Part shown: positions 1-64,000 of the stretch, one piece after another
Layout of the letters: each line of letters opens with the position of its first letter
Position numbering within the stretch: position 1 is the first letter of the stretch
IMG/VR virus record: IMGVR_UViG_3300027816_000052
Coordinates: 1-64,000 of that record
Direction: 5' to 3' (one strand)
Length of the DNA stretch: 64,000 nucleotides
Notes under the pieces: model-generated
Databases searched by the model: none
Seen by the model: the letters and a program-made list of their open reading frames with translations, nothing else
What the model was told of the DNA's origin: nothing
Made by a program: the position numbers and the translations under genes

Positions 1-1
1 A

Positions 2-622
2 AAGAGAAGTTTTACATTTTCTCCGGGAGCATTTGCATCTTTTATAACATCATCATCAGGTGAAAGATTTGTTAAACATCTTAATAACAAATATGATGAG
101 ATTGTTGTTAATGGGGGTTTGGATTTAGAAAAAACACAAATTCAATCCTTACCGGATAATCTTCATGTTGAAGGGAGTATGTATTTAAATAGATGCAAAA
201 ATCTTCAATCCTTACCGGATAATCTTTATGTTGGGGGAAGTTTGGATTTAGGTTATACACCAATTCAATCCTTACCGGATAATCTTTATTTTGAAAAAGA
301 TTTGGATTTAGGAGGAACACCAATTCAATCCTTACCTGATAATCTTTATGTTGAAGGGAGTATGTATTTAAATAGATGCAAAAATCTTCAATCCTTACCG
401 GATAATCTTTATGTTGGGGGATATTTGAATTTACATGAAACACAAATTCAATCCTTACCGGATAATCTTTATGTTGGGGGATATCTAAATTTAGATAAAA
501 CACCAATTCAATCCTTGCCGGATAATCTTGATGTTAAAGGGGTAATTTATATTCGTGGAACACCATTAAAAGATAATGATGAATTGGTTGCGAAATATAG
601 GAAAAAATATAGGATTTTATAG
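2..622 (+). CDS. LRR-like repeat protein, 5'-truncated by the window edge
   Basis: 20/21-aa repeats IQSLPDNLxVxGxLxLxxT. The frame is open back to position 2, and nt 1-118 closely match the 5' part of paralog 42879..43697. Confidence 0.85.
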   Translation, partial: KRSFTFSPGAFASFITSSSGERFVKHLNNKYDEIVVNGGLDLEKTQIQSLPDNLHVEGSMYLNRCKNLQSLPDNLYVGGSLDLGYTPIQSLPDNLYFEKDLDLGGTPIQSLPDNLYVEGSMYLNRCKNLQSLPDNLYVGGYLNLHETQIQSLPDNLYVGGYLNLDKTPIQSLPDNLDVKGVIYIRGTPLKDNDELVAKYRKKYRIL

Positions 623-634
623 AACTTTTTAATT

Positions 635-1114
635 ATGAAAAAGATTAAATTAACAGAATCCGACCTTTATAATATTATAGAGCGAGTTCTTCTTGAGCAA
701 GAGGAAAATAATAAACGTGTTTGGAATACAACTCCAGAACGTTTTATTATGGTTCTTAATAATGTTTTTAATGGAAATTCTGAAATGTTCAGAAAAATTC
801 TTAATAAAAAATATGATAACATTATTATTAATGAAGATTTGGATTTGAGTGAATCACGAATTAAAACCTTACCTGATAATCTTAAAGTTAAAGGTTATCT
901 TAATTTAAATTATACAAAAATAGAATCCTTACCGGATAATCTTCATGTTGAGGGGAATTTGTATTTAGCTTTTACACGAATTTATTCTTTACCGGATAAT
1001 CTTCGTGTTGGAGGTAAAATCTATATTCATGGAACACTATTAGTTAGAAATAGTGATTTAGTTGCGGAATATAGAAACAAACATAAAATTGAAGGATATT
1101 TTTGGTCATCATGA
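635..1114 (+). CDS. LRR-like repeat protein with MKKIKLTESDL leader
   Basis: Three LPDNLxVxGxLxL repeats; N-terminus shared with 26441..27148 and 42879..43697. Confidence 0.85.
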   Translation: MKKIKLTESDLYNIIERVLLEQEENNKRVWNTTPERFIMVLNNVFNGNSEMFRKILNKKYDNIIINEDLDLSESRIKTLPDNLKVKGYLNLNYTKIESLPDNLHVEGNLYLAFTRIYSLPDNLRVGGKIYIHGTLLVRNSDLVAEYRNKHKIEGYFWSS

Positions 1115-1506
1115 TATCAATAATAATTTTCATATTAATCGCATTATTTGCAAATAGAGAATCTTCTTTTGATTTTACCAAAATAAAAAATCATGAGAAA
1201 ATTAATCACATTCAATCATGGATATATCGAGCAACTTTTGTTATATTTATAATACTGCTTACGAACCTTTCAATCTTCAATAAAATAATTTTATCGATAG
1301 GTTCAGCATTTTTATTTTCATCAATATTCAGAGCAAGATTAAATCACAGAAGAAAAAAAGATTTAACATATATAAGCAATAGTAATTATTATGATTCATT
1401 TTTTATAAAACTTTTCCCAAAAAAACATGGTATGATGATATATGTTGTTGAAATCATTATCTTTGTAACCCCAACAATAATCTATATAGTAACAAACAAT
1501 GGATAA
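1102..1506 (+). CDS. Membrane protein, hypothetical
   Basis: Several hydrophobic segments; overlaps neighbours in operon fashion. Confidence 0.65.
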   Translation: MVIMISIIIFILIALFANRESSFDFTKIKNHEKINHIQSWIYRATFVIFIILLTNLSIFNKIILSIGSAFLFSSIFRARLNHRRKKDLTYISNSNYYDSFFIKLFPKKHGMMIYVVEIIIFVTPTIIYIVTNNG

Positions 1507-1750
1507 AAAAATATTATACTTTACAGCAGCATGGTGTGGACCATGTAGAGCAATGGCTCCAGCAATTGAAGAACTTTCATCGACTCTGAATATTGAAAAA
1601 ATTGATGTTGACTCAAAGGATGGTAGAATCTTTGATTATAAAATCAAAGCGGTCCCCTCTTTTGTGTTAGTTGACCAACAAAATAATGAATTAAAAAGAG
1701 TTGTCGGACTTCAATCAAAAGATACATTAAGAAATTTGTTTAACGATTAA
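1499..1750 (+). CDS. trxA: Thioredoxin
   Basis: YFTAAWCGPC active site and cis-Pro motif AVPSF. Confidence 0.92.
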   Translation: MDKKILYFTAAWCGPCRAMAPAIEELSSTLNIEKIDVDSKDGRIFDYKIKAVPSFVLVDQQNNELKRVVGLQSKDTLRNLFND

Positions 1751-1753
1751 AAA

Positions 1754-1930
1754 ATGTGGGTTATAGTTAAATTTATTAAAAATAAAGATGGAAAAGAACT
1801 TCCAGTAATTATTTTGGACTCTCAAGAAGAAATATTAGAATTTGAGAATGATGAGGACGCACAAAAACAAAAAAATTTGTTTTTGATTAATTCGGATTCT
1901 GGATATAGATATGAAGTAAAGAAAATTTAA
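1754..1930 (+). CDS. Small hypothetical protein (58 aa, not in ORF track)
   Basis: My translation MWVIVKFIKNKDGKELPVIILDSQEEILEF...YEVKKI; fills the gap between two co-oriented genes. Confidence 0.6.
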   Translation: MWVIVKFIKNKDGKELPVIILDSQEEILEFENDEDAQKQKNLFLINSDSGYRYEVKKI

Positions 1931-1936
1931 CTTCAT

Positions 1937-2131
1937 ATGGATGAATTAAAGAAAAAAATTAAAGAAAGTCACTATAGAAAATTTTTGGGTGTTGCACCTG
2001 AAGGTTTTATTATCATTCCTGAAGTGACATTTGAAAAATTAAAAGATTTTGATTTTTGGAAGGAATGGAAAAATAATCCTGAATATTTGAGGGAAGAAGC
2101 AATTAAAGACACTAAAGAAAATTTTTTTTAG
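1937..2131 (+). CDS. Hypothetical protein
   Basis: 64-aa ORF in operon context. Confidence 0.6.
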   Translation: MDELKKKIKESHYRKFLGVAPEGFIIIPEVTFEKLKDFDFWKEWKNNPEYLREEAIKDTKENFF

Positions 2132-2138
2132 AAAACAT

Positions 2139-2169
2139 TTGGAAGTTTGAAAAGAAGTATCTATCTTTG
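2139..2169 (+). promoter_or_regulatory. Bacteroidota sigma-70-type promoter for tRNA-Ile/Met
   Basis: TTG-N20-TATCTTTG matches the -33/-7 consensus (TTTG / TAnnTTTG). Confidence 0.8.
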
Positions 2170-2181
2170 TGTTGTTAAAAT

Positions 2182-2257
2182 GCTCCTATAGCTCAGTTGG
2201 TCAGAGCGCCAAGCTTATACCTTGGGTCTGTCACAGGTTCAAGTCCTGTTAGGAGTA
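2182..2257 (+). tRNA. tRNA-Ile(UAU)
   Basis: Cloverleaf: GCTCCTA/TAGGAGT; anticodon arm CCAAG-CTTATAC-CTTGG; T-arm ACAGG-TTCAAGT-CCTGT. Confidence 0.88.
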
Positions 2258-2265
2258 CGAAATAT

Positions 2266-2339
2266 TGTGGGGTGGAGCAGATGGTTAGCTCGGAGGTCTC
2301 ATAAATCTCAGGTCGCTGGTTCAAGTCCAGCCCCCGCAA
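2266..2339 (+). tRNA. tRNA-Met(CAU), fMet-like body
   Basis: TGTGGGG/CCCCGCA acceptor; GAGGT-CTCATAA-ATCTC anticodon arm; GCTGG-TTCAAGT-CCAGC T-arm. Confidence 0.9.
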
Positions 2340-2340
2340 C

Positions 2341-2438
2341 AAAATGTTGATTAGTAGTTTAGTGGTTGAACTAAAAAGAAAATCTGACGCTCAGTAGCAA
2401 TAAATACCACCAGTCAGCTTCGTTCTAATTAACATTTT
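2341..2438 (+). ncRNA. Candidate structured RNA with kissing-loop pseudoknot
   Basis: 14-bp closing helix, two internal hairpins, loop GTGGT complementary to ACCAC. Confidence 0.55.
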
Positions 2439-2480
2439 ATTTTTATTGTTCTTTGACATATTTATCTTAAAAAAATTAAT

Positions 2481-2684
2481 ATGCAAAAAATATCTTTTAT
2501 TAAATTTAATTTTAAAAATGGATTAATTCATTTATTGACATTATTTTTTGGTAGTTTAATATTATTACCAATAACAGGTAATGAGATTTTTGAATTTAAA
2601 ATTTGGTTCATTATTTTATTGTTTCTTAGTATCTTTATGACGTACTTCAATTATCGTGTTTGGAAAAAATTAAAAATTAAATAA
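2481..2684 (+). CDS. Small two-TM membrane protein
   Basis: Two hydrophobic helices; preceded by the ATATTTAT motif. Confidence 0.6.
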   Translation: MQKISFIKFNFKNGLIHLLTLFFGSLILLPITGNEIFEFKIWFIILLFLSIFMTYFNYRVWKKLKIK

Positions 2685-3348
2685 TAATTCTTTGATTTAT
2701 TATGTTTGTGATAATATCAAGATATTTTTGAGAGGTAATCTCTTTAAAATATTTTTGTGCTGATGTATCAATAACACAAAAATCAATTTTTGCGTCATGA
2801 CATGCTTTTGACTTTGATTTATCATTTTCTTGAATTTGATTTAATTTTTTAATGCCATAAATTGGTTCATAGTGAAAAATTCCATTAAGTTCAAATGCAA
2901 TATTTAATGATGGAATATAAATATCTAATTCTGAGTTAATAGCTAATTTATCATTAAATTTGATATCTAGGTTTGGGTATAAAAATTCTAACTGCGATTG
3001 AATCCAAATTTCAAGTTTTGATTTTCTGTTGCCGTGTTTTTTATTTTTATTGTTATATGTTGCGGCACAAGATTTCGAACAAAAATGATTTATAGATCTA
3101 GAAATTTGATTATTTGCTTTGATAAATTTTTTATCACAATTAGTACATGTAACCTCTTTTCTTTTTTTTGCTGACAAACCATTACATTGTATTGAACAAA
3201 AACGTAATTGATTTTTTTGTTTTTCAATATTATATTTAATATGTCTTTTTTCAATATAGAAAAAATTATCACAATATTCACATATTAATCTTAACTTATC
3301 AAAATGTTTTGCATTATAATAATCAAATTCTGAATACGCTTTTTTCAT
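2677..3348 (-). CDS. Putative homing endonuclease (Zn-finger repeats plus Vsr/DUF559-like PD-(D/E)xK domain)
   Basis: CxxC...FCSxxC repeats, then ELDIYIPSLNIAFELNGIFHY and a C-terminal K..K..AC motif. Confidence 0.7.
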   Translation of the reverse strand: MKKAYSEFDYYNAKHFDKLRLICEYCDNFFYIEKRHIKYNIEKQKNQLRFCSIQCNGLSAKKRKEVTCTNCDKKFIKANNQISRSINHFCSKSCAATYNNKNKKHGNRKSKLEIWIQSQLEFLYPNLDIKFNDKLAINSELDIYIPSLNIAFELNGIFHYEPIYGIKKLNQIQENDKSKSKACHDAKIDFCVIDTSAQKYFKEITSQKYLDIITNIINQRIII

Positions 3349-3414
3349 TTATACATATATTTATATATAAATATATTAAATTTAATTTTCGAATCTGAAG
3401 TACTTTGAAATTAT

Positions 3415-3499
3415 GGAGGATCCCACTGGCGCGGTACGTAGTCTTGAAAACTATGAGGTCGGTAATACCGATGTGAAGGTTCGAGTCCATCATCCTCCG
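3415..3499 (+). tRNA. tRNA-Ser(UGA)
   Basis: GGAGGAT/ATCCTCC; GTAGT-CTTGAAA-ACTAT; long variable arm; G73. Confidence 0.9.
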
Positions 3500-3510
3500 C
3501 TAGATAAAAT

Positions 3511-3541
3511 TTGGAAGTTTGAAATTTTAGTTGTATCTTTG
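3511..3541 (+). promoter_or_regulatory. Bacteroidota-type promoter for the ncRNA/tRNA-Thr/Gly operon
   Basis: TTG-N20-TATCTTTG. Confidence 0.8.
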
Positions 3542-3543
3542 TA

Positions 3544-3668
3544 GAGCGTGTGAAGCATGTGAGCTAAGTTATCGAGGTGCTTGGTACGATTCGCGGTCGT
3601 GTTGCGCTGGAAACCATCAAAGGTTAAAAGACGTGAAACCAAGTTAAATGGTAAAATCTGACACATTC
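3544..3668 (+). ncRNA. Candidate structured RNA upstream of tRNA-Thr
   Basis: GCTTGGT/ACCAAGT, ACGAT/GTCGT, TGG-AAA-CCA; imperfect closing stem GAGCGTGT/ACACATTC. Confidence 0.4.
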
Positions 3669-3682
3669 AGCCTTAAATTTAC

Positions 3683-3758
3683 GCCACTGTAGCTCAATTG
3701 GCAGAGCACTAGTTTTGTAAACTAGCGGTTAGCGGTTCGACTCCGCTCAGTGGCTCCA
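3683..3758 (+). tRNA. tRNA-Thr(UGU), CCA encoded
   Basis: GCCACTG/CAGTGGC; CTAGT-TTTGTAA-ACTAG; ends TCCA. Confidence 0.95.
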
Positions 3759-3777
3759 AGAGTTCTTTGAAAAAGTT

Positions 3778-3907
3778 TGAGAAAAAGCGGAAGTACGAAA
3801 GTACGGGAAGATTGTGATAAAAAGAACAAGGAAATAGTCCCTCCCATTGCAGTCACAAGCATAATTGGGTAGAGTGGAAAGGTGAGTCCACGAACCGCTT
3901 TTTCTCA
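3778..3907 (+). ncRNA. Candidate structured RNA A
   Basis: Perfect 13-bp closing helix TGAGAAAAAGCGG/CCGCTTTTTCTCA; GTAC-GAAA-GTAC and GTGGA/TCCAC hairpins. Confidence 0.65.
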
Positions 3908-3918
3908 TTTTACATGAA

Positions 3919-4097
3919 AATATAAAATTAGTGAGCAAAGAGAAAGTGACTTCACCAGTCAGCGTAGTATACAACGGAAGCACGGGCAAGAAAGTAGCAT
4001 GGTAGCTACCTGAAATAAAAATCGATTGCTGGGACAAAACTGAAAACGTTTAATTGGATACCCTTAAAATGAAGATATACCTCACTAACTTTATATT
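3919..4097 (+). ncRNA. Candidate structured RNA B
   Basis: 16/17-bp closing helix; internal TGACT/AGTCA and GTAGC/GCTAC hairpins. Confidence 0.65.
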
Positions 4098-4102
4098 AAA
4101 AA

Positions 4103-4246
4103 TTTGTGGTCAGTACGGATTGACGTACCTAGTAAGCTGGTAAATTACATTACGAAGAAACGCTGAAGCGACTAAGAAATGTACTAATATGTAATTATTA
4201 GTGGGTTGTTGTTAAGTCTTAGTATGTTAGTTTTTAACACCACAAA
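4103..4246 (+). ncRNA. Candidate structured RNA C, pseudoknotted
   Basis: TTTGTGGT/ACCACAAA closing stem, AATTACAT/ATGTAATT, loop-loop ACTAAGA/TCTTAGT. Confidence 0.6.
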
Positions 4247-4250
4247 AAAA

Positions 4251-4324
4251 GCGAGTGTAGCTTAGTTGATTAAAGCGCCGTCCTTCCAAGTCGGAGATCG
4301 TCAGTTTGAGTCTGACCACTCGCT
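4251..4324 (+). tRNA. tRNA-Gly(UCC)
   Basis: GCGAGTG/CACTCGC; loop CTTCCAA; U73; T-loop TTTGAGT slightly atypical. Confidence 0.88.
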
Positions 4325-4410
4325 CACTAATCCCCTCTAACCTCTGAAGAAATTCAAGTTATTGGGTAAAACAGTTTCTTTTCATATTTATAGAATAAAC
4401 ATCTATCAAT

Positions 4411-7400
4411 ATGATTAAGAAAATATTTTTATCATTAGCAATACTTGCTTCAATTTTAAGCAATGCTGCAACATATTATGTTTCACCAAACGGAAATGAT
4501 TCAAATAATGGGACTTCAATAACCACTCCGTGGAAAACAATAAGTAAAGTTAACACCAGACAATTAGTAGCTGGGGACCAAATTTTATTTGAACGAAATG
4601 GAACATACAGAGGTAATTTAACAATTAACTATTCGGGTACCGATGTCAACCCAATTCTAATTTCCACTTATGGTAGTGGAAATAACCCCATATTACTTGG
4701 TTCACAATTAATTTCAAACTGGATATTACATCAAGGAAATATTTGGAAGACTCAAGTAAATGCAACACAAGTTGTTCATTTGTTCTTCAATGACAGTTTA
4801 ATGCCAATTGCAAGATATCCAAATAATGGTTGGTTAAGAAATATACAAGGAACAAATTCTCAAATAACAGATAATCAATTAACACAACCAGCGAATTATT
4901 GGAATGGTAGTACAATGGTTATTCGTAGTTCTTCTTGGAGTTATGATACAAGTAGAGTTTTATCATATAGTCCGGGGGTTATTAACTTTAGACCTATTAG
5001 TTATAACTTAGGAAACAGTACGTGGGGTTATTTTATCCGAAATAAATTTCAAGAATTAGATGCCCCCGGTGAATGGTTTTTTGATAAGACCATCAACACA
5101 TTATATTTTTACTCCCCAACAGGAAACCCAAATTTAAACGCGATTGAAATAATAACAGCCAATCAATCAACAAATGGTGTAGGAATAAGGGTTACTTGGC
5201 AAAGAAATAATATTATTATTGAAAATCTTACAATTAATAAGTATGGTTATGCTGGTGTTAGCACAAGCGGTACATCTAATATAACTGTAAGAAATTGTAA
5301 TATTAGTCAATGTGATCATGGTATGTGGTTATATGGTAATAATCAAATTATTAGAAATAATTTCATCACAAAATGTCCCCAAATGGGTTTAAATGCTGTT
5401 TCTGGTGGAAGCCCAATTAGTTATGGAAACAACAATACATTTGAAGATAATACCATCCAAAATTGTGCATTATATCCCGGTCTTGGAAAAAGCTCATGGG
5501 GTTATTTCGGAATGACCGTCACTGGTTCCAATAATATAATAAGAAAAAATAATATTACAAATATTGGTTATATTGCATTATCTTTCGAATCAAACCCATT
5601 AATTGAAAATAACTTTATAAGTAATGCATGTTCAATTTTAAATGATGGTTCTGGTATTGCATTTGATAGAACAAATGGTGCTGTTATTAGAAATAACATT
5701 GTTTTAAATACAATTGGTAATATTGAAAGTTGTGCAACAAATACAACCAACTGTGACCCAAAAGGTAAAGGAATATATTTTGGAAATGTTAGCAATAAAA
5801 ATAATTTAGTTGATGGTAATACTGTCGCATATTGTAACGGTGCTGGTATTTGGTTTGATCATACTATGCTATCAGAAGGTAATCAAATTATTAATAATAC
5901 CTTATTTGGGAACAATTTATATCAATTAGGTATTTCAGATTTTTCAAACTATAATAGTCCCGGAGCAATTGCTCCTTATGCAGTTCCGGTGTATAGTAAC
6001 CAACTTGTTAGAAATAATATTTTTTATTCAAATAACCAACAACAGAAAACCATGTACCACATAAATAAGTGGTATTCTGGTGTTGATTTTGCAAATTTTA
6101 ATGAAAATAAATATATTAACCCTTGGGATACTGTTAGTATTCAAGTTTTTGATATAGCAAATAATGGTAATTCTTTAAATTATTCATTAAATCAATGGAA
6201 AAATGTTAGAGGTGATGACTCTTTATCTACAAACCAACCTTATCTCCCTCAATCCGAATCATCTGATCATATTTTGGTTTATAATAATCAAATAACAGAA
6301 CAATCAATTAGTTTACCAAGTGGTACTTGGTCAGATTTAAACGGTAATTTATATAATTCTTCAATTAATATACCAGCATTTGAATCAAAACCTTTATTTA
6401 ATTCATTATTACTTCCTCCACCACCCTCAACCCCAAGCACTATTGTTTCTTTATTGGTTCAAGCTAGTGTTAATTCAACAACACCATCAATTACACTTTC
6501 ATGGATTAGTTATTCCACTGCAACAGGTTATTCTGTGTTCAGAAAATTAAAAAATGCAACATCTTGGGGAAGCGCAATAGCTACCTTAGGGGGTAGTGCA
6601 ACTCAGTATGTTGATAATAACGTTTCTTTAAATACATATTATGAATATCGTGTTGTTAGAAACGCTTCTGTTGGTACTGCATATGGTTATGTTGCAACAG
6701 GTATTAATCTCAATACAATTGATTATAGAGGTAAGCTAATATTAGTTGTTGATAATACATTTACAAGTAGTTTATCTTCACAACTAACTCAATTACAAAA
6801 TGATCTAAAATTAGATGGTTGGAATGTTATTAGAGTTGATGTTTCAAGAACAACAACACCAGCGTCAGTAAAATCTCAAATACAGACAATTTACAATACT
6901 GATCCAACTAATGTAAAATCAGTTTTATTATTTGGGCATGTTCCGGTTTATCGTTCTGGTAATATTGCACCAGATGGACATAGTTTAATTCCTTGGGCAT
7001 GTGATTCCTATTATGGTGATATGAATGGTTCTTGGACAACACCTCCCACAGCATTACCTTCAGATTTGGAGTTACAAGTGGGGAGGATTGATTTATTTAA
7101 TTTACCCGCGTTTGGACAAACAGAACAACAATTATTGTCAAATTATTTAACTAAATTACATCAATTTAAAACAAAACAATTTACTCCTCAAAACAGAATG
7201 TTAATTCAGGATAATTTAACTTGGGTTAATAATCCACTAGCTGAAACTTCTTATAGAACTGGTGGTCCTTTAGTTGGTGAAGCAAATATTACAACAATAC
7301 CAGCAAATAATCAACCAAATTTTGTATCAAGAATGTCTGATGGTTGGTTATGGGGTTATTTTTCTGGTGGTGGAACATACAATTCCGCTGCTGGGATTGG

Positions 7401-8766
7401 TAATACATCAAATTTCGCAACAACACAAAATAATGTAGTTTTCAATATGAGTTTGGGTAGTTATTTTGGTAATTGGGATTCTAGTACACCAGTTCCGGAT
7501 TGGAATAATAACAATAATAATTTATTAAGAGCGGTATTAGCTAGCGGTCAAGCACTTACAAACGTTTGGGCGGGTTTACCAAATTGGTTTTTCCACCACA
7601 TGGGAATGGGAGATCCTATTGGTTATTCAACAATGTTAACCATTAATAATAGAACATCAAACGCATTATATCAATTACAAAATGGTGGTTGGCAAGGACA
7701 AGGATTAACAACAGTACATCTTGGTTTAATGGGTGATCCGTCATTAAGAATGAATTATGTTGCACCTCCAAGTAATTTAACAATAATTAATAATGGAAAT
7801 TCGTTAACATTTAACTGGACAGCATCAGCAGAGCAGGTTGATGGGTATTATTTATATGAAATTGTTTCTGGTGTACCAACAAGAATAACACCAAATCTAA
7901 TTACAACAAATACATTAACTGGGAATTTTAACTTAACCACTGGTACAGAATATATGGTTAGAGCGGTTAAATTGGTTAATAATTTTAGTGGTAGTTATTA
8001 TAATTTATCATTAGGTTCGGCAAATACGGTACCACAATCGGTAGCACCAACATTAATAGCAAAAGTTTTTCTAGGTGGTGCGTATGATAATGGTTTAATG
8101 TATGATTCATTACGTGTTAAAAATTTAATACCACTTTCTGATCCTTATCCCGCTTTAGGTTATACACATGTAATAGGTGGTGGACAAACGACAACGCAAT
8201 CCGTTTTAACAGTTTCAGGAAATTCAGCAATTGTTGATTGGGTGGTTATTGAATTAAGGAATGCAACCACACCATCAACCAGAGTATACACAAGAAGTGC
8301 TTTAATCCAAAGAGACGGTGATATTGTTGATATGGATGGTGTATCACCGGTTAGTTTACAAATAACTAGTGGTCAGTATTATGTTGCAATTAAACATCGA
8401 AATCACTTGGGCGTTATGACAGCGCAACCTATTTCTTTGCAGAACAACACAATAATTAATTTTACAACAATTGCAACATTTGGAACCGAAGCTCAAAAAA
8501 CAATTGGTTCTGTAAAAGTAATGTGGGATGGTAATTCTAATTTTGATGACATAATCAAATATACCGGTCAAAATAATGATAGGGATTTTATCTTATCTAG
8601 AATTGGTGGTGTAATTCCAACTAATGTTGTAACAGGATATTATTCAGAAGATTTAAATATGGATGGTTTTGTTAAATACACCGGTCAAAATAATGATAGA
8701 GATATTATCTTATTTAATATTGGTGGTACAACACCTACAAATACAAAAGTTCAACAGATTCCTTGA
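4411..8766 (+). CDS. Large secreted multidomain protein: right-handed beta-helix, FN3-like, C25 (gingipain)-like domain, FN3-like, Bacteroidota-type C-terminal domain
   Basis: Signal peptide; ATYYVSPNGNDSNNG and parallel beta-helix repeats; LILVVD...VLLFGHVP...YYGD...VGRID; C-terminal duplicated DxNxDGxVKYTGxNNDRD. Confidence 0.75.
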   Translation: MIKKIFLSLAILASILSNAATYYVSPNGNDSNNGTSITTPWKTISKVNTRQLVAGDQILFERNGTYRGNLTINYSGTDVNPILISTYGSGNNPILLGSQLISNWILHQGNIWKTQVNATQVVHLFFNDSLMPIARYPNNGWLRNIQGTNSQITDNQLTQPANYWNGSTMVIRSSSWSYDTSRVLSYSPGVINFRPISYNLGNSTWGYFIRNKFQELDAPGEWFFDKTINTLYFYSPTGNPNLNAIEIITANQSTNGVGIRVTWQRNNIIIENLTINKYGYAGVSTSGTSNITVRNCNISQCDHGMWLYGNNQIIRNNFITKCPQMGLNAVSGGSPISYGNNNTFEDNTIQNCALYPGLGKSSWGYFGMTVTGSNNIIRKNNITNIGYIALSFESNPLIENNFISNACSILNDGSGIAFDRTNGAVIRNNIVLNTIGNIESCATNTTNCDPKGKGIYFGNVSNKNNLVDGNTVAYCNGAGIWFDHTMLSEGNQIINNTLFGNNLYQLGISDFSNYNSPGAIAPYAVPVYSNQLVRNNIFYSNNQQQKTMYHINKWYSGVDFANFNENKYINPWDTVSIQVFDIANNGNSLNYSLNQWKNVRGDDSLSTNQPYLPQSESSDHILVYNNQITEQSISLPSGTWSDLNGNLYNSSINIPAFESKPLFNSLLLPPPPSTPSTIVSLLVQASVNSTTPSITLSWISYSTATGYSVFRKLKNATSWGSAIATLGGSATQYVDNNVSLNTYYEYRVVRNASVGTAYGYVATGINLNTIDYRGKLILVVDNTFTSSLSSQLTQLQNDLKLDGWNVIRVDVSRTTTPASVKSQIQTIYNTDPTNVKSVLLFGHVPVYRSGNIAPDGHSLIPWACDSYYGDMNGSWTTPPTALPSDLELQVGRIDLFNLPAFGQTEQQLLSNYLTKLHQFKTKQFTPQNRMLIQDNLTWVNNPLAETSYRTGGPLVGEANITTIPANNQPNFVSRMSDGWLWGYFSGGGTYNSAAGIGNTSNFATTQNNVVFNMSLGSYFGNWDSSTPVPDWNNNNNNLLRAVLASGQALTNVWAGLPNWFFHHMGMGDPIGYSTMLTINNRTSNALYQLQNGGWQGQGLTTVHLGLMGDPSLRMNYVAPPSNLTIINNGNSLTFNWTASAEQVDGYYLYEIVSGVPTRITPNLITTNTLTGNFNLTTGTEYMVRAVKLVNNFSGSYYNLSLGSANTVPQSVAPTLIAKVFLGGAYDNGLMYDSLRVKNLIPLSDPYPALGYTHVIGGGQTTTQSVLTVSGNSAIVDWVVIELRNATTPSTRVYTRSALIQRDGDIVDMDGVSPVSLQITSGQYYVAIKHRNHLGVMTAQPISLQNNTIINFTTIATFGTEAQKTIGSVKVMWDGNSNFDDIIKYTGQNNDRDFILSRIGGVIPTNVVTGYYSEDLNMDGFVKYTGQNNDRDIILFNIGGTTPTNTKVQQIP

Positions 8767-8806
8767 CGAAATAAAGATAATATTTTAAATTTAAAAAACC
8801 TAAAAC

Positions 8807-9082
8807 ATGTCGCACATATTTTTTGATTCTCCCACATATATTAATATAACTAATTTCTTAAACAAAGAAGAAGGTACACCTATTTCTTGGAATGAAATAA
8901 TGGAAGCATATTTTAAAATTTATCAAATTGAGTTGGAAAAAGTTAAAAGTCTTAAAGAATTGGAGATTTTTCACGCTCAATTAGCGGTAAAAAAACTAAA
9001 TGGTTCCCATAATTTTGAAATTTGGGCGAACACAATCGATAAGTTTTGCGAATCTTGGTTAAAATCAGCGGTTCTTCAATAA
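8807..9082 (+). CDS. Hypothetical protein
   Basis: 91-aa ORF. Confidence 0.55.
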   Translation: MSHIFFDSPTYINITNFLNKEEGTPISWNEIMEAYFKIYQIELEKVKSLKELEIFHAQLAVKKLNGSHNFEIWANTIDKFCESWLKSAVLQ

Positions 9083-9592
9083 TTCCAAAATGTCTTTTTT
9101 ACTTAACTGAGAAAAATGTTCTTTTATTTTTTGCTCAGGACTAATTGGTTTTGGTTTTATTATTTCCTTAATTGTTGATTTTTGCTTTGGTTTAGGTACA
9201 ACAGGTTTTACCGTTTCTTTAACAACTGGTTTTTGTTCTTGTTTAGCAACCTCAACTGTAATTTTTGGTTTGTCGTCAATTTGCTCCTGAACGATAACCG
9301 CAACCTTTTTATTTGTTTCTACAATATATTCCGAACTCCAAGGTTGGAAAAATACGTCATCAGCAATAACTTCTAATTTAACAATACCTGTTGATTTTTC
9401 AGGTAAAAAGTTTTTTGTTTTCGGTATTGTAACTTCACAGTTACCTCCTTCATAAATAATACCATCAAACATATAATTAATTCCCTCAGATTCAACAACT
9501 AATCTGACTTTTGAATTAGCTAATGATGTACCATCAACTTGAACGGTACAGCTAAACTTATTGACTTTATCTGTATATAATTTATAGCTCAT
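9065..9592 (-). CDS. Hypothetical protein (beta-rich N-terminus, charged tail)
   Basis: 175-aa ORF; ATATTTAT upstream. Confidence 0.7.
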   Translation of the reverse strand: MSYKLYTDKVNKFSCTVQVDGTSLANSKVRLVVESEGINYMFDGIIYEGGNCEVTIPKTKNFLPEKSTGIVKLEVIADDVFFQPWSSEYIVETNKKVAVIVQEQIDDKPKITVEVAKQEQKPVVKETVKPVVPKPKQKSTIKEIIKPKPISPEQKIKEHFSQLSKKDILELLKNR

Positions 9593-9594
9593 TT

Positions 9595-9930
9595 TTATTT
9601 CTGTTCATTTATAAATATCCCAACTTTTATATTTTTCACTTCAGAAATAAAATTAGCCACGTCTTTTATTGTTACTTTAACGTTTTTATTCTTTTGTTTA
9701 TTTACTCTTTTTTGAAAATTAACGTCTTGAGCGTGAATTTGAACAAATAATTCAATAAGTACTTTTTTTTCCTCTTTAGATAATTTTTCTAATTTTTTTC
9801 TTATTTGAGATGGCGGACCAGAACCAACCGTCTCAACCACCTTTTTTATAATACAGAAAAACGCCCAAGTTAGCTCAACGGTATTCCATTGAACATCAGC
9901 ATCATTCCATTTATAACAAAAAACACTCAT
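9595..9930 (-). CDS. Hypothetical protein
   Basis: 111-aa ORF abutting the downstream gene. Confidence 0.65.
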   Translation of the reverse strand: MSVFCYKWNDADVQWNTVELTWAFFCIIKKVVETVGSGPPSQIRKKLEKLSKEEKKVLIELFVQIHAQDVNFQKRVNKQKNKNVKVTIKDVANFISEVKNIKVGIFINEQK

Positions 9931-10027
9931 TTATTTATTTTGTATTTAAAAAGACTAAATTTAAAACTAATAAAGTTAAACATAGGTGTATATTTATAAT
10001 AAATACACAAATATTGAATAGTAAATA

Positions 10028-10741
10028 ATGTCAGATATATCGAATCTTCTTGTTAAAGATACATATGACTATGTTCTTCAATCTGACATTGTTACAGGTG
10101 TAGTATATAGAATTGGTGGTGCGGTACCCGTAAATCCTATATTTTCATCTGGTGCTACCTTTTTACAATCTTTAAGATATTCTGACGGAACAGAACAAAG
10201 TGGTTATGTTTTAACTTCAGATGTTAATGGTAATGCGTTTTGGGGTCCGGTATCTGGGGCAAGTTCAGGTAATTTTTTAAATCTAAGTGGCGGTACTGTA
10301 AGTGGATTAACAATATTCCAAAGCGGATTAACAACAAATTCATTTACAGCAACAACATTTACTTTTAATAATGGAAATCAACAAAATGGCTATATTTTAA
10401 CATCAGATATTAATGGCAATTCTGATTGGAAACCTAGTGGTGCAATAACCGGTATTACTTTATCAGGTAATACATTATTAATATATAATAATTCAGGTCA
10501 AACTATAAGTACTAATGGGTTTATACAAAAATTTGCAATAGATATTGGTGATAGCTCCGCAAATACAATAACAATAAATCATAATTTTAATAGTCGAGAT
10601 ATACAAGTTGAGGTTTATAGAAATACTAGTCCTTGGGATACAGTATTTTGTGATATTACTCGTTTAACCGTGAATTCGGTTAATTTAACTTTTGCAAATC
10701 CTCCGGGTATAAATGAATATAGAGTTGTTATAATTAGTTAA
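10028..10741 (+). CDS. Putative tail-fibre/virion structural protein
   Basis: GYVLTSDxNGN repeats, SGGT motifs; C-terminal INHNFNSRDIQVEVYR...EYRVVIIS module. Confidence 0.65.
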   Translation: MSDISNLLVKDTYDYVLQSDIVTGVVYRIGGAVPVNPIFSSGATFLQSLRYSDGTEQSGYVLTSDVNGNAFWGPVSGASSGNFLNLSGGTVSGLTIFQSGLTTNSFTATTFTFNNGNQQNGYILTSDINGNSDWKPSGAITGITLSGNTLLIYNNSGQTISTNGFIQKFAIDIGDSSANTITINHNFNSRDIQVEVYRNTSPWDTVFCDITRLTVNSVNLTFANPPGINEYRVVIIS

Positions 10742-10752
10742 TATATATTAAT

Positions 10753-11190
10753 ATGGCAACAACAGAACTTAAAATAGGTAATCTTGGTGATATTCAAATA
10801 CAAACCGGAAAAGGTAATCCGAATCATAGTTCATACCCCGGAACGGTTTATTTAGATAAAACTACTGGATTCTTATATAAAGGAATTAGTGGTACGACTT
10901 GGCAATATATTGGTTCCACATATTCTTATTTAATTTATGATTTTTCTGGTGCAACAACAAGTGGTGGTACAGTAAATAAATATGTACAAAATATTGGTGA
11001 TAATATATCTACAACAATAAATGTAAATCACGGATTAAATTCAGAAGATGTTTTGGTTGAGGTTTATAGAAATGGAGTACCTAAGGACACAATTTTTTGT
11101 GATATAGAAAGAGTTGATGCAAACAATATTCAATTACTTTTTGCAAACCCCCCAACAACAAATGAATATCGTGTGATAATTATATCATAA
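10753..11190 (+). CDS. Putative virion structural protein
   Basis: Shares the C-terminal VNHGLNSEDVLVEVYR...FANPP..NEYRVIIIS module with the preceding gene. Confidence 0.65.
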   Translation: MATTELKIGNLGDIQIQTGKGNPNHSSYPGTVYLDKTTGFLYKGISGTTWQYIGSTYSYLIYDFSGATTSGGTVNKYVQNIGDNISTTINVNHGLNSEDVLVEVYRNGVPKDTIFCDIERVDANNIQLLFANPPTTNEYRVIIIS

Positions 11191-11200
11191 TACATAATAT

Positions 11201-13555
11201 ATGCCAAAATTTTTAAAAGAAATAACATTTAGTGGTCAATCAACACCATCAATACCAGATCCCGGTTATGGTTCATTATATATTGATGGATTAACTAATT
11301 TATTATATTATATTGATGATGCTGGTGTTACATATAACTTAACGTCAGGTGGAACAGATACTTATGCTACAGGTTTTACATACAATAATGCAAATACGTT
11401 AACAATTCAACAAAATAACGCTCAACCTGATTTAACCGCATCAATAAACGTAATGACCGGATTAACAGTTAATGGTAACTTATCAGCAACAACAATTGAC
11501 ACTGAATATATTGATTTCTTACCACTAACCGCTAGACCAGCACATTCAGAAGCAAGAATTTATTGGTATGATGATGAAAATACCCTTGAACTTCAAACAG
11601 AAAATAATGATTTTAATATTGAAGTTGGTCATCAAACCGTTGTTAGAGTTAGAAATACAACCGGTGGTCCCTTAACAAAAGGGAGACTTGTCTACATTAA
11701 TGGTGGTTCAGGAAATAATCCGACAGTAACTTTAGCAAGTTATGAAAATGATTTAAATAGTGCAAGAACATTAGGTTTTCTTGGTACAAATATAAATGAT
11801 AATCAATTTGGATACGTAATTACAAATGGTATGTTACGTAATGTGAATACCTCAGCTTATTCTACTGGTACACAGTTATATCTATGGTCTGCTGGTACAT
11901 ATTCAAATCAAATTCCCGAAGCACCATTACACGAAGTAAGAGTTGGTATCGTAATTAGACAAAGTGCAACTGTTGGTATTATTTTCGTTGCAATAATGAA
12001 TGGTTATGAGTTAGGTGAACTTCACGATGTTTTAATTTCTGGTTTAACAAATAACGATTTATTACATTATAATTCCTCATTAAGTGCTTGGACTAATACA
12101 CAAAATATACAAATAAATTCTATTTCAGCAACAACTTATCAGAATTTACCAACTGATATTAGAGTAACTGGTGGAACATATTCTGATGGTTCTGCAACAT
12201 TTACAAATAATACTGGGGGAACATTTACTGTTAGTGGATTCCAAAATTGGAAATGGTATGCTGAAAATACAACTGCACCAATTGTTCCCCCACAAGCAAA
12301 CGGAAGTGGTTCAATTGCATTAGGTGATAATGCTTGTGCTAGAGGTGATAATATGTTTGTTTATGGTAACTGTGCTGGTATTGGTTCAGTTGTTACAGAT
12401 AATTCAAATTTCTTAGGTCATAATGCAGGAACAAATTCAGCATATGGATTTAGTTCAAATTTCTTTGGTTGTAAAGCTGGTAAAGATGCTACATTAGCTA
12501 ATAATTCAAATTTCTTAGGAGAAAATGCAGGTAATTTAGCAACAAATGCTGATAATTCAAATTTCTTAGGTACAAACTCAGGTTATTTAGCTACATCAGC
12601 TTGTCATTCTAACTTTATTGGTCGTAATGCTGGTTGTAACGCAAAAGGTGCAAATAATTCTAACTTTATTGGTGAAAATGCTGGACGTGAAGCTGATTTT
12701 GCAACTTATTCAAATTTATTTGGATATAATGCTGGTGCAACATTTGGTTCTAATGTTATTAAAGAAAATAATATTATTATTGGTACAAATATTTCATTAC
12801 CAAATGGTGCAATAAATTCATTAAATATTGGTGCTACAATATTTGGTACTGATTTATATGGTAATACAATTGGAGACCCCTCTATTACAGTTCAATCTTC
12901 AGGTAGAATCGGTATTGGTGTTCTTAATCCAACAACCACATTACACATATCAGGAGCAACCAATCCTTTAAGGATTGAGGGTTTATTAACATCGGCAAAT
13001 ACTGAATATCTTACAATCAGTCCAACAGGTGTTGTAACAAAAACATCCGGTGCAACTGGGGTTGATACATTTACAACGGGATTTACTTATTCAAGTAACA
13101 CGTTCTCAATTTTTAGAAATCAGGGACTCCCAAATCTAACTGCAACAATTAATTCTGTTACCGGATTAACATCTACAGGAACAATTTCATCAAGTATTAT
13201 TTCAGCAACAACTTATCAGAATTTACCATATGGTTTAGCTGGGATTAATAATCAAACAGTTACAGCATATACGTTTACTTTATTGGATTCTGGTTATTTA
13301 GTAACATTTAGTTCATCAACCTCTGTCCTAGCAACTATACCAACAAATATATCAGCACCGTTAGCAATTGGATCTCAAATTATGCTATCCCAACTTGGCT
13401 CCGGACAATTAAGAATTACTGGTGATACGGGTGTTACTTTATATTCTTACGGAAATGCATATAATTTAGTCGGACAATATTCTACAGCATTTTTAACTAA
13501 ACAAGGAACAAATACTTGGATTTTAGATGGAAATTTAACAACTTTAAATTTATAA
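11201..13555 (+). CDS. Putative tail fibre / receptor-binding protein
   Basis: DTYxTGFTY and ISATTYQNLP repeats; 14-aa NSNFLGxNAGxxA beta-roll repeats; RIGIG..NP...LHI motif. Confidence 0.7.
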   Translation: MPKFLKEITFSGQSTPSIPDPGYGSLYIDGLTNLLYYIDDAGVTYNLTSGGTDTYATGFTYNNANTLTIQQNNAQPDLTASINVMTGLTVNGNLSATTIDTEYIDFLPLTARPAHSEARIYWYDDENTLELQTENNDFNIEVGHQTVVRVRNTTGGPLTKGRLVYINGGSGNNPTVTLASYENDLNSARTLGFLGTNINDNQFGYVITNGMLRNVNTSAYSTGTQLYLWSAGTYSNQIPEAPLHEVRVGIVIRQSATVGIIFVAIMNGYELGELHDVLISGLTNNDLLHYNSSLSAWTNTQNIQINSISATTYQNLPTDIRVTGGTYSDGSATFTNNTGGTFTVSGFQNWKWYAENTTAPIVPPQANGSGSIALGDNACARGDNMFVYGNCAGIGSVVTDNSNFLGHNAGTNSAYGFSSNFFGCKAGKDATLANNSNFLGENAGNLATNADNSNFLGTNSGYLATSACHSNFIGRNAGCNAKGANNSNFIGENAGREADFATYSNLFGYNAGATFGSNVIKENNIIIGTNISLPNGAINSLNIGATIFGTDLYGNTIGDPSITVQSSGRIGIGVLNPTTTLHISGATNPLRIEGLLTSANTEYLTISPTGVVTKTSGATGVDTFTTGFTYSSNTFSIFRNQGLPNLTATINSVTGLTSTGTISSSIISATTYQNLPYGLAGINNQTVTAYTFTLLDSGYLVTFSSSTSVLATIPTNISAPLAIGSQIMLSQLGSGQLRITGDTGVTLYSYGNAYNLVGQYSTAFLTKQGTNTWILDGNLTTLNL

Positions 13556-13558
13556 ATA

Positions 13559-14482
13559 ATGTCAATATTTAGTTACGGAAATAGATATGCAAACATACCT
13601 CTTACAATAATAAGGGAGTATACTGGAGATACTACTTGGAATAAACCAGATGGGATTAAAGAAATTTTGGTTATATGTGTTGGCGCTGGTGGTGGTGGAG
13701 GCGGAGCCGGTCAGCGGAACGGTGCTGCTACTGGAGCATCAGGTGGTGGCGGAGGAATGGTCGGATGGCTTCGCATTGACGCTACTAGCCTTGGATTAAC
13801 AGAAACCATTGTAATCGGAGCGGGTGGAAATGGCGGTAGTGGAGGCACTGGAGCAGCAAGTGCTGGTGCAAATGGTGGTGCTGGTGGTACAACGTCATTC
13901 GGGTCATTTATCAGCGCAGGTGGTGGTTCAGGAGGATTGCGTGGTGAATCAACAGGTACTATTGCTGGTGGTGCTGGTGGAACTATTGCAAGTGTTCGAT
14001 TTTTTCTTCCGGGTGCTGCTGGTGGACAAGCAATAACCAACAATATCGGCTCACCCGGATTGAGTGGTTGGGGACAATTAACATCAGGTGCTGGTGGAGG
14101 TGGTGGTGGTGCGTGTTCAAGCGTTACTCCGTTTGCTTGGGCTGCTGGTGCTGGTGGTGGAGTTTTTGATTGGAATGGGTCAGCATGGACTCTTATTTCA
14201 GGCCCTTCCGGACCTGCTGCAAGCGCAGGTGCTGGTGGCAATGGTGTGAATGACCAATGCTTGTATCTTCTCCAGTCATTCTCACAGATTCCTACCATTG
14301 GACTTGGTACGGGAGGTGCTGGTGGATCCGGTCAGAATGGCACAGGATCAGCTACTGGCAACGCTGGCGGCAATGGAGGACGTGCGGCTGGTGGAGGAGG
14401 CGGCGGCGCTGTGCGATTTGGAACAGGCGGTAATGGAGGAAACGGAGGAAATGGTCTTTGTATTGTAGTTGAATACTATTAA
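13559..14482 (+). CDS. Glycine-rich tail-fibre-associated protein
   Basis: TWNKPDGIKEILVICVGAGGGGG...GNGLCIVVEY glycine-rich domain. Confidence 0.7.
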   Translation: MSIFSYGNRYANIPLTIIREYTGDTTWNKPDGIKEILVICVGAGGGGGGAGQRNGAATGASGGGGGMVGWLRIDATSLGLTETIVIGAGGNGGSGGTGAASAGANGGAGGTTSFGSFISAGGGSGGLRGESTGTIAGGAGGTIASVRFFLPGAAGGQAITNNIGSPGLSGWGQLTSGAGGGGGGACSSVTPFAWAAGAGGGVFDWNGSAWTLISGPSGPAASAGAGGNGVNDQCLYLLQSFSQIPTIGLGTGGAGGSGQNGTGSATGNAGGNGGRAAGGGGGGAVRFGTGGNGGNGGNGLCIVVEYY

Positions 14483-14499
14483 ATAATAAAATAAAAAAA

Positions 14500-14700
14500 A
14501 TGATTTACTCACTTATTATAAGAAATAATATTGTAATAAATAAGACGATAGGAAATGAATTGTTAACAACATACCCATTTCCTTATGATTTAATAATTCA
14601 AGATGTAAATGAAAATGTTTTAATTGATTCAACATACAATCCAGTGAATGGAACATTTACATTAATTGGTGCTCCGTATAACAATGAAAATGGAAATTAA
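14500..14700 (+). CDS. Small tail-fibre-associated protein
   Basis: 66 aa, follows the glycine-rich gene; IGxTYNPxxGTF-like ending. Confidence 0.5.
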   Translation: MIYSLIIRNNIVINKTIGNELLTTYPFPYDLIIQDVNENVLIDSTYNPVNGTFTLIGAPYNNENGN

Positions 14701-14773
14701 TAATTTAATAGAAAAAAACCTTATAGATTTGTAAAACAAATAAAAAACTTATAAATTTGTAAAAAAAATAAAA

Positions 14774-14950
14774 ATGGCGTTTTATAGAGAAAATTTTTCA
14801 GATTACGAAGATTTTAATCATGATTTTTCTTCAAGAAAAGGAAAGAAAAATTTTAAAAAAAGAAAAGGAGAAGATTTTGAAAGAGGTTTTGGTAATAATA
14901 AGAAAAAAAATAAACCAAAACGAGGTAATAGAGATTATGATGATTATTAA
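14774..14950 (+). CDS. Small highly charged protein (58 aa, not in ORF track)
   Basis: My translation MAFYRENFSDYEDF...KKNKPKRGNRDYDDY; two TAnnTTTG boxes upstream. Confidence 0.5.
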   Translation: MAFYRENFSDYEDFNHDFSSRKGKKNFKKRKGEDFERGFGNNKKKNKPKRGNRDYDDY

Positions 14951-15046
14951 TACTTTATTTATATTTTATTAAAAAAATAAGACATTTTTTATTTTTCTTT
15001 TTATGAATACGTAATCATCACGATATTTATATAAAAAGAAAAATAA

Positions 15047-15793
15047 ATGATAAAAAAATACATTATACTATTTTTAAGTTTTTTTATACATTTAAAAATA
15101 AATGCACAAAATAGTAATTGTTCATTAGCAATACCATTTATTGATAATGATTGTATATTATTTTCGCCCCCAACAGCAGGACCGATAACAAGATGTTATT
15201 CTTTCTATTTAGTGGATGATTCTGTTGATTTTAATTTTGTTTCATTTGCACCACTAAATACTTGTACTGATGCTATTGCTTGGTATACGTTATATGATTC
15301 AAATTGTGATACAATTACCACAAATTTAGACGGTAATTTTCAAAATCTAATAGAAAATTCTAATTATACTATTTGCTATACAATACAATGTCCAACAAAT
15401 GGTGTAATTAATTTATTATGTACATATGAATTAATTGTTTTACCAATAGAGTTATTATATTTTAATGCTCGTATTGAATATAACAACATAAGATTAATAT
15501 GGGAAACAACTACCGAAACAAATAATTGTTGTTTTACACTATACCACTCAACTGATTTTGTAAATTGGTTGAGTATCGGTAGAGTAGACGGTGCTGGTAA
15601 TTCAATAACACCGCTATCATATAGTTTTATTTTTAATAATCCAAGTAATGGTGTAAATTATTTTAAATTAATTCAAGAAGATTTTGATGGTAAACGCACT
15701 GAGTTTAATATTTTAGCGATTCCTTTTATAAAAAAAACCAAACCAAACGATATATTTCAAAAATACAATATATTAGGTCAACAAATTAAATAA
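15047..15793 (+). CDS. Secreted protein resembling Bacteroidota T9SS cargo
   Basis: Signal peptide, Cys-rich domain, LPIELLYFNA...WETTTETNN...GAGNS Ig-like module, ends YNILGQQIK. Confidence 0.7.
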   Translation: MIKKYIILFLSFFIHLKINAQNSNCSLAIPFIDNDCILFSPPTAGPITRCYSFYLVDDSVDFNFVSFAPLNTCTDAIAWYTLYDSNCDTITTNLDGNFQNLIENSNYTICYTIQCPTNGVINLLCTYELIVLPIELLYFNARIEYNNIRLIWETTTETNNCCFTLYHSTDFVNWLSIGRVDGAGNSITPLSYSFIFNNPSNGVNYFKLIQEDFDGKRTEFNILAIPFIKKTKPNDIFQKYNILGQQIK

Positions 15794-15808
15794 TAAAAAC
15801 CACCAACC

Positions 15809-16426
15809 ATGAACAAAGTTTTATTAATATTTTTAATGTTATTATCAGTCAATGTTTTTTCACAAAATATTGTTAATGCTAAAATAACACAAATAACATC
15901 ATCATATATTGATGTTACGTTATATCCCTCAATTTATGAAACTTCTGTATTATCCAATGTTGTATTTACTCTAAAATGGGAAAATAAACAAAATATATCT
16001 TTTGGTGAGCCGCAATTAGATAATTCATTAATTGTTAAAAAATCAGGACCGGTTTTAACAAATGACACTTGGAAATATCAAATATTTTGCGGATTTAGTT
16101 TTGTTATTACAAATATTGGTCAACCAATTATAATTCGCATACCAAAATCCGGAAACGCTAATTTAATAGTAGCAACAGATGAATTTGTTAAAAATATTAT
16201 GGTAAATGGTGATTATTATGTCTCAATTGGTGGACAAGATGTTACGGGTGAAATTTTGGAAGGAAAGTCCATTGAGTTTGAAGAAACTAATCAACATAAA
16301 ATGTATTTCGACCAGAGATTTAATAGATTTTTATTTGAGGTAAATGGTGTTTTTTTAACAACTTTAGGTCAGTACATTGATGTTCAAGATAAAACAAATT
16401 TAATTTTAGTTAAAAAAGTTAACTAG
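15809..16426 (+). CDS. Secreted protein, hypothetical
   Basis: Signal peptide MNKVLLIFLMLLSVNVFSQ; C-terminal TTLGQ reminiscent of a degenerate T9SS CTD. Confidence 0.6.
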   Translation: MNKVLLIFLMLLSVNVFSQNIVNAKITQITSSYIDVTLYPSIYETSVLSNVVFTLKWENKQNISFGEPQLDNSLIVKKSGPVLTNDTWKYQIFCGFSFVITNIGQPIIIRIPKSGNANLIVATDEFVKNIMVNGDYYVSIGGQDVTGEILEGKSIEFEETNQHKMYFDQRFNRFLFEVNGVFLTTLGQYIDVQDKTNLILVKKVN

Positions 16427-16429
16427 TAT

Positions 16430-16460
16430 TTGTAGCAATCACTTTTTTGTATTATCTTCG
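16430..16460 (+). promoter_or_regulatory. Bacteroidota-type promoter (variant -7 box)
   Basis: TTG-N20-TATCTTCG upstream of the PspC-domain gene. Confidence 0.65.
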
Positions 16461-16475
16461 CACAAAATAAAAACA

Positions 16476-16658
16476 ATGAAAGATAAACTTTATAGAACAG
16501 ATAATTGTATAGTTGGTGGTGTTTGTAGTGGATTGGGTGAATACTTTAATATCGATGAAAATATTATCAGGGTTGCATTTTTCTTAGCAATCTTCACACC
16601 CTTTCCAATCATTATCACATACCTTTTTATGTGGATGCTAGTTCCAAATCAAAGATAA
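16476..16658 (+). CDS. PspC-domain protein
   Basis: KLYR...IVGGVCSGLGEYFNID...IRV...YL..W motif. Confidence 0.9.
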   Translation: MKDKLYRTDNCIVGGVCSGLGEYFNIDENIIRVAFFLAIFTPFPIIITYLFMWMLVPNQR

Positions 16659-17269
16659 GTTAATAAACTTTGAGCTTCTTTTTGTAATTTAACTTTAAAG
16701 TCTTCTTTAAAGTTATCATTTTCACTTAATTCTACCGGTACTTCGGTAAATGACCAATCTAAAGCTAGTGTTGCAACTAGATTCTTATCTTTATCAAAGA
16801 TTGGAACAACAGCATGTGAATTTGTACCATGAGAACGAATAACTGATTTGGTTGCTAAATCATTAACATCATCATAGACCGAATAAAAAAATCCATTATT
16901 CTCAAGGGCTTGGTGATAATACCAAGAAAAATTACTAACTAAAATATTCTGATATTTTTGTGCTATTGGTTCAAGACCATCGGTCATTCTTTCATATGTC
17001 ATAGATGATTTTTGCATTGAGGAGTTTGTGTAAAAATTACCACCGTTATGAAATTGCGTTATTGTAATTCTATCAGCATCATAATTTCTTTTAATTTCTT
17101 TTAAAGAGAAGTGAATAATTTCGTCTTTTGCAAATTGTTCGGTTAAATCTTTTTTAGATTTTCTTTCTTTCCGCAAATCCATAATTTTTTTAAAATAACC
17201 AGCGGTTATTAATGCAACTGATATTGAAGTAAAAGCTGTTATTAATGATGTAATTATAGTCGTTCCCAT
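16649..17269 (-). CDS. Single-TM plus GAF-like domain protein, T4 gpT-type holin candidate
   Basis: N-terminal TM helix, then ADRITITQFHNG...VPIF...VATLALDW GAF-like fold. Confidence 0.55.
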   Translation of the reverse strand: MGTTIITSLITAFTSISVALITAGYFKKIMDLRKERKSKKDLTEQFAKDEIIHFSLKEIKRNYDADRITITQFHNGGNFYTNSSMQKSSMTYERMTDGLEPIAQKYQNILVSNFSWYYHQALENNGFFYSVYDDVNDLATKSVIRSHGTNSHAVVPIFDKDKNLVATLALDWSFTEVPVELSENDNFKEDFKVKLQKEAQSLLTYL

Positions 17270-17361
17270 TCACAAATCTTTTAATATAAATATATTAAAA
17301 ATGTAAATAGAAAAAAAAAATACCATCGAATGATGGTATTTATAAAACTTTTTTATTTAAT

Positions 17362-17535
17362 TTAGTTTTTTGTTGTGTCTACCGCTGTTGTGTCAACAGA
17401 AACCATTGTGGTATCAGCAACCATAGCAGAATCAACAGAAACCGCAGTAGTGTCTACAGTAGCGGTTTCTTCTGTTGTTACAGGAGTTCCGCATGATGCT
17501 AAAACTACTAAAGAACCAAGAACAATTTTTTTCAT
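17362..17535 (-). CDS. Small lipoprotein (57 aa) rich in D-(S/T)-X sequons; not in ORF track
   Basis: My translation MKKIVLGSLVVLASC-GTPVTTEETATVDTTAVSVDSAMVADTTMVSVDTTAVDTTKN; lipobox LASC. Confidence 0.85.
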   Translation of the reverse strand: MKKIVLGSLVVLASCGTPVTTEETATVDTTAVSVDSAMVADTTMVSVDTTAVDTTKN

Positions 17536-17646
17536 TTTTTGTTTTTTTATATGTTTATTTGTACAATAATTATCAAAAAAGATGAAAAAGTCAAATATTT
17601 TAAAAATTTTATTTTATTTGTGATATTTATAGTAAAATAATTCATT

Positions 17647-17979
17647 ATGAGTAAAATTGTTAAACTTAAAGAAAGAGATTTAACTGAGATAGTTAAACGT
17701 GCTTTAATCGGTAAAATGTTTATAGAAGAACAAAAAAAGGAAAAGATTGAAATACCGCAAAATTGTTTTGGCGGTCCAAAAACAGGTTTAGGTGGTTTAA
17801 TTTTATTTACAACAATGTTGCAAAAAGAAGCGGATAATGGCGATATGAATAGTGAAAAATTAATTGCTGATATGAAAACCTTTTTAAAAGGTATGAATAG
17901 AGCAAACCCCGAAATGATTGCAACGTTATTAAAAAAATATAATAAAGAAAAGTACCTGCCTTGGGTGGGTTGTTTTTAA
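17647..17979 (+). CDS. Hypothetical protein with KIVKLKERDL leader
   Basis: 110 aa; ATATTTAT upstream. Confidence 0.7.
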   Translation: MSKIVKLKERDLTEIVKRALIGKMFIEEQKKEKIEIPQNCFGGPKTGLGGLILFTTMLQKEADNGDMNSEKLIADMKTFLKGMNRANPEMIATLLKKYNKEKYLPWVGCF

Positions 17980-18015
17980 TATTCTAATCCCGTCGAATTC
18001 GAGGGGTTTAAAAGC

Positions 18016-18043
18016 AAAAAGGGTTCACAAAGGAACCCTTTTT
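18016..18043. terminator. Bidirectional intrinsic terminator
   Basis: AAAAA-GGGTTC-N6-GAACCC-TTTTT between a convergent gene and the tmRNA. Confidence 0.8.
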
Positions 18044-18046
18044 AAT

Positions 18047-18421
18047 TGGTGGAGATGGAGGGTTTCGAAACCCTCGTCTTCCGCTGTCAACCTAAAGAGA
18101 CTACACGCTTAGAACAACATTAGTTCTTAATGTTTCGAAATATCAAGTTTCACTATATACCAACTTGCAAAGGTTTTCTTTGGTTAATTTTAAGTATCAA
18201 CCACACTTTTTTTGGAATTTCTGTTGCTAGGTAAATTCCCAAATTACCCCTTGTAGGTGTTAGCCTTAGGCTACAGCTACTTCTTCAGTCTTGATGAGAC
18301 CCAAAACTGACATCTTGTCTAAAACGTTGCCGTTTACTTGTTTGAACCATTTTAACAAGGTTGATTCACCCTTGACGTGCCTATTTAACCTAATCATCGG
18401 AATCAAATCCAACTCATCCCC
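18047..18421 (-). ncRNA. ssrA: tmRNA, tag (A)GNVLDKMSVLGLIKTEEVAVA
   Basis: 5' GGGGATGAGTTGGATTTGATTCCG; 3' CGGAAGACGAGGG-TTTCGAAA-CCCTCCATCTCCACCA; G3:U70; tag frame 18331..18269 ending TAA. Confidence 0.93.
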
Positions 18422-18442
18422 ATATATTTTCAAAGAACAATG

Positions 18443-18472
18443 CAAAGATAAGAACAAATTTTAAACTGACAA
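18443..18472 (-). promoter_or_regulatory. Bacteroidota-type promoter for tmRNA
   Basis: TTG-N19-TATCTTTG on the minus strand. Confidence 0.75.
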
Positions 18473-18494
18473 GTACCAACCTAAAAATAAATAT

Positions 18495-18525
18495 TTGCAT
18501 AATAACAAAAGACTTTGTATATTTG
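18495..18525 (+). promoter_or_regulatory. Bacteroidota-type promoter for the peptidase
   Basis: TTG-N20-TATATTTG. Confidence 0.75.
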
Positions 18526-18546
18526 TGGTATAAAATATAAAAAAAA

Positions 18547-19368
18547 ATGAATAATTTTGAATTTTTAAAGGAAGTACTATCGGTACCAAGTTCTTCATAT
18601 AAAGAACATTTAATGATTGAGTTTTTGGAAAAATGGTTGACTGAAAATAATATCCCCCATTATACGGATGATTTTGGAAATGTATATGCAACAAAAAAAA
18701 CGAACTTAAAGGAAGGTGAGTTTTTTCCTTGCGTAGTGTCACACACCGATACCGTACATGATATTAGTAATATTAATATTTTAGAAAAGCAACTTCCGGA
18801 TTCAGATAATATTATTAAATTAGCTCTAACGTCTGTAAATGATGATGGAATACCTAACGGTATTGGTGGTGATGATAAATGTGGTGTTTATATTTGTCTT
18901 AGACTTTTAAAAGATTTACCGAATGTAAAAGCGGCGTTTTTTGTTAGTGAAGAAATTGGTTGTAGGGGTTCATTAAATGCTGACCCAAATTTCTTTAAAG
19001 ATGTTGGTTATGCGATTCAGTTTGATGCACCAGAAAACTGGATGGTTACATATACGTGTATGGGCGTGGAATTATTTGATATGAAATCAGAATTTTTTGA
19101 TAAATGTCATAATGTTCTTACCGAAAACTTTAACCATAAAAAAGATTATCTTAAACATCCATATACAGATGTTTACGCATTAAGAAAGAAATTTGACTTT
19201 GCTTGCATTAATATTTCATGTGGATATTACAATTATCACAGACCAAATGAATATGTTGTAGTTGATGATGTTGAGAACGCATATGATGTTGGAGTAAAGA
19301 TGATTAGTGATTTGGGATGTTGTAGTTATATTTTTAATAAATCAAAAAAAACAAAATTTATGTTATAA
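18547..19368 (+). CDS. Zinc metallopeptidase (M28/M20/M42 clan)
   Basis: SHTDTV, GIGGDDKCG, SEEIGCRGS, QFD and YH metal-ligand motifs. Confidence 0.85.
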   Translation: MNNFEFLKEVLSVPSSSYKEHLMIEFLEKWLTENNIPHYTDDFGNVYATKKTNLKEGEFFPCVVSHTDTVHDISNINILEKQLPDSDNIIKLALTSVNDDGIPNGIGGDDKCGVYICLRLLKDLPNVKAAFFVSEEIGCRGSLNADPNFFKDVGYAIQFDAPENWMVTYTCMGVELFDMKSEFFDKCHNVLTENFNHKKDYLKHPYTDVYALRKKFDFACINISCGYYNYHRPNEYVVVDDVENAYDVGVKMISDLGCCSYIFNKSKKTKFML

Positions 19369-19369
19369 A

Positions 19370-19398
19370 GAAAAGGGGGAAACTTATTTCCCCTTTTC
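19370..19398. terminator. Bidirectional intrinsic terminator
   Basis: GAAAAGGGG(G)A...TCCCCTTTTC between convergent genes. Confidence 0.75.
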
Positions 19399-21570
19399 AA
19401 TTTTAACCTTATCTTTTACGAATTTTAATTTATACTTTTTCATCTCAATCATCTCACCCTTTAGAATTTCCTCGGATATAAAATCTTCCACATATTCTTG
19501 TATTGCTCGTTTTAATGGTCTTGCACCAAACTGAGGGTCAAATCCAACTTTAGCGATGTGCTCGACCAATGAATTATCATATTTGATAAAATATTTTAAT
19601 TTATTTAATCTTTCTACCAATCTATCCAATTCAATCTTAACAATTTCCTTGACATCATCTTCTTTTAATGTATTAAAGACAACAACCTCATCAATTCTAT
19701 TTAAGAATTCTGGAGCAAAGAAATTCTTCATTTCTTTTTGAATTATATCTCGTTTAGCTTCTTCATTAGCAAATGAGTTTTTACCGAAGCCAATTCCAGA
19801 ACCAAAATCTTGTATTTTTTTAACACCAAGATTTGATGTTAAAATAATTAATGAGTTTCTAAAGTTTATTTTTCTACCTAAACTATCAGTTATAAAACCT
19901 TCGTCTAAAACCCTCAATAAGATTGAGAATATTTCTTTATTTGCTTTTTCAACCTCATCAAATAAAATAACCGAATATGGTTTGTTTTTTACTTGTTCGG
20001 TTAATTGACCACCTTTATCATAACCAACATAACCGGGGGGAGCACCAACCAATCTAGATACGCTATGTTTTTCTTGATATTCTGACATATCAATTCTAAT
20101 TAAGTTATCTTCGCTACCAAAGATTTCTTTCGCCATCTGTTTAGCTAAATGAGTTTTACCAACACCACTATTACCAAGCAATATGAACGCACCAATCGGT
20201 CTATTTGGGTCTCTAATACCTAATCTATTTCTGCGAATAGCTTTCGCCATTTTTGTAATTGCTTCTTGTTGACCAACAACTTTTTCACCCACATTCTTTT
20301 CCAAATTCAATAAATTCTTTGTATCGTCAGTGTTTAATTTGTTAATTGGTATTTTTGTCATTGTTGATACAACATCATAAACCAATTCAGTTGTAACTTC
20401 TTTTCTTTTGGTTAAAAGAGTTTCTTCAAATTTCTTTTTTTCTTCATTAAGTTTATCGACAATCTTTTTTTCTTTATCCCTTAATTCCGCAGCTTTCTCA
20501 TAATCCTGTTGTTTTACAACGATTAATTTTTCTTCCTTAATTTTATGTGCTTCATCTTTAAGGTGGTTAATAATTTCCGGTAATTCAATATCTACTTGAC
20601 TTCTAGCACCAACTTCATCAATAATGTCAAATGCTTTATCGGGAAATTCTCTGTCAGTTATATATCTATCAGCAAGGTTTACACATAAATCTAAAACCTC
20701 ATCATTGTAACTTACTCGATGATAAAATTCATATTTATCTTTAACGTTTTTTAAAATTTCTAATGTTTCTTCTTTTGAGGGTGAATCAACAACAACTTTT
20801 TGAAATCTTCGTTCTAATGCACCATCTTTTTCAAAATTTTCACGATATTCATCTAGCGTTGTTGCACCGATACATTGAATTTCTCCTCTTGCTAATGCTG
20901 GTTTAAAGATGTTTGACGCATCTAATGACCCAGATGAATTACCAGCACCAACTAATGTATGAATTTCATCAATAAAGACAATTATATCGGGGTTATTTTG
21001 TAATTCTTCAAGAATAACTTTAAGACGTTCTTCAAATTGACCTCTATATTTTGTCCCAGCAACAATAGATGTTAAATCAAGTAGTACAATTCTTTTATTT
21101 TCAAGGTTTCTTGGACATTCACCTAGATAAATTTTCATAGCAAGACCTTCAACTATGGCAGTTTTACCACAATTATGTGAAGATATGCCATTTGTTAAAT
21201 ATTTTCTTTCCTCATCTAATACTTCTAAATCAAAAGTATCGTGAACCCCAATATATTCTTTTTCAATAACATCATGTAATTGATTATCGTCATACCAAAC
21301 TAAATCTCCAATATTAATATTCTTTAATGATAACCAATATGTGTTATTCTGTTCTTCAACTAAATTATTTGCACAATCAAAAGATGTCTCAACTAAATGG
21401 GATTCTGAACCAGAAAGCTCAACGTTATTTGATAATGTTATTTTATAACACTCTTTTTTTGTTTTTTTAAACAAATTACCAATTAATTTGTAACCAGATG
21501 GGGTCTTTACTTTATAAGTTCCCCCGTTTTTTTCAACATCGTTAAAAAAATCTTCAATTTTTATTTTCAT
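19384..21570 (-). CDS. clpC: IntC (133 aa) fused to the C-extein of a ClpC-like AAA+ unfoldase
   Basis: ...SESHLV...TFDLEV...YLTNGISSHN|CGKTAIVEGLA; IVFIDEIH, ALERRF, UVR coil, GNSGVGKT, ILFDEVEKA, FGARPLKR. Confidence 0.92.
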   Translation of the reverse strand: MKIKIEDFFNDVEKNGGTYKVKTPSGYKLIGNLFKKTKKECYKITLSNNVELSGSESHLVETSFDCANNLVEEQNNTYWLSLKNINIGDLVWYDDNQLHDVIEKEYIGVHDTFDLEVLDEERKYLTNGISSHNCGKTAIVEGLAMKIYLGECPRNLENKRIVLLDLTSIVAGTKYRGQFEERLKVILEELQNNPDIIVFIDEIHTLVGAGNSSGSLDASNIFKPALARGEIQCIGATTLDEYRENFEKDGALERRFQKVVVDSPSKEETLEILKNVKDKYEFYHRVSYNDEVLDLCVNLADRYITDREFPDKAFDIIDEVGARSQVDIELPEIINHLKDEAHKIKEEKLIVVKQQDYEKAAELRDKEKKIVDKLNEEKKKFEETLLTKRKEVTTELVYDVVSTMTKIPINKLNTDDTKNLLNLEKNVGEKVVGQQEAITKMAKAIRRNRLGIRDPNRPIGAFILLGNSGVGKTHLAKQMAKEIFGSEDNLIRIDMSEYQEKHSVSRLVGAPPGYVGYDKGGQLTEQVKNKPYSVILFDEVEKANKEIFSILLRVLDEGFITDSLGRKINFRNSLIILTSNLGVKKIQDFGSGIGFGKNSFANEEAKRDIIQKEMKNFFAPEFLNRIDEVVVFNTLKEDDVKEIVKIELDRLVERLNKLKYFIKYDNSLVEHIAKVGFDPQFGARPLKRAIQEYVEDFISEEILKGEMIEMKKYKLKFVKDKVKIEKGK

Positions 21571-21576
21571 TTTAAA

Positions 21577-21870
21577 TTATAATATTTCAATATTATGCGT
21601 ATTAACATCAGAAATTTTTTCAACCTCTATGTACGTATCACCAAGTACACACCCCGGTTCACCAATTATAATTGGATTATTTTTCTTTCTTCTAGATAAG
21701 ATTTGAGCAATTCTGTTAATTTCATTTTCTCTACCAATAACAGGGTCAAGTTTTCCTTGTTCTGCCATTTTTATCAAATCTTTACTAAAATTATCTAAAA
21801 CCGGTGTTGAACCATCTTTTGTTTTTTCGGAACCAGATTTTTGGTTGCTATTTTCTTCAAATTCTATCAT
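21577..21870 (-). CDS. clpC: N-extein (73 aa) of the ClpC-like ATPase fused to IntN (24 aa)
   Basis: [33 protein letters not shown]|[10 protein letters not shown]...EIL-stop. Confidence 0.9.
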
Positions 21871-21986
21871 GATTTTATTTTAAAAATAAAATGTGGTTAT
21901 TTAAAATAAATAGTTCAGAAAAAACTAAAAAGTTTTCATCTCTATTGAAAAAATTTGTTATATTTGCAGAATAAAACAAAACAACC

Positions 21987-22547
21987 ATGAAAAAGTTAAT
22001 CATTATTCTAAGTTTATTTCCGAGTATTGTTTGTTCTCAAACAAGATTGGATACGCTCATTTTAAATGAGGTGAATAAATATCGAGCGGAAAATGGTTTA
22101 AATCTTTTAACGTTCACTGCGCAAGGTCAATGTGTTGCTGAAAACCAAAAAGACTATATGTTGCTAACTGGTTGTGTTAATCATGAACAAATTGAGGATG
22201 TTGATGATTTTGATGTTGAACCAGATTTTGCAAAAAGAAATTTTAAGTGTGGAATTGATACATTGGATACCAAAACAGTTTACATGGAAGTTCTTGTTGC
22301 TGTGTTGGACACAACAAATGCTTCATTAGAGGATATTGCAATTAAAGCTGTAAATGGTTGGAAAAGTTCAGAGGGACATAACTTCGCAATCTTATTACCA
22401 ATGATTAACTATGTTGGTGTTTCTAGCGGTACTAACCATAAACTAGTTGAATACTACGAAGACCTTTACACGGGTGAACTTACTATGGTTGTTACAGAAC
22501 AAAAATATTGGTTTGTATCTTTAAATGCTTATAATATTTATTATTAA
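21987..22547 (+). CDS. Secreted CAP (SCP/Tpx-1) domain protein
   Basis: Signal peptide; LNEVNKYRAENGL...H...AVNGWKSSEGHNFAIL...VGV. Confidence 0.8.
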   Translation: MKKLIIILSLFPSIVCSQTRLDTLILNEVNKYRAENGLNLLTFTAQGQCVAENQKDYMLLTGCVNHEQIEDVDDFDVEPDFAKRNFKCGIDTLDTKTVYMEVLVAVLDTTNASLEDIAIKAVNGWKSSEGHNFAILLPMINYVGVSSGTNHKLVEYYEDLYTGELTMVVTEQKYWFVSLNAYNIYY

Positions 22548-22564
22548 GAAAATATCATAAAAAC

Positions 22565-22595
22565 TTGCACAAGGATTTTTTTATATGTATCTTTG
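22565..22595 (+). promoter_or_regulatory. Bacteroidota-type promoter
   Basis: TTG-N20-TATCTTTG. Confidence 0.75.
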
Positions 22596-22631
22596 TGATG
22601 TTCTTAAATTAATAATTAAAAACAAAACAAA

Positions 22632-22907
22632 ATGAAAAAAACATTTTTTTCCGTGTCAGTAATTATTGGTCTTATGACATCGTGTAATAATCAGAATAAT
22701 CGGCAAGAAATCCAACAAACTGAACCGATTGTTGGGGTAAAGGAAATTAGAGCCGATACTTCATTTACTATTAATGAAGAAACTGGTGAACCAATGATGG
22801 TAATTGAGGAAAAAGTCGTAATTGTAAAGCGAGATACTTTCCATAGTATGGACGAAAAAACCGGATTTTTTAATATGGTTGTTGTTGAAACAATAATTTC
22901 TGAATAA
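22632..22907 (+). CDS. Lipoprotein, hypothetical
   Basis: MKK plus hydrophobic stretch plus MTSC lipobox. Confidence 0.75.
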   Translation: MKKTFFSVSVIIGLMTSCNNQNNRQEIQQTEPIVGVKEIRADTSFTINEETGEPMMVIEEKVVIVKRDTFHSMDEKTGFFNMVVVETIISE

Positions 22908-23468
22908 TTACTTTCTCTGATAAATGGGTTTTATGGTACCCGGTGTAGGTTCTATTGGTTTAGTATGTGTGGCTTTAACTTTTGATTCCTTAAAACTAAA
23001 AACTTTTAACATGTAATCTAAATACGCATCAACCGTATTTGTACCTAAGTTACCATCAACAAAATCTCTTTCTTGACCAGAACTATCTTTAAATTTTAAA
23101 GGTAAACCAGCAAGTTTCACTAAATCAGACTGAAGCGATTTAATTGCTTCTACGGAAACTCCCGATTTTTTTGCCATTTCAGTTAATTGATTCATATTAT
23201 ATTTCCTCAATTCAACTTTTGCTTTTTTTATTTCATTTTCTCTTTCCAATCGTCTTTCATCTGGCGATAAAGATGAAAATGGTACAGAAGAATATTTTCC
23301 TATTTTAAATAATTTATTAATAAACTCAATAGCAGGTGAACTTTCCTGACTCATAGATAGGGATATACTTTTCTGTTGTTCATCCAAATATTGTTGGTAA
23401 ATAGCTGTTTTGTGCATTTCCAATATTCTGGATTTTTCATTTTGGTCTATTGTGAATATTTTTTTCAT
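22908..23468 (-). CDS. Putative virion protein with PG-binding-like motif
   Basis: IKSLQSDL...DGNLGTNTVDA; leader KSRILEMHK; ATATTTAT upstream. Confidence 0.55.
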   Translation of the reverse strand: MKKIFTIDQNEKSRILEMHKTAIYQQYLDEQQKSISLSMSQESSPAIEFINKLFKIGKYSSVPFSSLSPDERRLERENEIKKAKVELRKYNMNQLTEMAKKSGVSVEAIKSLQSDLVKLAGLPLKFKDSSGQERDFVDGNLGTNTVDAYLDYMLKVFSFKESKVKATHTKPIEPTPGTIKPIYQRK

Positions 23469-23565
23469 TTTCCCTTTTTATATAAATATTTGTATTATAC
23501 AAAAACAACAATCCCCCACCATTTAATTTTGATAGGGGATTATTTATGTTGTGTATGTCGGAATT

Positions 23566-25728
23566 TTAAGAACCCATTAAGTTTTGTTTCAATTGTCCTG
23601 TTACGTCAGAGAACTTAGAACTAACTTTTGATAATTGGGGACAAACAAAACTCAATAATTTATCTTCAACTACCTTAACTAATTCAGATTTATCTCTAAA
23701 TAAGAGGTCAGAAATTGAGTTTCTAATGAGATCTTCAATGTAGTTTGTTTCACCAGTTTTACTCATTTTCTTTCTAAAAACTGTGTTTACAATTGTTTCA
23801 GCAATCCATTTAACTAATGTATTACAATCACCAGATAGTATTTTACCAATATTATCTAAATCGAAGCTAGCAAATCCGGTAATTAATAGATTTGATAAAT
23901 AACTATCTTTTGGTACATTTAATTTCTCTAATATCCAAGCCATTAATCTTTCTTGTAAAGTATCCGCAAAACCACCAAAACCTAATTTACCTAAGAAATT
24001 AAACCAGTTTTCTTGAATTAAATTTTCATTAAATCCTTGTTCCTTTAAGAAATTAGCTTCACTAATTAAAGATTCAAATAATTGATTGTAATCTGATTGA
24101 GTTTTTAAACCATTAGATGCTTCAACCAAAACGTATAATCTGTTTTTGATTATTTTGTTTTCTTTAATAAGTCTTTGTTTCTTCGTTTTTTCAACTATTA
24201 AGTTTTCTTTAATCATATTTTTTAAATTTTTCGTTGATTCCATTTTTAATTTTCTACCTTCTTTTCCGAGTTTTTTACATGATTCGGTTACATCGGCAAA
24301 AGGTATTCTATATTCACCAGCACTTGCTGATCTTAGGTCAACAATTATTCTATCAGCACTTTTTTCTTGTGGTGTTCTAAACATTCTCTTGAAACGTGTC
24401 TCATCTTTATTAATCAACTTACATTGATTATTGCAAGCCATAAGAAACTTTTTAGTTCGTTCTGTTGAACTTTGGTCGATTGGTTTTTTACCTAAGAAAT
24501 TTTTATACCATTGAAATAATGCTGTTAAACATTTTTCATCATTAATGTCTTCTATTTTTGTACTTATAGTAGAAGTGTCTATACCAGATTTAACGCTGGG
24601 CCAAATATACACAAGAATGCTTTCAGAAGTATTCCCTTGGGGGAATGATTGTATTAATTCTTTTAATGGAATTTGTTTGAAGCTACTTCTTTGTGATGTG
24701 GGATCATTTAATTGGTCTATTGAATTATCCTTACCTATTTCATCAATTGGATAGTTAATGAAATTATCAGATTTGACCATAGATGTTATTGTATTTGGGT
24801 CAAGATCGGTATACTTATCTGGATAAGTTTGTTTTAAAAGTTTAAGACCTTCTTTAAAGGTATAAAAAGCGTTTGATTGATAACCATTTTTAAGGGCGCT
24901 TAAAATTCCTTTATAAATAGAATTTATTCTATTTTCATCGGGCGGATTATCAAGAATTCCGAGATTCCTAAGAAATTGATTGTTAGTCTGTGTACCAGCT
25001 TGTTGTTGTGTGGTTGTTGTTTGTGTACCTGCTTGTTGTGTACCTGTTGGTGTGGCGGCTTGTTGTTGTGTGGTTACCGCTTGTTTTTTTCTTGATGTAA
25101 TAATTTGTTCCACCATTTCTTTTTTTTCTGGTTGAGTGTTTGTTTCATCAGGTATAAAATCTGCAAGTTCATATGTTCCGCGATCAGTTTCCGCATTATT
25201 AACATATTTTCTCCAAGTATTATTTTTAAAGAAATAATAAAATCCTTGCCCAATCGGTTCGGAATCACCATCAATTAAATTCGCAGCTTTTTTATAAGCA
25301 AGTTGACCAGTTTTAGCTTTTATTAATGAACCACCACTAAATGTACCATTTTTTATATTTTCTTCAAACCATTTTTGTTCTTCGGATTTTTCTTCCGTTT
25401 TTGTTTTTTCGGGTTCGGGGGTACTAAGTTTAGTTCCAGATTTTTTATATTCTTCACCATAAGAATTCCAAGCTGCGGTTGTTTTTGGACCAAATCTTCC
25501 ATAACCACCGGCTTTGTTTAAAACACCGTTTGGATAACCTGTTGCCCAACCCGGATGAGTTTTATCCAACCAATCTTGGAATTTTTTAACACCATCAACA
25601 TTACCTAAAAATTCAGGAATTGATGACGGTCTTGGTGTTTGAGTTGTTCCAGTTCCGGTTCCACTTGCGCGAGGTGGTTTGCCACTAGGTGTTGGCGGTT
25701 TACCTTCTTTAATTATTATAGGTTTCAT
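23566..25728 (-). CDS. Large putative virion protein (PG-binding-like N-terminus, TQQ repeats)
   Basis: VKKFQDWLD...GRFGPKTTAAW; TTTQQQAGTQ repeats; many LxE motifs. Confidence 0.65.
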   Translation of the reverse strand: MKPIIIKEGKPPTPSGKPPRASGTGTGTTQTPRPSSIPEFLGNVDGVKKFQDWLDKTHPGWATGYPNGVLNKAGGYGRFGPKTTAAWNSYGEEYKKSGTKLSTPEPEKTKTEEKSEEQKWFEENIKNGTFSGGSLIKAKTGQLAYKKAANLIDGDSEPIGQGFYYFFKNNTWRKYVNNAETDRGTYELADFIPDETNTQPEKKEMVEQIITSRKKQAVTTQQQAATPTGTQQAGTQTTTTQQQAGTQTNNQFLRNLGILDNPPDENRINSIYKGILSALKNGYQSNAFYTFKEGLKLLKQTYPDKYTDLDPNTITSMVKSDNFINYPIDEIGKDNSIDQLNDPTSQRSSFKQIPLKELIQSFPQGNTSESILVYIWPSVKSGIDTSTISTKIEDINDEKCLTALFQWYKNFLGKKPIDQSSTERTKKFLMACNNQCKLINKDETRFKRMFRTPQEKSADRIIVDLRSASAGEYRIPFADVTESCKKLGKEGRKLKMESTKNLKNMIKENLIVEKTKKQRLIKENKIIKNRLYVLVEASNGLKTQSDYNQLFESLISEANFLKEQGFNENLIQENWFNFLGKLGFGGFADTLQERLMAWILEKLNVPKDSYLSNLLITGFASFDLDNIGKILSGDCNTLVKWIAETIVNTVFRKKMSKTGETNYIEDLIRNSISDLLFRDKSELVKVVEDKLLSFVCPQLSKVSSKFSDVTGQLKQNLMGS

Positions 25729-26408
25729 TATTGTACGAATATAAATTTATTTCCTTCAAGTTTATAATTAAATCTAGCTTTATTCTCATCAATTACATAA
25801 TATAAGTCACCTTCAATACCAAAGACTTCATTACCTTTAAAATCATTTGCCCAATCATTTTTAACAAATGTTTTAAATAATTCAAAGTTGTTATTATTTG
25901 TTTGTTGTGGTGGATTATTTGTTTGTTGTGGCGAATTATCATATTTGTCTTTAAGATTTGAAAAGACATCAACAAAATTAATCCATTCATCGTCATAATC
26001 AATATCATCATCAATCCACGTAAAAAAATTATCGCCTTGACCATATCGTGTTTCAAAAAATGCATTAACCGCACATAAATCACCAAAAGTCCCTACTGAT
26101 AATTTATCTAACCCCTCTTTTACTTTATCTAAATCTGTTCCAGTTGGAATTCCAAGAGTAGCCCTTGAAAATGCATCATAAAAAGTACGTGCAATAATTT
26201 TAATCTCTTCATCAGTAAATGTTTTAGTTTTTAATACTTCTGTTGTGCAAGCATCTAAAATTTTTTCAACATCTTCGGGATGACCTTCATTTAAAAGACC
26301 TTTTATTTTTTCCTCATTTTCAGTTAACGTCATATCATTTTTATATGACATAAGGAGTTTAACTCTATTAAGAGATTCCAAACCCTCATCTAATTTATAT
26401 TTTTCCAT
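25728..26408 (-). CDS. Hypothetical virion-type protein (start re-called at MEKYKL)
   Basis: ATATTTAT lies just upstream of the ATG at 26408; the longer ORF call overlaps the previous gene. Confidence 0.65.
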   Translation of the reverse strand: MEKYKLDEGLESLNRVKLLMSYKNDMTLTENEEKIKGLLNEGHPEDVEKILDACTTEVLKTKTFTDEEIKIIARTFYDAFSRATLGIPTGTDLDKVKEGLDKLSVGTFGDLCAVNAFFETRYGQGDNFFTWIDDDIDYDDEWINFVDVFSNLKDKYDNSPQQTNNPPQQTNNNNFELFKTFVKNDWANDFKGNEVFGIEGDLYYVIDENKARFNYKLEGNKFIFVQ

Positions 26409-26440
26409 AATTAAAAAGTTTTTTATATAAATATATCGAC

Positions 26441-27148
26441 TTATAATAAAGTATTTGCTTTTCCGCGAGTTAAATCTGTTGACCATTTATTTTTTTGGTC
26501 AATTGTATTTGCTTTACCTCTTTTTATTGGATAAGTTTCAGACCATTTTTGTTTTGGATTAGTCGGATTTGCCGGTCCTCTTTTTACACCGCTATCCCAT
26601 TTTGTTACCGCAGGATATGCTGGGTTTTCACCACTTGTTGGTTCTTGTTCTTTTAATTCACTGCTTTTTTTTAAAATTTTTCCTATTATACTACCGCCAA
26701 TTTTAATCCCATCTGGTAAATTTTTTATTTTTGTCCCACCAATTCTCAAATCACCACTAACATTAAGATCGTTAGGTAAAAATTTAATTCCAGTACCAGA
26801 TAAATCTAAATTACCTATAACATTAAGATTTTTTGGTAAAGCAATTAATTGTTCACAACCATATAAAATAAAAGACCCATTTATGGTAAGATTATCTGGT
26901 AAAAATTCAATATCCCCAAAGATGAATTGAATTCCTCCATTAATAATAACCTTATCATATTGTTGATTAAAAACCCTTGTTAATTTCTCAGAATCATTTC
27001 TAAATACATTTTTAAGAATCATTTTAAAATATTCTGGATTCTTATTAAAAATTCTTCTGTTATTTTTTTCTTCTTCTTGCTCAAGAAGGACCTTTCTAAC
27101 AATCCTATATAAATCTGATTCTGTTAATTTTATCTTTTTCATAACCAT
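26441..27148 (-). CDS. LRR-like protein with MKKIKLTESDL leader and C-terminal KW..RG.AN repeats
   Basis: LPDNL/LPKNL/LPNDL repeats; three KW-x5-7-RG-x-AN units. Confidence 0.8.
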   Translation of the reverse strand: MVMKKIKLTESDLYRIVRKVLLEQEEEKNNRRIFNKNPEYFKMILKNVFRNDSEKLTRVFNQQYDKVIINGGIQFIFGDIEFLPDNLTINGSFILYGCEQLIALPKNLNVIGNLDLSGTGIKFLPNDLNVSGDLRIGGTKIKNLPDGIKIGGSIIGKILKKSSELKEQEPTSGENPAYPAVTKWDSGVKRGPANPTNPKQKWSETYPIKRGKANTIDQKNKWSTDLTRGKANTLL

Positions 27149-27178
27149 AAATAGTTTGGTTTATGAAAAATATGAATT

Positions 27179-27508
27179 TTAAAATATAACAGCGGTAGGA
27201 ATCTTATCCGGATTATCCAAATAAAATTCATTTATAAATGTCTTTAAATCTTCTTCTTGAATATCGTATATGTTTGTATCATTATCATAATGTGAGTCGT
27301 CCATATCCTCATCACTATATTCGTTGTTTACTTCCTCAAAAATATCATAATCATCAGAAAAAACGTTAAACCCATATTCTTCAATTAATGAAATATCAAA
27401 AGTGTCTTCTCTTATTTCAGAATCAGAATCTGTAGCAAATCTAAATTGCACTTCAATTGTTTTCGAAGATTCAATTATGTACTGCGAAACAATTTCTTTA
27501 ACTTCCAT
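27179..27508 (-). CDS. Acidic hypothetical protein
   Basis: Start re-called at MEVKEIV, directly after the stop of the upstream gene. Confidence 0.65.
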   Translation of the reverse strand: MEVKEIVSQYIIESSKTIEVQFRFATDSDSEIREDTFDISLIEEYGFNVFSDDYDIFEEVNNEYSDEDMDDSHYDNDTNIYDIQEEDLKTFINEFYLDNPDKIPTAVIF

Positions 27509-27509
27509 A

Positions 27510-27941
27510 TCAATACTTCTTAATTCGATTGAACATTTCAATGATTAAATTTCTTTGAGTGTTGAAACTTTCTTTAAGGTCTTCATCAATCTCTTCAAAG
27601 GTTTCAGCTTCACACTGCTCACAAACCTCATCTTCCTCAACATAATCAAATTTATCACCAAGTTCCGCTGTTTTATAGTTACATTCACAAACTTCTTCAT
27701 TTAACCCGCATTGTTCACAAACCTTAACCTTTTCTTCATTTATTCCGAAGTTTTTGTATGTACTAACATTACCTTTATTACTTAAAGTAATACCTCCCTT
27801 ATCTTTTGCTAAATCTTCAATTGTTAAAGGTTGTGAGTTTGATGTTTTGCTTAAAGTGACATAACCATCATAAAGAGTCTTATGTTGATTTTTAATTGCG
27901 TCTCTTTCTTCGTTTGAGATGTTAAAAAAGTATGCGTTCAT
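27510..27941 (-). CDS. Hypothetical protein with CEQC motifs
   Basis: 143 aa; two CEQC motifs; ATATTTAT upstream. Confidence 0.7.
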   Translation of the reverse strand: MNAYFFNISNEERDAIKNQHKTLYDGYVTLSKTSNSQPLTIEDLAKDKGGITLSNKGNVSTYKNFGINEEKVKVCEQCGLNEEVCECNYKTAELGDKFDYVEEDEVCEQCEAETFEEIDEDLKESFNTQRNLIIEMFNRIKKY

Positions 27942-27983
27942 GGTAATAAATTTAATAATAAATATGCGTTAATTAGAAAAAAA

Positions 27984-28253
27984 TTATTCCAAAATTTTAA
28001 TAATAAGTTCGGACGTTCCTTTTATTACTCGATGAAACATTTCTTTAGGAATAAAGATTTTTTCATTTTTAGCCAAACATTTTGGTAATTCATTATCCAA
28101 TTGGAGTTTCCAATCGTTTTCATTTAATGCAATTACAGTCCTATCCTTTTTATCACGATGCCATTTTAACTCAATAGGGTCAATATCATCGGAAAATTTC
28201 CGAATCATAACATCATTTTCTATTATTTGTGAATAAGGTCTTTCCATTACCAA
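27984..28253 (-). CDS. Small cupin-like protein
   Basis: ELKWHRD...WKLQLD...IFIPKEMFHRVIKG. Confidence 0.6.
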   Translation of the reverse strand: MVMERPYSQIIENDVMIRKFSDDIDPIELKWHRDKKDRTVIALNENDWKLQLDNELPKCLAKNEKIFIPKEMFHRVIKGTSELIIKILE

Positions 28254-28804
28254 TAACCCGGATATGTTTTACCTCCCCACAAGTGACCATAACGATTTAC
28301 TCTGCAAGCCCAATATCCTGCGGTCATTCTATCTTTTTTATCTTTGCATCGATGTCTTGATGCGAATCTTTTTCTAGCTTCAGGATTTGAAACTTTCGCA
28401 CTTAATCCTGTTGTATCACCAAAACTAATTTTTTTAACTTTTCCAGTTTTTGGGTTTTTAACGTATACATAATATTTTTTTGAACCCCCACGCATAGGAT
28501 ATCCAATCCTAACGTCTTTTCCTTGGTACTCAGCTTCGATTAAAAATTCAATTTCCTCTATTGGAAGATCCAAAGGAACAATGTTTCCTTCATATTCATC
28601 CCACATACCGATATCGGTACTTTCATATAGCTCTCTGTCAACACCATTTAATTCAATTTCTTCAGAATCATAAAGATTTCTTACTTCGGTTATTAAATTA
28701 AAATATGATTCAGAACCATGTCTGAAAACATTCTCGGTTATTTGAATATCATTTTCTAAATGATAATTTAAGTTTTCGGAAATTATTGTTTTTTTCATTT
28801 TCAT
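28247..28804 (-). CDS. Hypothetical protein with basic C-terminal domain
   Basis: EAEYQGK...KKYYVYVKNPKTGKVKKISFG...RHRC...AGYWAC. Confidence 0.75.
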   Translation of the reverse strand: MKMKKTIISENLNYHLENDIQITENVFRHGSESYFNLITEVRNLYDSEEIELNGVDRELYESTDIGMWDEYEGNIVPLDLPIEEIEFLIEAEYQGKDVRIGYPMRGGSKKYYVYVKNPKTGKVKKISFGDTTGLSAKVSNPEARKRFASRHRCKDKKDRMTAGYWACRVNRYGHLWGGKTYPGYW

Positions 28805-29286
28805 TCTATATTTGTTGATTCGATATCTGAACTATCAGAATCTTCTTGAATAAGGTCGCCATCCCAAGCATCGGTAGTACCCTGATTAATATCAAAGATT
28901 AGTGCCTCTCTAGCATGATTATAATCATACGCTTGAAATGTGTGTCTATATGTTCTAGTCCAGACTTCGGTTGTTGTTTGTGTGACATCAAAACTAAAAT
29001 CTTTTAATTCAGGAATAAAAATCGTTTCTTCGTTAAGTTTATTTTCTTTTATTAAATCAATGTTTTCTAGCACCAATAATGTATAAAATGATAATTCATC
29101 CAAATCATAATGGTCAATGCTTAACGCACTTGATGCTTTTTCTAATAAATCAAGCCATTCACCGGGAACATTAAAATCAAGATTTTCCAATTCATCCATT
29201 GGTATATTTCTTTTTAGGCTTACATTATAGAGTGCTTTAGCTATCTTTACTAAGGTTTGTTTGTCGCGTTCTCTTCCTTTCTTCAT
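28801..29286 (-). CDS. Hypothetical protein
   Basis: 161-aa ORF. Confidence 0.65.
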   Translation of the reverse strand: MKKGRERDKQTLVKIAKALYNVSLKRNIPMDELENLDFNVPGEWLDLLEKASSALSIDHYDLDELSFYTLLVLENIDLIKENKLNEETIFIPELKDFSFDVTQTTTEVWTRTYRHTFQAYDYNHAREALIFDINQGTTDAWDGDLIQEDSDSSDIESTNIE

Positions 29287-29318
29287 TTGTTTTTTTACAT
29301 ATAAATATATTTATAAAT

Positions 29319-29729
29319 ATGAATCTATCAAAAATTTTAAATAAAGAAACATTATCTGAAATTGTTAACTTTCTAAAAGAAAGAGGTTTAGATAATGATG
29401 AAATACGTTTTGGTATTAATAATGCAACAAATCTTCTTAAAGACGTACCAAAAAAATTTAAAATATATCGAATTATTTATTTAAATAATCCATCTGAATT
29501 AGATAAAGAAAAATTAGGCGCTCATTGGACCTTAAATAAGGAAAACCTACTTGAGTCGTACCGTATAATGGATGAAAAAAATTATTGCTTAGTCACAGCA
29601 AATGTAAGTGAAGAAAGAGTTATTCTTAGAAGAACATTTGAATTAAATGCTGAATATCCAAATGAGATGGAAATATTAATTGATAATGATGGGAAAAATT
29701 TAGATGTTGTTAGTATTGAATGTTTTTAA
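29319..29729 (+). CDS. Hypothetical protein (weak ADP-ribosyltransferase-like YR / HWT / ExE pattern)
   Basis: KIYRII...LGAHWTL...NEMEILI; the family assignment is only a pattern guess. Confidence 0.5.
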   Translation: MNLSKILNKETLSEIVNFLKERGLDNDEIRFGINNATNLLKDVPKKFKIYRIIYLNNPSELDKEKLGAHWTLNKENLLESYRIMDEKNYCLVTANVSEERVILRRTFELNAEYPNEMEILIDNDGKNLDVVSIECF

Positions 29730-29962
29730 TCGGGTTTAATCGTTTTCCAATTTGTTATTTTACCAGAAGGTAATTTTTCTGCTAACCAAATACAAATTTC
29801 TTGTTTTTTACCAGTCAATTTACAAATACGATATAGATATGGTATTTTATATCGTTCACCCTTTTTTTGAGGTAATTCAAAAGTAATTTTATGACGAATA
29901 TAATATTCCCAAATGTGAATGTTCAATTTGTCCATAAGAATGGCAAAAAGGGAACGTTTCAT
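29726..29962 (-). CDS. Hypothetical protein
   Basis: 78-aa ORF with HxW...RxCxxxG motif. Confidence 0.55.
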   Translation of the reverse strand: MKRSLFAILMDKLNIHIWEYYIRHKITFELPQKKGERYKIPYLYRICKLTGKKQEICIWLAEKLPSGKITNWKTIKPD

Positions 29963-30012
29963 GACAACTGGGAATCATTTTATTATTGGTTTAGTTTTTT
30001 TTAATAAATATA

Positions 30013-30696
30013 CTAATCTCTATTAAAATCATTCGTCTCAATATCAAAATCTTTTTCAAGAACACAATGTTGTATTGTCTTTACAGTAAAATGCATCATA
30101 CCGTCAGTTGGGTCATAATCACAGTTAATAGCATCTTTTAATTCCATATCACTTGGAAGTTCGGTATAACCACCAAAAGGGTTAAATCTTTTAATGATTC
30201 CCTTATGTGCTTTGCGAATATCAAATGCTTGAATACCATACGACGAATCGGCACCCCAAACACAACCAGCAACAAAAATGATTGGTAGATATTTTGTTTT
30301 TTCAATATCTTCTTTTTTTATTCCTTTTACTTCTTGATCACCAAGATAAACTTCATACCTAGAATCTTCAGCACGTTTAATCTTATGAACTTTTGGTTGG
30401 TAATAATGAACAGGACAAAACCCATATTCATTATATTCTTCACCACCGATATCCTCACATGAAGGAAGTTTCATAATACGAGTCATAACATATTTTGGTG
30501 AAAATAAAGCGTACCAATTACCATCTTCACCAACAAAAGGAATAAATGTTGTATTACCTCCGGTTGGATAATTTCTGGTATATTCACCAATTTTTTTCTT
30601 TTTATCAAAAACTTCAACTAACTGATGATTCCAATAACCGGTTTCTTCTCGATTAATGACTTTAGCTTCGACCCTGTATTCGTGTTTTGTTGCCAT
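30013..30696 (-). CDS. Hypothetical protein
   Basis: 227-aa ORF. Confidence 0.7.
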   Translation of the reverse strand: MATKHEYRVEAKVINREETGYWNHQLVEVFDKKKKIGEYTRNYPTGGNTTFIPFVGEDGNWYALFSPKYVMTRIMKLPSCEDIGGEEYNEYGFCPVHYYQPKVHKIKRAEDSRYEVYLGDQEVKGIKKEDIEKTKYLPIIFVAGCVWGADSSYGIQAFDIRKAHKGIIKRFNPFGGYTELPSDMELKDAINCDYDPTDGMMHFTVKTIQHCVLEKDFDIETNDFNRD

Positions 30697-30701
30697 ATTA
30701 A

Positions 30702-31016
30702 TTAATAATTTATTTCTTTTTCAATTGACGTTTCAATAAAAACATCATAACGACTGCAAATATACATAAAAAAACCATGCTTATCCACTGAAACTTTTCT
30801 AATGAAAGAATTTTTAAATTCCAAACCATTAACTTTAAAATTATAATCACCATCATCAATATGTTTTTCGGAATAAAAAACAAATTCTGGTAAGTCATCA
30901 CCATAATCATTATTGAGTTTTAAAAACTTATTTATTTTTCTTTTTTTTGAAAGTAATACGTTTTTAACTTCTTCAGCGTTATGATTTGTTGTTACAATTT
31001 TAAGATTTTTTGTCAT
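30702..31016 (-). CDS. Hypothetical protein (start re-called at MTKNLK)
   Basis: The longer ORF call runs through tRNA-Val(GAC). Confidence 0.6.
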   Translation of the reverse strand: MTKNLKIVTTNHNAEEVKNVLLSKKRKINKFLKLNNDYGDDLPEFVFYSEKHIDDGDYNFKVNGLEFKNSFIRKVSVDKHGFFMYICSRYDVFIETSIEKEINY

Positions 31017-31031
31017 GTTTATTATTTCTTG

Positions 31032-31106
31032 TAGTTCCTTTCGGACTCGAACCGAAAACCTTTTCCACGTCAAGGAAACGCTCTGAACCAATTGAGCTAA
31101 GGAACT
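31032..31106 (-). tRNA. tRNA-Val(GAC)
   Basis: AGTTCCT/AGGAACT; TTTCC-TTGACGT-GGAAA; TTCGG-TTCGAGT-CCGAA. Confidence 0.9.
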
Positions 31107-31208
31107 GTTAACAAAGGGGGTTAATGATAACCCCATTTGTTTTCTACCAACCTAAATCTTTCGAAACTTTGCCATGTCACCTGTAAATAGTGACACTTAT
31201 TCAGAAGT

Positions 31209-31225
31209 TGGTGGACCCGGTGAGG
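31209..31225 (-). pseudogene. 3' remnant of an Ala-type tRNA
   Basis: Minus strand CCTCACCGGGTCCACCA resembles the 3' end of tRNA-Ala at 35879; no 5' half. Confidence 0.45.
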
Positions 31226-31235
31226 CTCTTTTTTG

Positions 31236-31305
31236 TACTCCGTGAGAGATTCGAACTCTCAGCCTTCTCGTTAGGAGTGAGATGCTCATCCAGTTGAGAC
31301 GGGGC
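31236..31305 (-). tRNA. Degenerate tRNA-Arg(CCU)
   Basis: T-arm GAGAG-TTCGAAT-CTCTC and loop CTCCTAA present; nt 8-10 missing; C3xA70 mismatch. Confidence 0.6.
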
Positions 31306-31310
31306 ATGAA

Positions 31311-31814
31311 CTATCTATATCTGTTCTCCACGTACCAATATATGGCTTTATTTTTCACCTCAACACGTTCCTTGACTATACCACGAACTCCAGATGAAGT
31401 AGCATATTTTCTTGATAGAGACTTGTCAGACAATATAAGTTGTATTACATATCCACTCCACACACTATCATAGAGTCCGTCCGACTCCACAACTTCTTCC
31501 TCTTGTGTTGTTATTGGAGAGAATTCTGGAAGTCTACGAAACTCTTTCTCTGTTCCATCTTCCGCGTAGAAGCGGAAACCATCACTCTCGGCAATAATGG
31601 TCAAATCACCTTCCATAAGATCTATCAGACAAGATTGTATACCAACCCTGACCTTGTATAATCCAGATTCAAAATGCTTAGTGATTTCTCCTTTTCCATA
31701 TTCAACTTCTTTCAATTGATGATCTATTACAACAATTCTTAGATCTTCACTAGGAGCTTTCACGCGCAACTCATACTCGACAATGGTTTTAGTTGGTATT
31801 GTGGTCACTCTCAT
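31311..31814 (-). CDS. Hypothetical protein
   Basis: 167-aa ORF. Confidence 0.65.
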   Translation of the reverse strand: MRVTTIPTKTIVEYELRVKAPSEDLRIVVIDHQLKEVEYGKGEITKHFESGLYKVRVGIQSCLIDLMEGDLTIIAESDGFRFYAEDGTEKEFRRLPEFSPITTQEEEVVESDGLYDSVWSGYVIQLILSDKSLSRKYATSSGVRGIVKERVEVKNKAIYWYVENRYR

Positions 31815-31878
31815 TTGGCAGCGTCTTTTATGATGTGCTTGACCTCTTCGCTGGAGAAGCCCATTATGTGCTTGAGTA

Positions 31879-33072
31879 TCATTTTTGTTTCAAATCTAAG
31901 TTAAGATCTTTAGCCGATTTCATCATCATAATTTCCATGAAATTTGCCGCCGCATTGCTAGAACCACTTGAGTTACCACTCATATATTGAGGAACAACAT
32001 TTCCTTGATATTTCGAGAAGGCGTTTGCCCAATATTCTTGTGATTTAAGCCAAGCATCCAACTTTTGCTCAAGAGCGCCATTAGCAGACATTACAAGACG
32101 TTTCTTTTCAGCTTCACCTTGACCTTCAAGAATTTGTTTTTCTTTATTAAGTCTAGCAGTTTCAACATCAAGTTCAGCAACTCGTTTACGCGATTCAGCC
32201 TCAGTCACTTGTTTTGCTTTAATAACCTCTTGATCCCACTTAGCTTTAGCTGCTTCAGCTTCACCTTGTTTTGCGATGGTAATAGCATCTTGTTCGGCTT
32301 TTTTAGAATTTGCAATTGCCAATTGTACACTCATTAATGCTTGTTGTTGATTTTGAATTTGCTTTTCAACGGTCGCATCATATGTAATACCATTAATTGA
32401 AATATTATAGAGTCTAATTCCATATCCAGCAATTGGTGATTCTTCTTGTCGAATTGGTTGACCGGGAGTCTTTTCAACAATCTCAACTTTGGTTACTAAT
32501 TTTTCCTCACCAGTCAATGGATCAGCTTCTTTAACCTCAACTTGTTTAGTTTTATATACACCTCTAGAAGCTTGATCTTCAATATAGAAAATCAAATCAT
32601 TTCTTTTTTCCGCATACGACTCTTTAGATGTCATAAGCGGTCCAGTCATGTAAACTGATTTTTCAATGTTAGTTTTAATTAACTGATTCTCCAACGCTTC
32701 TTGCGAACCAAATGTTGAGTGTAATTTAATAATTTGTTCAGAAGATAAGGGAAGATCATAACGAACCGATCCTGAAATTGTTGCATGTCCACCATCATTC
32801 CATTTTACGGCAATTGATTTATCTGTTTCACCCTCCTCTTTTGGAGAAGAAAACCAAAATTGATTTGATTTACGATAATGTGTTGCCCTACCAAATAATT
32901 GCCAAACCCAACCCGGTTCAGTATATGTATGAAGATTACCATCAAATGGGTCTTGAATAACAACAACTTCTCCAGCATCAACATCTTCCCAAATAAGGGG
33001 AACAAAGATTAGACCAAGAACAATAAATACGCCAATAACAATTGCACTAATAGATTTTTTAAAGTTTTCCAT
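31879..33072 (-). CDS. SPFH/Band 7/prohibitin family membrane protein
   Basis: N-terminal TM, V.AGEVVV...G...EPGW, SPFH core, AE-rich coiled coil. Confidence 0.85.
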   Translation of the reverse strand: MENFKKSISAIVIGVFIVLGLIFVPLIWEDVDAGEVVVIQDPFDGNLHTYTEPGWVWQLFGRATHYRKSNQFWFSSPKEEGETDKSIAVKWNDGGHATISGSVRYDLPLSSEQIIKLHSTFGSQEALENQLIKTNIEKSVYMTGPLMTSKESYAEKRNDLIFYIEDQASRGVYKTKQVEVKEADPLTGEEKLVTKVEIVEKTPGQPIRQEESPIAGYGIRLYNISINGITYDATVEKQIQNQQQALMSVQLAIANSKKAEQDAITIAKQGEAEAAKAKWDQEVIKAKQVTEAESRKRVAELDVETARLNKEKQILEGQGEAEKKRLVMSANGALEQKLDAWLKSQEYWANAFSKYQGNVVPQYMSGNSSGSSNAAANFMEIMMMKSAKDLNLDLKQK

Positions 33073-33078
33073 GTTTTT

Positions 33079-33345
33079 TTAAATTTTTGTTTTGTTTTTA
33101 ATTTTATTAATTTTATTTACAGTTTGATTAACTTCATCATTCACCACATTATACTTCTCAACCGCCTTATCAACTTTTTCTTCCAGTTCATCTATCGTTG
33201 ATGAGTGTTGGATTTTTTCTTTATTTTTCTTTTTAAGAAACCAAAAAAATTCTAATTTGGGAATAAAAAGAGGTAGAATTATTTGTGTTATAATTGTTAG
33301 TATGCTTATAACTGTTAATAAAAATATTATAATTATTTTAGCCAT
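33079..33345 (-). CDS. Membrane-anchored coiled-coil protein
   Basis: N-terminal TM; adjacent to the SPFH gene. Confidence 0.6.
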   Translation of the reverse strand: MAKIIIIFLLTVISILTIITQIILPLFIPKLEFFWFLKKKNKEKIQHSSTIDELEEKVDKAVEKYNVVNDEVNQTVNKINKIKNKTKI

Positions 33346-33550
33346 TTTGGTTTTTAAATTTAAAAATTATATCATTTATATCATTTCTTATTGATTCCAT
33401 ATCATCTATGTCAAGATAAAATGAAAATGAATCATCACCTTGACTACAGGTTAACCATATTTCATCATCACCACCTTGAATAAAAAATTCCAAGTCTTTA
33501 TCTCCTTGTGAAAATTTATATGTTTTTATTGTTTTCATTTTATAGTACAA
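33338..33550 (-). CDS. Hypothetical protein
   Basis: 70-aa ORF; the start may be MKTIKT. Confidence 0.55.
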   Translation of the reverse strand: MYYKMKTIKTYKFSQGDKDLEFFIQGGDDEIWLTCSQGDDSFSFYLDIDDMESIRNDINDIIFKFKNQNG

Positions 33551-33578
33551 ATATAGTATATGTTTTTAACATAAACAA
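33548..33578 (-). promoter_or_regulatory. Bacteroidota-type promoter
   Basis: TTG-N20-TATATTTG. Confidence 0.7.
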
Positions 33579-33579
33579 A

Positions 33580-33765
33580 TCAAATGAAAATTTCACCAAA
33601 TAAGGAAATATATTCATTTTTTGGTATTTTACAATAAACATCACCAACCCAAAAAAATACATCGTCACCAATTTCATTCGGTTCGGTGATATTCCATTTT
33701 TTAACAATATTGACAGGTATTTTGTCGTAATCTAAATTAGGGAAAGCAACATGTACGTAGTCCAT
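33580..33765 (-). CDS. Hypothetical protein
   Basis: 61-aa ORF downstream of a promoter. Confidence 0.55.
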   Translation of the reverse strand: MDYVHVAFPNLDYDKIPVNIVKKWNITEPNEIGDDVFFWVGDVYCKIPKNEYISLFGEIFI

Positions 33766-33781
33766 TTTTTTTTAGTTTACA

Positions 33782-33812
33782 CAAAGATAATAACAAATAT
33801 TTAAATTTCCAA
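33782..33812 (-). promoter_or_regulatory. Bacteroidota-type promoter
   Basis: TTG-N20-TATCTTTG. Confidence 0.75.
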
Positions 33813-33844
33813 TAACTGATAATATTTATTTTAAAAGTTGGTAT

Positions 33845-34630
33845 ATGAGAAATCTAATCAAAAAAGTTTTGCGTGAATTTGTATTAAAAGAAGCGGAAGA
33901 GACAGACCACGCAAAATGTCGTTATGTTAATAGAGTTGCGAATGAAAGAAATCATAAAACAACAAATGTTAAGGACAAAATTGGTAAAGAAGGAATTGAA
34001 AACATTAAATTTATCATCGAACTTGTTAAAAAAATAGATTTTCCAAAAAATATCGATATTGCAATTAATTTAGCTTATTCACCATCAAGAGATGTTAACA
34101 ATCCAGAAGGTTTTGAAAACGCAAAAGGATTTTATTTTAATGACCCTAATGATAATTGTACTAAAAAAGAAAATATTGAACCTAGCTGGGGACATTATTT
34201 GTGGTTAATAATAAGAGATAATTCTATCACAACAATAATGATTCATAGAACCAAACCAAAAGATTTAAGAGAGGTTAATATAGATAGATTAATAAATAAT
34301 TTAAATAACTATTTTGGACTTAATATTAAAGAAAAAGAACTTTCGTCGGCTGAAAATTTAAAACAAATAGATTTAACAAATGAGAGACTTTTCTTTAAGA
34401 TGATTAGTAAACCAGAAAAAAAATCTGAGGAATCTCCTTTAAAAAATGAAGAAATACTTCTTGTTAAACAAAAAAAATATGTTATTGATAAAATTAAAAA
34501 AACAATTCATCCAAAAAATAAACCAAAAGAAATACAGAAAATAGAAGAATTTATCAATTTAATTTTAAATTTAGAACCTTTTACCCCTGAAGATGAGAAA
34601 GCTATTGAATACTTAATTTCTTTGATTTGA
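33845..34630 (+). CDS. Hypothetical protein with LIKKVLRE...LKE leader
   Basis: 261 aa; ATATTTAT upstream. Confidence 0.7.
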   Translation: MRNLIKKVLREFVLKEAEETDHAKCRYVNRVANERNHKTTNVKDKIGKEGIENIKFIIELVKKIDFPKNIDIAINLAYSPSRDVNNPEGFENAKGFYFNDPNDNCTKKENIEPSWGHYLWLIIRDNSITTIMIHRTKPKDLREVNIDRLINNLNNYFGLNIKEKELSSAENLKQIDLTNERLFFKMISKPEKKSEESPLKNEEILLVKQKKYVIDKIKKTIHPKNKPKEIQKIEEFINLILNLEPFTPEDEKAIEYLISLI

Positions 34631-34918
34631 TTTTATAATTAATCTGTCATAATGCGTGAAATAACCCCGTTTATTAGCCTCATCTAATATTTCATCAGTT
34701 GTTGGTCTTGGTTGTTTTTCCAAATAATATTTGATATTTTTTTCATCCATATATTCTCTAATGGTTTCTTCAACATTACTAAATAAGCGATAAATATTAT
34801 CAGCTAAAATATCAGCATCAACCAATCCGGTTACATTTTCCATCATATCATCAAAAACAAAATTTGATGATTCATCCTTTTTAATAATCAAGATATAATA
34901 GTCGTATTTCATCTGCAA
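34613..34918 (-). CDS. Hypothetical protein
   Basis: 101-aa ORF. Confidence 0.6.
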   Translation of the reverse strand: MQMKYDYYILIIKKDESSNFVFDDMMENVTGLVDADILADNIYRLFSNVEETIREYMDEKNIKYYLEKQPRPTTDEILDEANKRGYFTHYDRLIIKSNQRN

Positions 34919-35364
34919 TGATAATCCGCCGCTTTAGTTGCGATTTGAATATTTGGTTTTACATTAACTTGATACCCCAATGAATTCGCCCACCCCTTTG
35001 TTGCACTGATTAATTGATTACTTTTATAAAATTCATCCTCATTATAATCCATATCTAATTCAAGTTTTAGACTGACATTAACTTTGTTTTTAAACCATTC
35101 CGCAATTTCAATCGTGCTTTCAGCTTCCTTCCAAAGTCTAGTCCATAAATCATTAATTCTATTGATTCTTTCTTTTGTGAAAATATAATGGACACCCCTA
35201 GTACCATAACGATAGGCGATAACGGAAACATAAACGGTTTCATTTGACACGTTTTGTGAATCAGTACCGATATGGATTTTTACATCAGGATTTTCCCTGA
35301 TAACCTCAAGAGTATGTTTTACAACATCTACTGGAGTTCCATCTAATTTTCTAAACACTTTCAT
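34909..35364 (-). CDS. RNase H-like YkuK (DUF458) family protein
   Basis: IHIGTDSQ...YVSVIA...L..EAESTIEIA...D.N...A..AD pattern. Confidence 0.8.
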   Translation of the reverse strand: MKVFRKLDGTPVDVVKHTLEVIRENPDVKIHIGTDSQNVSNETVYVSVIAYRYGTRGVHYIFTKERINRINDLWTRLWKEAESTIEIAEWFKNKVNVSLKLELDMDYNEDEFYKSNQLISATKGWANSLGYQVNVKPNIQIATKAADYHCR

Positions 35365-35376
35365 TTTATAGTTATT

Positions 35377-35733
35377 TTATTCGTCTACACTGATGAGGGG
35401 GAATTCAATTTTAAGTCTATAATGAATAAAATCATTCATATCTTCCACTAAATCAAAATATTTTCTATAAGACTCACCATTTGACATTTTTATTTTTAAA
35501 AATGGTTTGTAATAAACAACATAATCCTCAATATATAAGTTTTTGTTTTTAAGAATCTCTTCTTCTGTTATAAAAAAAGTTCCATTGTAATACCAATCAG
35601 CGTAATAAAATCCTTCTTTTCTTTCTTTACAAAATAAACTTTTTTTTCTGCGATTTTGCCAAACAAATTTATCATTTTCTATTTTTTCAAATTTTCTAAT
35701 ACTACAAATTTGTTTGATATTAATTTCTTCCAT
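35377..35733 (-). CDS. Hypothetical protein
   Basis: 118-aa ORF; TATCTTTG box at 35750-35757. Confidence 0.6.
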   Translation of the reverse strand: MEEINIKQICSIRKFEKIENDKFVWQNRRKKSLFCKERKEGFYYADWYYNGTFFITEEEILKNKNLYIEDYVVYYKPFLKIKMSNGESYRKYFDLVEDMNDFIHYRLKIEFPLISVDE

Positions 35734-35878
35734 TTTTAAAAGTTTGGTACAAAGATATGAAAAGTTTTATGAAAAAAAAAATTGCAACGATTTTAGCCTA
35801 CGTTAATATTTTGTGGGAAGAGCTTATCGTTATTAAGTTTCGCTTATTATACCAACACAATTTTTAATTCATAATACA

Positions 35879-35954
35879 TGGTGGACCGGAAGGGATTCGA
35901 ACCCTCATCCTCCTGAGTGCAAATCAGGTGCTCATCCAGTTGAGCTACCAGCCC
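35879..35954 (-). tRNA. tRNA-Ala(UGC), CCA encoded
   Basis: GGGCTGG/CCGGTCC with G3:U70; CCTGA-TTTGCAC-TCAGG. Confidence 0.95.
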
Positions 35955-36063
35955 ATGTTCCCGTTTTTCTTCATCATTTAGTTCACCACCCAGATGAACA
36001 AGTGGTGGATTTTGCTTTTGGAAGTCTGCATTACAGACCGTCACCACGGGAAAACCAACGCAG

Positions 36064-36138
36064 TAGTTCCTGTGTGACTTGAACACACGCCCTTTCGAAT
36101 GTAAATCGAACGCTCTAAACCAACTGAGCTAAGGAACT
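36064..36138 (-). tRNA. tRNA-Val(UAC)
   Basis: AGTTCCT/AGGAACT; TTCGA-TTTACAT-TCGAA. Confidence 0.9.
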
Positions 36139-36146
36139 ATATTTCG

Positions 36147-36218
36147 CACCCCCTGAAGAATTCGAATCCTCACCAACGATGTTGGAGATCGTTACTCTAC
36201 CAATTGAGCTAAAGGGGT
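36147..36218 (-). tRNA. tRNA-Trp(CCA)
   Basis: ACCCCTT/AGGGGGT; ACGAT-CTCCAAC-ATCGT; G73. Confidence 0.9.
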
Positions 36219-36228
36219 ATGTATTTTG

Positions 36229-36304
36229 GGTGAATAACGAGACTCGAACTCGCAAAAATCCGGGACCACAATCCGGAGTGTATACCAATTCCACCATATT
36301 CACC
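36229..36304 (-). tRNA. tRNA-His(GUG) with encoded G-1
   Basis: G-GTGAATA/TATTCAC-C; loop TTGTGGT. Confidence 0.9.
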
Positions 36305-36312
36305 ATAATTCG

Positions 36313-36391
36313 TACTCCCGGTGAGAATCGAACTCACACCCTTTCGGATCTGTTCCTAAAACAGACGCGGCTACCGTTACGCCACAGGAGT
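36313..36391 (-). tRNA. tRNA-Leu(UAG)
   Basis: ACTCCTG/CGGGAGT; TCTGT-TTTAGGA-ACAGA; variable arm. Confidence 0.9.
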
Positions 36392-36402
36392 GTTTAACAT
36401 CA

Positions 36403-36433
36403 CAAAGATATAACTTTATTTTCTTATCTCCAA
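36403..36433 (-). promoter_or_regulatory. Bacteroidota-type promoter for the Leu-His-Trp-Val-Ala tRNA run
   Basis: TTG-N20-TATCTTTG. Confidence 0.8.
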
Positions 36434-36442
36434 ATTAAACTG

Positions 36443-36514
36443 AGGTCGAAGTGAGAATCGAACTCACGTAAGAAGTTTTGCAGACTTCCGCCTAAACCAC
36501 TCGACCATTCGACC
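36443..36514 (-). tRNA. tRNA-Cys(GCA)
   Basis: GGTCGAA/TTCGACC; GAAGT-CTGCAAA-ACTTC; U73. Confidence 0.92.
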
Positions 36515-36700
36515 TTACTTTTCACCTAATTTTCTAATAATACCTCCCTTAGCTTCATACCAAGTACCCTGATAATTAAATTCAAATCCGGTATCTCTCA
36601 TACAAATACCCATAAATTCACCGTCTCTTGTTTTTAAACCAACCCCTGAAAAAACATCTTCAAGAATTATTTCACCGTTTTCATCTGTTGTTAATTTCAT
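36515..36700 (-). CDS. Small hypothetical protein (start re-called at MKLTTD)
   Basis: The longer call overlaps tRNA-Arg. Confidence 0.6.
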   Translation of the reverse strand: MKLTTDENGEIILEDVFSGVGLKTRDGEFMGICMRDTGFEFNYQGTWYEAKGGIIRKLGEK

Positions 36701-36717
36701 AATTTTAATTTTTTTTG

Positions 36718-36789
36718 TATCCCCCGAAGGATTCGAACCCTCACCAACTGAGTCGAAATCAGGTATGCTATCCATTACACTAGAGGGAC
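36718..36789 (-). tRNA. tRNA-Arg(UCG)
   Basis: GTCCCTC/GGGGGAT; CCTGA-TTTCGAC-TCAG; GAGGG-TTCGAAT-CCTTC. Confidence 0.85.
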
Positions 36790-37049
36790 TTTTTCTCTTT
36801 TCTTTTTTTCCATTCTACAGCAAGTGCTGCTCCAATAAAAGCGCCTAACATTGCAGCACCAAATAAACGTGTATCATTTACATAATTTACAGTGGTGAAA
36901 GCACCAAATAAAACAATTAATGCTGACCATATTCCGGATGCGATAGTTTTTCTTTCCTCCACTTTAATAAAATATAAAGTCCATGCAATATCAGCTAAAA
37001 TCATGGAAAACATAACCAGCAAAAATTTTAATTCAAAGGGTATATTCAT
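36780..37049 (-). CDS. Small three-TM membrane protein
   Basis: Three hydrophobic helices. Confidence 0.65.
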   Translation of the reverse strand: MNIPFELKFLLVMFSMILADIAWTLYFIKVEERKTIASGIWSALIVLFGAFTTVNYVNDTRLFGAAMLGAFIGAALAVEWKKRKEKKSL

Positions 37050-37492
37050 CTTTTTAATAATTTATCACATTTATTTTTCCAATTTGATGAGAGACATGAA
37101 ATTGGTGTTACTTTTGTAAGTTGATTAATTAATCTAATTTCTTGTGGATTATCATCCAAATGAAATACAAAATCATTTCCATTCTTTTTAAACCACCAAG
37201 CCTTTGGGTCGTGGTTTGTAAAAATCACTCGTTCCCTTGGGATTCCTAAATCTTTCGCCACCAAAAACAAATCTTCTTCATTTGACCACCAAAGAACATC
37301 ATCGTCTCTTTTAAAAGTTTCATCATCAGGATATTTCTTTCTGAAAAATTCTTTTGGATTTTCCGGTCTTGAGGTAACAATCCATACCTCAATGTTGGAA
37401 TCTTCAATTAATTCCTTACAATAATTTTGTATGAACAGCGAATGACCAAGACAATCATCAAAATCAAAACTTACTTTTTTCATGCTAACCAA
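37046..37492 (-). CDS. HAD-superfamily phosphatase/nucleotidase-like protein
   Basis: VSFDFDDCL, VWIVTSR and HLDDN motifs. Confidence 0.75.
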   Translation of the reverse strand: MVSMKKVSFDFDDCLGHSLFIQNYCKELIEDSNIEVWIVTSRPENPKEFFRKKYPDDETFKRDDDVLWWSNEEDLFLVAKDLGIPRERVIFTNHDPKAWWFKKNGNDFVFHLDDNPQEIRLINQLTKVTPISCLSSNWKNKCDKLLKR

Positions 37493-37782
37493 CGAATTAA
37501 ATATTTTGCTTGCATTTGAGATGTAAAATCAGCCTCACCCATATCTGTAACAGGAATTTCAAAACTTATCACTTCAGTATCCTCACCACCATCTCCCAAA
37601 AATAATGAATAATAAGCAACACCGAGTCTGATTTTATCAAAAAACGCTATTGGATTGTTTTTATATAGCATTTTTTTAATTTCGTTTTTTCTTATTGTAT
37701 TTAATTTTTTATCCATTTTATCTAAAGTTATTTTATCAACGCTATCCATTGCTTCTTTATATAATTCTTCGTCTGTCTTCAT
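37480..37782 (-). CDS. Hypothetical protein
   Basis: 100-aa ORF. Confidence 0.6.
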   Translation of the reverse strand: MKTDEELYKEAMDSVDKITLDKMDKKLNTIRKNEIKKMLYKNNPIAFFDKIRLGVAYYSLFLGDGGEDTEVISFEIPVTDMGEADFTSQMQAKYLIRWLA

Positions 37783-39296
37783 CGTATTAAATTAATATTA
37801 CCAATTTTATTAATTAAGTTATTAGCTATAATTCCGCTAAATTTATAAACATAAACACCATTCTGACAATTAAGCCCATCCCATGATTCGTTTTGATTGG
37901 TAAATTCATAAATTTTCTCACCCCAACTATTATAAATTTGCATTTTAAAATTTTCAATTTTTGAAATTGTTGTTACTTTAAATGAATCATTTATATTATC
38001 ATAATCGGGTGAAAATGTGTTAGGAATATAAATATCTCCACAAATTTCTGAATAAATTTCTAATGTTGTTAAATCGCCAAAACAACCAAATTCATTTATC
38101 TCATAAACACTTAATATGTTTTCAAAATTAGAAATGTTTGGTAAATTTATTGTTATAGTATTTTGTGTCAAATTTAATGTATCTTGATTTAAAATCCAAA
38201 TATATGAAGAATTTATATTACCAGTTGTTAAAAATTGTAAAGTTCTATCGAATTCTGAGCAATTTACAAAACTATTTTCACCGATAATAATAACATCTTC
38301 AGGATTTGGATTCACAACAACTAATATCGAATCGTTGTTTCTACAACCAAAAGAATCAATAAATGTATATTCAACCCAATTTGTTCCAAATTGTGGTAAA
38401 TAATTAGGACCAATATTCCAAGTACCACCAATAGGGAATGCTTGCATTTGAACCGGTGAATCATTAAAACATAGTGTGTCAACAGGATTAATTAATACTA
38501 CAGGTAATTGATTTACGTTTACAGTAAAAATAGTTGTATCTATACAATTATTAATTGTTTCTTCAATAATACTAATTTGTTGAGTCCCTATATTATTCCA
38601 AATATTTATTTGGGGATTACCTGTATAAAAAATTGAGTTATTTGTTGGATTTGCTAATTCATGAATTGTCGTATCCCCAAGACATACGGTTTGGACCAAT
38701 GGGGTTATTGGATTACTTTCAAAGTCTAAAGGAATATTGGTACCATTAAATAAATTAAATGGTGATAGATTACAGTTATTATTTCCCCAAGATCCCCAAG
38801 TACCGTCAGCACCAGCGGTTATTTGAATTATAATGTCCTCAGAGGAACATGTCTCAACAACTGTGGTTGTAAAACAAAAATTCCATGTACAATTTCCAAA
38901 ATCACCCCAATCATTACCGGGATTTCCATCAATAACACCACCTTGATTTGTTTCAAAAAACCAACCCGGTCCAGCAGAAATACCCGTTGATGATGATGTT
39001 ACCGTACCAGAAATCCAAACCCAATTACCAGAACCACCATTACAATTGGTAGGTGATGCTTGCGGAATAGGGGGTGTTAAAGAAGGACTTAGATTAATTT
39101 CAAATCCCTCAACCCAATTTGAACTAACGTTCAAACCGTTCCAACCATTCATTGTATAACACACATTTAAAACAGTTCCACTAGCGTATTGACCATTAAT
39201 TGGGGTTGGGTTTATTGAAAAACTTTCAATCCCATTACATTGATTAAACGCTAAATTACTAATTAAAGTAAAAATTATTAATAATACTTTTTTCAT
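37779..39296 (-). CDS. Secreted protein with gliding-motility-associated (T9SS type B) C-terminal domain
   Basis: Signal peptide; Ig/PKD-like repeats; C-terminal IYIPNTFSPDYDNINDSF...IYNSWGEKIY...WDG...GVYVY...GNINLIR. Confidence 0.85.
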   Translation of the reverse strand: MKKVLLIIFTLISNLAFNQCNGIESFSINPTPINGQYASGTVLNVCYTMNGWNGLNVSSNWVEGFEINLSPSLTPPIPQASPTNCNGGSGNWVWISGTVTSSSTGISAGPGWFFETNQGGVIDGNPGNDWGDFGNCTWNFCFTTTVVETCSSEDIIIQITAGADGTWGSWGNNNCNLSPFNLFNGTNIPLDFESNPITPLVQTVCLGDTTIHELANPTNNSIFYTGNPQINIWNNIGTQQISIIEETINNCIDTTIFTVNVNQLPVVLINPVDTLCFNDSPVQMQAFPIGGTWNIGPNYLPQFGTNWVEYTFIDSFGCRNNDSILVVVNPNPEDVIIIGENSFVNCSEFDRTLQFLTTGNINSSYIWILNQDTLNLTQNTITINLPNISNFENILSVYEINEFGCFGDLTTLEIYSEICGDIYIPNTFSPDYDNINDSFKVTTISKIENFKMQIYNSWGEKIYEFTNQNESWDGLNCQNGVYVYKFSGIIANNLINKIGNINLIR

Positions 39297-39462
39297 TTTT
39301 TATAAAAAATTAAGAGTTTAAACCACCACTTCCACCACATGAATTTTAATGTTAAAAGACCTTCTGGGTCATGGTAGTATATGATTGTTGGAATTAAAGG
39401 TTTATGGTCCTCGATAATAAATCGCTTTGACCTATCTGTTCTAATTTTCATGTTTGTTAATT

Positions 39463-39735
39463 TTATCGTTTACAATAATTCCATATTTCTTCCGCTGTAT
39501 TCCATTCCGAACCAACGTTTAACATACCGATTGGGTCTTCTTTAAACCACATTCGTTCTTTCCATTCACCAGTACCATTTAATCTAAAATAACTTATAAT
39601 TGAGAGTGAGATATTACTTGGTTCTAGTTCATTTGGGTCATTTGCGGAATTACCAATCCAATGGTCGATAAATCCATCTTTACAATAAATTCGTCGAAAT
39701 TTAACCCACCCTTCTTGTAGTTTTTCGGTTTTCAT
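39463..39735 (-). CDS. Hypothetical protein
   Basis: 90-aa ORF. Confidence 0.55.
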   Translation of the reverse strand: MKTEKLQEGWVKFRRIYCKDGFIDHWIGNSANDPNELEPSNISLSIISYFRLNGTGEWKERMWFKEDPIGMLNVGSEWNTAEEIWNYCKR

Positions 39736-39989
39736 ATAATTTCTAATGATATTAAACTCATAAATCTATCATGTGAGTCTAAAGAATAATAAATTCTAAC
39801 TTTTTGACCTTGTTCACTTATTAATTCTTTAAAATGTTTATGAATTAAAATTTTAACATCTTTATTTATCACCATAAATAAATGATTTTCTTTAAAATCA
39901 AGTTCAGATGGAATTTCTGTGTAATAAACATTTTTAATAATCAACTCAATAAAAGGGAATTTGTTTGTGTATGATGTTTCAATATTCAT
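39732..39989 (-). CDS. Hypothetical protein
   Basis: 85-aa ORF. Confidence 0.55.
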   Translation of the reverse strand: MNIETSYTNKFPFIELIIKNVYYTEIPSELDFKENHLFMVINKDVKILIHKHFKELISEQGQKVRIYYSLDSHDRFMSLISLEII

Positions 39990-40005
39990 TATTATTAATT
40001 TTTAG

Positions 40006-40079
40006 TTGTCCCACTCTGACTCGAACAGAGAACCTCCACATTATCAGTGTGACGATCTAACCAATTGATCTATGAGACA
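40006..40079 (-). tRNA. tRNA-Ile(GAU)
   Basis: TGTCTCA/TGGGACA; TCACA-CTGATAA-TGTGG. Confidence 0.92.
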
Positions 40080-40321
40080 ATAAGTGGTTATTTTATCGCT
40101 TTTATCCCTTGATCAGAGGGGAAGTGCTCGTAAAATAACCAAAACCAAACTTCAAATATCATTATATGTTCTATATAAAATTCGACAAAAGATAAACCCT
40201 AAAAAGCAACAAATCAAATTTATAATGGTAACATCATAAGATTGGGGATATAATATTTGTGTATATACACCAGCTAGGAATAAGGTAATGTAAGATAATA
40301 CTTTAAGTACGTGTTTCATTT

Positions 40322-40570
40322 TTATATAAAATAAGGTCCGTAGATAACACCCCCTGACTCAACAACACCCTTTTCCATTTCCCAAGCTTTTTTTAATGCT
40401 TCTTTAAGGGTATATACAGGACTAGCACCATTACCCCTAATTAACATGTGTGCGTGTTTGAAAACTCTTTTCTTTGAGATTTCTTTGGGAAAAATGATTA
40501 AGCTATTATCGCTATTTTTTTGATTTAAATAACGAGTTAACATTCCTTTTTTTGGTTCCATATCATTCAT
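40322..40570 (-). CDS. Hypothetical protein
   Basis: 82 aa; VFKHAH...EALKKAWEMEK motif. Confidence 0.6.
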   Translation of the reverse strand: MNDMEPKKGMLTRYLNQKNSDNSLIIFPKEISKKRVFKHAHMLIRGNGASPVYTLKEALKKAWEMEKGVVESGGVIYGPYFI

Positions 40571-40717
40571 TGTTTTTTTCTTTATCTTTAATTTCTTCTA
40601 TACGTCTGATGGTTGAGGGTTTAGTACATCTTCCACCGTAACCACAAAGATACGAAAGATTTCTGGTTTTTCTACGCACAATTTTACCTTGTTTACTCAT
40701 TTTGATTTTTTTATATG

Positions 40718-40789
40718 CGGTCTATGACGGGTTCGATCCGTCTACTCTACCGTGACAGGGTAGGATGATAGCCATTTCACCAATAGACC
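40718..40789 (-). tRNA. tRNA-Asp(GUC)
   Basis: GGTCTAT/ATAGACC; CTACC-CTGTCAC-GGTAG; T-loop ATCGAAC. Confidence 0.88.
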
Positions 40790-40800
40790 AAAAGAAATTG

Positions 40801-40872
40801 AGGACTCGGAGAATTACGATATCTCGACCTAAAAGTTAACAGCTTTTTGCTCTGCCCCTGAGCTACGAGTCC
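40801..40872 (-). tRNA. tRNA-Asn(GUU)
   Basis: GGACTCG/CGAGTCC; AAAAG-CTGTTAA-CTTTT; atypical T-arm. Confidence 0.82.
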
Positions 40873-40878
40873 TTATTG

Positions 40879-40951
40879 TGGTACTTCGTGGTTCCGAGCC
40901 ACGCTCCTCCCGTCTTCAGCGGGATGCTTTCACCAGATTAGCTTAAGTACC
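40879..40951 (-). tRNA. tRNA-Phe(GAA)
   Basis: GGTACTT/AAGTACC; TCCCG-CTGAAGA-CGGGA; T-loop CTCGGAA. Confidence 0.85.
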
Positions 40952-41006
40952 GTTATCAGTTACAAAACCTCTCAAATTAGGAACTTCACCGATGTAGTTT
41001 TTTTAG

Positions 41007-41090
41007 TGGAAGTAGTAAGACTCGAACTTACGAACCCCTTTCGGAGAAGTGATTTACAGTCACTTGGAATTGCCGCTATCCGATACTTCC
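41007..41090 (-). tRNA. tRNA-Tyr(GUA)
   Basis: GGAAGTA/TACTTCC; AGTGA-CTGTAAA-TCACT; long variable arm. Confidence 0.92.
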
Positions 41091-41094
41091 ATTT

Positions 41095-41158
41095 GCTGTC
41101 TCTCCATGCTGTCAATGCGGATGTTTTATCATGAATTTAGGTACCTCGCATTGCTCCC
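41095..41158 (-). ncRNA. Small RNA with TGACAG-N3-GGAGAGAC motif (copy 1)
   Basis: CAATGCG/CGCATTG stem followed by a motif shared with 42034..42103. Confidence 0.55.
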
Positions 41159-41164
41159 ATATTG

Positions 41165-41236
41165 TAGTCCCGACGAGAATCGAACTCGCATTACCGGAGT
41201 GAAAATCCGGGTTCCGAACCATTAGAAGACGGGACC
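41165..41236 (-). tRNA. tRNA-Glu(UUC)
   Basis: GGTCCCG/CGGGACT; CCGGA-TTTTCAC-TCCGG. Confidence 0.9.
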
Positions 41237-41260
41237 ATTTAAAATTTTAATGAACTAAAG

Positions 41261-41334
41261 CTGTCCCGGAAGGGGTCGAACCTTCAAACTTCCCCTTCAA
41301 AGGGGGATGACTTTGCCAATTTGTCTACAGGACA
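41261..41334 (-). tRNA. tRNA-Gln(UUG)
   Basis: TGTCCTG/CGGGACA; TCCCC-CTTTGAA-GGGGA; G73. Confidence 0.9.
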
Positions 41335-41339
41335 ATAAG

Positions 41340-41473
41340 CGGGGGAGGTTGGATTCGCACCAACAATCGTTACATTTCAGAGTAATTGCTTTACTGTTTC
41401 GAAGTATCTCATATTCTCACCACTCGGACGAGGGAAAATGAAATGAGTTTTTCTTTTTATTAGCTTCTCCCCC
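41340..41473 (-). ncRNA. tRNA-like RNA with large D-loop insertion and 8-nt anticodon loop
   Basis: GGGGGAG/CTCCCCC, GCT/AGC D-stem, TTAC/GTAA, GTTGG-TGCGAAT-CCAAC. Confidence 0.7.
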
Positions 41474-41485
41474 AAGAAATTATAG

Positions 41486-41568
41486 TGGATGTTGACGGAA
41501 TCGAACCGCGTTTCCAAACAGCACCCCCAACCTCATCATGAACGGTCGGTCAAGGTTTAGCAACACCC
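41486..41568 (-). ncRNA. tmRNA-TLD-like / Ala-acceptor tRNA-like RNA (83 nt)
   Basis: GGGTGTTG/CAACATCC with G3:U70, A73, T-loop TTCGATT, no D-stem. Confidence 0.7.
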
Positions 41569-41579
41569 AAAAAAGTTAG

Positions 41580-41653
41580 TTCTCCCAGCGAGACTCGAAC
41601 TCACAACTCCCATATTAAAAGTATGGTACTCTAACCAATTGAGTTACAGGAGA
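41580..41653 (-). tRNA. tRNA-Lys(UUU)
   Basis: TCTCCTG/TGGGAGA; CCATA-CTTTTAA-TATGG. Confidence 0.9.
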
Positions 41654-41658
41654 TTATG

Positions 41659-41792
41659 TGATGAGTGATGGATTCGAACCACCATAAGCTGCTTCGTTTA
41701 GGATATCCTCTAAGCAACAGCGGGATATGTATAGTGTTGGGTAACTATATCACTAATATCCACCGCAACCCGTTCCCTTGGGCTATCTCATC
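41659..41792 (-). ncRNA. tRNA-like RNA with extended anticodon and variable arms
   Basis: GATGAG/CTCATC, GCCC/GGGT D-stem, GGTGG-TTCGAAT-CCATC T-arm, no canonical anticodon loop. Confidence 0.7.
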
Positions 41793-41797
41793 AAATT

Positions 41798-41942
41798 GAG
41801 AGGACACCGATACCTCCTCTCTGGGTGGGTCTAATTTCGAATTCTTTTATGACTTGTTCTGAAAGTCGCCAACATACTCATCATTTCTGATTTAGTCATT
41901 GCACGTCCCACTTAACTTTAAACGCGGTCGGTTTTAAGGTAT
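41798..41942 (-). ncRNA. Candidate structured RNA downstream of tRNA-Pro
   Basis: GTGGG/CCCAC, GACTT/AAGTC, GAGAGGA/TCCTCTC, ATACCT/AGGTAT. Confidence 0.45.
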
Positions 41943-41950
41943 GTATTGTG

Positions 41951-42026
41951 TCGAGGTGAGAGGATTTGAACCTCCATGATATCTTCGCCCCAAACGAAGA
42001 GACTTAGCCAATTAGTCCACACCTCG
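41951..42026 (-). tRNA. tRNA-Pro(UGG)
   Basis: CGAGGTG/CACCTCG; CTTCG-TTTGGGG-CGAAG. Confidence 0.9.
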
Positions 42027-42033
42027 ATAATTA

Positions 42034-42103
42034 ATCGTCTCTCCGATCTGTCACACTTATTCATTGTTACGTCGATTGACACTAAGTGTTTAAATTCAAT
42101 CGA
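42034..42103 (-). ncRNA. Small pseudoknot RNA with TGACAG-N3-GGAGAGAC motif (copy 2)
   Basis: TCGATTGA/TCAATCGA stem, ACACTT/AAGTGT pseudoknot, ATCG-GAGAGA-CGAT hairpin. Confidence 0.6.
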
Positions 42104-42168
42104 ACATGATAATAATCAAATTATTATTATCTAAATTTCTTGGTATTACAATATGTCAACGAACGTCA

Positions 42169-42199
42169 CAAAGTTATGTCTTATTCTTCAAACTACCAA
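42169..42199 (-). promoter_or_regulatory. Bacteroidota-type promoter for the main tRNA/ncRNA operon
   Basis: TTG-N20-TAACTTTG. Confidence 0.75.
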
Positions 42200-42220
42200 A
42201 ACTTTTTTGGTATAAAATTT

Positions 42221-42247
42221 AAAACCCCGGATTTTTTGTCCGGGGTT
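42221..42247 (-). terminator. Intrinsic terminator
   Basis: AACCCCGGA-N7-TCCGGGGTT followed by U-rich sequence on the minus strand. Confidence 0.7.
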
Positions 42248-42414
42248 ACATTTTCTTTGTGTTAAAAATTATTTCACAAAAACCCCGGAATACATAATGG
42301 GAGCATAAAACCAATCACACTGATTTGGTTTTACTACCTCAAGATTATGTTTACGTAGATTGTTCATTTAAAATAATTTTCAATAAATATATACAAGTTT
42401 TGAAAAAAGTCAAA

Positions 42415-42819
42415 TCATTCTAATTTTTTTTCTAAATTTAAATAATCGATTGCTTTTTGTAATAATTTTACATCATCATTAAATCTACCCAAACCCAAGT
42501 TGCAGTTGTTGCATATATAACCCCTAAACGTATCAGTAAAATGACAATGATCTAAAACCCATGATGTTGTATGTTTATCACATATTGGACAATTTCCGGA
42601 TGGTGGTGGTGAATACTTAATTTTTAAATGTTTTCTTATTTCAGCTAATTTTTGATTGCAACTTTTGCATGTATTTTTTCTTCCAGCATCGATTGTTGAG
42701 AAGAATGGAAATTCGTCAATTTGTTTTTCAATATTGCAATTTCTGCATGTTTTTGTTTCTCCTGAAATAACTGGTTTTATGTTTTCTTCAGGTTCAAATA
42801 AATTTAATTGATTCATCAA
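42415..42819 (-). CDS. Endonuclease VII-like (His-Me) nuclease
   Basis: CPICD...VLDHCH...FRGYICNNCNLGLGRFNDD; N-terminal CxxC zinc motifs. Confidence 0.85.
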   Translation of the reverse strand: MMNQLNLFEPEENIKPVISGETKTCRNCNIEKQIDEFPFFSTIDAGRKNTCKSCNQKLAEIRKHLKIKYSPPPSGNCPICDKHTTSWVLDHCHFTDTFRGYICNNCNLGLGRFNDDVKLLQKAIDYLNLEKKLE

Positions 42820-42878
42820 ATTTTATTTGAACATAATGAGGTTCTGTGTTAAAGTAAACTATTCATATATTTATGGTT

Positions 42879-43697
42879 ATGAAAAAGATTAAATTAACAG
42901 AATCGGATTTATATAGAATTGTTAGAAAGGTTCTTCTTGAGCAAGATGAAAAAAAGAAAAGTTTTACATTTTCTCCGGGTTCATTTGAATCTCTTATAAC
43001 ATCATCATCAGGTGAAAGATTTGTTAAACATCTTAATAACAAATATGATAGGGTTATTGTTAATGAAGAGTTGGATTTAAGTGAAACACCAATTCAATCC
43101 TTGCCGGATAATCTTCATGTTGAGGGAAATTTGGATTTAGAAGGAACGCAAATTCAATCCTTACCGGATAATCTTCATGTTGGGGGGAATTTGTTTTTAT
43201 ATGGATGCAAAAATCTTAAATCCTTACCGGATAATCTTTATGTTGGGGGAAATTTGGAGTTAGATGGAATACCAATTCAATACTTAGGGAATAATATTCA
43301 TGTTAAGGGAAATTTGGAGTTAGATGGAATACCAATTCAATCCTTACCGGATAATCTTCATGTTGGGGGAGATTTGAGTTTAGTAGGAACACCAATTCAA
43401 TCCTTACCGGATAATCTTCATGTTGGGGGATATTTGGATTTATATGGAACACCAATTCAATCCTTACCGGATAATCTTCATGTTGGGGGAAGTTTGTATT
43501 TAAGAGGAACACCAATTCAATCCTTACCGGATAATCTTCATGTTGAGGGAGATTTGTTTTTAGGTAAAACACCAATTCAATCCTTACCGAATAATCTTGA
43601 CGTTAAGGGGACAATTTATATTAAAGGAACACCATTAAATGATAATGATGAATTGGTTAAGAAATATGAAGAAAAATATAGAATTATTAGAGTTTAA
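42879..43697 (+). CDS. LRR-like repeat protein with MKKIKLTESDL leader
   Basis: About nine tandem 20/21-aa repeats; start re-called because ATATTTAT overlaps the ATG at 42873. Confidence 0.88.
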   Translation: MKKIKLTESDLYRIVRKVLLEQDEKKKSFTFSPGSFESLITSSSGERFVKHLNNKYDRVIVNEELDLSETPIQSLPDNLHVEGNLDLEGTQIQSLPDNLHVGGNLFLYGCKNLKSLPDNLYVGGNLELDGIPIQYLGNNIHVKGNLELDGIPIQSLPDNLHVGGDLSLVGTPIQSLPDNLHVGGYLDLYGTPIQSLPDNLHVGGSLYLRGTPIQSLPDNLHVEGDLFLGKTPIQSLPNNLDVKGTIYIKGTPLNDNDELVKKYEEKYRIIRV

Positions 43698-43724
43698 TAA
43701 TAAACACATAACACACATAAAAAA

Positions 43725-44033
43725 ATGGGAATATTTGAACTAGTTAATACATTATTTGTATTATCATCGTTAGTTGTCGTTGCTTCAGAATATGCAAGCA
43801 AATATACAAAAGTTAAAGGAACGTTATCACAAATCCAATCTTGGGTAATTTCAATCCTAATTGGTATTTTTTGTGCATGGTTAAACTTTGGAGTATTCAA
43901 TGGTGTGGACACCAAAGGGGGCATTCTCTATGGAATATTAATCGGATTAATATCAAATGGAATATTTGACATGTCATTCGTTAAACAAATCTTAACAATG
44001 ATTGGTGCTAGAGCAAATACTTTAAAGGATTAA
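43725..44033 (+). CDS. Three-TM holin-like membrane protein
   Basis: Three TM helices, GLISNGIFD motif, basic tail; convergent with a lysin candidate. Confidence 0.55.
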   Translation: MGIFELVNTLFVLSSLVVVASEYASKYTKVKGTLSQIQSWVISILIGIFCAWLNFGVFNGVDTKGGILYGILIGLISNGIFDMSFVKQILTMIGARANTLKD

Positions 44034-44638
44034 ACGATATCTTTACTTTCAATTAAGGTGTAGGTAAATCTATTACCGTGGATATTTCTTGCTTTATTTA
44101 AAATTGTCATAAATTCATTAAAGTCTTTGACTCTTTTAAATACAGAACATCCTTCGCTCCAATCGTTTACAAATTGTGATTCAGTTTTTGGATTTGAACG
44201 ATGTATATTAATACCAAAAACACCCTCATGAATTGTTGCGGGGTCCATATCAAATTTCATATCTTTATTTTTATCACGATAAACTTTAACAGGTCTGTCT
44301 TGACATAAAGCATCATATTTTCCTTGGTGCTTTCTTATAATATATGCACTTCTATATTGACCCGGAACAAGAATTGCAACACCCCTTGTATTACTAAATT
44401 CTCTCACAGCTTTTGTTCCCGGATCTGTGGTAATATCCCACTCATGATATTTCCACACACCATTTTCTTTATATGTTAATGTTAATTTATCATCAAAAAC
44501 ATTTGTAACTCTTGAACCCGGTCCTGAGTTTCTAATGCTAACAACGTTAACATCAAATCCTTTATTTGAATCATCATTAAACCAAACATAACCTTTTGAT
44601 TTAAGAGCGTTTTCTATTTTTTCTTTTGAGTATAACAT
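44030..44638 (-). CDS. L,D-transpeptidase (YkuD)-like cysteine enzyme, putative lysin
   Basis: GINIHR...NDWSEGC catalytic His/Cys motif. Confidence 0.7.
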   Translation of the reverse strand: MLYSKEKIENALKSKGYVWFNDDSNKGFDVNVVSIRNSGPGSRVTNVFDDKLTLTYKENGVWKYHEWDITTDPGTKAVREFSNTRGVAILVPGQYRSAYIIRKHQGKYDALCQDRPVKVYRDKNKDMKFDMDPATIHEGVFGINIHRSNPKTESQFVNDWSEGCSVFKRVKDFNEFMTILNKARNIHGNRFTYTLIESKDIV

Positions 44639-44713
44639 GTGATATATAGTTTAACCATAAATATTATTGATTTATTTTTTATATAATTTATTTTTTCATA
44701 AAAACTTAAACAA

Positions 44714-44956
44714 ATGTCAATATTAAAAGAAGAAATCAAAGGAACGAAGATTTATAATGAAATTCAATCTTCAAATATTGTGAGAACAGAATATGATACA
44801 CAAACTGAAATTATGATAGTTGAATTTAAAAATGGTTCTAGGTTTGAGTATGAAAAAGTACCCCATAAAATATATTCTCAATTTAGATTAGCTGAATCGC
44901 AGGGAAAGTTCTTTTCATCCTCAATATCAAAAGCATATAAGTATAAAAAAATTTAA
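44714..44956 (+). CDS. KTSC-domain protein
   Basis: SSNIVRTEYD...VEFKNG..YEY..VP...AESQGKFF. Confidence 0.9.
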   Translation: MSILKEEIKGTKIYNEIQSSNIVRTEYDTQTEIMIVEFKNGSRFEYEKVPHKIYSQFRLAESQGKFFSSSISKAYKYKKI

Positions 44957-45012
44957 TAAATTTAAAAACTTATTGGTTACCATATATTTATGGTTAAAGC
45001 TTTTTTAAATAT

Positions 45013-47004
45013 ATGAGTGAAGAATCGAAAATAATTTCATCGTTTTCATTACAAGAAACATTAAATCCGAAAATTTGGGATAATTATAAAAATCCTGAAA
45101 AAGCTTCGCTTAAACCAGAAATAAGAAAGAAACTTCTTGAGATTGCTCATGAGTTTATGGATTTTATTGATATTGAGTTTTTTGTTGATGATATTATTTT
45201 TACCGGTTCTCTTTCAAATTTTAATTGGTCAGATTTTTCTGACGTTGATTTACATCTTGAAGTTGATTTTACCCAGTTTGATACTGATTCAGTTGAGTTA
45301 TATCGTGAACTGTTTAATTTAAAAAAACTCTTATTTAATACCAATCATGATATTACCATAAAGGGGTTTGAGGTTGAGCTTTATGTTCAAGATATTATTG
45401 AACCCCACACAAGTGGTGGGATTTATTCGGTTCTTTTTGATGAATGGACGGTTGTACCACAAAAAAAAGATGTTAAAATAGATAGGAATCTTTTAAAGAA
45501 AAAAATTAAAACGTGGACCAATAAAATTGATGAAATTACCGAACAAGTTAAAAATGGTGATTATGACGAATCAATTTTATTAATTAAAGAATTAAGAGAT
45601 AAGATTAAAAAATATAGAAAAGCTGGTCTTGAAAAGAATGGTGAATTTTCATATGAGAATTTGGTATTCAAATACTTAAGAAGGGGTAAATATATTGAAA
45701 GATTAATAGACTTATCCAATCAATTAAAAGATAAAAAGCTGTCTTTAGAATCGTTAAATGAAGCTAAATTAATTGGTGGTGATTTTAAATGGGGTGGTGG
45801 ACCAAAAGAACACGGTAAAAGAGCATTCGGTAATTGGCAATCTGATAACGCTTATGATTTAATGGCTCCGGTAGGTACGCCCGTTTATTCATTAACTGAT
45901 GGGACAATCACAAAAACATATTTCACTGAAGGAGGTGAAAGTGGAAAACAAACTAAAATCTATGGTTGGCAAGTAACTATAAAAGGTGATGATAATAATT
46001 TTTTTTATACCCATTTAGGTGAAATAAATCCAAACATAAAGGTTGGTAATAGAATTTCTAAAGGTGATTTAATTGGTACAATTGGCGCACCTACAAGTGG
46101 TAGAAAATGGTATCCACATTTACACATTGCGGTTCAAAATGGTGATTTAAAATCATACATAAATGATACGGCAATTATAAAAAAAGAAGAAAGTATTTTT
46201 GATAAGATTTTAAAGTTTTTAGGTCTTGAAGGATTAATAACATCAGAAGAAACAAATTTTGTTAAAGAGTTAGAAAGTTTAATACAGTCAAATACTGAGT
46301 TAAAATGGGAAAAAAATAAAAAGATAGAATATAATGATAATACTAAAACACTGCAAAGCATTCTACAATTATTAGGATATTCTTTACCCAAATGGGGTGT
46401 TGATGGAAAGTTTGGTCCTGAAACAAATACGGCTGTTATTAATTTCCAAAAAGAAAATAATTTAACACCAAATGGTGTTGTTGATAACATCACACTTAAA
46501 GTAATTCTTAAAGAATTATCAAAAATTGATTTGAATCAAGATAAAATTAGTGGAATTCAAAAAAATAAAGAAAATCTAAAAATAAACCCAACAAGTAATA
46601 AAAATAAAATTTTAAAGTTTTTAACCGATAAGGGATTAACAATAGAACAAGCATCTGGAGTAGCTGGTAATTTACAAGCAGAATCTAATTTTAATCCGAG
46701 TGCTGTTGGCGATAATGGAACATCTTTAGGTATTGCTCAATGGCATAAAAGTAGAAAAGATAATTTAATTAATTTTTGTAATTCAAAAAAACAAAATTCA
46801 GAATCACTTGATTGTCAATTAGATTTCTTGTGGAGTGAGTTAAATACAAAATATTCAAATGTTTTATCCTCTATTAAGGCAAGTAACTCTGCTGGTGATG
46901 TAGCTGAAATTTTTGCATCAAAATACGAAAAACCAAGTAGTACAGATTATAGTAAAAGAATAAATTTTGCAGAAAAAATATATAGTGATACAACAATTTC
47001 TTAA
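45013..47004 (+). CDS. Nucleotidyltransferase + M23 peptidase + PG-binding + tail-lysozyme fusion
   Basis: FTGSLSNFNWSDFSDVDLHL; YDLMAPVGTPV...YTHL...HLHI; LQLLGY...VDGKFGPET; AGNLQAESNFNP...GIAQW. Confidence 0.8.
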   Translation: MSEESKIISSFSLQETLNPKIWDNYKNPEKASLKPEIRKKLLEIAHEFMDFIDIEFFVDDIIFTGSLSNFNWSDFSDVDLHLEVDFTQFDTDSVELYRELFNLKKLLFNTNHDITIKGFEVELYVQDIIEPHTSGGIYSVLFDEWTVVPQKKDVKIDRNLLKKKIKTWTNKIDEITEQVKNGDYDESILLIKELRDKIKKYRKAGLEKNGEFSYENLVFKYLRRGKYIERLIDLSNQLKDKKLSLESLNEAKLIGGDFKWGGGPKEHGKRAFGNWQSDNAYDLMAPVGTPVYSLTDGTITKTYFTEGGESGKQTKIYGWQVTIKGDDNNFFYTHLGEINPNIKVGNRISKGDLIGTIGAPTSGRKWYPHLHIAVQNGDLKSYINDTAIIKKEESIFDKILKFLGLEGLITSEETNFVKELESLIQSNTELKWEKNKKIEYNDNTKTLQSILQLLGYSLPKWGVDGKFGPETNTAVINFQKENNLTPNGVVDNITLKVILKELSKIDLNQDKISGIQKNKENLKINPTSNKNKILKFLTDKGLTIEQASGVAGNLQAESNFNPSAVGDNGTSLGIAQWHKSRKDNLINFCNSKKQNSESLDCQLDFLWSELNTKYSNVLSSIKASNSAGDVAEIFASKYEKPSSTDYSKRINFAEKIYSDTTIS

Positions 47005-47046
47005 TTTTTTTAAAATCAACTATATTTATATATAAAAAATAATAAA

Positions 47047-47220
47047 ATGCCAGAAACAGTATCAGCGGGAACTTATAACTATGTAATACAAGATTGCGCT
47101 TGTACGGGTAATACTCAGTTTTATTCACCACATCCTGAATATGTTAACCCAAAGAATGGTGATACCGTTGTTCAAATCTCTTCCATTGAGCTTGGTGGGT
47201 TCAATGGATTAAATAATTAA
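47047..47220 (+). CDS. Small hypothetical protein (57 aa, not in ORF track)
   Basis: My translation MPETVSAGTYNY...PHPEY...IELGGFNGLNN; ATATTTAT upstream. Confidence 0.65.
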   Translation: MPETVSAGTYNYVIQDCACTGNTQFYSPHPEYVNPKNGDTVVQISSIELGGFNGLNN

Positions 47221-47232
47221 AAATATAAAAAA

Positions 47233-48420
47233 ATGGGAACATTAAAACCAGTAGGTAGTGAAAAATTACAGGGGGCGGATAAAATCGCTCGTATTATGGA
47301 AATTGCCAGATATAAAGAAGCTTTACCTAATCAAGAAAAAAATTTACAAACAGAATCATTTTCAGTTCAGTTAGCTGATGGTAATACCTATAGAATTTTA
47401 TACGAGAAGAACGGCTATATTATTCAGAAATCTGTAAATGAATCATTTGATTATATTGAACCGATGAAGAATAGAAAATATTATTCATCATATTCTGACG
47501 CATTTAAAAGAGTAAATTTGATTGCTAAGGAATTAAATACTTTGTATGAAAATAAAGACGGTGTTTCATTATTTGGTGAACAAAAAAAGTTCGTTTTAAA
47601 GGCTCCAACACCTCCCGCACCAGAAATGGCTCCCGAAATTAGTGCTCCAGCACCTAATTCCGGAATACCAGAAACACCTGCGGTTGATGATATTTCTTTA
47701 GATATTGAAACACCTTCTACTGATTTAGCGGAACCAATGACCGGTGAAGTTCCTTCAGAAACAGGTGAAGTATCGTTTAAACAAATACAAAAATTAACCG
47801 GAAAACTTGCTCAAAAATTAAGAGAATTTAAAGTTTCTGGTGAAATGTCATCAAAAGATATAAAATACGTTGTTAATTCAATATTATCTGCTTTGGATTT
47901 AACATCGCTTGAGGAGGAAGATAAAGAAGAAATTTTATCAAGATTTGATAGTGAAGATATGGATATTGACATAGAAACTGACATGAGTGCTGAAGCTGGT
48001 CTTGAAACACCGGAAGAGGAAATTCCTATGGGTGAAGGTTGGGATGTTGAGGAATCATATGAGGAGGTTGAGGAGGAAGAATCACCTGAAAATAAATTCA
48101 CAAAAGATATTATGGATTCAATTTTTTCAGAATCAAAAGTTGAATCTACATTAACAAAGTATTTTGAAAAAACAAAATCAGAAATTTTAAGTGAACAGAA
48201 AAAATATAATCAATTTAAGGAAAGTTTAAAAACTAAAATTAAACAAGAATTAAGTGAAATTAAAAAATTAGCTGAGAATACTAATCAAGAAAAAAATGCT
48301 AAAACTTTCTTACGTGAGAACCCTACTTTTAACTTTGTTGGAAAAACTAATAAGAAAAGTTTAGTGTTTGAAAATAAAGGCGAACAAATAAGAATCACAA
48401 AGGAAGGTAATGTATTATGA
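47233..48420 (+). CDS. Hypothetical acidic/Pro-rich late protein
   Basis: 395 aa in the late operon upstream of terminase. Confidence 0.7.
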   Translation: MGTLKPVGSEKLQGADKIARIMEIARYKEALPNQEKNLQTESFSVQLADGNTYRILYEKNGYIIQKSVNESFDYIEPMKNRKYYSSYSDAFKRVNLIAKELNTLYENKDGVSLFGEQKKFVLKAPTPPAPEMAPEISAPAPNSGIPETPAVDDISLDIETPSTDLAEPMTGEVPSETGEVSFKQIQKLTGKLAQKLREFKVSGEMSSKDIKYVVNSILSALDLTSLEEEDKEEILSRFDSEDMDIDIETDMSAEAGLETPEEEIPMGEGWDVEESYEEVEEEESPENKFTKDIMDSIFSESKVESTLTKYFEKTKSEILSEQKKYNQFKESLKTKIKQELSEIKKLAENTNQEKNAKTFLRENPTFNFVGKTNKKSLVFENKGEQIRITKEGNVL

Positions 48421-48818
48421 GTCATCTAGTATATGTGAACGGGTTAGGACCAAATTATAAAGGTGAACATATATATGAATTTATTTTTTCAGAATCTGAT
48501 GAAATTAGTGGTGATTATTGGGACGCAAAACCATCGCATGGTCAACCAAAACCTCCAGATTTGGAGTATGTAAAAAAAGTTGGTATACTTAGAAATAGTG
48601 GTGTTATTTTTGACTTAATACAGAACTCTGACGTTTTTGGAATGGAAGACGCTGTAGATGGTATTATAGCATTAGCTTGGGAAAACGACGAAACTAAAAC
48701 TAATTTTAAAAAATTGGTATTCTTATTTGGTGAAGAAGAAAAAATTATAAAAGATAAACTATATTCAAGAGATTTAATTCTTGAATTTGAAAAAGAAATG
48801 AGTTATGAAATCGATTAA
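48417..48818 (+). CDS. Hypothetical protein
   Basis: 133 aa, overlapping operon gene. Confidence 0.7.
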   Translation: MSHLVYVNGLGPNYKGEHIYEFIFSESDEISGDYWDAKPSHGQPKPPDLEYVKKVGILRNSGVIFDLIQNSDVFGMEDAVDGIIALAWENDETKTNFKKLVFLFGEEEKIIKDKLYSRDLILEFEKEMSYEID

Positions 48819-49503
48819 AGAAAAATACAACGAATTAATTCAAAAAGGTTTTTCCAAAAAAACCCTTTATTCTTTAAATGAGACTGAACTTTCAGATCTT
48901 CATAAGCTAATTACTGAACAAGTAAAACAAACAACTAAACAAGTTACAACCACAACAATTCCCTCGTCTGTTGCAAAATCAACCGGTGCTAATGTTGGTA
49001 ATGTCGATATAAAACAGGACGCTTCCGGAAATATTGTTGCAACAAAAATGGAGGGTGAAATGAAAGAAGGTGGAAAGAAAAAAGTAAATCCTTGGGCGGT
49101 TTGTACTTCAAATATGGGTAAAAAGTTTGGTACAACTGAAAGAAGTGAGTGGAATAAAGAACAAATGGATGAATATGAGCGTTGTATTATGGATGTTAAA
49201 AAATCCGCAAAAAAATATAAGAAAAAAATTGATGAAGAATTGGAAAAACAACTTGTAAAGTTAGTTGAAAAGCATATCTCACCAAGAATGACTAAGGGTG
49301 ATTTACTTAATTTAATTGAGCAAGGAACAAAAGAAGCGCCAACAAAACCTAAAGAAAAGGAAAAGGAGCGTACAAAACCTTGGCATCCCGGAAGAGATCC
49401 CCGTCCCGGTGTTGAACCAGCACCGAAAGCTAAAAAATCGGATGAGAAGAAAAAAGAGGATATTATGAAAATAATTGCAAAAATATTAAACAATAATGAG
49501 TAA
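48805..49503 (+). CDS. Hypothetical protein
   Basis: 232 aa; NPWAVC...YERCI motif. Confidence 0.7.
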   Translation: MKSIKEKYNELIQKGFSKKTLYSLNETELSDLHKLITEQVKQTTKQVTTTTIPSSVAKSTGANVGNVDIKQDASGNIVATKMEGEMKEGGKKKVNPWAVCTSNMGKKFGTTERSEWNKEQMDEYERCIMDVKKSAKKYKKKIDEELEKQLVKLVEKHISPRMTKGDLLNLIEQGTKEAPTKPKEKEKERTKPWHPGRDPRPGVEPAPKAKKSDEKKKEDIMKIIAKILNNNE

Positions 49504-50740
49504 AAAATTTAAATTATCTGAAGCTCCGGTTGATTATGGTGATTATCCGGAAAGAATGGACCCAGAAACTGAAAGAAAAGTTTCAAGTCCCGAAAATCCA
49601 TTTGCAAAAGCATTAAGAGGTGGTGTTTCTGATGTTGAAAAATTAATCGGTTCTCGATTTAAAAAAGTCGTTGATAAACTCAAAGCTGCGACTGGAATTG
49701 AGGATTTGAGCAATCATGAGGTTACTAGTAGCTTGGTCAAAGATTTGTTTAATAATATAAATAGCGTTGTTCAAATTGAATCGAGATATAAAGAAGAGTT
49801 AACAGAATTAGCGATTAAATTAGCGATAGACGCTGCTGATGCTGAAGAAGATTGGTATGAGATTGAGGCTCGTCTTAATCCGATTGGGATTGATACTTCA
49901 AAGTTTAGATTGAAAAAAGAAGCGCCGCCCAAATTTCAACCCTCAACTTCATTTGAAATGGATACTTTAACAGATGAGGAAAAATTTGAATTAGAAAAGG
50001 CAAAAAGAAATATAATTAATGCTATTGTACAAGGCTCATCAAAAAAAGGACATTATATTTTTCAATTACCAGAAGTTAAAGAAAAGTTAGATGAAATTAA
50101 TCCTTCGTTATATGATTTTTACTCTAAAATAATGGCGGTTAATGATATTATGTATTTTACTATGGATAAGCTTATTGAAGCTGCGAGTAAAACTGGTCGG
50201 GGTGTTGCTGGTAAAGTACAAACAATGAGTAATGATGATGAAGACGATGAAAATGCACCAGACATAAAAATTGTTGCTGAAGGATTAATGTTTCCGATAT
50301 TAGTTCATGAAATAATAAAAGGTATTGAGGAAGCAAAAGCTAAATATGGTTTACCCGAAGACCCTGAAATGGCGATGAAAGTTATGGGTCAAACAGATGT
50401 TCTTTCTCAGGAACCCATGCAATTAAGAATTGGACCTGAATTAGTGGAGAAAATAAAGTTTGCGTTACCCGCAGAAATTTTTGAACCCGAAAATAAAGGT
50501 TTAATTAGCTTTTTCCAAACTGAACTTTATTCTTTACCAGCTAAAGAATTCTTAGATGTTATTAGTGATATTGTTTCTGAAAATGATGCTGAGAATAGAA
50601 ACGGAATAAAAAAATTCAATGATTTATTGAAAATTGCAAAAAACAAAAAAAACCAATACGACAAATCAAAAAAATCAACTGATTCGGGTGATGATGAGGA
50701 TGAGGAATTTGGTTCATTTTTAAAGGACTTAGGTTTATAA
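49496..50740 (+). CDS. Hypothetical protein
   Basis: 414 aa immediately upstream of terminase. Confidence 0.7.
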   Translation: MSKKFKLSEAPVDYGDYPERMDPETERKVSSPENPFAKALRGGVSDVEKLIGSRFKKVVDKLKAATGIEDLSNHEVTSSLVKDLFNNINSVVQIESRYKEELTELAIKLAIDAADAEEDWYEIEARLNPIGIDTSKFRLKKEAPPKFQPSTSFEMDTLTDEEKFELEKAKRNIINAIVQGSSKKGHYIFQLPEVKEKLDEINPSLYDFYSKIMAVNDIMYFTMDKLIEAASKTGRGVAGKVQTMSNDDEDDENAPDIKIVAEGLMFPILVHEIIKGIEEAKAKYGLPEDPEMAMKVMGQTDVLSQEPMQLRIGPELVEKIKFALPAEIFEPENKGLISFFQTELYSLPAKEFLDVISDIVSENDAENRNGIKKFNDLLKIAKNKKNQYDKSKKSTDSGDDEDEEFGSFLKDLGL

Positions 50741-50776
50741 AATCACTCTATTAGTTATTCTAATAGATAATATATA

Positions 50777-52546
50777 ATGCAAGGATTAACAAAAGAGCAA
50801 TTAGCGTTAGAGTATGTTAGGTGTTTAAAAAGCACACCATATGCACTTAAAACGTATTTACAAACATATGATAACACGGTACAAAAATATGTCCCTCTTG
50901 AGCTATTCAAAGACCAGCAACAACTAATCAACGATTATGATACGTTTGAAGAAAACATTGCGTTAAAATATCGTCAAGCTGGCGTATCAACAGCTACAGC
51001 GGGTTGGGCTTCAAAAATACTTGCTTTTGCGAAAAAAGAAAAACCTGAAAAAATTCTAATTATTGCAAACAAATTGGATACCGCCGTTGAGATGGCGAAT
51101 AAGATTAGAAGTTTTATTGACCAGTGGCCTAAATGGGTTGGTATTGAGTTTTCAGATGAAAAGAACGCTGCTAGACATTTTAAATTAAATAATGATAGTG
51201 AGGTTAAAGCTGTTGCCACTTCTAAAGATGCTCTTAGAGGTTATACACCAACAATTCTTATTTTTGATGAGGCAGCTTATATTGAAGCTGATGATGATTT
51301 CTGGGCTGCTTGTATGGCATCTCTTTCCACCGGTGGTAAAGTCATTGTAATATCAACACCAAACGGATTTGATCCAATTTATTATGAAATTTATGACCAA
51401 TCAATTCGTAATATGAATAACTTCAAAATTACAGAAATGTATTGGTATAGAGATCCCAGATATACAAAAGATTTATATCTAGTTAAAACAAATGATATCG
51501 TGGATTATCTTTTAAATAGAGAAGAAAGAAAAGATTTAGAAATTATTGATTTTTCACATATAAGTCCACATGAAAGAGATTTTAATATAATCAAGGATTA
51601 TATTGGTCAAGGGTTCAAACCATGCTCAACATGGTTTGAAAATATGGTTAAAAAATTAAAATATGATAGAAGAAAAGTTGCACAAGAACTAGATTGTCAG
51701 TTTTTAGGTTCAGGTGACAACGTTGTAGATTCAACAATTCTTGAAGATATTAGAGAAAATCAAGTTTGTGAGCCAAAATATAAAACAATGGGAGGTTCTT
51801 TATGGGTTTGGAAAGAACCCGAACTTGGTCATAAGTACGTTTGTGGCTTGGATGTCTCAAGAGGAGACAGTGATGATTTTTCAGCTTTTCAGATAATTGA
51901 TTTTGAAACCAGAGAACAAGTTGCGGAATATCTTGGTAAAGTACCACCAGATGTGATGGCGGAAATAGCGTATAAGTGGGGAACAACATATAACGCTTAT
52001 ATTGTTATTGATATTACCGGTGGTATGGGGGTTTCTACTGCTAGAAAATTACAAGAATTAAATTATAAAAATTTATATATCGATGGGCTTGAGCTTGGTA
52101 ATAAATGGAAATATGATGCAAAAGCACTTGATAAAATTCCCGGTATTAATTTCAATAATAAAAGAGTTCAGATTATTTCTTCATTTGAGGAGGCTTTAAG
52201 ACATAAATTTAAAGTTTATAGTAGTAGATTATTAAATGAGTTAAATTCATTTGTTTATATTAATGGTAGACCTGATCACCAAAAGGGTCGTCATGATGAT
52301 TTAATCATGTCAATTGCTATGGCAATTTATGTTTCCGAATTTTCTTTCACACAATTAGAAAAAGTTACGGAACATACGAAAGTTATGATTGAATCATGGC
52401 AAGTTAATACATATGAACCAAAACAAACTTCACAATTCTTTAATCCAAGCGTATCTTTTACTGATGATAAAAGTATATATAGAAATAACCCAACAAGAAA
52501 AGACTATGAACAACATTCTTGGTTATTTGGTGGGATAAGAAGGTAA
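50777..52546 (+). CDS. gp17: Terminase large subunit (T4 gp17-like)
   Basis: LKYRQAGVST Walker A, LIFDEAA Walker B, ISTPNG, GLDVSRG and HDDLIMS nuclease motifs. Confidence 0.93.
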   Translation: MQGLTKEQLALEYVRCLKSTPYALKTYLQTYDNTVQKYVPLELFKDQQQLINDYDTFEENIALKYRQAGVSTATAGWASKILAFAKKEKPEKILIIANKLDTAVEMANKIRSFIDQWPKWVGIEFSDEKNAARHFKLNNDSEVKAVATSKDALRGYTPTILIFDEAAYIEADDDFWAACMASLSTGGKVIVISTPNGFDPIYYEIYDQSIRNMNNFKITEMYWYRDPRYTKDLYLVKTNDIVDYLLNREERKDLEIIDFSHISPHERDFNIIKDYIGQGFKPCSTWFENMVKKLKYDRRKVAQELDCQFLGSGDNVVDSTILEDIRENQVCEPKYKTMGGSLWVWKEPELGHKYVCGLDVSRGDSDDFSAFQIIDFETREQVAEYLGKVPPDVMAEIAYKWGTTYNAYIVIDITGGMGVSTARKLQELNYKNLYIDGLELGNKWKYDAKALDKIPGINFNNKRVQIISSFEEALRHKFKVYSSRLLNELNSFVYINGRPDHQKGRHDDLIMSIAMAIYVSEFSFTQLEKVTEHTKVMIESWQVNTYEPKQTSQFFNPSVSFTDDKSIYRNNPTRKDYEQHSWLFGGIRR

Positions 52547-52558
52547 AAAAGATATAAA

Positions 52559-55500
52559 ATGGAAGATGAAAAACTAACAATATGGCAACGACTTTCTAAA
52601 GGATTTGGTCCAAACTCATTACTTGGACAAGAAAGTCCAACATTTAAATTTGATAAGAAGGTTTTATTAAAAACACCGAATAAGCAAGAGTACGAAAGAG
52701 AAAAACTCCAAGCACAACAAACAGCTTATTTAACATACCAATGGAGTAAGATTGAAAATAATTTATATACACAATCAGTATATTATGAACCCACTAGATT
52801 AGCATCATATTATGATTATGAGAGTATGGAATATTTTCCGGAAATTTCAGCAGCATTAGATACATTTTCGGAAGAATCTACAACGCCAAATCAAGATGGT
52901 CAAATGTTACAGATTTATTCTGAATCAAAAAGAATTAAATCAATTTTAACAGATTTATTCTATAATCAATTAGATATTAACACAAATCTACCCATGTGGA
53001 CAAGAAATACTTGTAAGTATGGTGATAATTTTGTGTTTTTAAAACTAGACCCAGAAAAAGGTATTGTTGGTTGTTTTCAACTACCAAATATTGAAATTGA
53101 ACGTATTGAAAAGGGGATGGTTAAACGTCCGGGTGGGACACCAAATAGCGACCCAGAAAATAAACAAATGAAATTCTCTTGGAAACAAAAAGATTTAGAT
53201 TTTAATACTTGGGAGGTCGCACATTTTAGATTATTGGGTGATGATAGAAAATTACCATACGGTACTTCGATGTTAGAAAAAGCGAGAAGAATTTGGAAAC
53301 AATTAGTTCTTGCTGAAGATGCAATGTTAATTTATAGAACATCTAGAGCACCGGAAAGAAGAGTATTTAAAGTTTTTGTTGGTAATATGGATGATAAAGA
53401 TGTTGAAGCATATGTGCAAAGATTTGCAAATAAATTTAAGCGAGACCAAGTAGCGGACCCAAAAACGGGTAATGTGGATTTACGTTTTAATCAAATGGCG
53501 GTAGACCAAGATTATTTTGTACCGGTTAGGGATATTGCTGCACCTAATCCGATTGATACATTACCGGGAGCGTGTATTGATTTAAATACCAGAATTCCCC
53601 TTCTTGATGGTAGAACTTTAACTTTACAACAAATAATTAATGAGTGGGATAATGGTAATAGAAACTTATGGGTTTATTCTTGTGACCCAAATACAGGGTC
53701 CGTACATCCGGGTATGGTAACTTGGGCTGGTGTAACAAGAAAAGACGCTGAAGTTATTAAAATTACATTAGACAATGGTGAAGAGGTGATTACAACTCCA
53801 GACCATAAATTTGTTCATAGAACTAGAGAATTTGTTGAAGCGAAAGATTTAATTGTTGGGGATAGTTTAATGCCTTTTTATTCAAGAACCGAAAAAATAA
53901 AGACCAACACTAATGATTATCACCAAATTTTTGATAATGAAAAAAATCAATGGGTTTTTACGCATAGAATGGTAAAAAACAGTACTGTTGGTAGTTCTTT
54001 AGTAAAAGAATGGGTTTTTAATTCTGAATTTAAAAATAAAGATAAAAAAATAATTCACCATAAAGACCATAATCGCTTTAATAATAATCCAAATAATTTA
54101 CTAATAATGAATGGTGAAGACCATTTAAAATATCACCAACATATCATAAAAGAAACGATTTGGAAAGATATTGAACTTAATAAGAAAAAAATTTCAGAAG
54201 GTATTAAAAATTATTTAAATAATCTTTCTTCAGATGAATTACAAAAAAGACATGAAAGAATTAATAATCCAATATCAAAAGCTAAAACAACTAAAAAGTT
54301 ATTGGAATGGAATAAAAATGATGAAAATTTAAAAAATAAAGGTAAAAAAATTTCAAAAGCTTATACAGAAGAAAGAAAAAATAAGATAAAGGAATTAAAT
54401 TTAATAAGGTGGTTGAATGATGATTATCGAAATAAAGTTTTTTCTAAAAAACAAACAATAACATTTGATGATTATATATATAATTCATTTGTTAGTGAAT
54501 TTAAAAAGACTTTACGTGCTGATTTAGCGTTAAAGAACTTAAATAATTCTTTTGAATTTATTTCACATTTTAAACAAATTAATGAGGAAATTAGAAGTTC
54601 GTTAACAAACTTAAATGAATTCACGCAAAACCATGTAGATAAAATGGTTAAACAACAAGGGTTTAAAAATTTTACTGAATGGAAACATTTTGAGTGTAAA
54701 AAGAGAGGATTTAAAAATATTCGTCAATGGAAATATAATGTTGAGAAAGAAATTTATTTTAACCATAAAATAACAAAAATTGAATGGTTAACAAATAAAA
54801 TTGACACTGGTACGATTACGGTTGATGGTAATGAATTATATTCAAAATCTCACACTTTTGCTATTGAAAGTGGTATTTTTATTAAAAATTCTAACCTTTC
54901 TGAAATTGCAGATATAGAATACATCCAGAAAAAACTTTTAACAGCATTAAGGATACCAAAAGCGTTCCTTGGGTTTGAAGAAGTTGTTGCTGATGGTAAA
55001 AATCTTGCGTTACAAGATATTCGTTTTGCTAGAACAATTAACAGAATACAAAAAAGTATGTTAGCGGAATTAAATAAAATTGCTATTATACATTTATTTA
55101 TTTTAGGTTTTGAAGATGAACTTTCTAACTTTACATTAGGATTAACAAACCCATCAACACAAGCTGATTTATTAAAGGTTGAGGTTTGGAAAGAGAAAAT
55201 CTTACTTTATAAAGACGCTGTTGCAGGAATTGAGGGTATTGCACCAACTTCACATTCTTGGGCTAAAAAACATATTCTTGGTTTCTCGGATGATGAAATT
55301 AAACTTGATATTCAACAACAAAGAATTGAAAAGGCGGTCGCAAAAGAACTTGAGAACACACCAAATGTGATTGTAAAAACAGGTATTTTTGATAGTGTTG
55401 ATGCAATCTACGGTCAAAAAGGTGGTGGTACTCAAGCTGGAACTCCCCCTCAAGAACCAACATCTGATATGACAATGCCTGAAACTAGTCCAGCATCATC

Positions 55501-55699
55501 ACCATCAATAACTCCACCAGAAGCTCCTGAGAGCGCACCAACTGAAACTCCAACAACAGTACCTGAATCAAAACAGGAAAGAGTAAATATTTTACTTGAA
55601 GGTGGTCTTTTAAATGAAGATGAAGAAATCGATTTGAGTAAAGCTAGAATTCAATTAGGTGAAATGGAAGAACATTTAAATAAACTTCTAAAGTCGTGA
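52559..55699 (+). CDS. gp20: Portal protein (T4 gp20-like) containing an intein
   Basis: YPEISAALD, MLIYRTSRAPERRVF, DYFVP, IDTLPGA|...|SNLSEIADIEYIQKKL. Confidence 0.92.
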   Translation: MEDEKLTIWQRLSKGFGPNSLLGQESPTFKFDKKVLLKTPNKQEYEREKLQAQQTAYLTYQWSKIENNLYTQSVYYEPTRLASYYDYESMEYFPEISAALDTFSEESTTPNQDGQMLQIYSESKRIKSILTDLFYNQLDINTNLPMWTRNTCKYGDNFVFLKLDPEKGIVGCFQLPNIEIERIEKGMVKRPGGTPNSDPENKQMKFSWKQKDLDFNTWEVAHFRLLGDDRKLPYGTSMLEKARRIWKQLVLAEDAMLIYRTSRAPERRVFKVFVGNMDDKDVEAYVQRFANKFKRDQVADPKTGNVDLRFNQMAVDQDYFVPVRDIAAPNPIDTLPGACIDLNTRIPLLDGRTLTLQQIINEWDNGNRNLWVYSCDPNTGSVHPGMVTWAGVTRKDAEVIKITLDNGEEVITTPDHKFVHRTREFVEAKDLIVGDSLMPFYSRTEKIKTNTNDYHQIFDNEKNQWVFTHRMVKNSTVGSSLVKEWVFNSEFKNKDKKIIHHKDHNRFNNNPNNLLIMNGEDHLKYHQHIIKETIWKDIELNKKKISEGIKNYLNNLSSDELQKRHERINNPISKAKTTKKLLEWNKNDENLKNKGKKISKAYTEERKNKIKELNLIRWLNDDYRNKVFSKKQTITFDDYIYNSFVSEFKKTLRADLALKNLNNSFEFISHFKQINEEIRSSLTNLNEFTQNHVDKMVKQQGFKNFTEWKHFECKKRGFKNIRQWKYNVEKEIYFNHKITKIEWLTNKIDTGTITVDGNELYSKSHTFAIESGIFIKNSNLSEIADIEYIQKKLLTALRIPKAFLGFEEVVADGKNLALQDIRFARTINRIQKSMLAELNKIAIIHLFILGFEDELSNFTLGLTNPSTQADLLKVEVWKEKILLYKDAVAGIEGIAPTSHSWAKKHILGFSDDEIKLDIQQQRIEKAVAKELENTPNVIVKTGIFDSVDAIYGQKGGGTQAGTPPQEPTSDMTMPETSPASSPSITPPEAPESAPTETPTTVPESKQERVNILLEGGLLNEDEEIDLSKARIQLGEMEEHLNKLLKS
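53573..54889 (+). mobile_element. Intein (439 aa) with HNH homing endonuclease
   Basis: CIDLNTRIPLLDG, TTPDHKF block B, WVFTHR...IHHKDHNRFNNNPNNL, HTFAIESGIFIKN|S. Confidence 0.9.
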
Positions 55700-55726
55700 T
55701 ATTTATTTAAAAATATATTTTGAAAA

Positions 55727-56434
55727 ATGAAAACCTTTGGAACTATAAAAACAAAAATTGAGGATAAATTAACTGATTCCTACAAAAAAAATACATTTAA
55801 AAAAGAATTAAAGAAATTTAAAACACTTGTTTTAGAAGATAAAAATGTTGTGCAAATTTATCACATTTATGACAATTTATCTAAACCTCAAGGATATTCC
55901 GAAGAAACATCAAAATTATTTTTAGATGAAGCAATTAATATGGTTAAAAAATCAATCGAAAAAACTGATTTTAAAAAATTAAATGAATGGATAAGTGATG
56001 TAAAATCTGAAAACAGATATTCACATATTGATATGATTGTTGAGGGTAAAGTCCAACAAATTGAATCTATTATTAATAGTAAAAAATTAATAATTGAAAA
56101 TTTACAGAAAAAACAAGATAAGAAAGAGGTAATTAATCTACCACTAAAAACTATGTTAGGTGTAGCAAATAAAGCATTAAATTCAATTGTGTCTAATTTG
56201 AATGAGGAAGAGAAAAAAGAGTTAACTCATATTATTTCTTTATCTGAAAATGATATAAAAATTCAATTTAGTGATTTAAAGGAAAGTACAATAAAAAAAT
56301 TAGAAAGTTTATTATTAGAACAAACTGATGTCGAGTTGGTTAATAAGATTCAAGATACTATTACAAAAATAAAAGATGAGACTCCCGGAAGTTTAAGTCT
56401 ATATAAGTTACTAACGTTAAATAAAACATTTTAA
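55727..56434 (+). CDS. Hypothetical head-module protein
   Basis: 235 aa after portal; ATATTTAT upstream. Confidence 0.7.
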   Translation: MKTFGTIKTKIEDKLTDSYKKNTFKKELKKFKTLVLEDKNVVQIYHIYDNLSKPQGYSEETSKLFLDEAINMVKKSIEKTDFKKLNEWISDVKSENRYSHIDMIVEGKVQQIESIINSKKLIIENLQKKQDKKEVINLPLKTMLGVANKALNSIVSNLNEEEKKELTHIISLSENDIKIQFSDLKESTIKKLESLLLEQTDVELVNKIQDTITKIKDETPGSLSLYKLLTLNKTF

Positions 56435-56504
56435 AAAAAATTTGTTAATTCAGTATTTGTTTTCTATACTTTAAAAAATAAACTTTTATGTGAGATGAGT
56501 ATAG

Positions 56505-56975
56505 ATGAAGACAGGAAAAACATTAAAACTAACCGGTTATAATAATATAAAAGTTAGTTACGGTACGGTGGATTTTAAAAATTTTAAATCGTTATATTTA
56601 AATATTCAAAGTTGGTTGCAACCAAAGATTGATTTGGAAGATTGGGATCGAGTCGTGGGTAATTTACGAAAAGATGTAAAGCACGTAATTCATGATATAT
56701 TAAATCCAATTTTTTTTGAAAATAATTATATTGTTGATTTGGATTTAAGAACTAGCGGAATCCAATATGGAAAAAGGAGTTTTATGAATTTAGAAATAAC
56801 ACTTTACGTTAAAAACAATATAAACTTTAAATCAAGTGAACTTAGAAATGAACTTAATTACATTTCAAGAACAATAAATGATAATGTCTTTTTAAATAAT
56901 AAATATTTTACATATTCAATAACAAAAAAGATTACACAAGAAAATATATTAGAAAATACACATATTTATAGATAA
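56505..56975 (+). CDS. Hypothetical protein
   Basis: 156-aa ORF. Confidence 0.7.
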   Translation: MKTGKTLKLTGYNNIKVSYGTVDFKNFKSLYLNIQSWLQPKIDLEDWDRVVGNLRKDVKHVIHDILNPIFFENNYIVDLDLRTSGIQYGKRSFMNLEITLYVKNNINFKSSELRNELNYISRTINDNVFLNNKYFTYSITKKITQENILENTHIYR

Positions 56976-56985
56976 AAAATTATCT

Positions 56986-57708
56986 ATGAAAATCTTAGGA
57001 CCAAACGAAATAGGACAAAGAGGTATTCTTATTGAAATGGATGCTGGTTATATTTCACCAAGTGATGAACGTAATTTAGCAATCATTAAAGAATCTAAAA
57101 ACTTATTGGATTATTCAAAACCATTTGAATTTTATGCTGTATTACAAAAATACGGAGTACCAAACAGAAATGGTAGAATTTATCCTGAAAGTATATTAAA
57201 AAGAGAATCTGAAAATTATTTAAAATTAATCAAACAAGGGAAAGCTATGAGTGAATTAAATCACCCAGAATCTTCCCTTATTGATTTGGATAGAGTTTCA
57301 CATCTTATTACAGATATGTGGTGGGACGGTCATATTTTAATGGGTAAATTAAAGTTATTAACATCACCCGGATTCCATGAAAGAGGTATTGTATCAACAA
57401 AAGCGGACATTGCTGCTAATTTGTTAAGACACGGTGCAACTTTGGGTATTTCCTCAAGAGGTGTTGGTTCATTGGTTAAAAAGGGTGAACAAAATGAGGT
57501 TCAATCAGATTTTGAATTAATTTGTTTTGATTTGGTATCATCACCTTCAACACCGGGTGCGTATCTCTTTAGTGATGTTAATGATAGAAACAAATTTGAA
57601 GAGAATATTGAGGAAGAGAAAAAATTGAGACAGCAGCCTATTTCAGATAAAAAAGAAATTAAGTCACTTGACTTAATGAAAAGATTATCCGATTATTTGG
57701 GAAAATAA
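56986..57708 (+). CDS. gp21: Prohead core protease (T4 gp21-like)
   Basis: NRNGRIYP, ELNHP, GISSRGVGS, FDLVSSPSTPGA. Confidence 0.93.
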   Translation: MKILGPNEIGQRGILIEMDAGYISPSDERNLAIIKESKNLLDYSKPFEFYAVLQKYGVPNRNGRIYPESILKRESENYLKLIKQGKAMSELNHPESSLIDLDRVSHLITDMWWDGHILMGKLKLLTSPGFHERGIVSTKADIAANLLRHGATLGISSRGVGSLVKKGEQNEVQSDFELICFDLVSSPSTPGAYLFSDVNDRNKFEENIEEEKKLRQQPISDKKEIKSLDLMKRLSDYLGK

Positions 57709-57725
57709 TCTAAAACATTTTAAAA

Positions 57726-57941
57726 ATGAACGAAAATCAAAAGTATTTTGTGGCAAAAGTTTCTTTGGACATTCCAGATCTTGACAGCGGTAGAATTAAA
57801 ACAAAAAAAGAAGAGAAATTAGTTATGGGATATTCCGTAACTGATGTTGAAGCTAAAATTACAAAAAAATATGAAGGATTTCCTAGTGATTGGAGAATTA
57901 CTGCGGTAGTTGAGAGTAAAATAGATGAGGTGATAAGTTAA
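57726..57941 (+). CDS. Small hypothetical protein
   Basis: KYFVAKV...EEKLV.GYSVTDVEAK. Confidence 0.7.
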   Translation: MNENQKYFVAKVSLDIPDLDSGRIKTKKEEKLVMGYSVTDVEAKITKKYEGFPSDWRITAVVESKIDEVIS

Positions 57942-57962
57942 TAACTTTATAAATAATTTAAT

Positions 57963-57991
57963 AAAAAGAGGACATTTTGTCCTCTTTTTTT
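57963..57991 (+). terminator. Intrinsic terminator
   Basis: AAAAA-GAGGAC-N5-GTCCTC-TTTTTT. Confidence 0.8.
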
Positions 57992-58045
57992 GTTTTTTTA
58001 TGATTTTTTCAAATTAGCACATATTTATTGTTAAAAATATAATAA

Positions 58046-59593
58046 ATGTCAGAAAAAAAATCATTAGTAGAAGATACTCTAATCCAAATGAGAAATTTGG
58101 AGGAAGCTATCCAAGAAAATGCAAAAGGAATACTTGCTTCAACCATGAAGGAAGAAATCAGTGATTTAGTAAAAGAGTCTTTAAATGAGACTGAAACAGA
58201 AGAGGAAATGGATGAAATGGAAATGGAGTCCAAGACCGATGATAAAGTTGACGAGCAAGAGTCATCCGATTTAGAAATGGACATGGATATGGAAGATGAA
58301 GTTAGTGACGAATCTGAAGAAGAGTCTGATGAAGATTCAGAAGAGATGATGGGCGCTGAAATGAATCTTGACATGGACGTAGAAGATGAAGTCCCGATGG
58401 ACTTAACAAACGCATCAACAGAAGAGCTTTTAAAAGTTTTTAAAGCTATGGGTGAAGAAGATGGTATTATCGTTAAAAAAGAAGATGATAAAATCCATCT
58501 AAAAGATGATTCAGAAGGTGTTGAATATATGATTGATTTAGGAGAAAGCATTAATGAACAACCTCTTGATTTGGGCGATGAGTCTGAGGAAGAAGAATTT
58601 GACTTTAATTTAGATGATGAATCTGAAGATGAGGAATTTGAATTCGATGAGTTTGAAGAAAGAATGCCAATGCGTAAATCACATAGAATTCGCAAAATGA
58701 AAAGAGATGAAGAAATGCATGAACAATCATTTGCGGATGAGACAGAGTCTGAAAAACAAGCCGATATTGATGCGATGTTAGACGATATCTTTAATGAATC
58801 AGAAGTATCTGAGGAGGAAGAGGTTGTCTATGAAATTGAGCTAGATGAAGAGGATGATAATGAAGATATGACGGAAGAAACTGAAGAAACAGATGAGGAA
58901 ATGAATGAAACCTATGATTTAGAGGAAGCATTCAAACCAAAAATGTTCAAAGGTAAAAATCCTGAAAATAAAACAAATAAAGGTCCGAAAAAGATGTTAA
59001 TGAAAAAACCTACCGGAAAAATGTTTGGTATGACACCAAAAATCGGTAAAACAACAAAAACATCGGAATCTGATGTAAAGAAAGTTGAGACCAAAGAAGC
59101 AGCAAGAACCTTGGGTATGGGTAGTAAATTTAGAAAAGGTGGTTTACCAAAACCTAAAGCTGCCCCAAGACATCTCGGAGAAGATTTTGATTTTGAAGCG
59201 ATGAACGCTGAGTTAGTTTCTTTAAGAGAAAAAAATGAAGAATATAGAAAAGCATTAAATATCTTCAGAGAAAAACTTAATGAGGTTGCTATATTCAATT
59301 CAAATCTTGCTTATGCGACAAGACTTTTCACCGAACATTCAACTTCTAAGCAAGAAAAAATTAATATTCTTAGAAGATTTGATGGTGTTGAGACAATTAA
59401 GGAATCTAAAAATCTTTACACAACAATAAAAGAGGAATTAAGTTCCAAGGGTGTTACACCAATAACCGAATCGATTGAGTCAAAAATTGAAAAAACTCCA
59501 TCTAGCGGTTCTGCGGCTAATTTGATTGAGTCAAAAACTTATGAGAATCCGCAGTTCTTGAGAATGAAAGACCTCATGAATAAAATAAAATAA
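58046..59593 (+). CDS. Prohead scaffold/core protein (T4 gp22-like role)
   Basis: Very acidic; many LxE/IxE sites; directly upstream of the MCP; C-terminal coiled coil. Confidence 0.75.
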   Translation: MSEKKSLVEDTLIQMRNLEEAIQENAKGILASTMKEEISDLVKESLNETETEEEMDEMEMESKTDDKVDEQESSDLEMDMDMEDEVSDESEEESDEDSEEMMGAEMNLDMDVEDEVPMDLTNASTEELLKVFKAMGEEDGIIVKKEDDKIHLKDDSEGVEYMIDLGESINEQPLDLGDESEEEEFDFNLDDESEDEEFEFDEFEERMPMRKSHRIRKMKRDEEMHEQSFADETESEKQADIDAMLDDIFNESEVSEEEEVVYEIELDEEDDNEDMTEETEETDEEMNETYDLEEAFKPKMFKGKNPENKTNKGPKKMLMKKPTGKMFGMTPKIGKTTKTSESDVKKVETKEAARTLGMGSKFRKGGLPKPKAAPRHLGEDFDFEAMNAELVSLREKNEEYRKALNIFREKLNEVAIFNSNLAYATRLFTEHSTSKQEKINILRRFDGVETIKESKNLYTTIKEELSSKGVTPITESIESKIEKTPSSGSAANLIESKTYENPQFLRMKDLMNKIK

Positions 59594-59616
59594 ACCTAAA
59601 AAACAATTAAAAAACA

Positions 59617-61476
59617 ATGGGTGCATTATTAGAAAGCGGTCTTGTTGGTAACATTGGTCTTAAGCATCTTAAGGTTATCAAGGAAGACACAATTAACAAG
59701 TGGGACAAATTAGGATTCTTAGAGGGTCTTAGAGGTCACTTAAAGGAAAACATGGCTCAGTTGTATGAAAACCAAGCTTCACATCTTATTAACGAAGCTG
59801 CTTCAACAACTGATAGCGGTTCATTTGAAACCGTAGTTTTCCCGATTATCAGAAGAGTTTTCTCAAAACTCTTGGCGAACGATATCGTATCAGTTCAAGC
59901 CATGAACCTTCCTATCGGTAAGTTATTCTACTTTATTCCGAGAATTCAGGGTTATACCGGCGCTACTGCTGATGCCGCTATCCCCGGTGGTTTCTCAGAT
60001 TCAGGTCAGCACTACGCTCCGGTTGGTTCTCCCGGTAACTATCCCGGAGATCCTAACACTGGATATCCCCCTGCTTCAAATGCTTATGGAAAGAATCTTT
60101 ACGATCTCTTCTATGAGGGTAATGAGCCGGGATTAAATCCTGCCGGTCTTTTCGATTACTCAAAGGGTAGATTCCTCATCGTAACTGCTAACACACAAAC
60201 TGTTGCTTGGAGCGGTTCTGACCTTATCGCTTCTGCTTACACCGCTGGTGAATTCAGAAAGATTTTAGTCGCTCTTTCAGGTTTCTCAACTGTAGGTGCT
60301 GGTAAGCTTATTGGTCCTGATGGTCAAGAAATGGATACAGAGTCATTCTTGTCAGATCTTACTCTTTATACTTCAAACGCAACAGTTGCTTCACAATTAG
60401 GTACTTCGACAATAACTCCTCTTCTTTACAGAGTTGTAACTCAGAAGTATGGTAAGGGTATTGTTGAGTACGGTACCACAACTCAGGCTCCGTTTAACAG
60501 AACTACAACTGGTGGAAATGGTGGTTACTTTGATAACATCTGCTCACCGACCGGTATCATTTACCTCGAAGTTGACGCTCAAGTCCCTGTTTGTATTTCA
60601 TGTAATAACGCTAACACAATTGATGGTTACTCTGGTGCCACTATTACATCTGCCGCTTGGTCAGGTTCATCTGGAAGTGGTCAAATTATGGCAGCTTGGA
60701 AGCGTTACGAAGAACTCGAATTTGAAGACAAGATTGGTGAAGTTTCGTTTGACCTTCAGTCAGTAACTGTTTCAGTAACTGAAAGAAAGTTAAGAGCACA
60801 ATGGTCACCTGAACTCGCTCAAGACGTTGCGGCTTTCCACAACATTGATGCTGAGGCTGAATTAACCGCTCTCTTATCTGAACAAGTTGCTGCTGAAATC
60901 GACAGAGAAATCTTAAGAGATTTAAGAAAGGGTGCTGCTTGGACATTAAGATGGGATTACAATGGTTGGAAGAGATTAGGTACCGCTGCTGTTCCTTATA
61001 CCCAAAAGGACTGGAACCAGACCCTCATCACCGCTATCAACCAAATCTCAGCACAAATCCACAAGTCAACCTTAAGAGGTGGTGCTAACTGGATTGTTGT
61101 ATCATCTGAAATCTCAGCTATCTTCGACGATCTCGAATACTTCCACGTTTCAAACGCTGCTCCTGAACAGGATCAGTACAACATGGGTATTGAGAAAATC
61201 GGTACATTAGCTGGAAGATATCAGGTTTACAGAGATCCTTACTTCCCACCCAACACTGTGTTGCTCGGTCACAAGGGAACCTCTCTCTTAGATACTGGTT
61301 ACGTCTACGCTCCGTATGTACCTCTCCAGTTAACTCCGACAATGTACAATCCGTTCAACTTTACCCCGATTAAGGGTATCATGACCCGTTACGCCAAAAA
61401 AATGGTAAATAACCGGTTCTATGGTAGAATTACTGTTGACGGTGTTCGTTCATTTGACTTAAGAGAATTGAGATAA
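59617..61476 (+). CDS. gp23: Major capsid protein (T4 gp23-like)
   Basis: FPIIRR, VSVQAMNLPIG, RKLRAQWSPELAQD, IDAEAEL, YAPYVPL, IMTRYA motifs. Confidence 0.96.
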   Translation: MGALLESGLVGNIGLKHLKVIKEDTINKWDKLGFLEGLRGHLKENMAQLYENQASHLINEAASTTDSGSFETVVFPIIRRVFSKLLANDIVSVQAMNLPIGKLFYFIPRIQGYTGATADAAIPGGFSDSGQHYAPVGSPGNYPGDPNTGYPPASNAYGKNLYDLFYEGNEPGLNPAGLFDYSKGRFLIVTANTQTVAWSGSDLIASAYTAGEFRKILVALSGFSTVGAGKLIGPDGQEMDTESFLSDLTLYTSNATVASQLGTSTITPLLYRVVTQKYGKGIVEYGTTTQAPFNRTTTGGNGGYFDNICSPTGIIYLEVDAQVPVCISCNNANTIDGYSGATITSAAWSGSSGSGQIMAAWKRYEELEFEDKIGEVSFDLQSVTVSVTERKLRAQWSPELAQDVAAFHNIDAEAELTALLSEQVAAEIDREILRDLRKGAAWTLRWDYNGWKRLGTAAVPYTQKDWNQTLITAINQISAQIHKSTLRGGANWIVVSSEISAIFDDLEYFHVSNAAPEQDQYNMGIEKIGTLAGRYQVYRDPYFPPNTVLLGHKGTSLLDTGYVYAPYVPLQLTPTMYNPFNFTPIKGIMTRYAKKMVNNRFYGRITVDGVRSFDLRELR

Positions 61477-61502
61477 TAGACTCAAAAACAACAAAATAAA
61501 GA

Positions 61503-61529
61503 AGGCGGGAGATTTCTCCCGCTTTTTTT
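61503..61529 (+). terminator. Intrinsic terminator after MCP
   Basis: GCGGGAGA-TT-TCTCCCGC-TTTTTT. Confidence 0.85.
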
Positions 61530-61595
61530 ATTTATATTTTTCATGGTTAATTGACGATTCTATGGATTAATGTTATATTTATTAAAAAGGTAAAA

Positions 61596-63023
61596 ATGAA
61601 AAAAATAGAACCAACAAAAGAACAAGTAGAAGAAATGCTACATTTATATAATGTCGAGTTACTTGGTTCTCCGACAATAGCGGAAAAAATGGGGCTATCA
61701 AAACCAACTGTAATACGTATCCTAAAAGAAAATGGTGCTAAGTTTGGACCGTCTGGTAGAAAATTTAAAGGGGGTAAATCAGTTTCCGATAAAAAATACC
61801 GAACTAAAAAAGAAGTTGTTGATAGAATAAAAAGTTATTTTAAAAATTGGTCAAAAGAAAACAAAGAACATTTAAATGAATATTGTAAAAATTGGACTGA
61901 AAAAAACATAGAAAGGGTAAGAGCAAAAAAAGCCCAATATGAGCGAGAGAAAAAAGCAAAAGACCCCAAATACAAAATATCCAGCGTATTTAGAACCGCA
62001 CTATATACAGCGTTAAAAGAAAAGGATATTCTTAAAGATAAAAAATGTTTTGAGTTATTAGGTTACACTAAAAATGATTTAATAAAACATTTAACTAAAT
62101 TACTAGAACCCGGAATGACCTTAGAAAATTATGGTGAGTGGCATATCGATCATATAATTCCAATATCTAAATTTAATTACACCTCAACGCAAGATGATGA
62201 ATTTAAGGAATGTTGGTCATTAAGTAATTTAAAACCCATGTGGGGTCCAGAAAACATTAGTAAGAGTGATAAGATTATTGCGCATCAATATAAAATAAGA
62301 CAACAAAAAGAAATCGAACAACAAAATGCAATTGATTTTAATATTACAAAAGTAAGTTTAAAGAATTGTGAAATTAGACAGATAACTAGAAAAGAATGTG
62401 AACCAATCATAAATGAATATGAATGGTTAGGTTATCTTCCAAGATATACAAATTATTATTTTGGTATTTTCTTTAAGATTGACGATAGAGAAATTCTTGG
62501 GGGTGTTGTCGCATATCAACCCGAATATGGTGAGAATATGGGGGTATGGGATAAATATGGTTATACGGGTAAAATAATACAATTAAGCAGAGGTGTTTGT
62601 CTTTGGTGGACACCAAAAAATACAGCATCTTTCTTTATTACAAGAACAAATGAATGGTTAAAAAAGAATACACACTATAAGGTAGTTACAGCAACCGTGG
62701 ACTCTTCCGCTGGTGAAATTGGTACTATATATCAATCAATGAATTGGTATTATGTTGGTACGTTTGGTGGTAATATAACAAAAACCGGTAAAGAGAGAAT
62801 TCGTTATGGTTATATTATAAATGGTAAGACATACAATCAAAGACATATAAGAAGTATGATTGGTACAGCAAAAAAAGAAAATGTGTTAAAGCATTTTCCA
62901 GATGTTAAAATGGTTAATTTGGGTAGGAAAAAAAGATATTTTACTTTCTTAGGTAATAAGAAAGAAAACGAAGAACTATTCAAACCAATAAAAAATTTAA
63001 TTAAGGAATATCCGAAACGATAA
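61596..63023 (+). CDS. HTH + HNH endonuclease + Mom-like GNAT fusion
   Basis: SPTIAEKMGLSKPTVIRIL; WHIDHIIPIS...NLKPMW...N; IIQLSRGV...TASFFI...DSSAGEIGTIYQSMNWYYVG. Start re-called at MKKIEP. Confidence 0.7.
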   Translation: MKKIEPTKEQVEEMLHLYNVELLGSPTIAEKMGLSKPTVIRILKENGAKFGPSGRKFKGGKSVSDKKYRTKKEVVDRIKSYFKNWSKENKEHLNEYCKNWTEKNIERVRAKKAQYEREKKAKDPKYKISSVFRTALYTALKEKDILKDKKCFELLGYTKNDLIKHLTKLLEPGMTLENYGEWHIDHIIPISKFNYTSTQDDEFKECWSLSNLKPMWGPENISKSDKIIAHQYKIRQQKEIEQQNAIDFNITKVSLKNCEIRQITRKECEPIINEYEWLGYLPRYTNYYFGIFFKIDDREILGGVVAYQPEYGENMGVWDKYGYTGKIIQLSRGVCLWWTPKNTASFFITRTNEWLKKNTHYKVVTATVDSSAGEIGTIYQSMNWYYVGTFGGNITKTGKERIRYGYIINGKTYNQRHIRSMIGTAKKENVLKHFPDVKMVNLGRKKRYFTFLGNKKENEELFKPIKNLIKEYPKR

Positions 63024-63025
63024 TA

Positions 63026-63268
63026 TTACCAAATTATTTTTTTCCAATCATCAATAAGTTTTTTTCTTTTTTCTTGGTCAATTCCAAGACTTTTTAAATC
63101 GTCCTCAATTTTTTGAACTAGTGTTGTTCTTTGTTCAATGATATTATCAACACCACCACCAAATGAAATTACCTTTCCAATTTTTGTTACATTAGATAAA
63201 ACTTCATGGTATTCTTGGGATGTTAATCCGGTTAAATGAAAGTTTGCTTGATATAATTGTTCACTCAT
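63026..63268 (-). CDS. Hypothetical protein
   Basis: 80-aa ORF. Confidence 0.55.
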   Translation of the reverse strand: MSEQLYQANFHLTGLTSQEYHEVLSNVTKIGKVISFGGGVDNIIEQRTTLVQKIEDDLKSLGIDQEKRKKLIDDWKKIIW

Positions 63269-63473
63269 TGGTCATTATATATCTTAAAGCTTTGGATACA
63301 ACTTCACTCTCCTCAAGAGAAAAGACTCCTCTTGAGTGTGCTGCTTTTATTGCTTGATTTAAACAATAAATTGCTTGTTCATTTGTCATTCCATTTGAAA
63401 AAGCATCCAAATCATTATTTGAATAATAATTTATTGAATTAAATAACGTACCTATTGGTGTTTTTTCTTCCAT
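63261..63473 (-). CDS. Hypothetical protein
   Basis: 70 aa; LFNSINY...GVFSLEESEVVSKALR. Confidence 0.65.
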   Translation of the reverse strand: MEEKTPIGTLFNSINYYSNNDLDAFSNGMTNEQAIYCLNQAIKAAHSRGVFSLEESEVVSKALRYIMTNE

Positions 63474-63532
63474 TTTTATTTAAATATATAAAAATTTATC
63501 TCGCATTCAAGATATTTATTGTAAAAACTTTT

Positions 63533-64000
63533 ATGAAAGTTAAAAAAGAAATAATTTTTAGATTTTTGGATTTAAGATTTAGTCGATATACGTTGGTTAA
63601 ATCAAAATGTTCTGTTACTGGTGATTTGAGTTTTATCGTACCAGCTTGGGCAATGTATGCAATTGAATGCGGTAATTACGAGACATTAAGTGAAGAGGAA
63701 ATTGAAAGTCTTAATGATTTTTTGGATGATTTGGTTAAAACTTATGGTAATGCTGTGTTAGCTTTTGGGGATGAATCATATTTTTCAACAATCAATGATA
63801 TTGATAATTTAGGTGGTGACGTTTTTCAGGCTAGTTTAGTTCCAAGTGTAGTAAATACCTATATTGTGGATTTAAATAACGATAAATTAATAATGAAACA
63901 CGAATTTAAAAGTAATTATGTTTTTTTTAAGGATATAATATTTGAAATGAATTCTATTTTTAGTTTAAAAGAAGACGATTACAATTCACTTAGAGAAATT
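63533..64000 (+). CDS. Hypothetical protein, 3'-truncated by the window edge
   Basis: MKVKKEIIF... open to the end of the window; ATATTTAT at 63512. Confidence 0.55.
   Translation, partial: MKVKKEIIFRFLDLRFSRYTLVKSKCSVTGDLSFIVPAWAMYAIECGNYETLSEEEIESLNDFLDDLVKTYGNAVLAFGDESYFSTINDIDNLGGDVFQASLVPSVVNTYIVDLNNDKLIMKHEFKSNYVFFKDIIFEMNSIFSLKEDDYNSLREI

Follow-up and report, generated by a model that had tools for sequence, protein, structure and literature searches.

Does the short leader that opens several genes of this phage act as a signal directing their products to a common destination and, if it does, is that destination the phage head? The question arises at positions 635-1114 of the window, the 64,000-nucleotide stretch analyzed here, which constitutes the first 64 kb of an IMG/VR record of 256,029 bp (30% G+C, CheckV completeness estimate 85%); positions given on the full record carry the prefix G000. 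The initial annotation had noted nearly the same 23-residue leader on three LRR genes, together with looser versions on unrelated ORFs, and had read it as a portable, protease-cleaved tag that loads diverse proteins into the head. The record starts in the middle of an LRR gene (window 1-2), meaning that the contig ends are not genome ends, and its 3′ end (G000 256010-256029) is a run of C that is probably an assembly or library artefact.

Within the window, the leader takes the form MKKIKLTESDLY..I....L.EQ, and the following features bear on its distribution.

635-1114, plus strand: LRR gene of 159 aa with three 20-residue repeats, a short paralogue
635-700, plus strand: leader of that gene, residues M1-E22, MKKIKLTESDLYNIIERVLLE
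42879-43697, plus strand: LRR gene of 272 aa, with its leader at 42879-42944
26441-27142, minus strand: LRR gene of 233 aa, with its leader at 27077-27142 and a divergent, non-LRR C-terminal tail
2-622, plus strand: fourth LRR paralogue, its leader and first residues lost to the contig start
17647-17979, plus strand: non-LRR protein of 110 aa, with the leader variant MSKIVKLKERDL...FIEE followed by Q at 17647-17730
33845-34630, plus strand: possible short form of the leader, MRNLIKKVLREFVLKE followed by A, with ATATTTAT 15 nt upstream
63533-64000, plus strand: start of a 533-aa ORF that runs on to G000 65134

The three LRR genes with a complete N-terminal leader, 635-1114 (plus), 42879-43697 (plus) and 26441-27142 (minus), have 18-22 of 23 residues in common, which bears out the near-identity first noted; the true start of the latter two is the second ATG of an ATG-GTT-ATG sequence. 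The leader of 635-1114 contains L-T-E at residues 6-8 and L-L-E at residues 20-22, followed by Q. The genome-wide HMM search that had been proposed as a check recovers 12 strong copies (E 1e-12 to 1e-16) and two weaker ones in the 256-kb genome, and a six-frame search of the genome yields 14 copies. Among the looser versions, the one at 17647 is a true copy on a non-LRR cargo (HMM E 2e-12), but the leader HMM does not detect those proposed at 22908 and 25728, whose [L/I]-x-E ending is at chance level. This tripeptide occurs by chance in residues 8-35 of 35% of other genes, and on its own an LxE ending is therefore almost uninformative. An N-terminal LxE is found in 55% of genes preceded by the promoter-like motif described below versus 35% of genes that lack it (p 0.013), a difference that includes the leader family, and we rejected the generic presence of LxE in an N-terminus as too weak a criterion. 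For 33845 the outcome is divided: the leader HMM does not match it, but its N-terminus fits a pattern taken from the C-terminal half of the leader (I-K-K-V-L-x-E), which is 24-fold enriched at N-termini but was drawn after seeing the data, and the gene may carry a short form of the leader.

Ten to twelve of the leader-family cargos in this genome are LRR proteins (ten or eleven of the 14 copies counted). The other cargos, besides 17647-17979 in the window, and the looser forms on the full record are listed below.

G000 151556-152029: non-LRR leader cargo
G000 207543-207944: non-LRR leader cargo
G000 67557-68417: non-LRR cargo in which the leader is internal
67106-67537: looser I-I-T-E-x-Q-L form, with a Kyano_Gp96 domain as cargo
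87716-88000: looser I-I-T-E-x-Q-L form
225373-225720: looser I-I-T-E-x-Q-L form

Every looser variant in this genome retains [L/I]-x-E at both places. The ORF at G000 63533-65134 consists of a 385-residue N-terminal domain, an internal leader (residue ~386, G000 64676-64768) whose canonical Met has been lost, and an LRR domain, and the same fusion is conserved in a complete relative (G040, L115 298-1767). A DUF5872-like basic motif (…S-A-Y-A-S-G-W-A-A-K-W-Y-K-K-Q-G-G-G-W) is present in two leader-associated ORFs, G000 67557-68417 and 63533-65134.

The leader is not confined to this genome. Scanning IMG/VR with the pattern I-[K/R]-L-T-E-S-[D/E/Q]-L-[I/Y] returned 210 matches, of which 133 loci were confirmed by tblastn. 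All leader-bearing contigs are apparently fragments of one clade of T4-like jumbo phages, with genomes of about 300 kb according to the CheckV estimates for these contigs. The complete relatives carry 8-17 leader genes each, often in tandem arrays of small ORFs. An S77 protease is encoded in 20 of 50 leader-bearing records and in all four complete ones; this co-occurrence is confounded by ancestry and does not constitute independent evidence, since all leader contigs belong to one clade.

The leader consensus is M-K-K-x-I-[K/R]-L-T-E-S-D-L-x-x-[I/L]-V-K-R-V-[I/V/L]-x-E, with a mean net charge of +3. Among 88 unique leaders of relatives, 86 have I, V, L or M at the position 12 residues after the invariant Thr, and at the position 14 residues after it 86 have Glu and two have Asp. 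The residue following this terminal Glu is Q, S, N, D, E or G, and beyond it conservation vanishes. A further 39 copies, found only by a looser expression in the flanks and hence not selected by the scan pattern, have Glu at the final position in 37 cases. The invariant L-T-E at the front end constitutes a second L-x-E motif, and where orthologues of a single cargo carry diverged leaders, these still contain [L/I/F]-x-E. The invariant residues are encoded by many synonymous codons (Leu uses five, and Ser both TCN and AGT). Because synonymous codons vary freely at these positions, selection acts on the peptide and not on the DNA or RNA, and an element operating at either of those levels was rejected for the same reason.

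Searching 50,697 GenBank phage records by tblastn with the 29-aa leader and with the G000 151556-152029 cargo gave no match; given the low power of such a short query, this shows only that a close cultured relative with the leader is absent from GenBank phages. String searches of the literature with hexapeptides of the leader core returned unrelated papers only, and 40000-64000 had no DNA-level relative in a megablast of the phage collection. A degenerate DNA pattern for the leader occurred six times in 185,579 species genomes, always in MAGs or in a Prochlorococcus single-cell assembly. The latter, Prochlorococcus sp. AG-409-L21, contributes a 64-kb contig of 28-29% G+C (QCKH01000009.1; L108, L109) with two leader genes and a gp23 gene of the clade. 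A relative may have Prochlorococcus as its host or adhere to it, at odds with the hint to Bacteroidota provided by the window: the 505-aa product of 37779-39296 (minus) has at its C-terminus a CHU_C type IX secretion sorting domain (E 3e-14), unusual for a phage gene, and on this basis the host of the present phage is probably a member of the Bacteroidota.

What the leader is attached to differs markedly between cargos. Stripped of their leaders, 96 proteins of relatives fall into 71 blastp clusters, and most of these cargos are acidic proteins of 60-200 aa without adhesin features. Most cargos receive no function from Pfam or PHROGs. The Gp96-like cargo has no match in a PDB sequence search, and Kyano_Gp96 relatives in cyanophages and other phages lack the leader, matching only from residue 38. 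The three leader-bearing LRR cargos of the window are solenoids of 20-residue repeats, and repeat number among the LRR paralogues of the genome ranges from 3 to 14; these paralogues also resemble one another upstream in the DNA and over the 35 residues that follow the leader. In the AlphaFold2 model of 42879-43697 (mean pLDDT 89.8), the LRR solenoid begins at residue 28 with pLDDT above 90, and the leader forms a detached amphipathic helix at residues 8-20 with pLDDT in the 60s. Confidence is lowest (pLDDT <50) in a disordered linker at residues 21-25, around the putative cut. The model of the non-LRR leader protein G000 151556-152029 is uninformative, with a mean pLDDT of only 45.

The best Foldseek matches of the LRR cargo include the LRR domains of SspH1 and IpaH (probability 1.0, TM-score 0.4-0.5). 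Bacterial IpaH/SspH-type proteins have, as here, a 20-residue repeat with an L-P-D-x-L core and a solenoid fold, and the phage proteins fall within the 20-22-residue, solenoid-forming repeats of the IpaH/SspH/YopM type. Pfam searches nevertheless found no NEL E3-ligase or other catalytic domain and no type III secretion signal in the phage LRR proteins, and Pfam LRR models do not match them. Since they have no Pfam domain beyond the repeats and end in a short C-terminal cap, we do not regard them as members of the IpaH/SspH/YopM family. A protein of Edwardsiella phage Edno5 (Edno5_0047, L125 3938-4681) is about 50% identical over the 20-residue repeats, but lacks the leader and starts directly with the repeats; Edno5 is a temperate enterobacterial phage, and the gene belongs to its early operon, adjoining repressor and recombination genes. 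The existence of this leaderless homologue in a temperate phage indicates that the repeat type is a mobile phage accessory module.

If the leader directs proteins to the head and is removed there, the phage should possess a head-maturation protease of suitable specificity. The head module found in the window is of T4 type and is laid out as follows.

50777-52546: large terminase
52559-55699: gp20-type portal (Portal_T4) with an intein/HNH insert
55727-56434, plus strand: small protein encoded between the portal and protease genes, in the gp67/gp68 position
56505-56975: second small protein in the gp67/gp68 position
56986-57708, plus strand: gp21-family prohead serine protease, Peptidase_S77 (PF03420, E 5e-22)
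58046-59593, plus strand: very acidic scaffold-like protein in the gp22 position
59617-61476, plus strand: gp23-type major capsid protein (Gp23 domain match)

The capsid protein contains I-N-E at residues 58-60 (nt 59788-59796) followed by A-A, with the putative cut before A61. This site, identical in four relatives, lies between blocks that align to T4 gp23 residues 6-41 and 91-126, an interval containing the T4 cut between E65 and A66. Its retention in the interval homologous to that of the T4 cut argues for a T4-like protease specificity. The protease itself has L-I-E at residues 15-17, recalling LIE-9 of T4 gp21, and ATATTTAT stands 16 nt upstream of its gene. In the product of 55727-56434, L-L-E at residues 196-198 (nt 56312-56320) is followed by Q, giving the same tetrapeptide as at the end of the leader. 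The scaffold-like protein contains 149 D/E versus 69 K/R residues (net charge ~-80) and 15 [L/I]-x-E motifs.

Several further properties of the region can be recorded. The 1046-aa portal product includes an insert of ~300-400 residues with similarity to intein-splicing and HNH endonuclease sequences, and thus appears to bear an intein. Between its N-terminal block and conserved core, the capsid protein is longer than T4 gp23 by some 240 residues (roughly 107-350); those of relatives are similarly long (587-638 aa), including that on the Prochlorococcus single-cell contig, and the nearest capsid proteins in GenBank, from Microcystis phage Mel-JY01 and the Flavobacterium 'immuto' phages, are ~42% identical. 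Downstream, the ORF at 61596-63023 joins N-terminal endonuclease-VII-like/HNH-like similarity to a C-terminal Mom-family DNA-modification domain.

The DNA ahead of the leader genes connects them with the head module. The octamer ATATTTAT occurs 127 times in the genome. Genome-wide, the 40 nt ahead of called starts contain it 53 times in the sense and 12 times in the antisense orientation, and its distance to the ATG is in most cases 13-21 nt or exactly 4 nt. Three instances precede leader genes of the window.

42867-42874, plus strand: ATATTTAT, 4 nt before the ATG of 42879
27147-27154, minus strand: variant CTATTTAT, 4 nt before the ATG at 27142
17623-17630, plus strand: ATATTTAT, 16 nt before the ATG of 17647

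The initial annotation had placed this motif or a close variant ahead of most leader-bearing genes. We find it, exact or with one base changed, 4-16 nt ahead of 42879, 27142 and 17647, but not at 635. More broadly, the motif precedes most leader genes, as well as 22908, 25728 (true start 26408) and 33845, and it is the commonest 8-mer upstream of leader genes in relatives. It also precedes the protease, the scaffold-like gene, the 55727 gene, the tail lysozyme/M23 gene at 45013, the tail sheath, one tail fibre and one adaptor-like gene, and it is absent upstream of the large genes for ribonucleotide reductase, a DnaB-type helicase and SbcC. From the content of the genes behind it, we infer that ATATTTAT is a promoter of the late or structural class. 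TATTTATA is the reverse complement of the T4 late promoter TATAAATA, which means that the motif is not the T4 late promoter in the same orientation. The 4-nt spacing between motif and ATG, seen in the window at 42867-42881 and 27140-27154, recurs at G000 91139 and 116421, and suggests that genes with this gap have leaderless or near-leaderless mRNAs. The 663-aa product of 45013-47004, whose gene has ATATTTAT 21 nt upstream, combines M23 peptidase, peptidoglycan-binding and phage tail lysozyme domains and is probably a virion-borne cell-wall hydrolase.

We consider it somewhat better than an even bet that the leader serves in capsid targeting and cleavage, as a portable propeptide at the N-terminus whose function parallels that of the T4 CTS. 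All features of a capsid-loading tag that can be read from sequence are present (a head module, an S77 protease, varied cargos, a terminal [I/V/L]-x-E, a disordered linker predicted at the site and the promoter-like motif), and to this extent the original proposal stands, with the exception of its looser examples at 22908 and 25728. Packaging, cleavage and injection of the cargos are extrapolated from these features, as are docking to the prohead core, residence in the head and ejection with the DNA. Under such a scheme, some 14 genes in this genome (8-17 per complete relative) would be transcribed with the head and tail genes from the ATATTTAT-type promoter, and each product would begin with the basic amphipathic helix of the leader consensus. 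The helix would dock the protein to the core of the assembling prohead, where the very acidic scaffold-like protein 58046-59593 is a likely, though conjectural, partner. After closure of the shell, the protease 56986-57708 would cut behind the terminal [I/V/L]-x-E, with the internal L-T-E as a possible second site, and the mature cargo, freed inside the head, would leave with the DNA at infection. Such cargo comprises mainly an expanded LRR binding family in this genome, and dozens of small, often acidic and unrelated proteins in relatives.

Several observations weigh against this reading. The [L/I]-x-E motif is short, and the terminal Glu could equally end a helix that binds another partner. 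The residue after the cut is mostly Q, S, N, D or E, versus Ala at the capsid-protein site, and the LRR proteins of 250-380 aa exceed the T4 internal proteins in size. Two conserved ORFs (G000 63533-65134 and its G040 counterpart) have an internal leader, which is not expected of a strictly N-terminal signal, although internal copies do fit a cleavage module.

The alternative that survives best, which we nonetheless regard as unlikely, is that the leader is a helix by which the proteins dock to a shared extracapsid partner, either a host hub or a phage machine, and acts as a recruitment or degradation tag for host-takeover proteins. A portable amphipathic helix on many small, diverse and often acidic proteins would suit such a role, as would the internal leader copies and the Edno5 LRR homologue, an early-region cytoplasmic accessory gene. 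The phage also encodes a two-ring Clp-type ATPase as a conceivable partner: 19384-21570 (minus) specifies a full ClpB/ClpC-like AAA+ ATPase with AAA, AAA_lid_9, AAA_2 and ClpB_D2-small domains. Docking outside the capsid, however, leaves the near-invariant terminal [I/V/L]-x-E and the second L-T-E without a reason, and sits poorly with a promoter-like motif common to head and tail genes and not to replication genes; we know of no precedent for an extracapsid docking tag of this kind. Less probable again is a sorting or recruitment peptide new to science, belonging to a jumbo-phage clade, by which dozens of small effectors would reach one shared machine of the phage or its host, such as the Clp-type unfoldase, with the terminal x-E used for recognition and not for cleavage.

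We find it improbable that the leader anchors exchangeable proteins to the exterior of the virion (capsid surface, whiskers or baseplate), with the LRR proteins binding receptors or acting as adhesins. Multi-tailspike phages are known to possess conserved N-terminal anchors, the promoter-like motif is of late, structural type, and repeat numbers varying from 3 to 14 are of a kind often seen in receptor-binding proteins. Known anchors are, on the other hand, folded modules of at least ~100 residues, not 22-residue helices joined to a disordered acidic linker; the small acidic cargos that predominate in relatives are devoid of adhesin features, and the protease-type motif is left unexplained.

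Still weaker is the notion that the common N-terminus is not a signal at all, but only what recent duplication and gene conversion have left in a single LRR family. The likeness of the LRR paralogues in upstream DNA and in the 35 post-leader residues is what paralogy would produce, but the leader also stands on at least four non-LRR proteins here and on at least 71 cargo clusters in relatives, its synonymous sites are free to vary and its conservation ends sharply at Glu22. A paralogue-only origin is contradicted by this cargo diversity and was rejected. An export signal (Sec, Tat, lipoprotein or type IX) is scarcely credible. In its favour, the leader is N-terminal, begins M-K-K and belongs to a phage whose host is probably one of the Bacteroidota, as the CHU_C domain on one ORF suggests. 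Against it, the leader has charged residues every 2-4 positions and no uninterrupted hydrophobic core, and a Sec-type signal was rejected for lack of such a core of ~10 or more residues after the basic N-terminus; type IX signals are C-terminal, and AlphaFold2 predicts an amphipathic helix and not a membrane-spanning segment.

Returning to the propeptide reading, its consequences would extend well beyond this locus. If the leader is a capsid-loading signal, it marks the proteins that an entire clade of uncultured T4-like phages, with genomes of ~300 kb and probably Bacteroidota hosts, is likely to inject, and the 8-17 genes per genome, in over 70 cargo families, would form a candidate list of anti-defence and host-takeover factors. 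The T4 strategy of one tag for many cargos would have been reinvented, or have diverged beyond recognition, and been scaled up. Part of the cargo would be an expanding family of LRR binders whose variation in repeats suggests an arms race with host targets, and the tag would lend itself naturally to loading foreign proteins into phages of this group.

The closest known parallel is T4, in which a CTS of 10-20 residues is the sole feature common to diverse internal proteins and propeptides can hold multiple sites (PMC9026906, PMC5694885, PMC3012670). Like the leader, the CTS of IPI, IPII, IPIII and Alt is a short N-terminal propeptide on unrelated, fast-evolving proteins (PMC9026906, PMC3012670, PMC5694885), and both end in the L/I-x-E of a gp21-family prohead protease, L/I-x-E being the cleavage motif of gp21 itself (PMC9026906). 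The T4 head module of gp20, gp21, gp22-like protein and gp23 is matched in this phage, and T4 internal-protein genes, as the tagged genes here, come in variable sets and sometimes in tandem arrays. The differences are nonetheless substantial. At 22 residues, the leader is twice as long as the 10-residue T4 tag; it is basic with two consensus sites, whereas the T4 CTS is slightly acidic. A comparison by eye reveals no evident likeness, and we make no claim of homology. Genomes of the clade carry 8-17 tagged genes, against three or four in T4. Unlike in T4, the cargo here includes an LRR family of 10-12 members and the leader sometimes lies inside a longer ORF.

A second parallel is found in the phiKZ-like phage SPN3US, whose gp53 and gp54 have identical 15-residue N-termini (PMC5694885). 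Its ejection proteins are paralogous inner-head proteins that, like the leader proteins, combine a conserved N-terminus containing several protease motifs with an otherwise diverged sequence (PMC5694885), and its protease, distantly related to gp21, cleaves behind Glu residues. The phiKZ-like motif is S/A-x-E, however, and the propeptides are mostly longer than 100 residues, compared with the 22-residue leader; the T=27 capsid with its inner body is also unlike the head architecture of this phage. In having a hydrophobic residue two positions before the Glu, this phage sides with T4 and not with the phiKZ-like S/A-x-E. By analogy, then, the functional scheme would be that known from T4, and what would be new is a longer, basic, two-site tag on a far larger and different set of cargos in an uncultured clade of jumbo phages.

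What the first reader, a model, noticed from the sequence alone, without database searches (positions are those of the whole stretch)
3919..4097. Structured RNA B: 179-nt multi-hairpin domain
Seen: AATATAAAATTAGTGAG/CTCACTAACTTTATATT (16 of 17 bp) encloses TGACT-TCACC-AGTCA, CGT-N8-ACG, GTAGC-ATGGTA-GCTAC and GGG...CCC. It abuts RNA A and RNA C with only 5-11 nt between them. The three could be independent RNAs or domains of one ~470-nt RNA in the style of large phage ncRNAs (ROOL/GOLLD class); that link is inference.
Basis: partly seen in the sequence, partly recalled or inferred. Interest (0 to 1): 0.65.

Follow-up and report, generated by a model that had tools for sequence, protein, structure and literature searches.

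The report
Lineage-specific insert in abundant phage RNA
The 179-base stretch is a stem-closed segment inside a very abundant ~480-base non-coding RNA that a freshwater jumbo phage makes together with its tRNAs, but the phage's closest relatives keep only the first third of that RNA, so the flagged segment looks like a recent add-on rather than a conserved RNA machine.

Summary
The 17-nt inverted repeat (3919-3935 / 4081-4097, 16 of 17) is real and rarer than chance. The 145-nt interior folds no better than shuffled sequence (z = +0.55), so "multi-hairpin domain" is not supported.

The window is the start of a 256-kb freshwater jumbo phage, probably infecting Flavobacteriales. B sits in an ORF-free tRNA operon: tRNA-Ser, leader, tRNA-Thr, A, B, C, tRNA-Gly.

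In three metatranscriptomes one contig covers ~3772-4250 at depth 139, 54 and 11.5, against 0-5 on flanking genes. A, B and C therefore form one abundant transcribed unit, ending where RNase P would cut tRNA-Gly.

No Rfam family matches at E <= 10, including ROOL and GOLLD.

The only syntenic relatives, R84 and R3, keep domain A with compensatory changes and a preserved GNRA loop. They lack B and C: A is followed within ~15 nt by tRNA-Gly. No B homologue was found in any collection searched.

Best reading: B is a lineage-specific, stem-insulated expansion segment of a new tRNA-operon stable RNA whose conserved core is A. It is not a ROOL/GOLLD member. Its function is unknown, and it may be a tolerated passenger.

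The parts
3399..3410 (+). Leader motif AGTACTTTGAAA. An RNA 5' end maps just after it at 3411, 4 nt before tRNA-Ser.
   Evidence: Direct repeat D5. Motif scans. The joint 3760->3411 places a 5' end at 3411.
3415..3500 (+). tRNA-Ser (UGA)
   Evidence: ARAGORN. Rfam matches it only as tRNA-Sec-like, below the gathering score.
3510..3541 (+). Bacteroidota-type promoter (TTTG-N20-TATCTTTG) that would drive the leader, tRNA-Thr, A-B-C and tRNA-Gly
   Evidence: Pattern TTTG-N18-22-TAnnTTTG gives 12 matches against 5.2 expected. Four of them, with the shared form TTTGG[AT]AGTTTGAA...TA[TA]CTTTG, lie upstream of tRNA arrays. The site is conserved in R84 and R3. Promoter function is inferred.
3545..3682 (+). 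Operon leader 'pre', with a core of about 110 nt that is almost invariant among three lineages
   Evidence: Alignment A6. L283 sequence.
3683..3758 (+). tRNA-Thr (UGU) with encoded CCA
3761..3772 (+). Second copy of the leader motif, AGTTCTTTGAAA. The abundant RNA contig begins at its last base, and the motif is missing from the RNA contigs of run X11.
   Evidence: A third copy lies 6 nt upstream of the tmRNA 5' end, at 18428-18439 on the - strand.
3772..4250 (+). Abundant transcribed unit A+B+C, about 479 nt
   Evidence: Contigs at 3772-4250 (depth 138.9), 3775-4280 (54) and 3795-4268 (11.5) in RNA runs X11, X13 and X15. Flanks are at 0-5. Strand is inferred from the flanking tRNAs, the GNRA loop and the A-rich loops.
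3778..3907 (+). Domain A, the conserved core: a 13-bp closing stem and four hairpins
   Evidence: z = -4.75. It is 83% identical to R84 and R3. All 33 predicted pairs are kept, with two compensatory pairs plus one extra A-U pair, and the loop GAAA becomes GUAA.
3919..4097 (+). Domain B, the finding: a 17-bp closing helix with one A-C mismatch around a 145-nt A-rich interior
   Evidence: Absent from R84 and R3.
4103..4246 (+). Domain C: an 8-bp closing stem (TTTGTGGT / ACCACAAA) with internal hairpins
   Evidence: z = -2.90. Absent from R84 and R3.
3916..4250 (+). Indel of about 335 nt (B+C) relative to the syntenic relatives. It lies between the tail of A and the first base of tRNA-Gly.
   Evidence: The gap from tRNA-Thr to tRNA-Gly is 492 nt here, 169 nt in L187-L190 and 165 nt in L285 and L286. 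Alignments A4 and A7.
4251..4325 (+). tRNA-Gly (UCC). Its 5' end coincides with the 3' end of the abundant contig in run X11.

Best explanation
B is the middle segment of a ~480-nt non-coding RNA (about 3772-4250, + strand) that the phage transcribes with its tRNAs.

Proposed biogenesis:
- A Bacteroidota-type promoter at 3510-3541, and read-through from tRNA-Ser, produce a polycistronic precursor.
- The precursor is cut just after the leader motif GUUCUUUGAAA. That gives the 5' end at about 3772.
- RNase P cuts at the 5' end of tRNA-Gly. That gives the 3' end at 4250.
- The product accumulates far above neighbouring mRNAs.

The conserved, covarying core of this RNA is domain A. B, together with C, is a lineage-specific block of about 335 nt that the nearest relatives do not have. 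It is either an insertion in this phage or a deletion in the relatives.

B consists of one long closing helix that pairs its own two ends, around an A-rich interior with little stable structure. That helix insulates B, so it does not disturb the folding or processing of A and tRNA-Gly. This is probably why it is tolerated.

B is most likely an expansion segment or passenger of a new phage stable RNA. It is not an independently conserved RNA machine.

Shown: the sequence features, the abundance in RNA libraries, the contiguity of A-B-C, the absence of B and C from relatives, and covariation in A.

Inferred: the strand, the promoter, the cleavage enzymes, and the lack of an independent function for B.
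For: Sequence and repeat.

Abundant single contig spanning A-B-C in three RNA runs, at 139, 54 and 11.5 against 0-5 on the flanks. The neighbouring tRNA-Ser/leader/tRNA-Thr unit reaches only 10.9 and 3-4 in the same runs. The X11 contig ends exactly at 4250 | 4251.

Non-coding: there is no + strand ORF of 40 aa or more between 3545 and 4410. The 96-aa - strand ORF has no Pfam match and overlaps tRNA-Thr and the covarying A stem.

Each domain closes on itself in the MFE, centroid and high-probability structures of the full RNA.

Promoter consensus shared by four tRNA operons. The leader motif lies in front of three stable-RNA 5' ends.

Synteny and indel: L187-L190 (84% identical beta-helix neighbour) and L285/L286 carry tRNA-Thr, A and tRNA-Gly with no B or C.

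A is conserved with compensatory changes and no broken pair.

The interior of B is thermodynamically unremarkable.

No B homologue anywhere searched.
Against: - The contigs give one depth figure each and no strand. It is therefore not shown that B is as abundant as A, that the RNA is the + strand, or that the unit is not cut further at the domain boundaries.
- Folding z-scores are better on the - strand (-5.5 against -2.9 for the whole unit). The single mismatch in B's stem is A-C on the + strand but G-U on the - strand.
- R84 and R3 are closer to each other than to this phage, so there is only one split. The indel cannot be polarised, and B and C could be ancestral and functional, then lost in the other branch.
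- Absence of homologues may reflect sparse sampling of this phage group.
Confidence: 0.55

Rival explanations
1. A, B and C together are one functional large structured RNA. This would be a new class working like ROOL or GOLLD, for example a self-assembling or scaffold RNA made with phage tRNAs. B and C would be functional domains that the R84/R3 branch lost or never needed.
For: One abundant contig of about 480 nt in three RNA runs. The tRNA-island context matches what is described for ROOL and GOLLD (PMC5737381; bioRxiv 10.1101/2024.12.08.627333). The loops are A-rich and A carries a GNRA loop that could make tertiary contacts. The whole RNA gives z = -2.85.
Against: No Rfam hit. B and C are missing from the only relatives, which keep A alone. 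The interior of B shows no excess structure. No predicted inter-domain pairing. No covariation data exist for B or C.
Confidence: 0.2
2. B is a small mobile or palindromic DNA element (MITE-like or REP-like, with 17-bp terminal inverted repeats) that landed in the tRNA operon and is transcribed only as a passenger.
For: Terminal inverted repeats. B is part of a presence/absence polymorphism between close relatives. The same region also gained or lost a nuclease gene that looks like a homing endonuclease. Other stem-closed modules come and go in these operons, such as the one in L283.
Against: B is single-copy. There is no second copy in the 256-kb genome, in 1.7 Mb of related phage loci, among 50,697 phage records or in 533 Bacteroidia genomes. 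No clear target-site duplication: the flanks are A/T runs and share only 1 nt of microhomology. The indel covers B and C together, not B alone.
Confidence: 0.12
3. B is released as an independent small RNA of about 180 nt, for example by RNase III cutting its 17-bp stem, and acts on its own as a decoy or regulator.
For: B has a long closing helix and short linkers of 5-11 nt to its neighbours. T4 makes separate stable RNAs from its tRNA cluster (from my own knowledge of T4 rnaC and rnaD, not checked here).
Against: The contigs run uninterrupted across both boundaries, so spanning reads exist. B has no copy of the leader motif that precedes the other stable-RNA 5' ends. B is not conserved. No significant complementarity to the genome.
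Confidence: 0.08
4. The feature is a chance inverted repeat in a rapidly degraded spacer, or part of a - strand protein gene.
For: The genome is AT-rich, and about one such repeat per genome is expected by chance. A 96-aa - strand ORF exists at 3747-4037.
Against: Depth is 10-50 times that of flanking genes, and more than 10 times that of the adjacent operon spacer. Three stem-closed units lie in a row. The ORF has no family match and runs through tRNA-Thr and the covarying A helices.
Confidence: 0.05

Closest known systems
ROOL and GOLLD large phage/prophage RNAs (Rfam families; PMC5737381; bioRxiv 10.1101/2024.12.08.627333)
   Same: Phage-encoded, several hundred nucleotides long, next to or within tRNA islands, probably co-transcribed with tRNAs, abundant, function unknown.
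   Different: No match to either covariance model at E <= 10. The unit is shorter (479 nt, against about 581 and over 800). It is built from three serial stem-closed domains with no predicted pseudoknots or long-range junctions. Two thirds of it (B and C) are absent from the nearest relatives.
Stable RNAs species 1 and 2 (rnaC, rnaD) in the tRNA gene cluster of bacteriophage T4 (from my own knowledge; no open paper found)
   Same: Non-tRNA stable RNAs encoded among phage tRNA genes, made from the same precursors and released by tRNA-processing enzymes. Function unknown.
   Different: The T4 RNAs are about 120-140 nt each and separate. Here a unit of about 480 nt is seen. There is no sequence relation, and processing has not been tested here.
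Expansion segments and variable insertions in conserved structured RNAs (rRNA, RNase P, tmRNA)
   Same: A lineage-specific block closed by its own helix, inserted beside a conserved covarying core (A), and tolerated because it folds on itself.
   Different: B and C are appended after the closing stem of A, not inserted into one of its helices. They double or triple the size of the RNA.
MITE or REP-type palindromic insertions
   Same: Terminal inverted repeats, a presence/absence polymorphism, and a non-coding interior.
   Different: Single copy in every collection searched, with no recognisable target-site duplication.

Membership tests
ROOL (Rfam) | [quoted passage not shown] | tested here: not met
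   cmscan of 3300-4450 on both strands at E <= 10 lists only tRNA-related and two spurious hits. The gathering-threshold scan of the whole window finds only tRNAs and a tmRNA.
GOLLD (Rfam) | Match to the GOLLD covariance model, with its conserved 3' domain, over about 800 nt | tested here: not met
   no hit.
ROOL/GOLLD-like (functional analogy) | Located in a phage tRNA island and co-expressed with tRNAs | tested here: met
   The unit is flanked by tRNA-Thr and tRNA-Gly, and its RNA contig ends at the tRNA boundaries.
ROOL/GOLLD-like (functional analogy) | Homo-oligomeric cage assembly | not testable with these tools
   This needs cryo-EM, SEC-MALS or similar measurements on the transcript.
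Conserved structured ncRNA (general criterion) | Homologues with covarying base pairs | tested here: not met
   For B: no homologue with model R2 or nhmmer, and B is absent from the syntenic relatives. For A the criterion is met, though with only three sequences in two distinct forms.
MITE or palindromic mobile element | Multiple dispersed copies sharing terminal inverted repeats | tested here: not met
   no second copy.
MITE or palindromic mobile element | Target-site duplication flanking the inverted repeats | tested here: inconclusive
   The flanks are A/T runs (GAA | ... | AAAAA). A TA or AA duplication can be neither excluded nor shown.
tRNA or tRNA-like element | Cloverleaf with a T-arm | tested here: not met
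   ARAGORN and the Rfam tRNA clan find nothing between 3759 and 4250.
Self-cleaving ribozymes (hammerhead, twister, pistol, hatchet, HDV-like) | Match to the Rfam models. This was considered because discrete RNA ends and a circular-type joint lie nearby. | tested here: not met
   none at E <= 10.

The most novel reading that the evidence does not exclude
The ~480-nt A-B-C transcript is a new class of abundant, phage-encoded large structured RNA in freshwater jumbo phages of Flavobacteriales. It would have a conserved core (A) and modular, exchangeable stem-closed domains (B, C, and the L283 module) that are swapped between phages much as tRNA genes are. A dedicated leader motif (GUUNUUUGAAA), shared with the phage tmRNA and tRNA operons, would mark its processing. 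In this reading B is a functional accessory domain, for example a binding platform or decoy, rather than a passenger.
Probability: 0.2. Interest if true: 0.7.

Novelty: new variant of a known kind. Interest (0 to 1): 0.45.

Why it matters
Non-tRNA RNAs encoded in phage tRNA islands, such as ROOL, GOLLD and the T4 stable RNAs, are abundant and widespread, yet none has a known function.

This locus adds an uncultivated freshwater example with direct environmental expression evidence. It also offers a natural comparison: one phage carries A+B+C, and two relatives carry A alone. That comparison separates a conserved core, which is worth structural and functional study, from add-on segments.

The locus further shows that tRNA operons in these phages gain and lose stem-closed RNA modules. 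The shared leader motif in front of the tmRNA, tRNA-Ser and this RNA points to a common processing step that could be tested.

For the flagged 179 nt themselves the result is sobering. The closing helix is real, but there is no evidence that B is a conserved structured RNA.

Tried and rejected
Searches for known families and homologues:
- Rfam at gathering and at E <= 10: only tRNAs and a tmRNA. ROOL, GOLLD, RNase P, 6S, Y RNA and the ribozyme families are all rejected.
- blastn (distant mode) against 50,697 phage records: only tRNA matches.
- Self-search of the 256-kb genome: no second copy of the leader, A, B or C.
- Exact-pattern scans of IMG/VR with a B string, the 3' end of tRNA-Thr, the 5' end of tRNA-Gly and a conserved A string: only the identical contig L004.
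- nhmmer over 1.46 Mb, and covariance models of A (R1) and B (R2) over 1.45-1.72 Mb of jumbo-phage loci. These were reached through the zf-FCS nuclease and included a whole 270-kb relative with 69% identical TerL. R1 alone was also run on five whole relative records. Only short AT-rich hairpin hits resulted.
- R2 with filters off on the syntenic relatives: nothing.
- BLAST of the 479 nt against 132 plus 401 Bacteroidia genomes: only chance matches of 20-60 nt. Not found in those searched.

Other tests:
- Microdiversity: eight DNA contigs of the same phage from different samples differ by at most one base over 1,062 nt, so there is no population-level covariation to use.
- Neighbour-gene routes to relatives. 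The zf-FCS nuclease gave thousands of hits, but synteny was not conserved. TerL relatives at 68-72% lack the whole left-arm region. Other beta-helix homologues lie in unrelated contexts.
- Paralogy among the leader, A, B and C: none.
- The - strand 96-aa ORF: no Pfam match.
- The motif AGTWCTTTGAAA as a promoter: rejected in favour of a transcribed leader or processing signal. At the tmRNA a canonical TATCTTTG -7 box lies upstream of the motif, and at A the motif follows tRNA-Thr within the operon.

Not used or not possible:
- The genome search with 'relatives' is not available for virus records.
- The search of protein representatives, structure prediction and complex prediction were not needed and not used.

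Full report
**Setting**

The window is the first 64 kb of a 256,029-bp IMG/VR virus record, CheckV 85% complete and 29.9% G+C. It encodes terminase, portal, major head protein and tail proteins, 22 tRNAs and a tmRNA.

The host is probably a freshwater member of the Flavobacteriales. The gene downstream of the finding (4411-8766, a 1,451-aa beta-helix protein) has bacterial homologues annotated as Flavobacteriales T9SS proteins. The tRNA operons also carry Bacteroidota-type TTTG / TAnnTTTG promoters.

**The observation**

The closing inverted repeat is I1: 3919-3935 / 4081-4097, 16 of 17 complementary, with 145 nt between the arms.

Repeats of this quality and spacing occur 6 times in the genome, against 0-2 in block shuffles. 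The helix is predicted with probability above 0.7 even when the whole 479-nt RNA is folded.

The interior is a different matter. Region 3936-4080 folds no better than shuffled sequence: z = +0.55, with 143 of 200 shuffles as good or better.

B as a whole scores z = -1.48 on the + strand and -2.94 on the - strand. The one mismatch in the stem is A-C on the + strand and G-U on the - strand.

**Surroundings**

Region 3349-4410 has no + strand ORF of 40 aa or more after 3544. Its layout is as follows:

| Feature | Coordinates |
|---|---|
| tRNA-Ser | 3415-3500 |
| Leader ('pre') | 3501-3682 |
| tRNA-Thr-CCA | 3683-3758 |
| Domain A | 3778-3907 (13-bp perfect closing stem) |
| Domain B | 3919-4097 |
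| Domain C | 4103-4246 (8-bp closing stem) |
| tRNA-Gly | 4251-4325 |

G+C is 32-39% in these elements against 30% genome-wide. In MFE, centroid and high-probability structures each domain closes on itself, with no cross-domain pairs. A is strongly structured (z = -4.75), and C moderately so (z = -2.90).

**Expression**

Six freshwater metatranscriptome runs hold the stretch. I laid four of them on 1300-7200, which is 5,901 letters and within the operators' limit.

| Run | Contig | Depth | Depth of flanking genes |
|---|---|---|---|
| X11 | 3772-4250 | 138.9 | 0-5 |
| X13 | 3775-4280 | 54 | 0-5 |
| X15 | 3795-4268 | 11.5 | 0-5 |

The adjacent tRNA-Ser/leader/tRNA-Thr unit (3411-3760) reaches only 10.9 in X11 and 3-4 in X13. 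DNA carry-over cannot produce a 10-50-fold local excess.

A, B and C are therefore transcribed, contiguous at the k-mer level, and much more abundant than a neighbouring spacer of the same operon. The deepest contig ends at 4250, the base before tRNA-Gly, which is where RNase P would cut. It starts at 3772, the last base of a 12-nt motif.

There are limits. Contigs give one depth per contig, no strand and only approximate ends. I cannot show that B is as abundant as A, nor exclude later cuts between the domains.

I infer the + strand from four things: the flanking + strand tRNAs, the contig edges at tRNA boundaries, a GNRA tetraloop in A that stays GNRA in relatives (GAAA to GUAA), and A-rich loops. 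Folding z-scores alone would favour the - strand.

**Signals around the unit**

The pattern TTTG-N18-22-TAnnTTTG gives 12 matches in the window against 5.2 expected. Four of them share the form TTTGG[AT]AGTTTGAA...TA[TA]CTTTG and sit upstream of tRNA arrays. One is at 3510-3541, ahead of the leader, tRNA-Thr and A-B-C.

The extended motif GT[AT]CTTTGAAA occurs only three times in 256 kb:
- 4 nt before tRNA-Ser.
- Immediately before the abundant RNA.
- 6 nt before the tmRNA.

At the tmRNA a canonical TATCTTTG box lies upstream of the motif, so the motif is transcribed. I read it as a leader or processing signal, not a promoter (inference).

Runs X9 and X11 also contain a direct joint 3760->3411. 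Whether this is a true 350-nt circle or end-to-end template switching, it marks discrete RNA ends just after motif copy 1 and just before motif copy 2.

**Known families**

No Rfam family other than tRNA reaches E <= 10 in 3300-4450. That excludes detectable membership of ROOL, GOLLD, RNase P, 6S, Y RNA, tmRNA and the self-cleaving ribozymes.

**Relatives**

Eight DNA contigs of the same phage from different samples are identical, bar one base, over 1,062 nt.

The neighbouring zf-FCS nuclease gene has more than 4,400 homologues, but none above 63% identity, and synteny is not kept. Covariance models of A and B, and nhmmer, found nothing in 1.45-1.72 Mb of such loci, which included a whole 270-kb relative with 69% identical TerL. 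The A model also found nothing in five whole relative records.

The decisive relatives came through the downstream beta-helix protein. P0122, 84% identical, lies on four contigs from different samples (L187-L190, "R84"). These share the gene order thioredoxin, small ORFs, tRNA-Ile, a 65-aa ORF, tRNA-Ser, leader, tRNA-Thr, tRNA-Gly and the beta-helix gene. A third lineage, "R3", was reached via L283, L285 and L286.

Window 3439-3912 aligns to L187 2894-3370 at 82.7% identity. tRNA-Gly aligns separately.

In both relatives A is followed after about 15 nt by tRNA-Gly. The gap from tRNA-Thr to tRNA-Gly is 169 nt in R84 and 165 nt in R3, against 492 nt here (alignments). B and C, about 335 nt (3916-4250), are therefore absent. 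The junction shares only a single G, and no target-site duplication is evident. Model R2 with filters off finds no B elsewhere on those contigs.

**Domain A is a real conserved RNA**

Between this phage and R84 or R3, all 33 predicted pairs stay canonical. Two pairs change on both sides (C-G to U-A in the closing stem, U-A to C-G in the last hairpin). The closing stem gains one A-U pair. The remaining 16 differences fall in loops.

R84 and R3 have identical A sequences although their flanking tRNA-Thr and tRNA-Gly genes differ. This suggests A, with its leader motif, is kept as a cassette.

**What B most likely is**

B is a lineage-specific, stem-insulated block that, with C, extends a conserved tRNA-operon stable RNA from about 140 nt to about 480 nt. 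The proposed biogenesis has three parts:
- Transcription from the operon promoter or promoters (inferred).
- A 5' end formed after the leader motif (position shown approximately, enzyme unknown).
- A 3' end formed by RNase P at tRNA-Gly (position shown in one run, enzyme inferred).

Because B pairs its own ends, it should not interfere with A or tRNA-Gly. That would explain why such an insertion is tolerated and stable.

Modular turnover seems typical here. R3 carries a different 150-nt stem-closed module after AGAGTTATTTGAAA, between tRNA-Ile and tRNA-Met, that this phage and R84 lack. The zf-FCS nuclease gene is also present here and absent there.

With only one phylogenetic split I cannot tell insertion from deletion, and I cannot exclude that B has acquired a function.

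**Rivals**

- A functional tripartite large RNA working like ROOL or GOLLD remains possible, at about 0.2.
- A MITE-like element lacks the defining multi-copy feature.
- An independently released sRNA is not favoured, given the uninterrupted contigs and the missing leader motif.
- A chance repeat in a degraded spacer, or a - strand gene, is contradicted by the abundance, by the row of three closed units, and by covariation in A across the ORF.

**Verdict**

The closing helix and the transcription are confirmed, and the "one ~470-nt RNA" option is supported at the level of contigs. ROOL/GOLLD membership is rejected, and conservation of B is refuted in the nearest relatives.

The more interesting objects are domain A, the nearly invariant leader core at 3566-3660, and the leader motif shared with the tmRNA.

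Noticed in passing
window 3545-3682 (core about 3566-3660): The operon leader between tRNA-Ser and tRNA-Thr has a core of about 110 nt that is almost invariant across this phage, R84 and R3: 2 changes in R84 and about 4 in R3. Flanking sequence is about 83% identical. The core is more conserved than the tRNAs, has no Rfam match, and its fold gives z = +0.31.
   Followed up: partly
window 3411-3760: RNA runs X9 and X11 contain a direct joint 3760->3411. This is either a 350-nt circular RNA (tRNA-Ser + leader + tRNA-Thr-CCA + AG) or end-to-end template switching. In either case it marks discrete ends 4 nt before tRNA-Ser and 2 nt after CCA.
   Followed up: partly
window 3399-3410 (+), 3761-3772 (+), 18428-18439 (-): The motif GT[AT]CTTTGAAA occurs only three times in the 256-kb genome. 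Each copy lies 0-6 nt upstream of a stable-RNA 5' end: tRNA-Ser, the A-B-C RNA and the tmRNA. R84 and R3 have TGTTCTTTAAAA before A, and L283 has AGAGTTATTTGAAA before another module.
   Followed up: partly
window 2138-2169 (+), 3510-3541 (+), 36403-36434 (-), 42169-42200 (-): A shared Bacteroidota-type promoter consensus, TTTGG[AT]AGTTTGAA...TA[TA]CTTTG, lies upstream of four tRNA arrays.
   Followed up: partly
window 2677-3348 (-): A 223-aa protein combines an FCS-type zinc finger with a C-terminal half whose conserved E-x-D...E-x-N-G-x-x-H motif looks like a PD-(D/E)XK or Vsr-type nuclease. It has more than 4,400 homologues on jumbo-phage contigs, sometimes two per contig, and those examined lie among tRNA genes. 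It is absent from the syntenic relatives R84 and R3. It is probably a free-standing homing endonuclease of tRNA islands.
   Followed up: partly
window 41335-41578 and 41654-41949 (- strand): Two inter-tRNA gaps with 42-43% G+C contain T-arm-like GGUUCGAnUCC strings and acceptor-like ends. They are probably tRNA genes carrying long insertions or introns that ARAGORN misses. Similar cases occur in relatives: G001 165682-166125, L283 1884-1996, and the 87-92-nt tRNA-Lys genes in L020.
   Followed up: no
L283 1727-1880: A different stem-closed, multi-hairpin module of about 150 nt (12-bp closing stem, 11 of 12) lies between tRNA-Ile and tRNA-Met in lineage R3. It is absent from this phage, where those tRNAs are 7 nt apart, and from R84.
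   Followed up: partly
window 18047-18421 (-): The phage encodes a full-length tmRNA (100 bits), with a canonical TATCTTTG -7 box about 25 nt upstream.
   Followed up: no
window 52559-55699 (+): The portal protein gene is 1,046 aa long and contains an HNH-endonuclease-like segment at residues about 448-535. This suggests an intein or an inserted nuclease domain.
   Followed up: no
L191 9132-10568: A beta-helix homologue on a contig of up to 452 kb lies near a TROVE (Ro60-like) gene. That large phage or bacterium may have a Y-RNA system.
   Followed up: no
genome 238.3-240.7 kb (outside the window): A cluster of long inverted repeats (17 and 19 nt perfect, plus several of 12-13 nt) lies within about 2.3 kb of small ORFs. 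It may be another structured or regulatory region.
   Followed up: no

What the first reader, a model, noticed from the sequence alone, without database searches (positions are those of the whole stretch)
4103..4246. Structured RNA C with a 7-bp loop-loop pseudoknot
Seen: closing TTTGTGGT/ACCACAAA; hairpins GTAC/GTAC, CTAG/CTGG, CGC-TGAA-GCG; AATTACAT/ATGTAATT encloses ACTAAGA, which is complementary to TCTTAGT in the loop of GTTAA/TTAAC. It ends 4 nt before tRNA-Gly, so RNase P cleavage would define its 3' end (inference).
Basis: seen in the sequence. Interest (0 to 1): 0.62.

Follow-up and report, generated by a model that had tools for sequence, protein, structure and literature searches.

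The report
Orphan hairpin domain in tRNA-Gly leader
The stretch is the last, lineage-specific hairpin domain of a long, abundantly expressed RNA that a freshwater jumbo phage makes just upstream of its tRNA-Gly; the proposed pseudoknot is not supported, and no relative carries the element.

Summary
Self-complementarity is modestly above chance: 4 perfect stems of 7 bp or more against 0.86 expected (P=0.014), z about -2, and top 1.6% of GC-matched windows of this genome.

The 7-bp "loop-loop pseudoknot" depends on one helix choice. AATTACAT/ATGTAATT has ensemble probability about 0. The competing hairpin ACTAATA/TATTAGT has probability about 1. ACTAAGA/TCTTAGT then forms as an ordinary nested helix.

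The window is a 256-kb Bacteroidota-type jumbo phage. One metatranscriptome holds a 479-nt contig covering exactly 3772-4250 at about 139x, against 3-11x for neighbours. It starts 3 nt after a conserved GTTCTTTG box and ends at the RNase P site. C is therefore the 3' domain of a long tRNA-Gly leader made of B, B2 and C.

B is conserved, with 2 compensatory pairs. B2 and C are absent from every relative found. There, tRNA-Gly follows B after 11-13 nt, or unrelated RNAs fill the slot. BLAST, exact-pattern scans, a covariance model and Rfam found no C homologue, so covariation cannot be tested. Function is unknown, and C is probably a stabilising or passenger module.

The parts
3683..3758 (+). 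tRNA-Thr(UGU), upstream neighbour of the transcription unit
   Evidence: ARAGORN; Rfam tRNA 70.8 bits
3761..3771 (+). Conserved motif AGTTCTTTGAA, containing GTTCTTTG at 3762-3769. Likely a Bacteroidota-type -7 promoter box for the leader/tRNA-Gly unit, or alternatively a processing site.
   Evidence: The motif is conserved just after tRNA-Thr in L131, L133, L135 and L223, although the downstream RNA differs. The same 9-mer lies 8 nt before the tmRNA 5' end and before ORF 2481. It is exactly the gap between RNA contigs 3411-3760 and 3772-4250 in X11. The promoter assignment is an inference from the known TAnnTTTG/-33 TTTG consensus.
3772..4250 (+). Abundant ~479-nt RNA made of B, B2 and C: the 5' leader of the tRNA-Gly precursor
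   Evidence: Metatranscriptome X11 holds a 479-nt contig covering exactly 3772-4250 at depth 138.9. Neighbouring contigs are at 2.6-10.9. The strand is inferred from the tRNA orientation and the motif, because contigs do not give strand.
3778..3907 (+). Domain B: 13-bp closing helix, GUAC-GAAA-GUAC hairpin and three further hairpins. Conserved in relatives.
   Evidence: Fold. z=-4.7. 98.7% identity to L131 and 83-84% to L134, L225 and L226. Two compensatory pairs, C-G to U-A and U-A to C-G.
3919..4097 (+). Domain B2: closing helix of 8+8 bp, ATATAAAATTAGTGAG/CTCACTAACTTTATAT. Lineage-specific.
   Evidence: Folds. Absent from L131, L134 and L225-L227.
4103..4246 (+). Domain C, the finding: an 8-bp closing helix around a multi-hairpin interior. 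Lineage-specific.
   Evidence: Only identical copies exist elsewhere: L002/L121, plus sequencing runs holding 100% of its words.
4103..4110 (+). 5' strand of the closing helix of C (pairs with 4239-4246)
   Evidence: Pair probabilities 0.82-1.0 for seven of the eight pairs and 0.40 for the outermost 4103/4246 pair
4239..4246 (+). 3' strand of the closing helix of C
4113..4128 (+). Hairpin GTACG-GATTGA-CGTAC
   Evidence: Present in the MFE; p about 0.45
4129..4140 (+). Hairpin CTAG-TAAG-CTGG (one G-U pair)
   Evidence: Present in the MFE; p about 0.25-0.3
4161..4170 (+). Hairpin CGC-TGAA-GCG
   Evidence: Present in the MFE; p about 0.4
4171..4177 (+). ACTAAGA, which pairs with TCTTAGT at 4217-4223.
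   Evidence: p=0.35 as a nested helix
4182..4203 (+). Dominant hairpin (U)ACUAAUA-UGUAAU-UAUUAGU(G).
   Evidence: p=0.97-1.0; the competing helix has p=0.00
4217..4223 (+). TCTTAGT, partner of ACTAAGA
4251..4325 (+). tRNA-Gly(UCC). RNase P cleavage at 4250/4251 would release the leader.
   Evidence: ARAGORN; Rfam 64.2 bits; the RNA contig ends at 4250

Best explanation
C is not a free-standing pseudoknotted RNA. It is the 3'-terminal domain of a roughly 479-nt 5' leader of the tRNA-Gly precursor in a freshwater jumbo phage that probably infects Flavobacteriales or other Bacteroidota.

Proposed mechanism. Transcription starts about 3 nt after a conserved GTTCTTTG box that sits right behind tRNA-Thr, at about 3772 (inferred). 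The transcript runs through three self-contained domains, B, B2 and C, each closed by its own terminal helix, and then into tRNA-Gly. RNase P cuts at 4250/4251 and releases the leader; the position fits the contig end but the enzyme is inferred. The leader accumulates far above neighbouring transcripts (shown in one metatranscriptome).

C folds as a nested multi-hairpin: an 8-bp closing helix, a very stable ACUAAUA/UAUUAGU hairpin, and possibly the ACUAAGA/UCUUAGU helix around it. B2 and C together are a roughly 340-nt lineage-specific insertion between the conserved domain B and tRNA-Gly.

The most likely role of C is structural. It puts the newly made 3' end (ACCACAAAAAAA-3') next to a closed helix, which would slow 3'-to-5' exonucleases and help the leader persist. 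It may equally be a passenger with no selected function of its own. Any trans-acting function is undemonstrated.
For: Non-coding status and context. The stretch 3759-4250 is free of plus-strand ORFs, inside a tRNA array of a 256-kb virus record. The 96-aa minus-strand ORF has no relatives.

Expression and ends. Metatranscriptome X11 has a contig covering exactly 3772-4250 at depth 138.9, against 2.6-10.9 for flanking contigs. A second RNA run, X9, also covers the region. Six RNA runs hold the stretch.

Promoter box. GTTCTTTG(A) lies at 3762, 3 nt before the contig start. It recurs 8 nt before the tmRNA and is conserved behind tRNA-Thr in relatives whose downstream RNA differs.

Domain architecture. 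The 492-nt fold gives three domains with terminal helices. The closing helix of C has p=0.82-1.0 for seven of its eight pairs and the inner hairpin p about 1.0.

Insertion. L131, L134, L225, L226 and L227 have B followed after 11-13 nt by tRNA-Gly.

Modest structural excess in C: P=0.014, z about -2, top 1.6% of GC-matched windows.
Against: Contigs cannot formally give RNA ends, strand or level, as the tool itself warns. The clean 3772-4250 contig is seen in only one run. In X9 a 6.2-kb contig runs from 3796 through tRNA-Gly into the downstream gene. The raw reads were not available.

The promoter assignment rests on a motif, and the -33 TTTG element is not evident. No evidence shows whether B, B2 and C stay joined or are cut apart.

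The 'stabiliser' role is an inference with no test here. C's GC content (0.33) is ordinary for this genome, at the 75th percentile. That fits a passenger as well as a selected structure.
Confidence: 0.6

Rival explanations
1. C is an autonomous structured RNA, possibly catalytic. Its core is a 7-bp kissing or loop-loop pseudoknot between ACUAAGA, inside the AAUUACAU/AUGUAAUU stem, and UCUUAGU, in the loop of GUUAA/UUAAC.
For: All the stated complementary segments exist. Four perfect stems of 7 bp or more are more than shuffles give (P=0.014). The 3' end at the RNase P site fits.
Against: The scaffold helices have ensemble probability 0.00. The scaffold is -21.2 kcal/mol, plus at most -5.9 for the extra helix and before any pseudoknot penalty, against -34.9 for the nested MFE. 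A 7-bp complement in a 144-nt AT-rich sequence is expected about once by chance (mean 0.86 stems of 7 bp or more). No Rfam ribozyme or other family matches at E<=10. No homologue exists to show covariation. The RNA contig shows no break at 4102/4103.
Confidence: 0.07
2. C, together with B2, is a functionless recent insertion. It would be a recombination scar or the remnant of a small mobile, inverted-repeat-bounded DNA element that landed in a tRNA-array hot spot. It is transcribed only because it sits inside the leader of tRNA-Gly, and its hairpins reflect palindromic DNA, not selection on RNA.
For: C is absent from all relatives, including those whose B domain is 98.7% identical. Its GC content is ordinary. 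Both strands fold equally well, as expected of DNA palindromes. The array is demonstrably a site of gene gain and loss: ORF 2677-3348 is missing in a strain in run X13, and the Thr-Gly slot holds unrelated sequences in other relatives.
Against: There is no second copy of C or B2 in the 256-kb genome or in any related record, so there is no sign of a repeated mobile element. No target-site duplication is visible at the borders. The RNA carrying it is the most abundant species of the locus. Folding is in the top 1.6% of GC-matched windows.
Confidence: 0.27
3. C is a module of a trans-acting phage RNA. It could be a decoy or sponge for a host RNA-binding protein or nuclease, or a subunit of a self-assembling large RNA in the manner of ROOL and GOLLD. 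The Thr-Gly slot would then be a fast-evolving cassette under an arms race.
For: The RNA is highly abundant. The slot has a conserved promoter box and tRNA-Gly but swappable RNA content across relatives: B alone; B+B2+C; a 477-nt 53%-GC RNA; a 309-nt RNA. ROOL and GOLLD are phage RNAs often found near tRNA islands (PMC12286853).
Against: There is no partner, no target complementarity and no homologues. Rfam ROOL, GOLLD, Y-RNA and other models do not match. The genome has no Ro60/TROVE or RtcB. Nothing here is specific to C as opposed to B.
Confidence: 0.06

Closest known systems
[quoted passage not shown]
   Same: They are non-coding RNAs encoded among phage tRNA genes and co-expressed with them. 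They accumulate during infection, and their function is unknown (PMC3014915, PMC9697503).
   Different: There is no sequence relation: a phage-database BLAST of 3400-4400 hit only tRNAs. The RNA here is about 479 nt and made of three domains, whereas the T4 RNAs are described only as small RNAs. The phage group and host phylum differ. C itself is confined to one lineage.
ROOL and GOLLD large ornate RNAs (Rfam families)
   Same: They are large structured RNAs of phages and prophages, often next to tRNA islands and sometimes covalently linked to tRNAs. Their function is unknown (PMC12286853).
   Different: Rfam 15, which I take to include both families, gave no hit at E<=10. The RNA here is shorter. 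Only domain B shows conservation and covariation. C has no homologues and no supported pseudoknot. Multimerisation was not tested.
Ordinary pre-tRNA 5' leaders released by RNase P
   Same: C lies directly upstream of a tRNA 5' end, and the RNA contig ends at the -1 position.
   Different: Bacterial leaders are usually short and quickly degraded (general knowledge). This one is about 479 nt, highly structured, and about 13-50 times more abundant in contig depth than neighbouring transcripts.
Bacterial Y RNAs (YrlA), with a closing stem plus a tRNA-like module
   Same: A long helix is formed by the 5' and 3' ends around a multi-hairpin interior. Y-RNA-like genes occur in phages near tRNAs, and a related phage contig (L228) encodes a TROVE/Ro60 protein.
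   Different: Rfam YrlA does not match C. C has no T-arm or D-arm signature. The window's genome has no TROVE or RtcB gene.

Membership tests
Any Rfam 15 family (ribozymes, riboswitches, sRNAs, ROOL, GOLLD, YrlA, group I/II introns, 6S, RNase P) | Covariance-model score at or near the family's gathering threshold | tested here: not met
   cmscan of 2300-4450 with permissive filters at E<=10 returned only the tRNAs and spurious antisense-tRNA hits. Nothing overlapped 3759-4250. The gathering-threshold scan of the whole window gave the same result.
ROOL / GOLLD | Location in a phage or prophage next to a tRNA island | tested here: met
   The element lies between tRNA-Thr and tRNA-Gly of a 256-kb phage with 22 tRNA genes called by ARAGORN plus a tmRNA found by Rfam.
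ROOL / GOLLD | Conserved, covarying ornate secondary structure shared across many genomes | tested here: not met
   C has no homologue in IMG/VR, JGI metagenome loci, Logan/ENA contigs of relatives, INPHARED phages or GTDB genomes.
ROOL / GOLLD | Homo-oligomeric RNA-only assembly | not testable with these tools
   This needs native gels or cryo-EM.
tRNA / tRNA-like element | Cloverleaf with D and T arms detected by ARAGORN or the Rfam tRNA model | tested here: not met
   Neither ARAGORN nor the Rfam tRNA clan calls anything in 4103-4246. There is no GTTCGAAT-type T loop.
Y RNA (YrlA) / Ro60 system | Match to the YrlA model, with a Ro60 (TROVE) gene in the genome | tested here: not met
   No YrlA hit on C. 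PF05731 and PF01139 are absent from G000, while the positive controls were found. The record is estimated 85% complete.
   Pair probability is 0.00 for AATTACAT/ATGTAATT and for GTTAA/TTAAC. The competing hairpin has p about 1.0. The scaffold is -21.2 against an MFE of -34.9 kcal/mol. This is a nearest-neighbour model only, with no probing data.
   No diverged homologue exists in any collection searched. The only other copies are 100% identical.
tRNA-cluster stable RNA of phages (T4 RNAC/RNAD kind; a functional class, not a homology family) | Non-coding, encoded within a phage tRNA cluster, and accumulates as RNA | tested here: met
   No ORF on the tRNA strand. The element sits inside the tRNA array. 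The RNA contig 3772-4250 is at about 139x against 3-11x for neighbours.
MITE-like / mobile inverted-repeat element | Multiple copies, with terminal inverted repeats and a target-site duplication | tested here: not met
   There is an 8-bp terminal inverted repeat. However, the element is single-copy in the 256-kb genome and in 20 related records, and no duplication is visible at the borders.

The most novel reading that the evidence does not exclude
The site between a conserved GTTCTTTG promoter box and tRNA-Gly may be a hypervariable 'RNA cassette' slot in this clade of freshwater jumbo phages. Related phages load it with different highly expressed structured RNAs: B alone; B+B2+C; or an unrelated 477-nt 53%-GC RNA. 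RNase P releases each of them. In this reading C is a recently acquired functional module, for example a decoy against a host RNA-targeting defence or a part of a self-assembling RNA, and not filler.
Probability: 0.12. Interest if true: 0.7.

Novelty: new member of a known kind. Interest (0 to 1): 0.33.

Why it matters
As posed, the finding does not hold up. A pseudoknotted and possibly catalytic RNA is not supported, and the element is an orphan.

The context matters more. An uncultured freshwater jumbo phage appears to make a 479-nt structured RNA at much higher levels than its neighbouring genes. The RNA seems to be delimited by a promoter box and by RNase P cleavage at a tRNA. Related phages keep the box and the tRNA but swap the RNA in between.

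This adds a Bacteroidota-phage example to the unexplained association of large or stable non-coding RNAs with phage tRNA islands, alongside T4 RNAC/RNAD, ROOL and GOLLD. It also offers natural comparisons for testing what such RNAs do: B alone, B+B2+C, and the unrelated 477-nt RNA. For C specifically the pay-off is small unless a deletion shows a phenotype.

Tried and rejected
- Rfam at the gathering threshold and at E<=10 gave nothing on 3759-4250. Rfam on relatives' slots also gave nothing.
- BLASTN (word size 7) of C, B2, B and A found no paralogue or homologue of C. It was run against the whole 256-kb genome and all fetched loci.
- A search of INPHARED phages with 3400-4400 in distant mode hit tRNAs only.
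- Four exact-pattern scans of IMG/VR were run. Three used segments of C: GTACGGATTGACGTAC, CGCTGAAGCGACTAAGA and GTTAAGTCTTAGTATGT. One used the tRNA-Gly D-loop. They returned only the same phage contig (L121) plus chance hits in unrelated, often GC-rich phages.
- One scan of GTDB genome contigs found 0 hits.
- Anchoring on RNA A in IMG/VR found only L003 and the own contig.
- A single-sequence covariance model of C (R1) was searched against G000, 20 related virus records and more than 100 loci, with filters off for the closest relatives. It found nothing below E=0.1 except C itself.
- Minus-strand 96-aa ORF 3750-4037 as a protein: no relatives, so a coding explanation was dropped.
- Y RNA/Ro60 idea: no TROVE or RtcB in the genome.
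- tRNA-like reading of C (8-bp 'acceptor', 2 nt, hairpins): no T arm and no detector support.
- Idea that B2's closing helix derives from tRNA-Gly ends (shared CTCACTAA): only an 8-mer is shared, so it was not pursued.
- D (the L223 477-nt RNA) is not present in G000.
- Limits: no pseudoknot-aware folding program was available. The read laying and the look-up of sequencing runs caps (one call each) stopped a second look at the raw ends, at the circular-looking contig and at the positions of the 2 variant bases in run X13.

Full report
**What the window is.** The window is the first 64 kb of a 256,029-bp IMG/VR virus record, G000, estimated 85% complete and about 30% GC. ARAGORN tRNA genes and Rfam finds a tmRNA. 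The record also encodes a large terminase, a portal protein and a major head protein. It is therefore a jumbo phage. The gene downstream of the finding encodes a 1451-aa beta-helix protein. Its non-phage relatives come from Flavobacteriales and other Bacteroidota assemblies. Intergenic regions carry TTTG...TAnnTTTG-type motifs at 2129-2170 and 3504-3542. I read these, from general knowledge, as Bacteroidota-type promoters. Sequencing runs that hold the locus are freshwater metagenomes, 'fungus metagenome' runs and unspecified metagenomes.

**Checking the observation.** The element ends at 4246, 4 nt before tRNA-Gly(UCC) at 4251. No plus-strand ORF of 30 aa or more lies in 3873-4410.

Three controls give a modest excess of structure:
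- There are 4 perfect stems of 7 bp or more, against 0.86 expected in dinucleotide shuffles (P=0.014).
- The MFE of -34.9 kcal/mol gives z=-1.9 to -2.15.
- The MFE is in the lowest 1.6% of GC-matched 144-nt windows of the same genome.

The borders were picked at the closing stem, which flatters these numbers. The minus strand folds as well (z=-2.41). GC content is ordinary, at 0.33 and the 75th percentile. For comparison, domain B is 0.41 and the tRNAs are 0.52-0.53.

**The pseudoknot.** The two 7-mers ACTAAGA and TCTTAGT are complementary. Whether they form a loop-loop pseudoknot depends on which other helices form.

The competing hairpin has 0.97-1.0. ACTAAGA/TCTTAGT appears as an ordinary nested helix with p=0.35. 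The extra 7-bp duplex is worth at most -5.9 before any pseudoknot penalty. The pseudoknot-free MFE is -34.9. No pseudoknot-aware program was available, so this is an energy argument and not a proof. It does remove the need for a pseudoknot.

**What surrounds it.** The ORF-free stretch 3759-4250 folds into three consecutive domains, each closed by its own terminal helix:
- B (3778-3907) has a 13-bp closing helix.
- B2 (3919-4097) has an 8+8-bp closing helix.
- C (4103-4246) has an 8-bp closing helix.

No Rfam 15 family matches any of them, even at E<=10.

**Expression.** Twenty public runs hold the locus or part of it. Six of them are metatranscriptomic. Only Logan contigs could be laid, not raw reads, so ends, strand and level are indirect. 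The pattern is nevertheless informative.

In RNA run X11 a 479-nt contig covers exactly 3772-4250 at depth 138.9. The flanking contigs have these depths:
- 10.9 for 3411-3760;
- 5.3 for 4356-4829;
- 2.6-8.7 for the other flanking contigs.

DNA contamination would give uniform depth. The contig's 3' end, at 4250, is the base before tRNA-Gly +1. Its 5' end, at 3772, lies 3 nt after GTTCTTTG (3762-3769).

That 9-mer, GTTCTTTGA, occurs only four times in the genome. Three of the four sit just upstream of a gene or RNA start: here, 8 nt before the tmRNA, and before ORF 2481. The longer motif AGTTCTTTGAA is conserved behind tRNA-Thr in relatives whose downstream RNA is different. I infer a promoter -7 box with a start at about 3772. 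A processing site is the alternative.

In RNA run X9 a 6.2-kb contig runs from 3796 through tRNA-Gly into the beta-helix gene. Read-through precursors, or DNA, therefore also exist. Nothing marks a boundary at 4102/4103. C therefore shows up as the 3' domain of a roughly 479-nt RNA and not as a separate molecule.

**Relatives.** Loci were recovered from three sources: IMG/VR, JGI metagenomes, and Logan/ENA contigs reached through the beta-helix protein. The contents of the Thr-Gly slot are as follows.

| Locus | Beta-helix protein identity to window | Content between tRNA-Thr and tRNA-Gly |
|---|---|---|
| L131 | 84% aa | B (98.7% identical), then 13 nt, then a somewhat degenerate tRNA-Gly |
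| L134, L225, L226, L227 | 82-87% aa | B (83-84% identical), then 11 nt, then tRNA-Gly |
| L223/L224 | same 90%-identity protein cluster | unrelated 477-nt RNA, 53% GC, MFE -168 kcal/mol |
| L133 | 64% aa | 309-nt RNA sharing only its first 61 nt with the L223 RNA |
| L135 | 60% aa | a tRNA-like element, a small ORF and a closed hairpin |
| L003 | 67% aa | no tRNA-Gly and no spacer RNA |

B is a genuine conserved structure, with two compensatory pairs among five sequences. B2 and C together are a roughly 340-nt insertion found only in this phage and in 100%-identical copies (L002/L121 and the runs holding all its words).

**Search for C homologues.** All searches were negative:
- BLASTN with word size 7 against the genome and all loci.
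- The phage database.
- Three exact-pattern scans of IMG/VR and one of GTDB contigs.
- A covariance model of C against G000, 20 related virus records and more than 100 loci.

The homologous loci lack the whole element.

**Interpretation.** The best-supported picture has C as the lineage-specific 3' domain of a long, stable 5' leader of tRNA-Gly. The leader would be transcribed from a conserved box behind tRNA-Thr and released by RNase P. C's robust features are the closing helix and the UACUAAUA hairpin. The rest of its interior is thermodynamically soft, with p=0.25-0.45.

C places the RNase P-generated 3' end, ACCACAAAAAAA, against a closed helix. The simplest role is therefore protection of the leader from 3' exonucleases. 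This is inference. A neutral passenger insertion is nearly as likely, and I give it 0.27. The autonomous pseudoknotted RNA gets 0.07. A trans-acting decoy or assembly module gets 0.06.

[quoted passage not shown] It also resembles ROOL and GOLLD, which are large phage RNAs often found near tRNA islands (PMC12286853). It is not a member of any of these families. The Rfam models do not match, there is no sequence similarity to known phages, and no conserved ornate structure can be shown for C. A Y-RNA reading fails too. There is no YrlA match and no Ro60 or RtcB gene in the genome, although one relative, L228, encodes a TROVE protein.

**Verdict.** The pseudoknot and 'autonomous RNA' readings are not supported. 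The RNase P 3'-end inference is supported indirectly. C is an orphan domain of an expressed tRNA-Gly leader. Interest for C alone is low to moderate. The variable, highly expressed RNA slot it sits in is the more promising lead.

Noticed in passing
window 3411-3760: Both RNA runs laid (X9 and X11) contain a circular-looking 350-nt contig. Its end at 3760 (2 nt after the encoded CCA of tRNA-Thr) joins back to 3411 (4 nt before tRNA-Ser). It therefore covers tRNA-Ser, RNA A and tRNA-Thr head-to-tail. It could be a circular or ligated RNA, a library ligation artefact that marks true ends, or a tandem duplication in a strain.
   Followed up: no
window 3545-3682 (RNA A, behind the promoter-like TTTG...TATCTTTG at 3516-3541): The non-coding stretch between tRNA-Ser and tRNA-Thr is conserved: 95.6% in L131 and 89-90% in L134, L225 and L226. 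Its 3' part (TAAATGGTAAAATC..ACACATTCA) is also conserved in the more distant L003, L133 and L223. It has no Rfam hit, and its MFE is no better than shuffles (z=+0.27).
   Followed up: partly
window 3778-3907 (domain B): B is a conserved structured RNA with a GUAC-GAAA-GUAC hairpin and a 13-bp closing helix. Two compensatory pairs appear across five sequences, and z=-4.7. In relatives it is the only element between tRNA-Thr and tRNA-Gly.
   Followed up: partly
L223:4315-4791 and L224 (same slot); L133:4510-4818: In the phage whose beta-helix protein falls in the same 90%-identity cluster as the window's, the Thr-Gly slot holds an unrelated 477-nt RNA. It has 53% GC in a phage group of roughly 30% GC (the window genome's value) and an MFE of -168 kcal/mol. 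L133 has a 309-nt version sharing the first 61 nt. There is no Rfam match, and the RNA is absent from G000.
   Followed up: partly
window 2341-2464: The stretch downstream of tRNA-Met is 82-87% conserved in L134, L225, L226 and L227. It shares short motifs with A (AAAATCTGAC) and with B2 (CACCAGTCAGC). It may be another small RNA or a leader.
   Followed up: no
window 2677-3348 (minus strand): This 223-aa ORF has a zf-FCS-type zinc finger and sits inside the tRNA array. A strain in run X13 lacks it (joint 2675 to 3415, with 5 other letters between). The spacing of tRNA genes in the closest relatives leaves little room for it, although this was not checked directly. It looks like a mobile (homing-endonuclease-like?) insertion.
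   Followed up: no
window 41335-41578 and 41654-41949 (minus strand): Spacers of the second tRNA array contain tRNA-like genes with acceptor and T arms but long internal insertions of about 60-100 nt. ARAGORN and Rfam do not call them. They could be intron-containing or otherwise non-canonical tRNAs.
   Followed up: no
window 18047-18421 (minus strand) and 18422-18455: The phage encodes a tmRNA (100 bits). It is preceded by TATCTTTG and then GTTCTTTGA, 8 nt before its 5' end. This is the same box that precedes the B-B2-C RNA.
   Followed up: partly
L228:10632-12068: A related phage contig (66% aa in the beta-helix protein) encodes a TROVE/Ro60-family protein. The window's genome has none.
   Followed up: partly
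window 52559-55699: The portal protein ORF (1046 aa) carries an HNH-endonuclease-like segment at about residues 448-535, in the middle of the ORF. This suggests an inserted homing element or a fusion.
   Followed up: no
L131:4841-4914 and L131:93-247: The tRNA-Gly of L131 is degenerate: 40 bits against 64-69 in relatives, and ARAGORN does not call it. A sub-threshold group I intron hit (35.5 bits, E=1e-5) lies at L131:93-247 on the minus strand.
   Followed up: no
window 1-1114: Two adjacent ORFs are built of about 60-nt repeats encoding 'IQSLPDNL'-type leucine-rich-repeat-like units.
   Followed up: no
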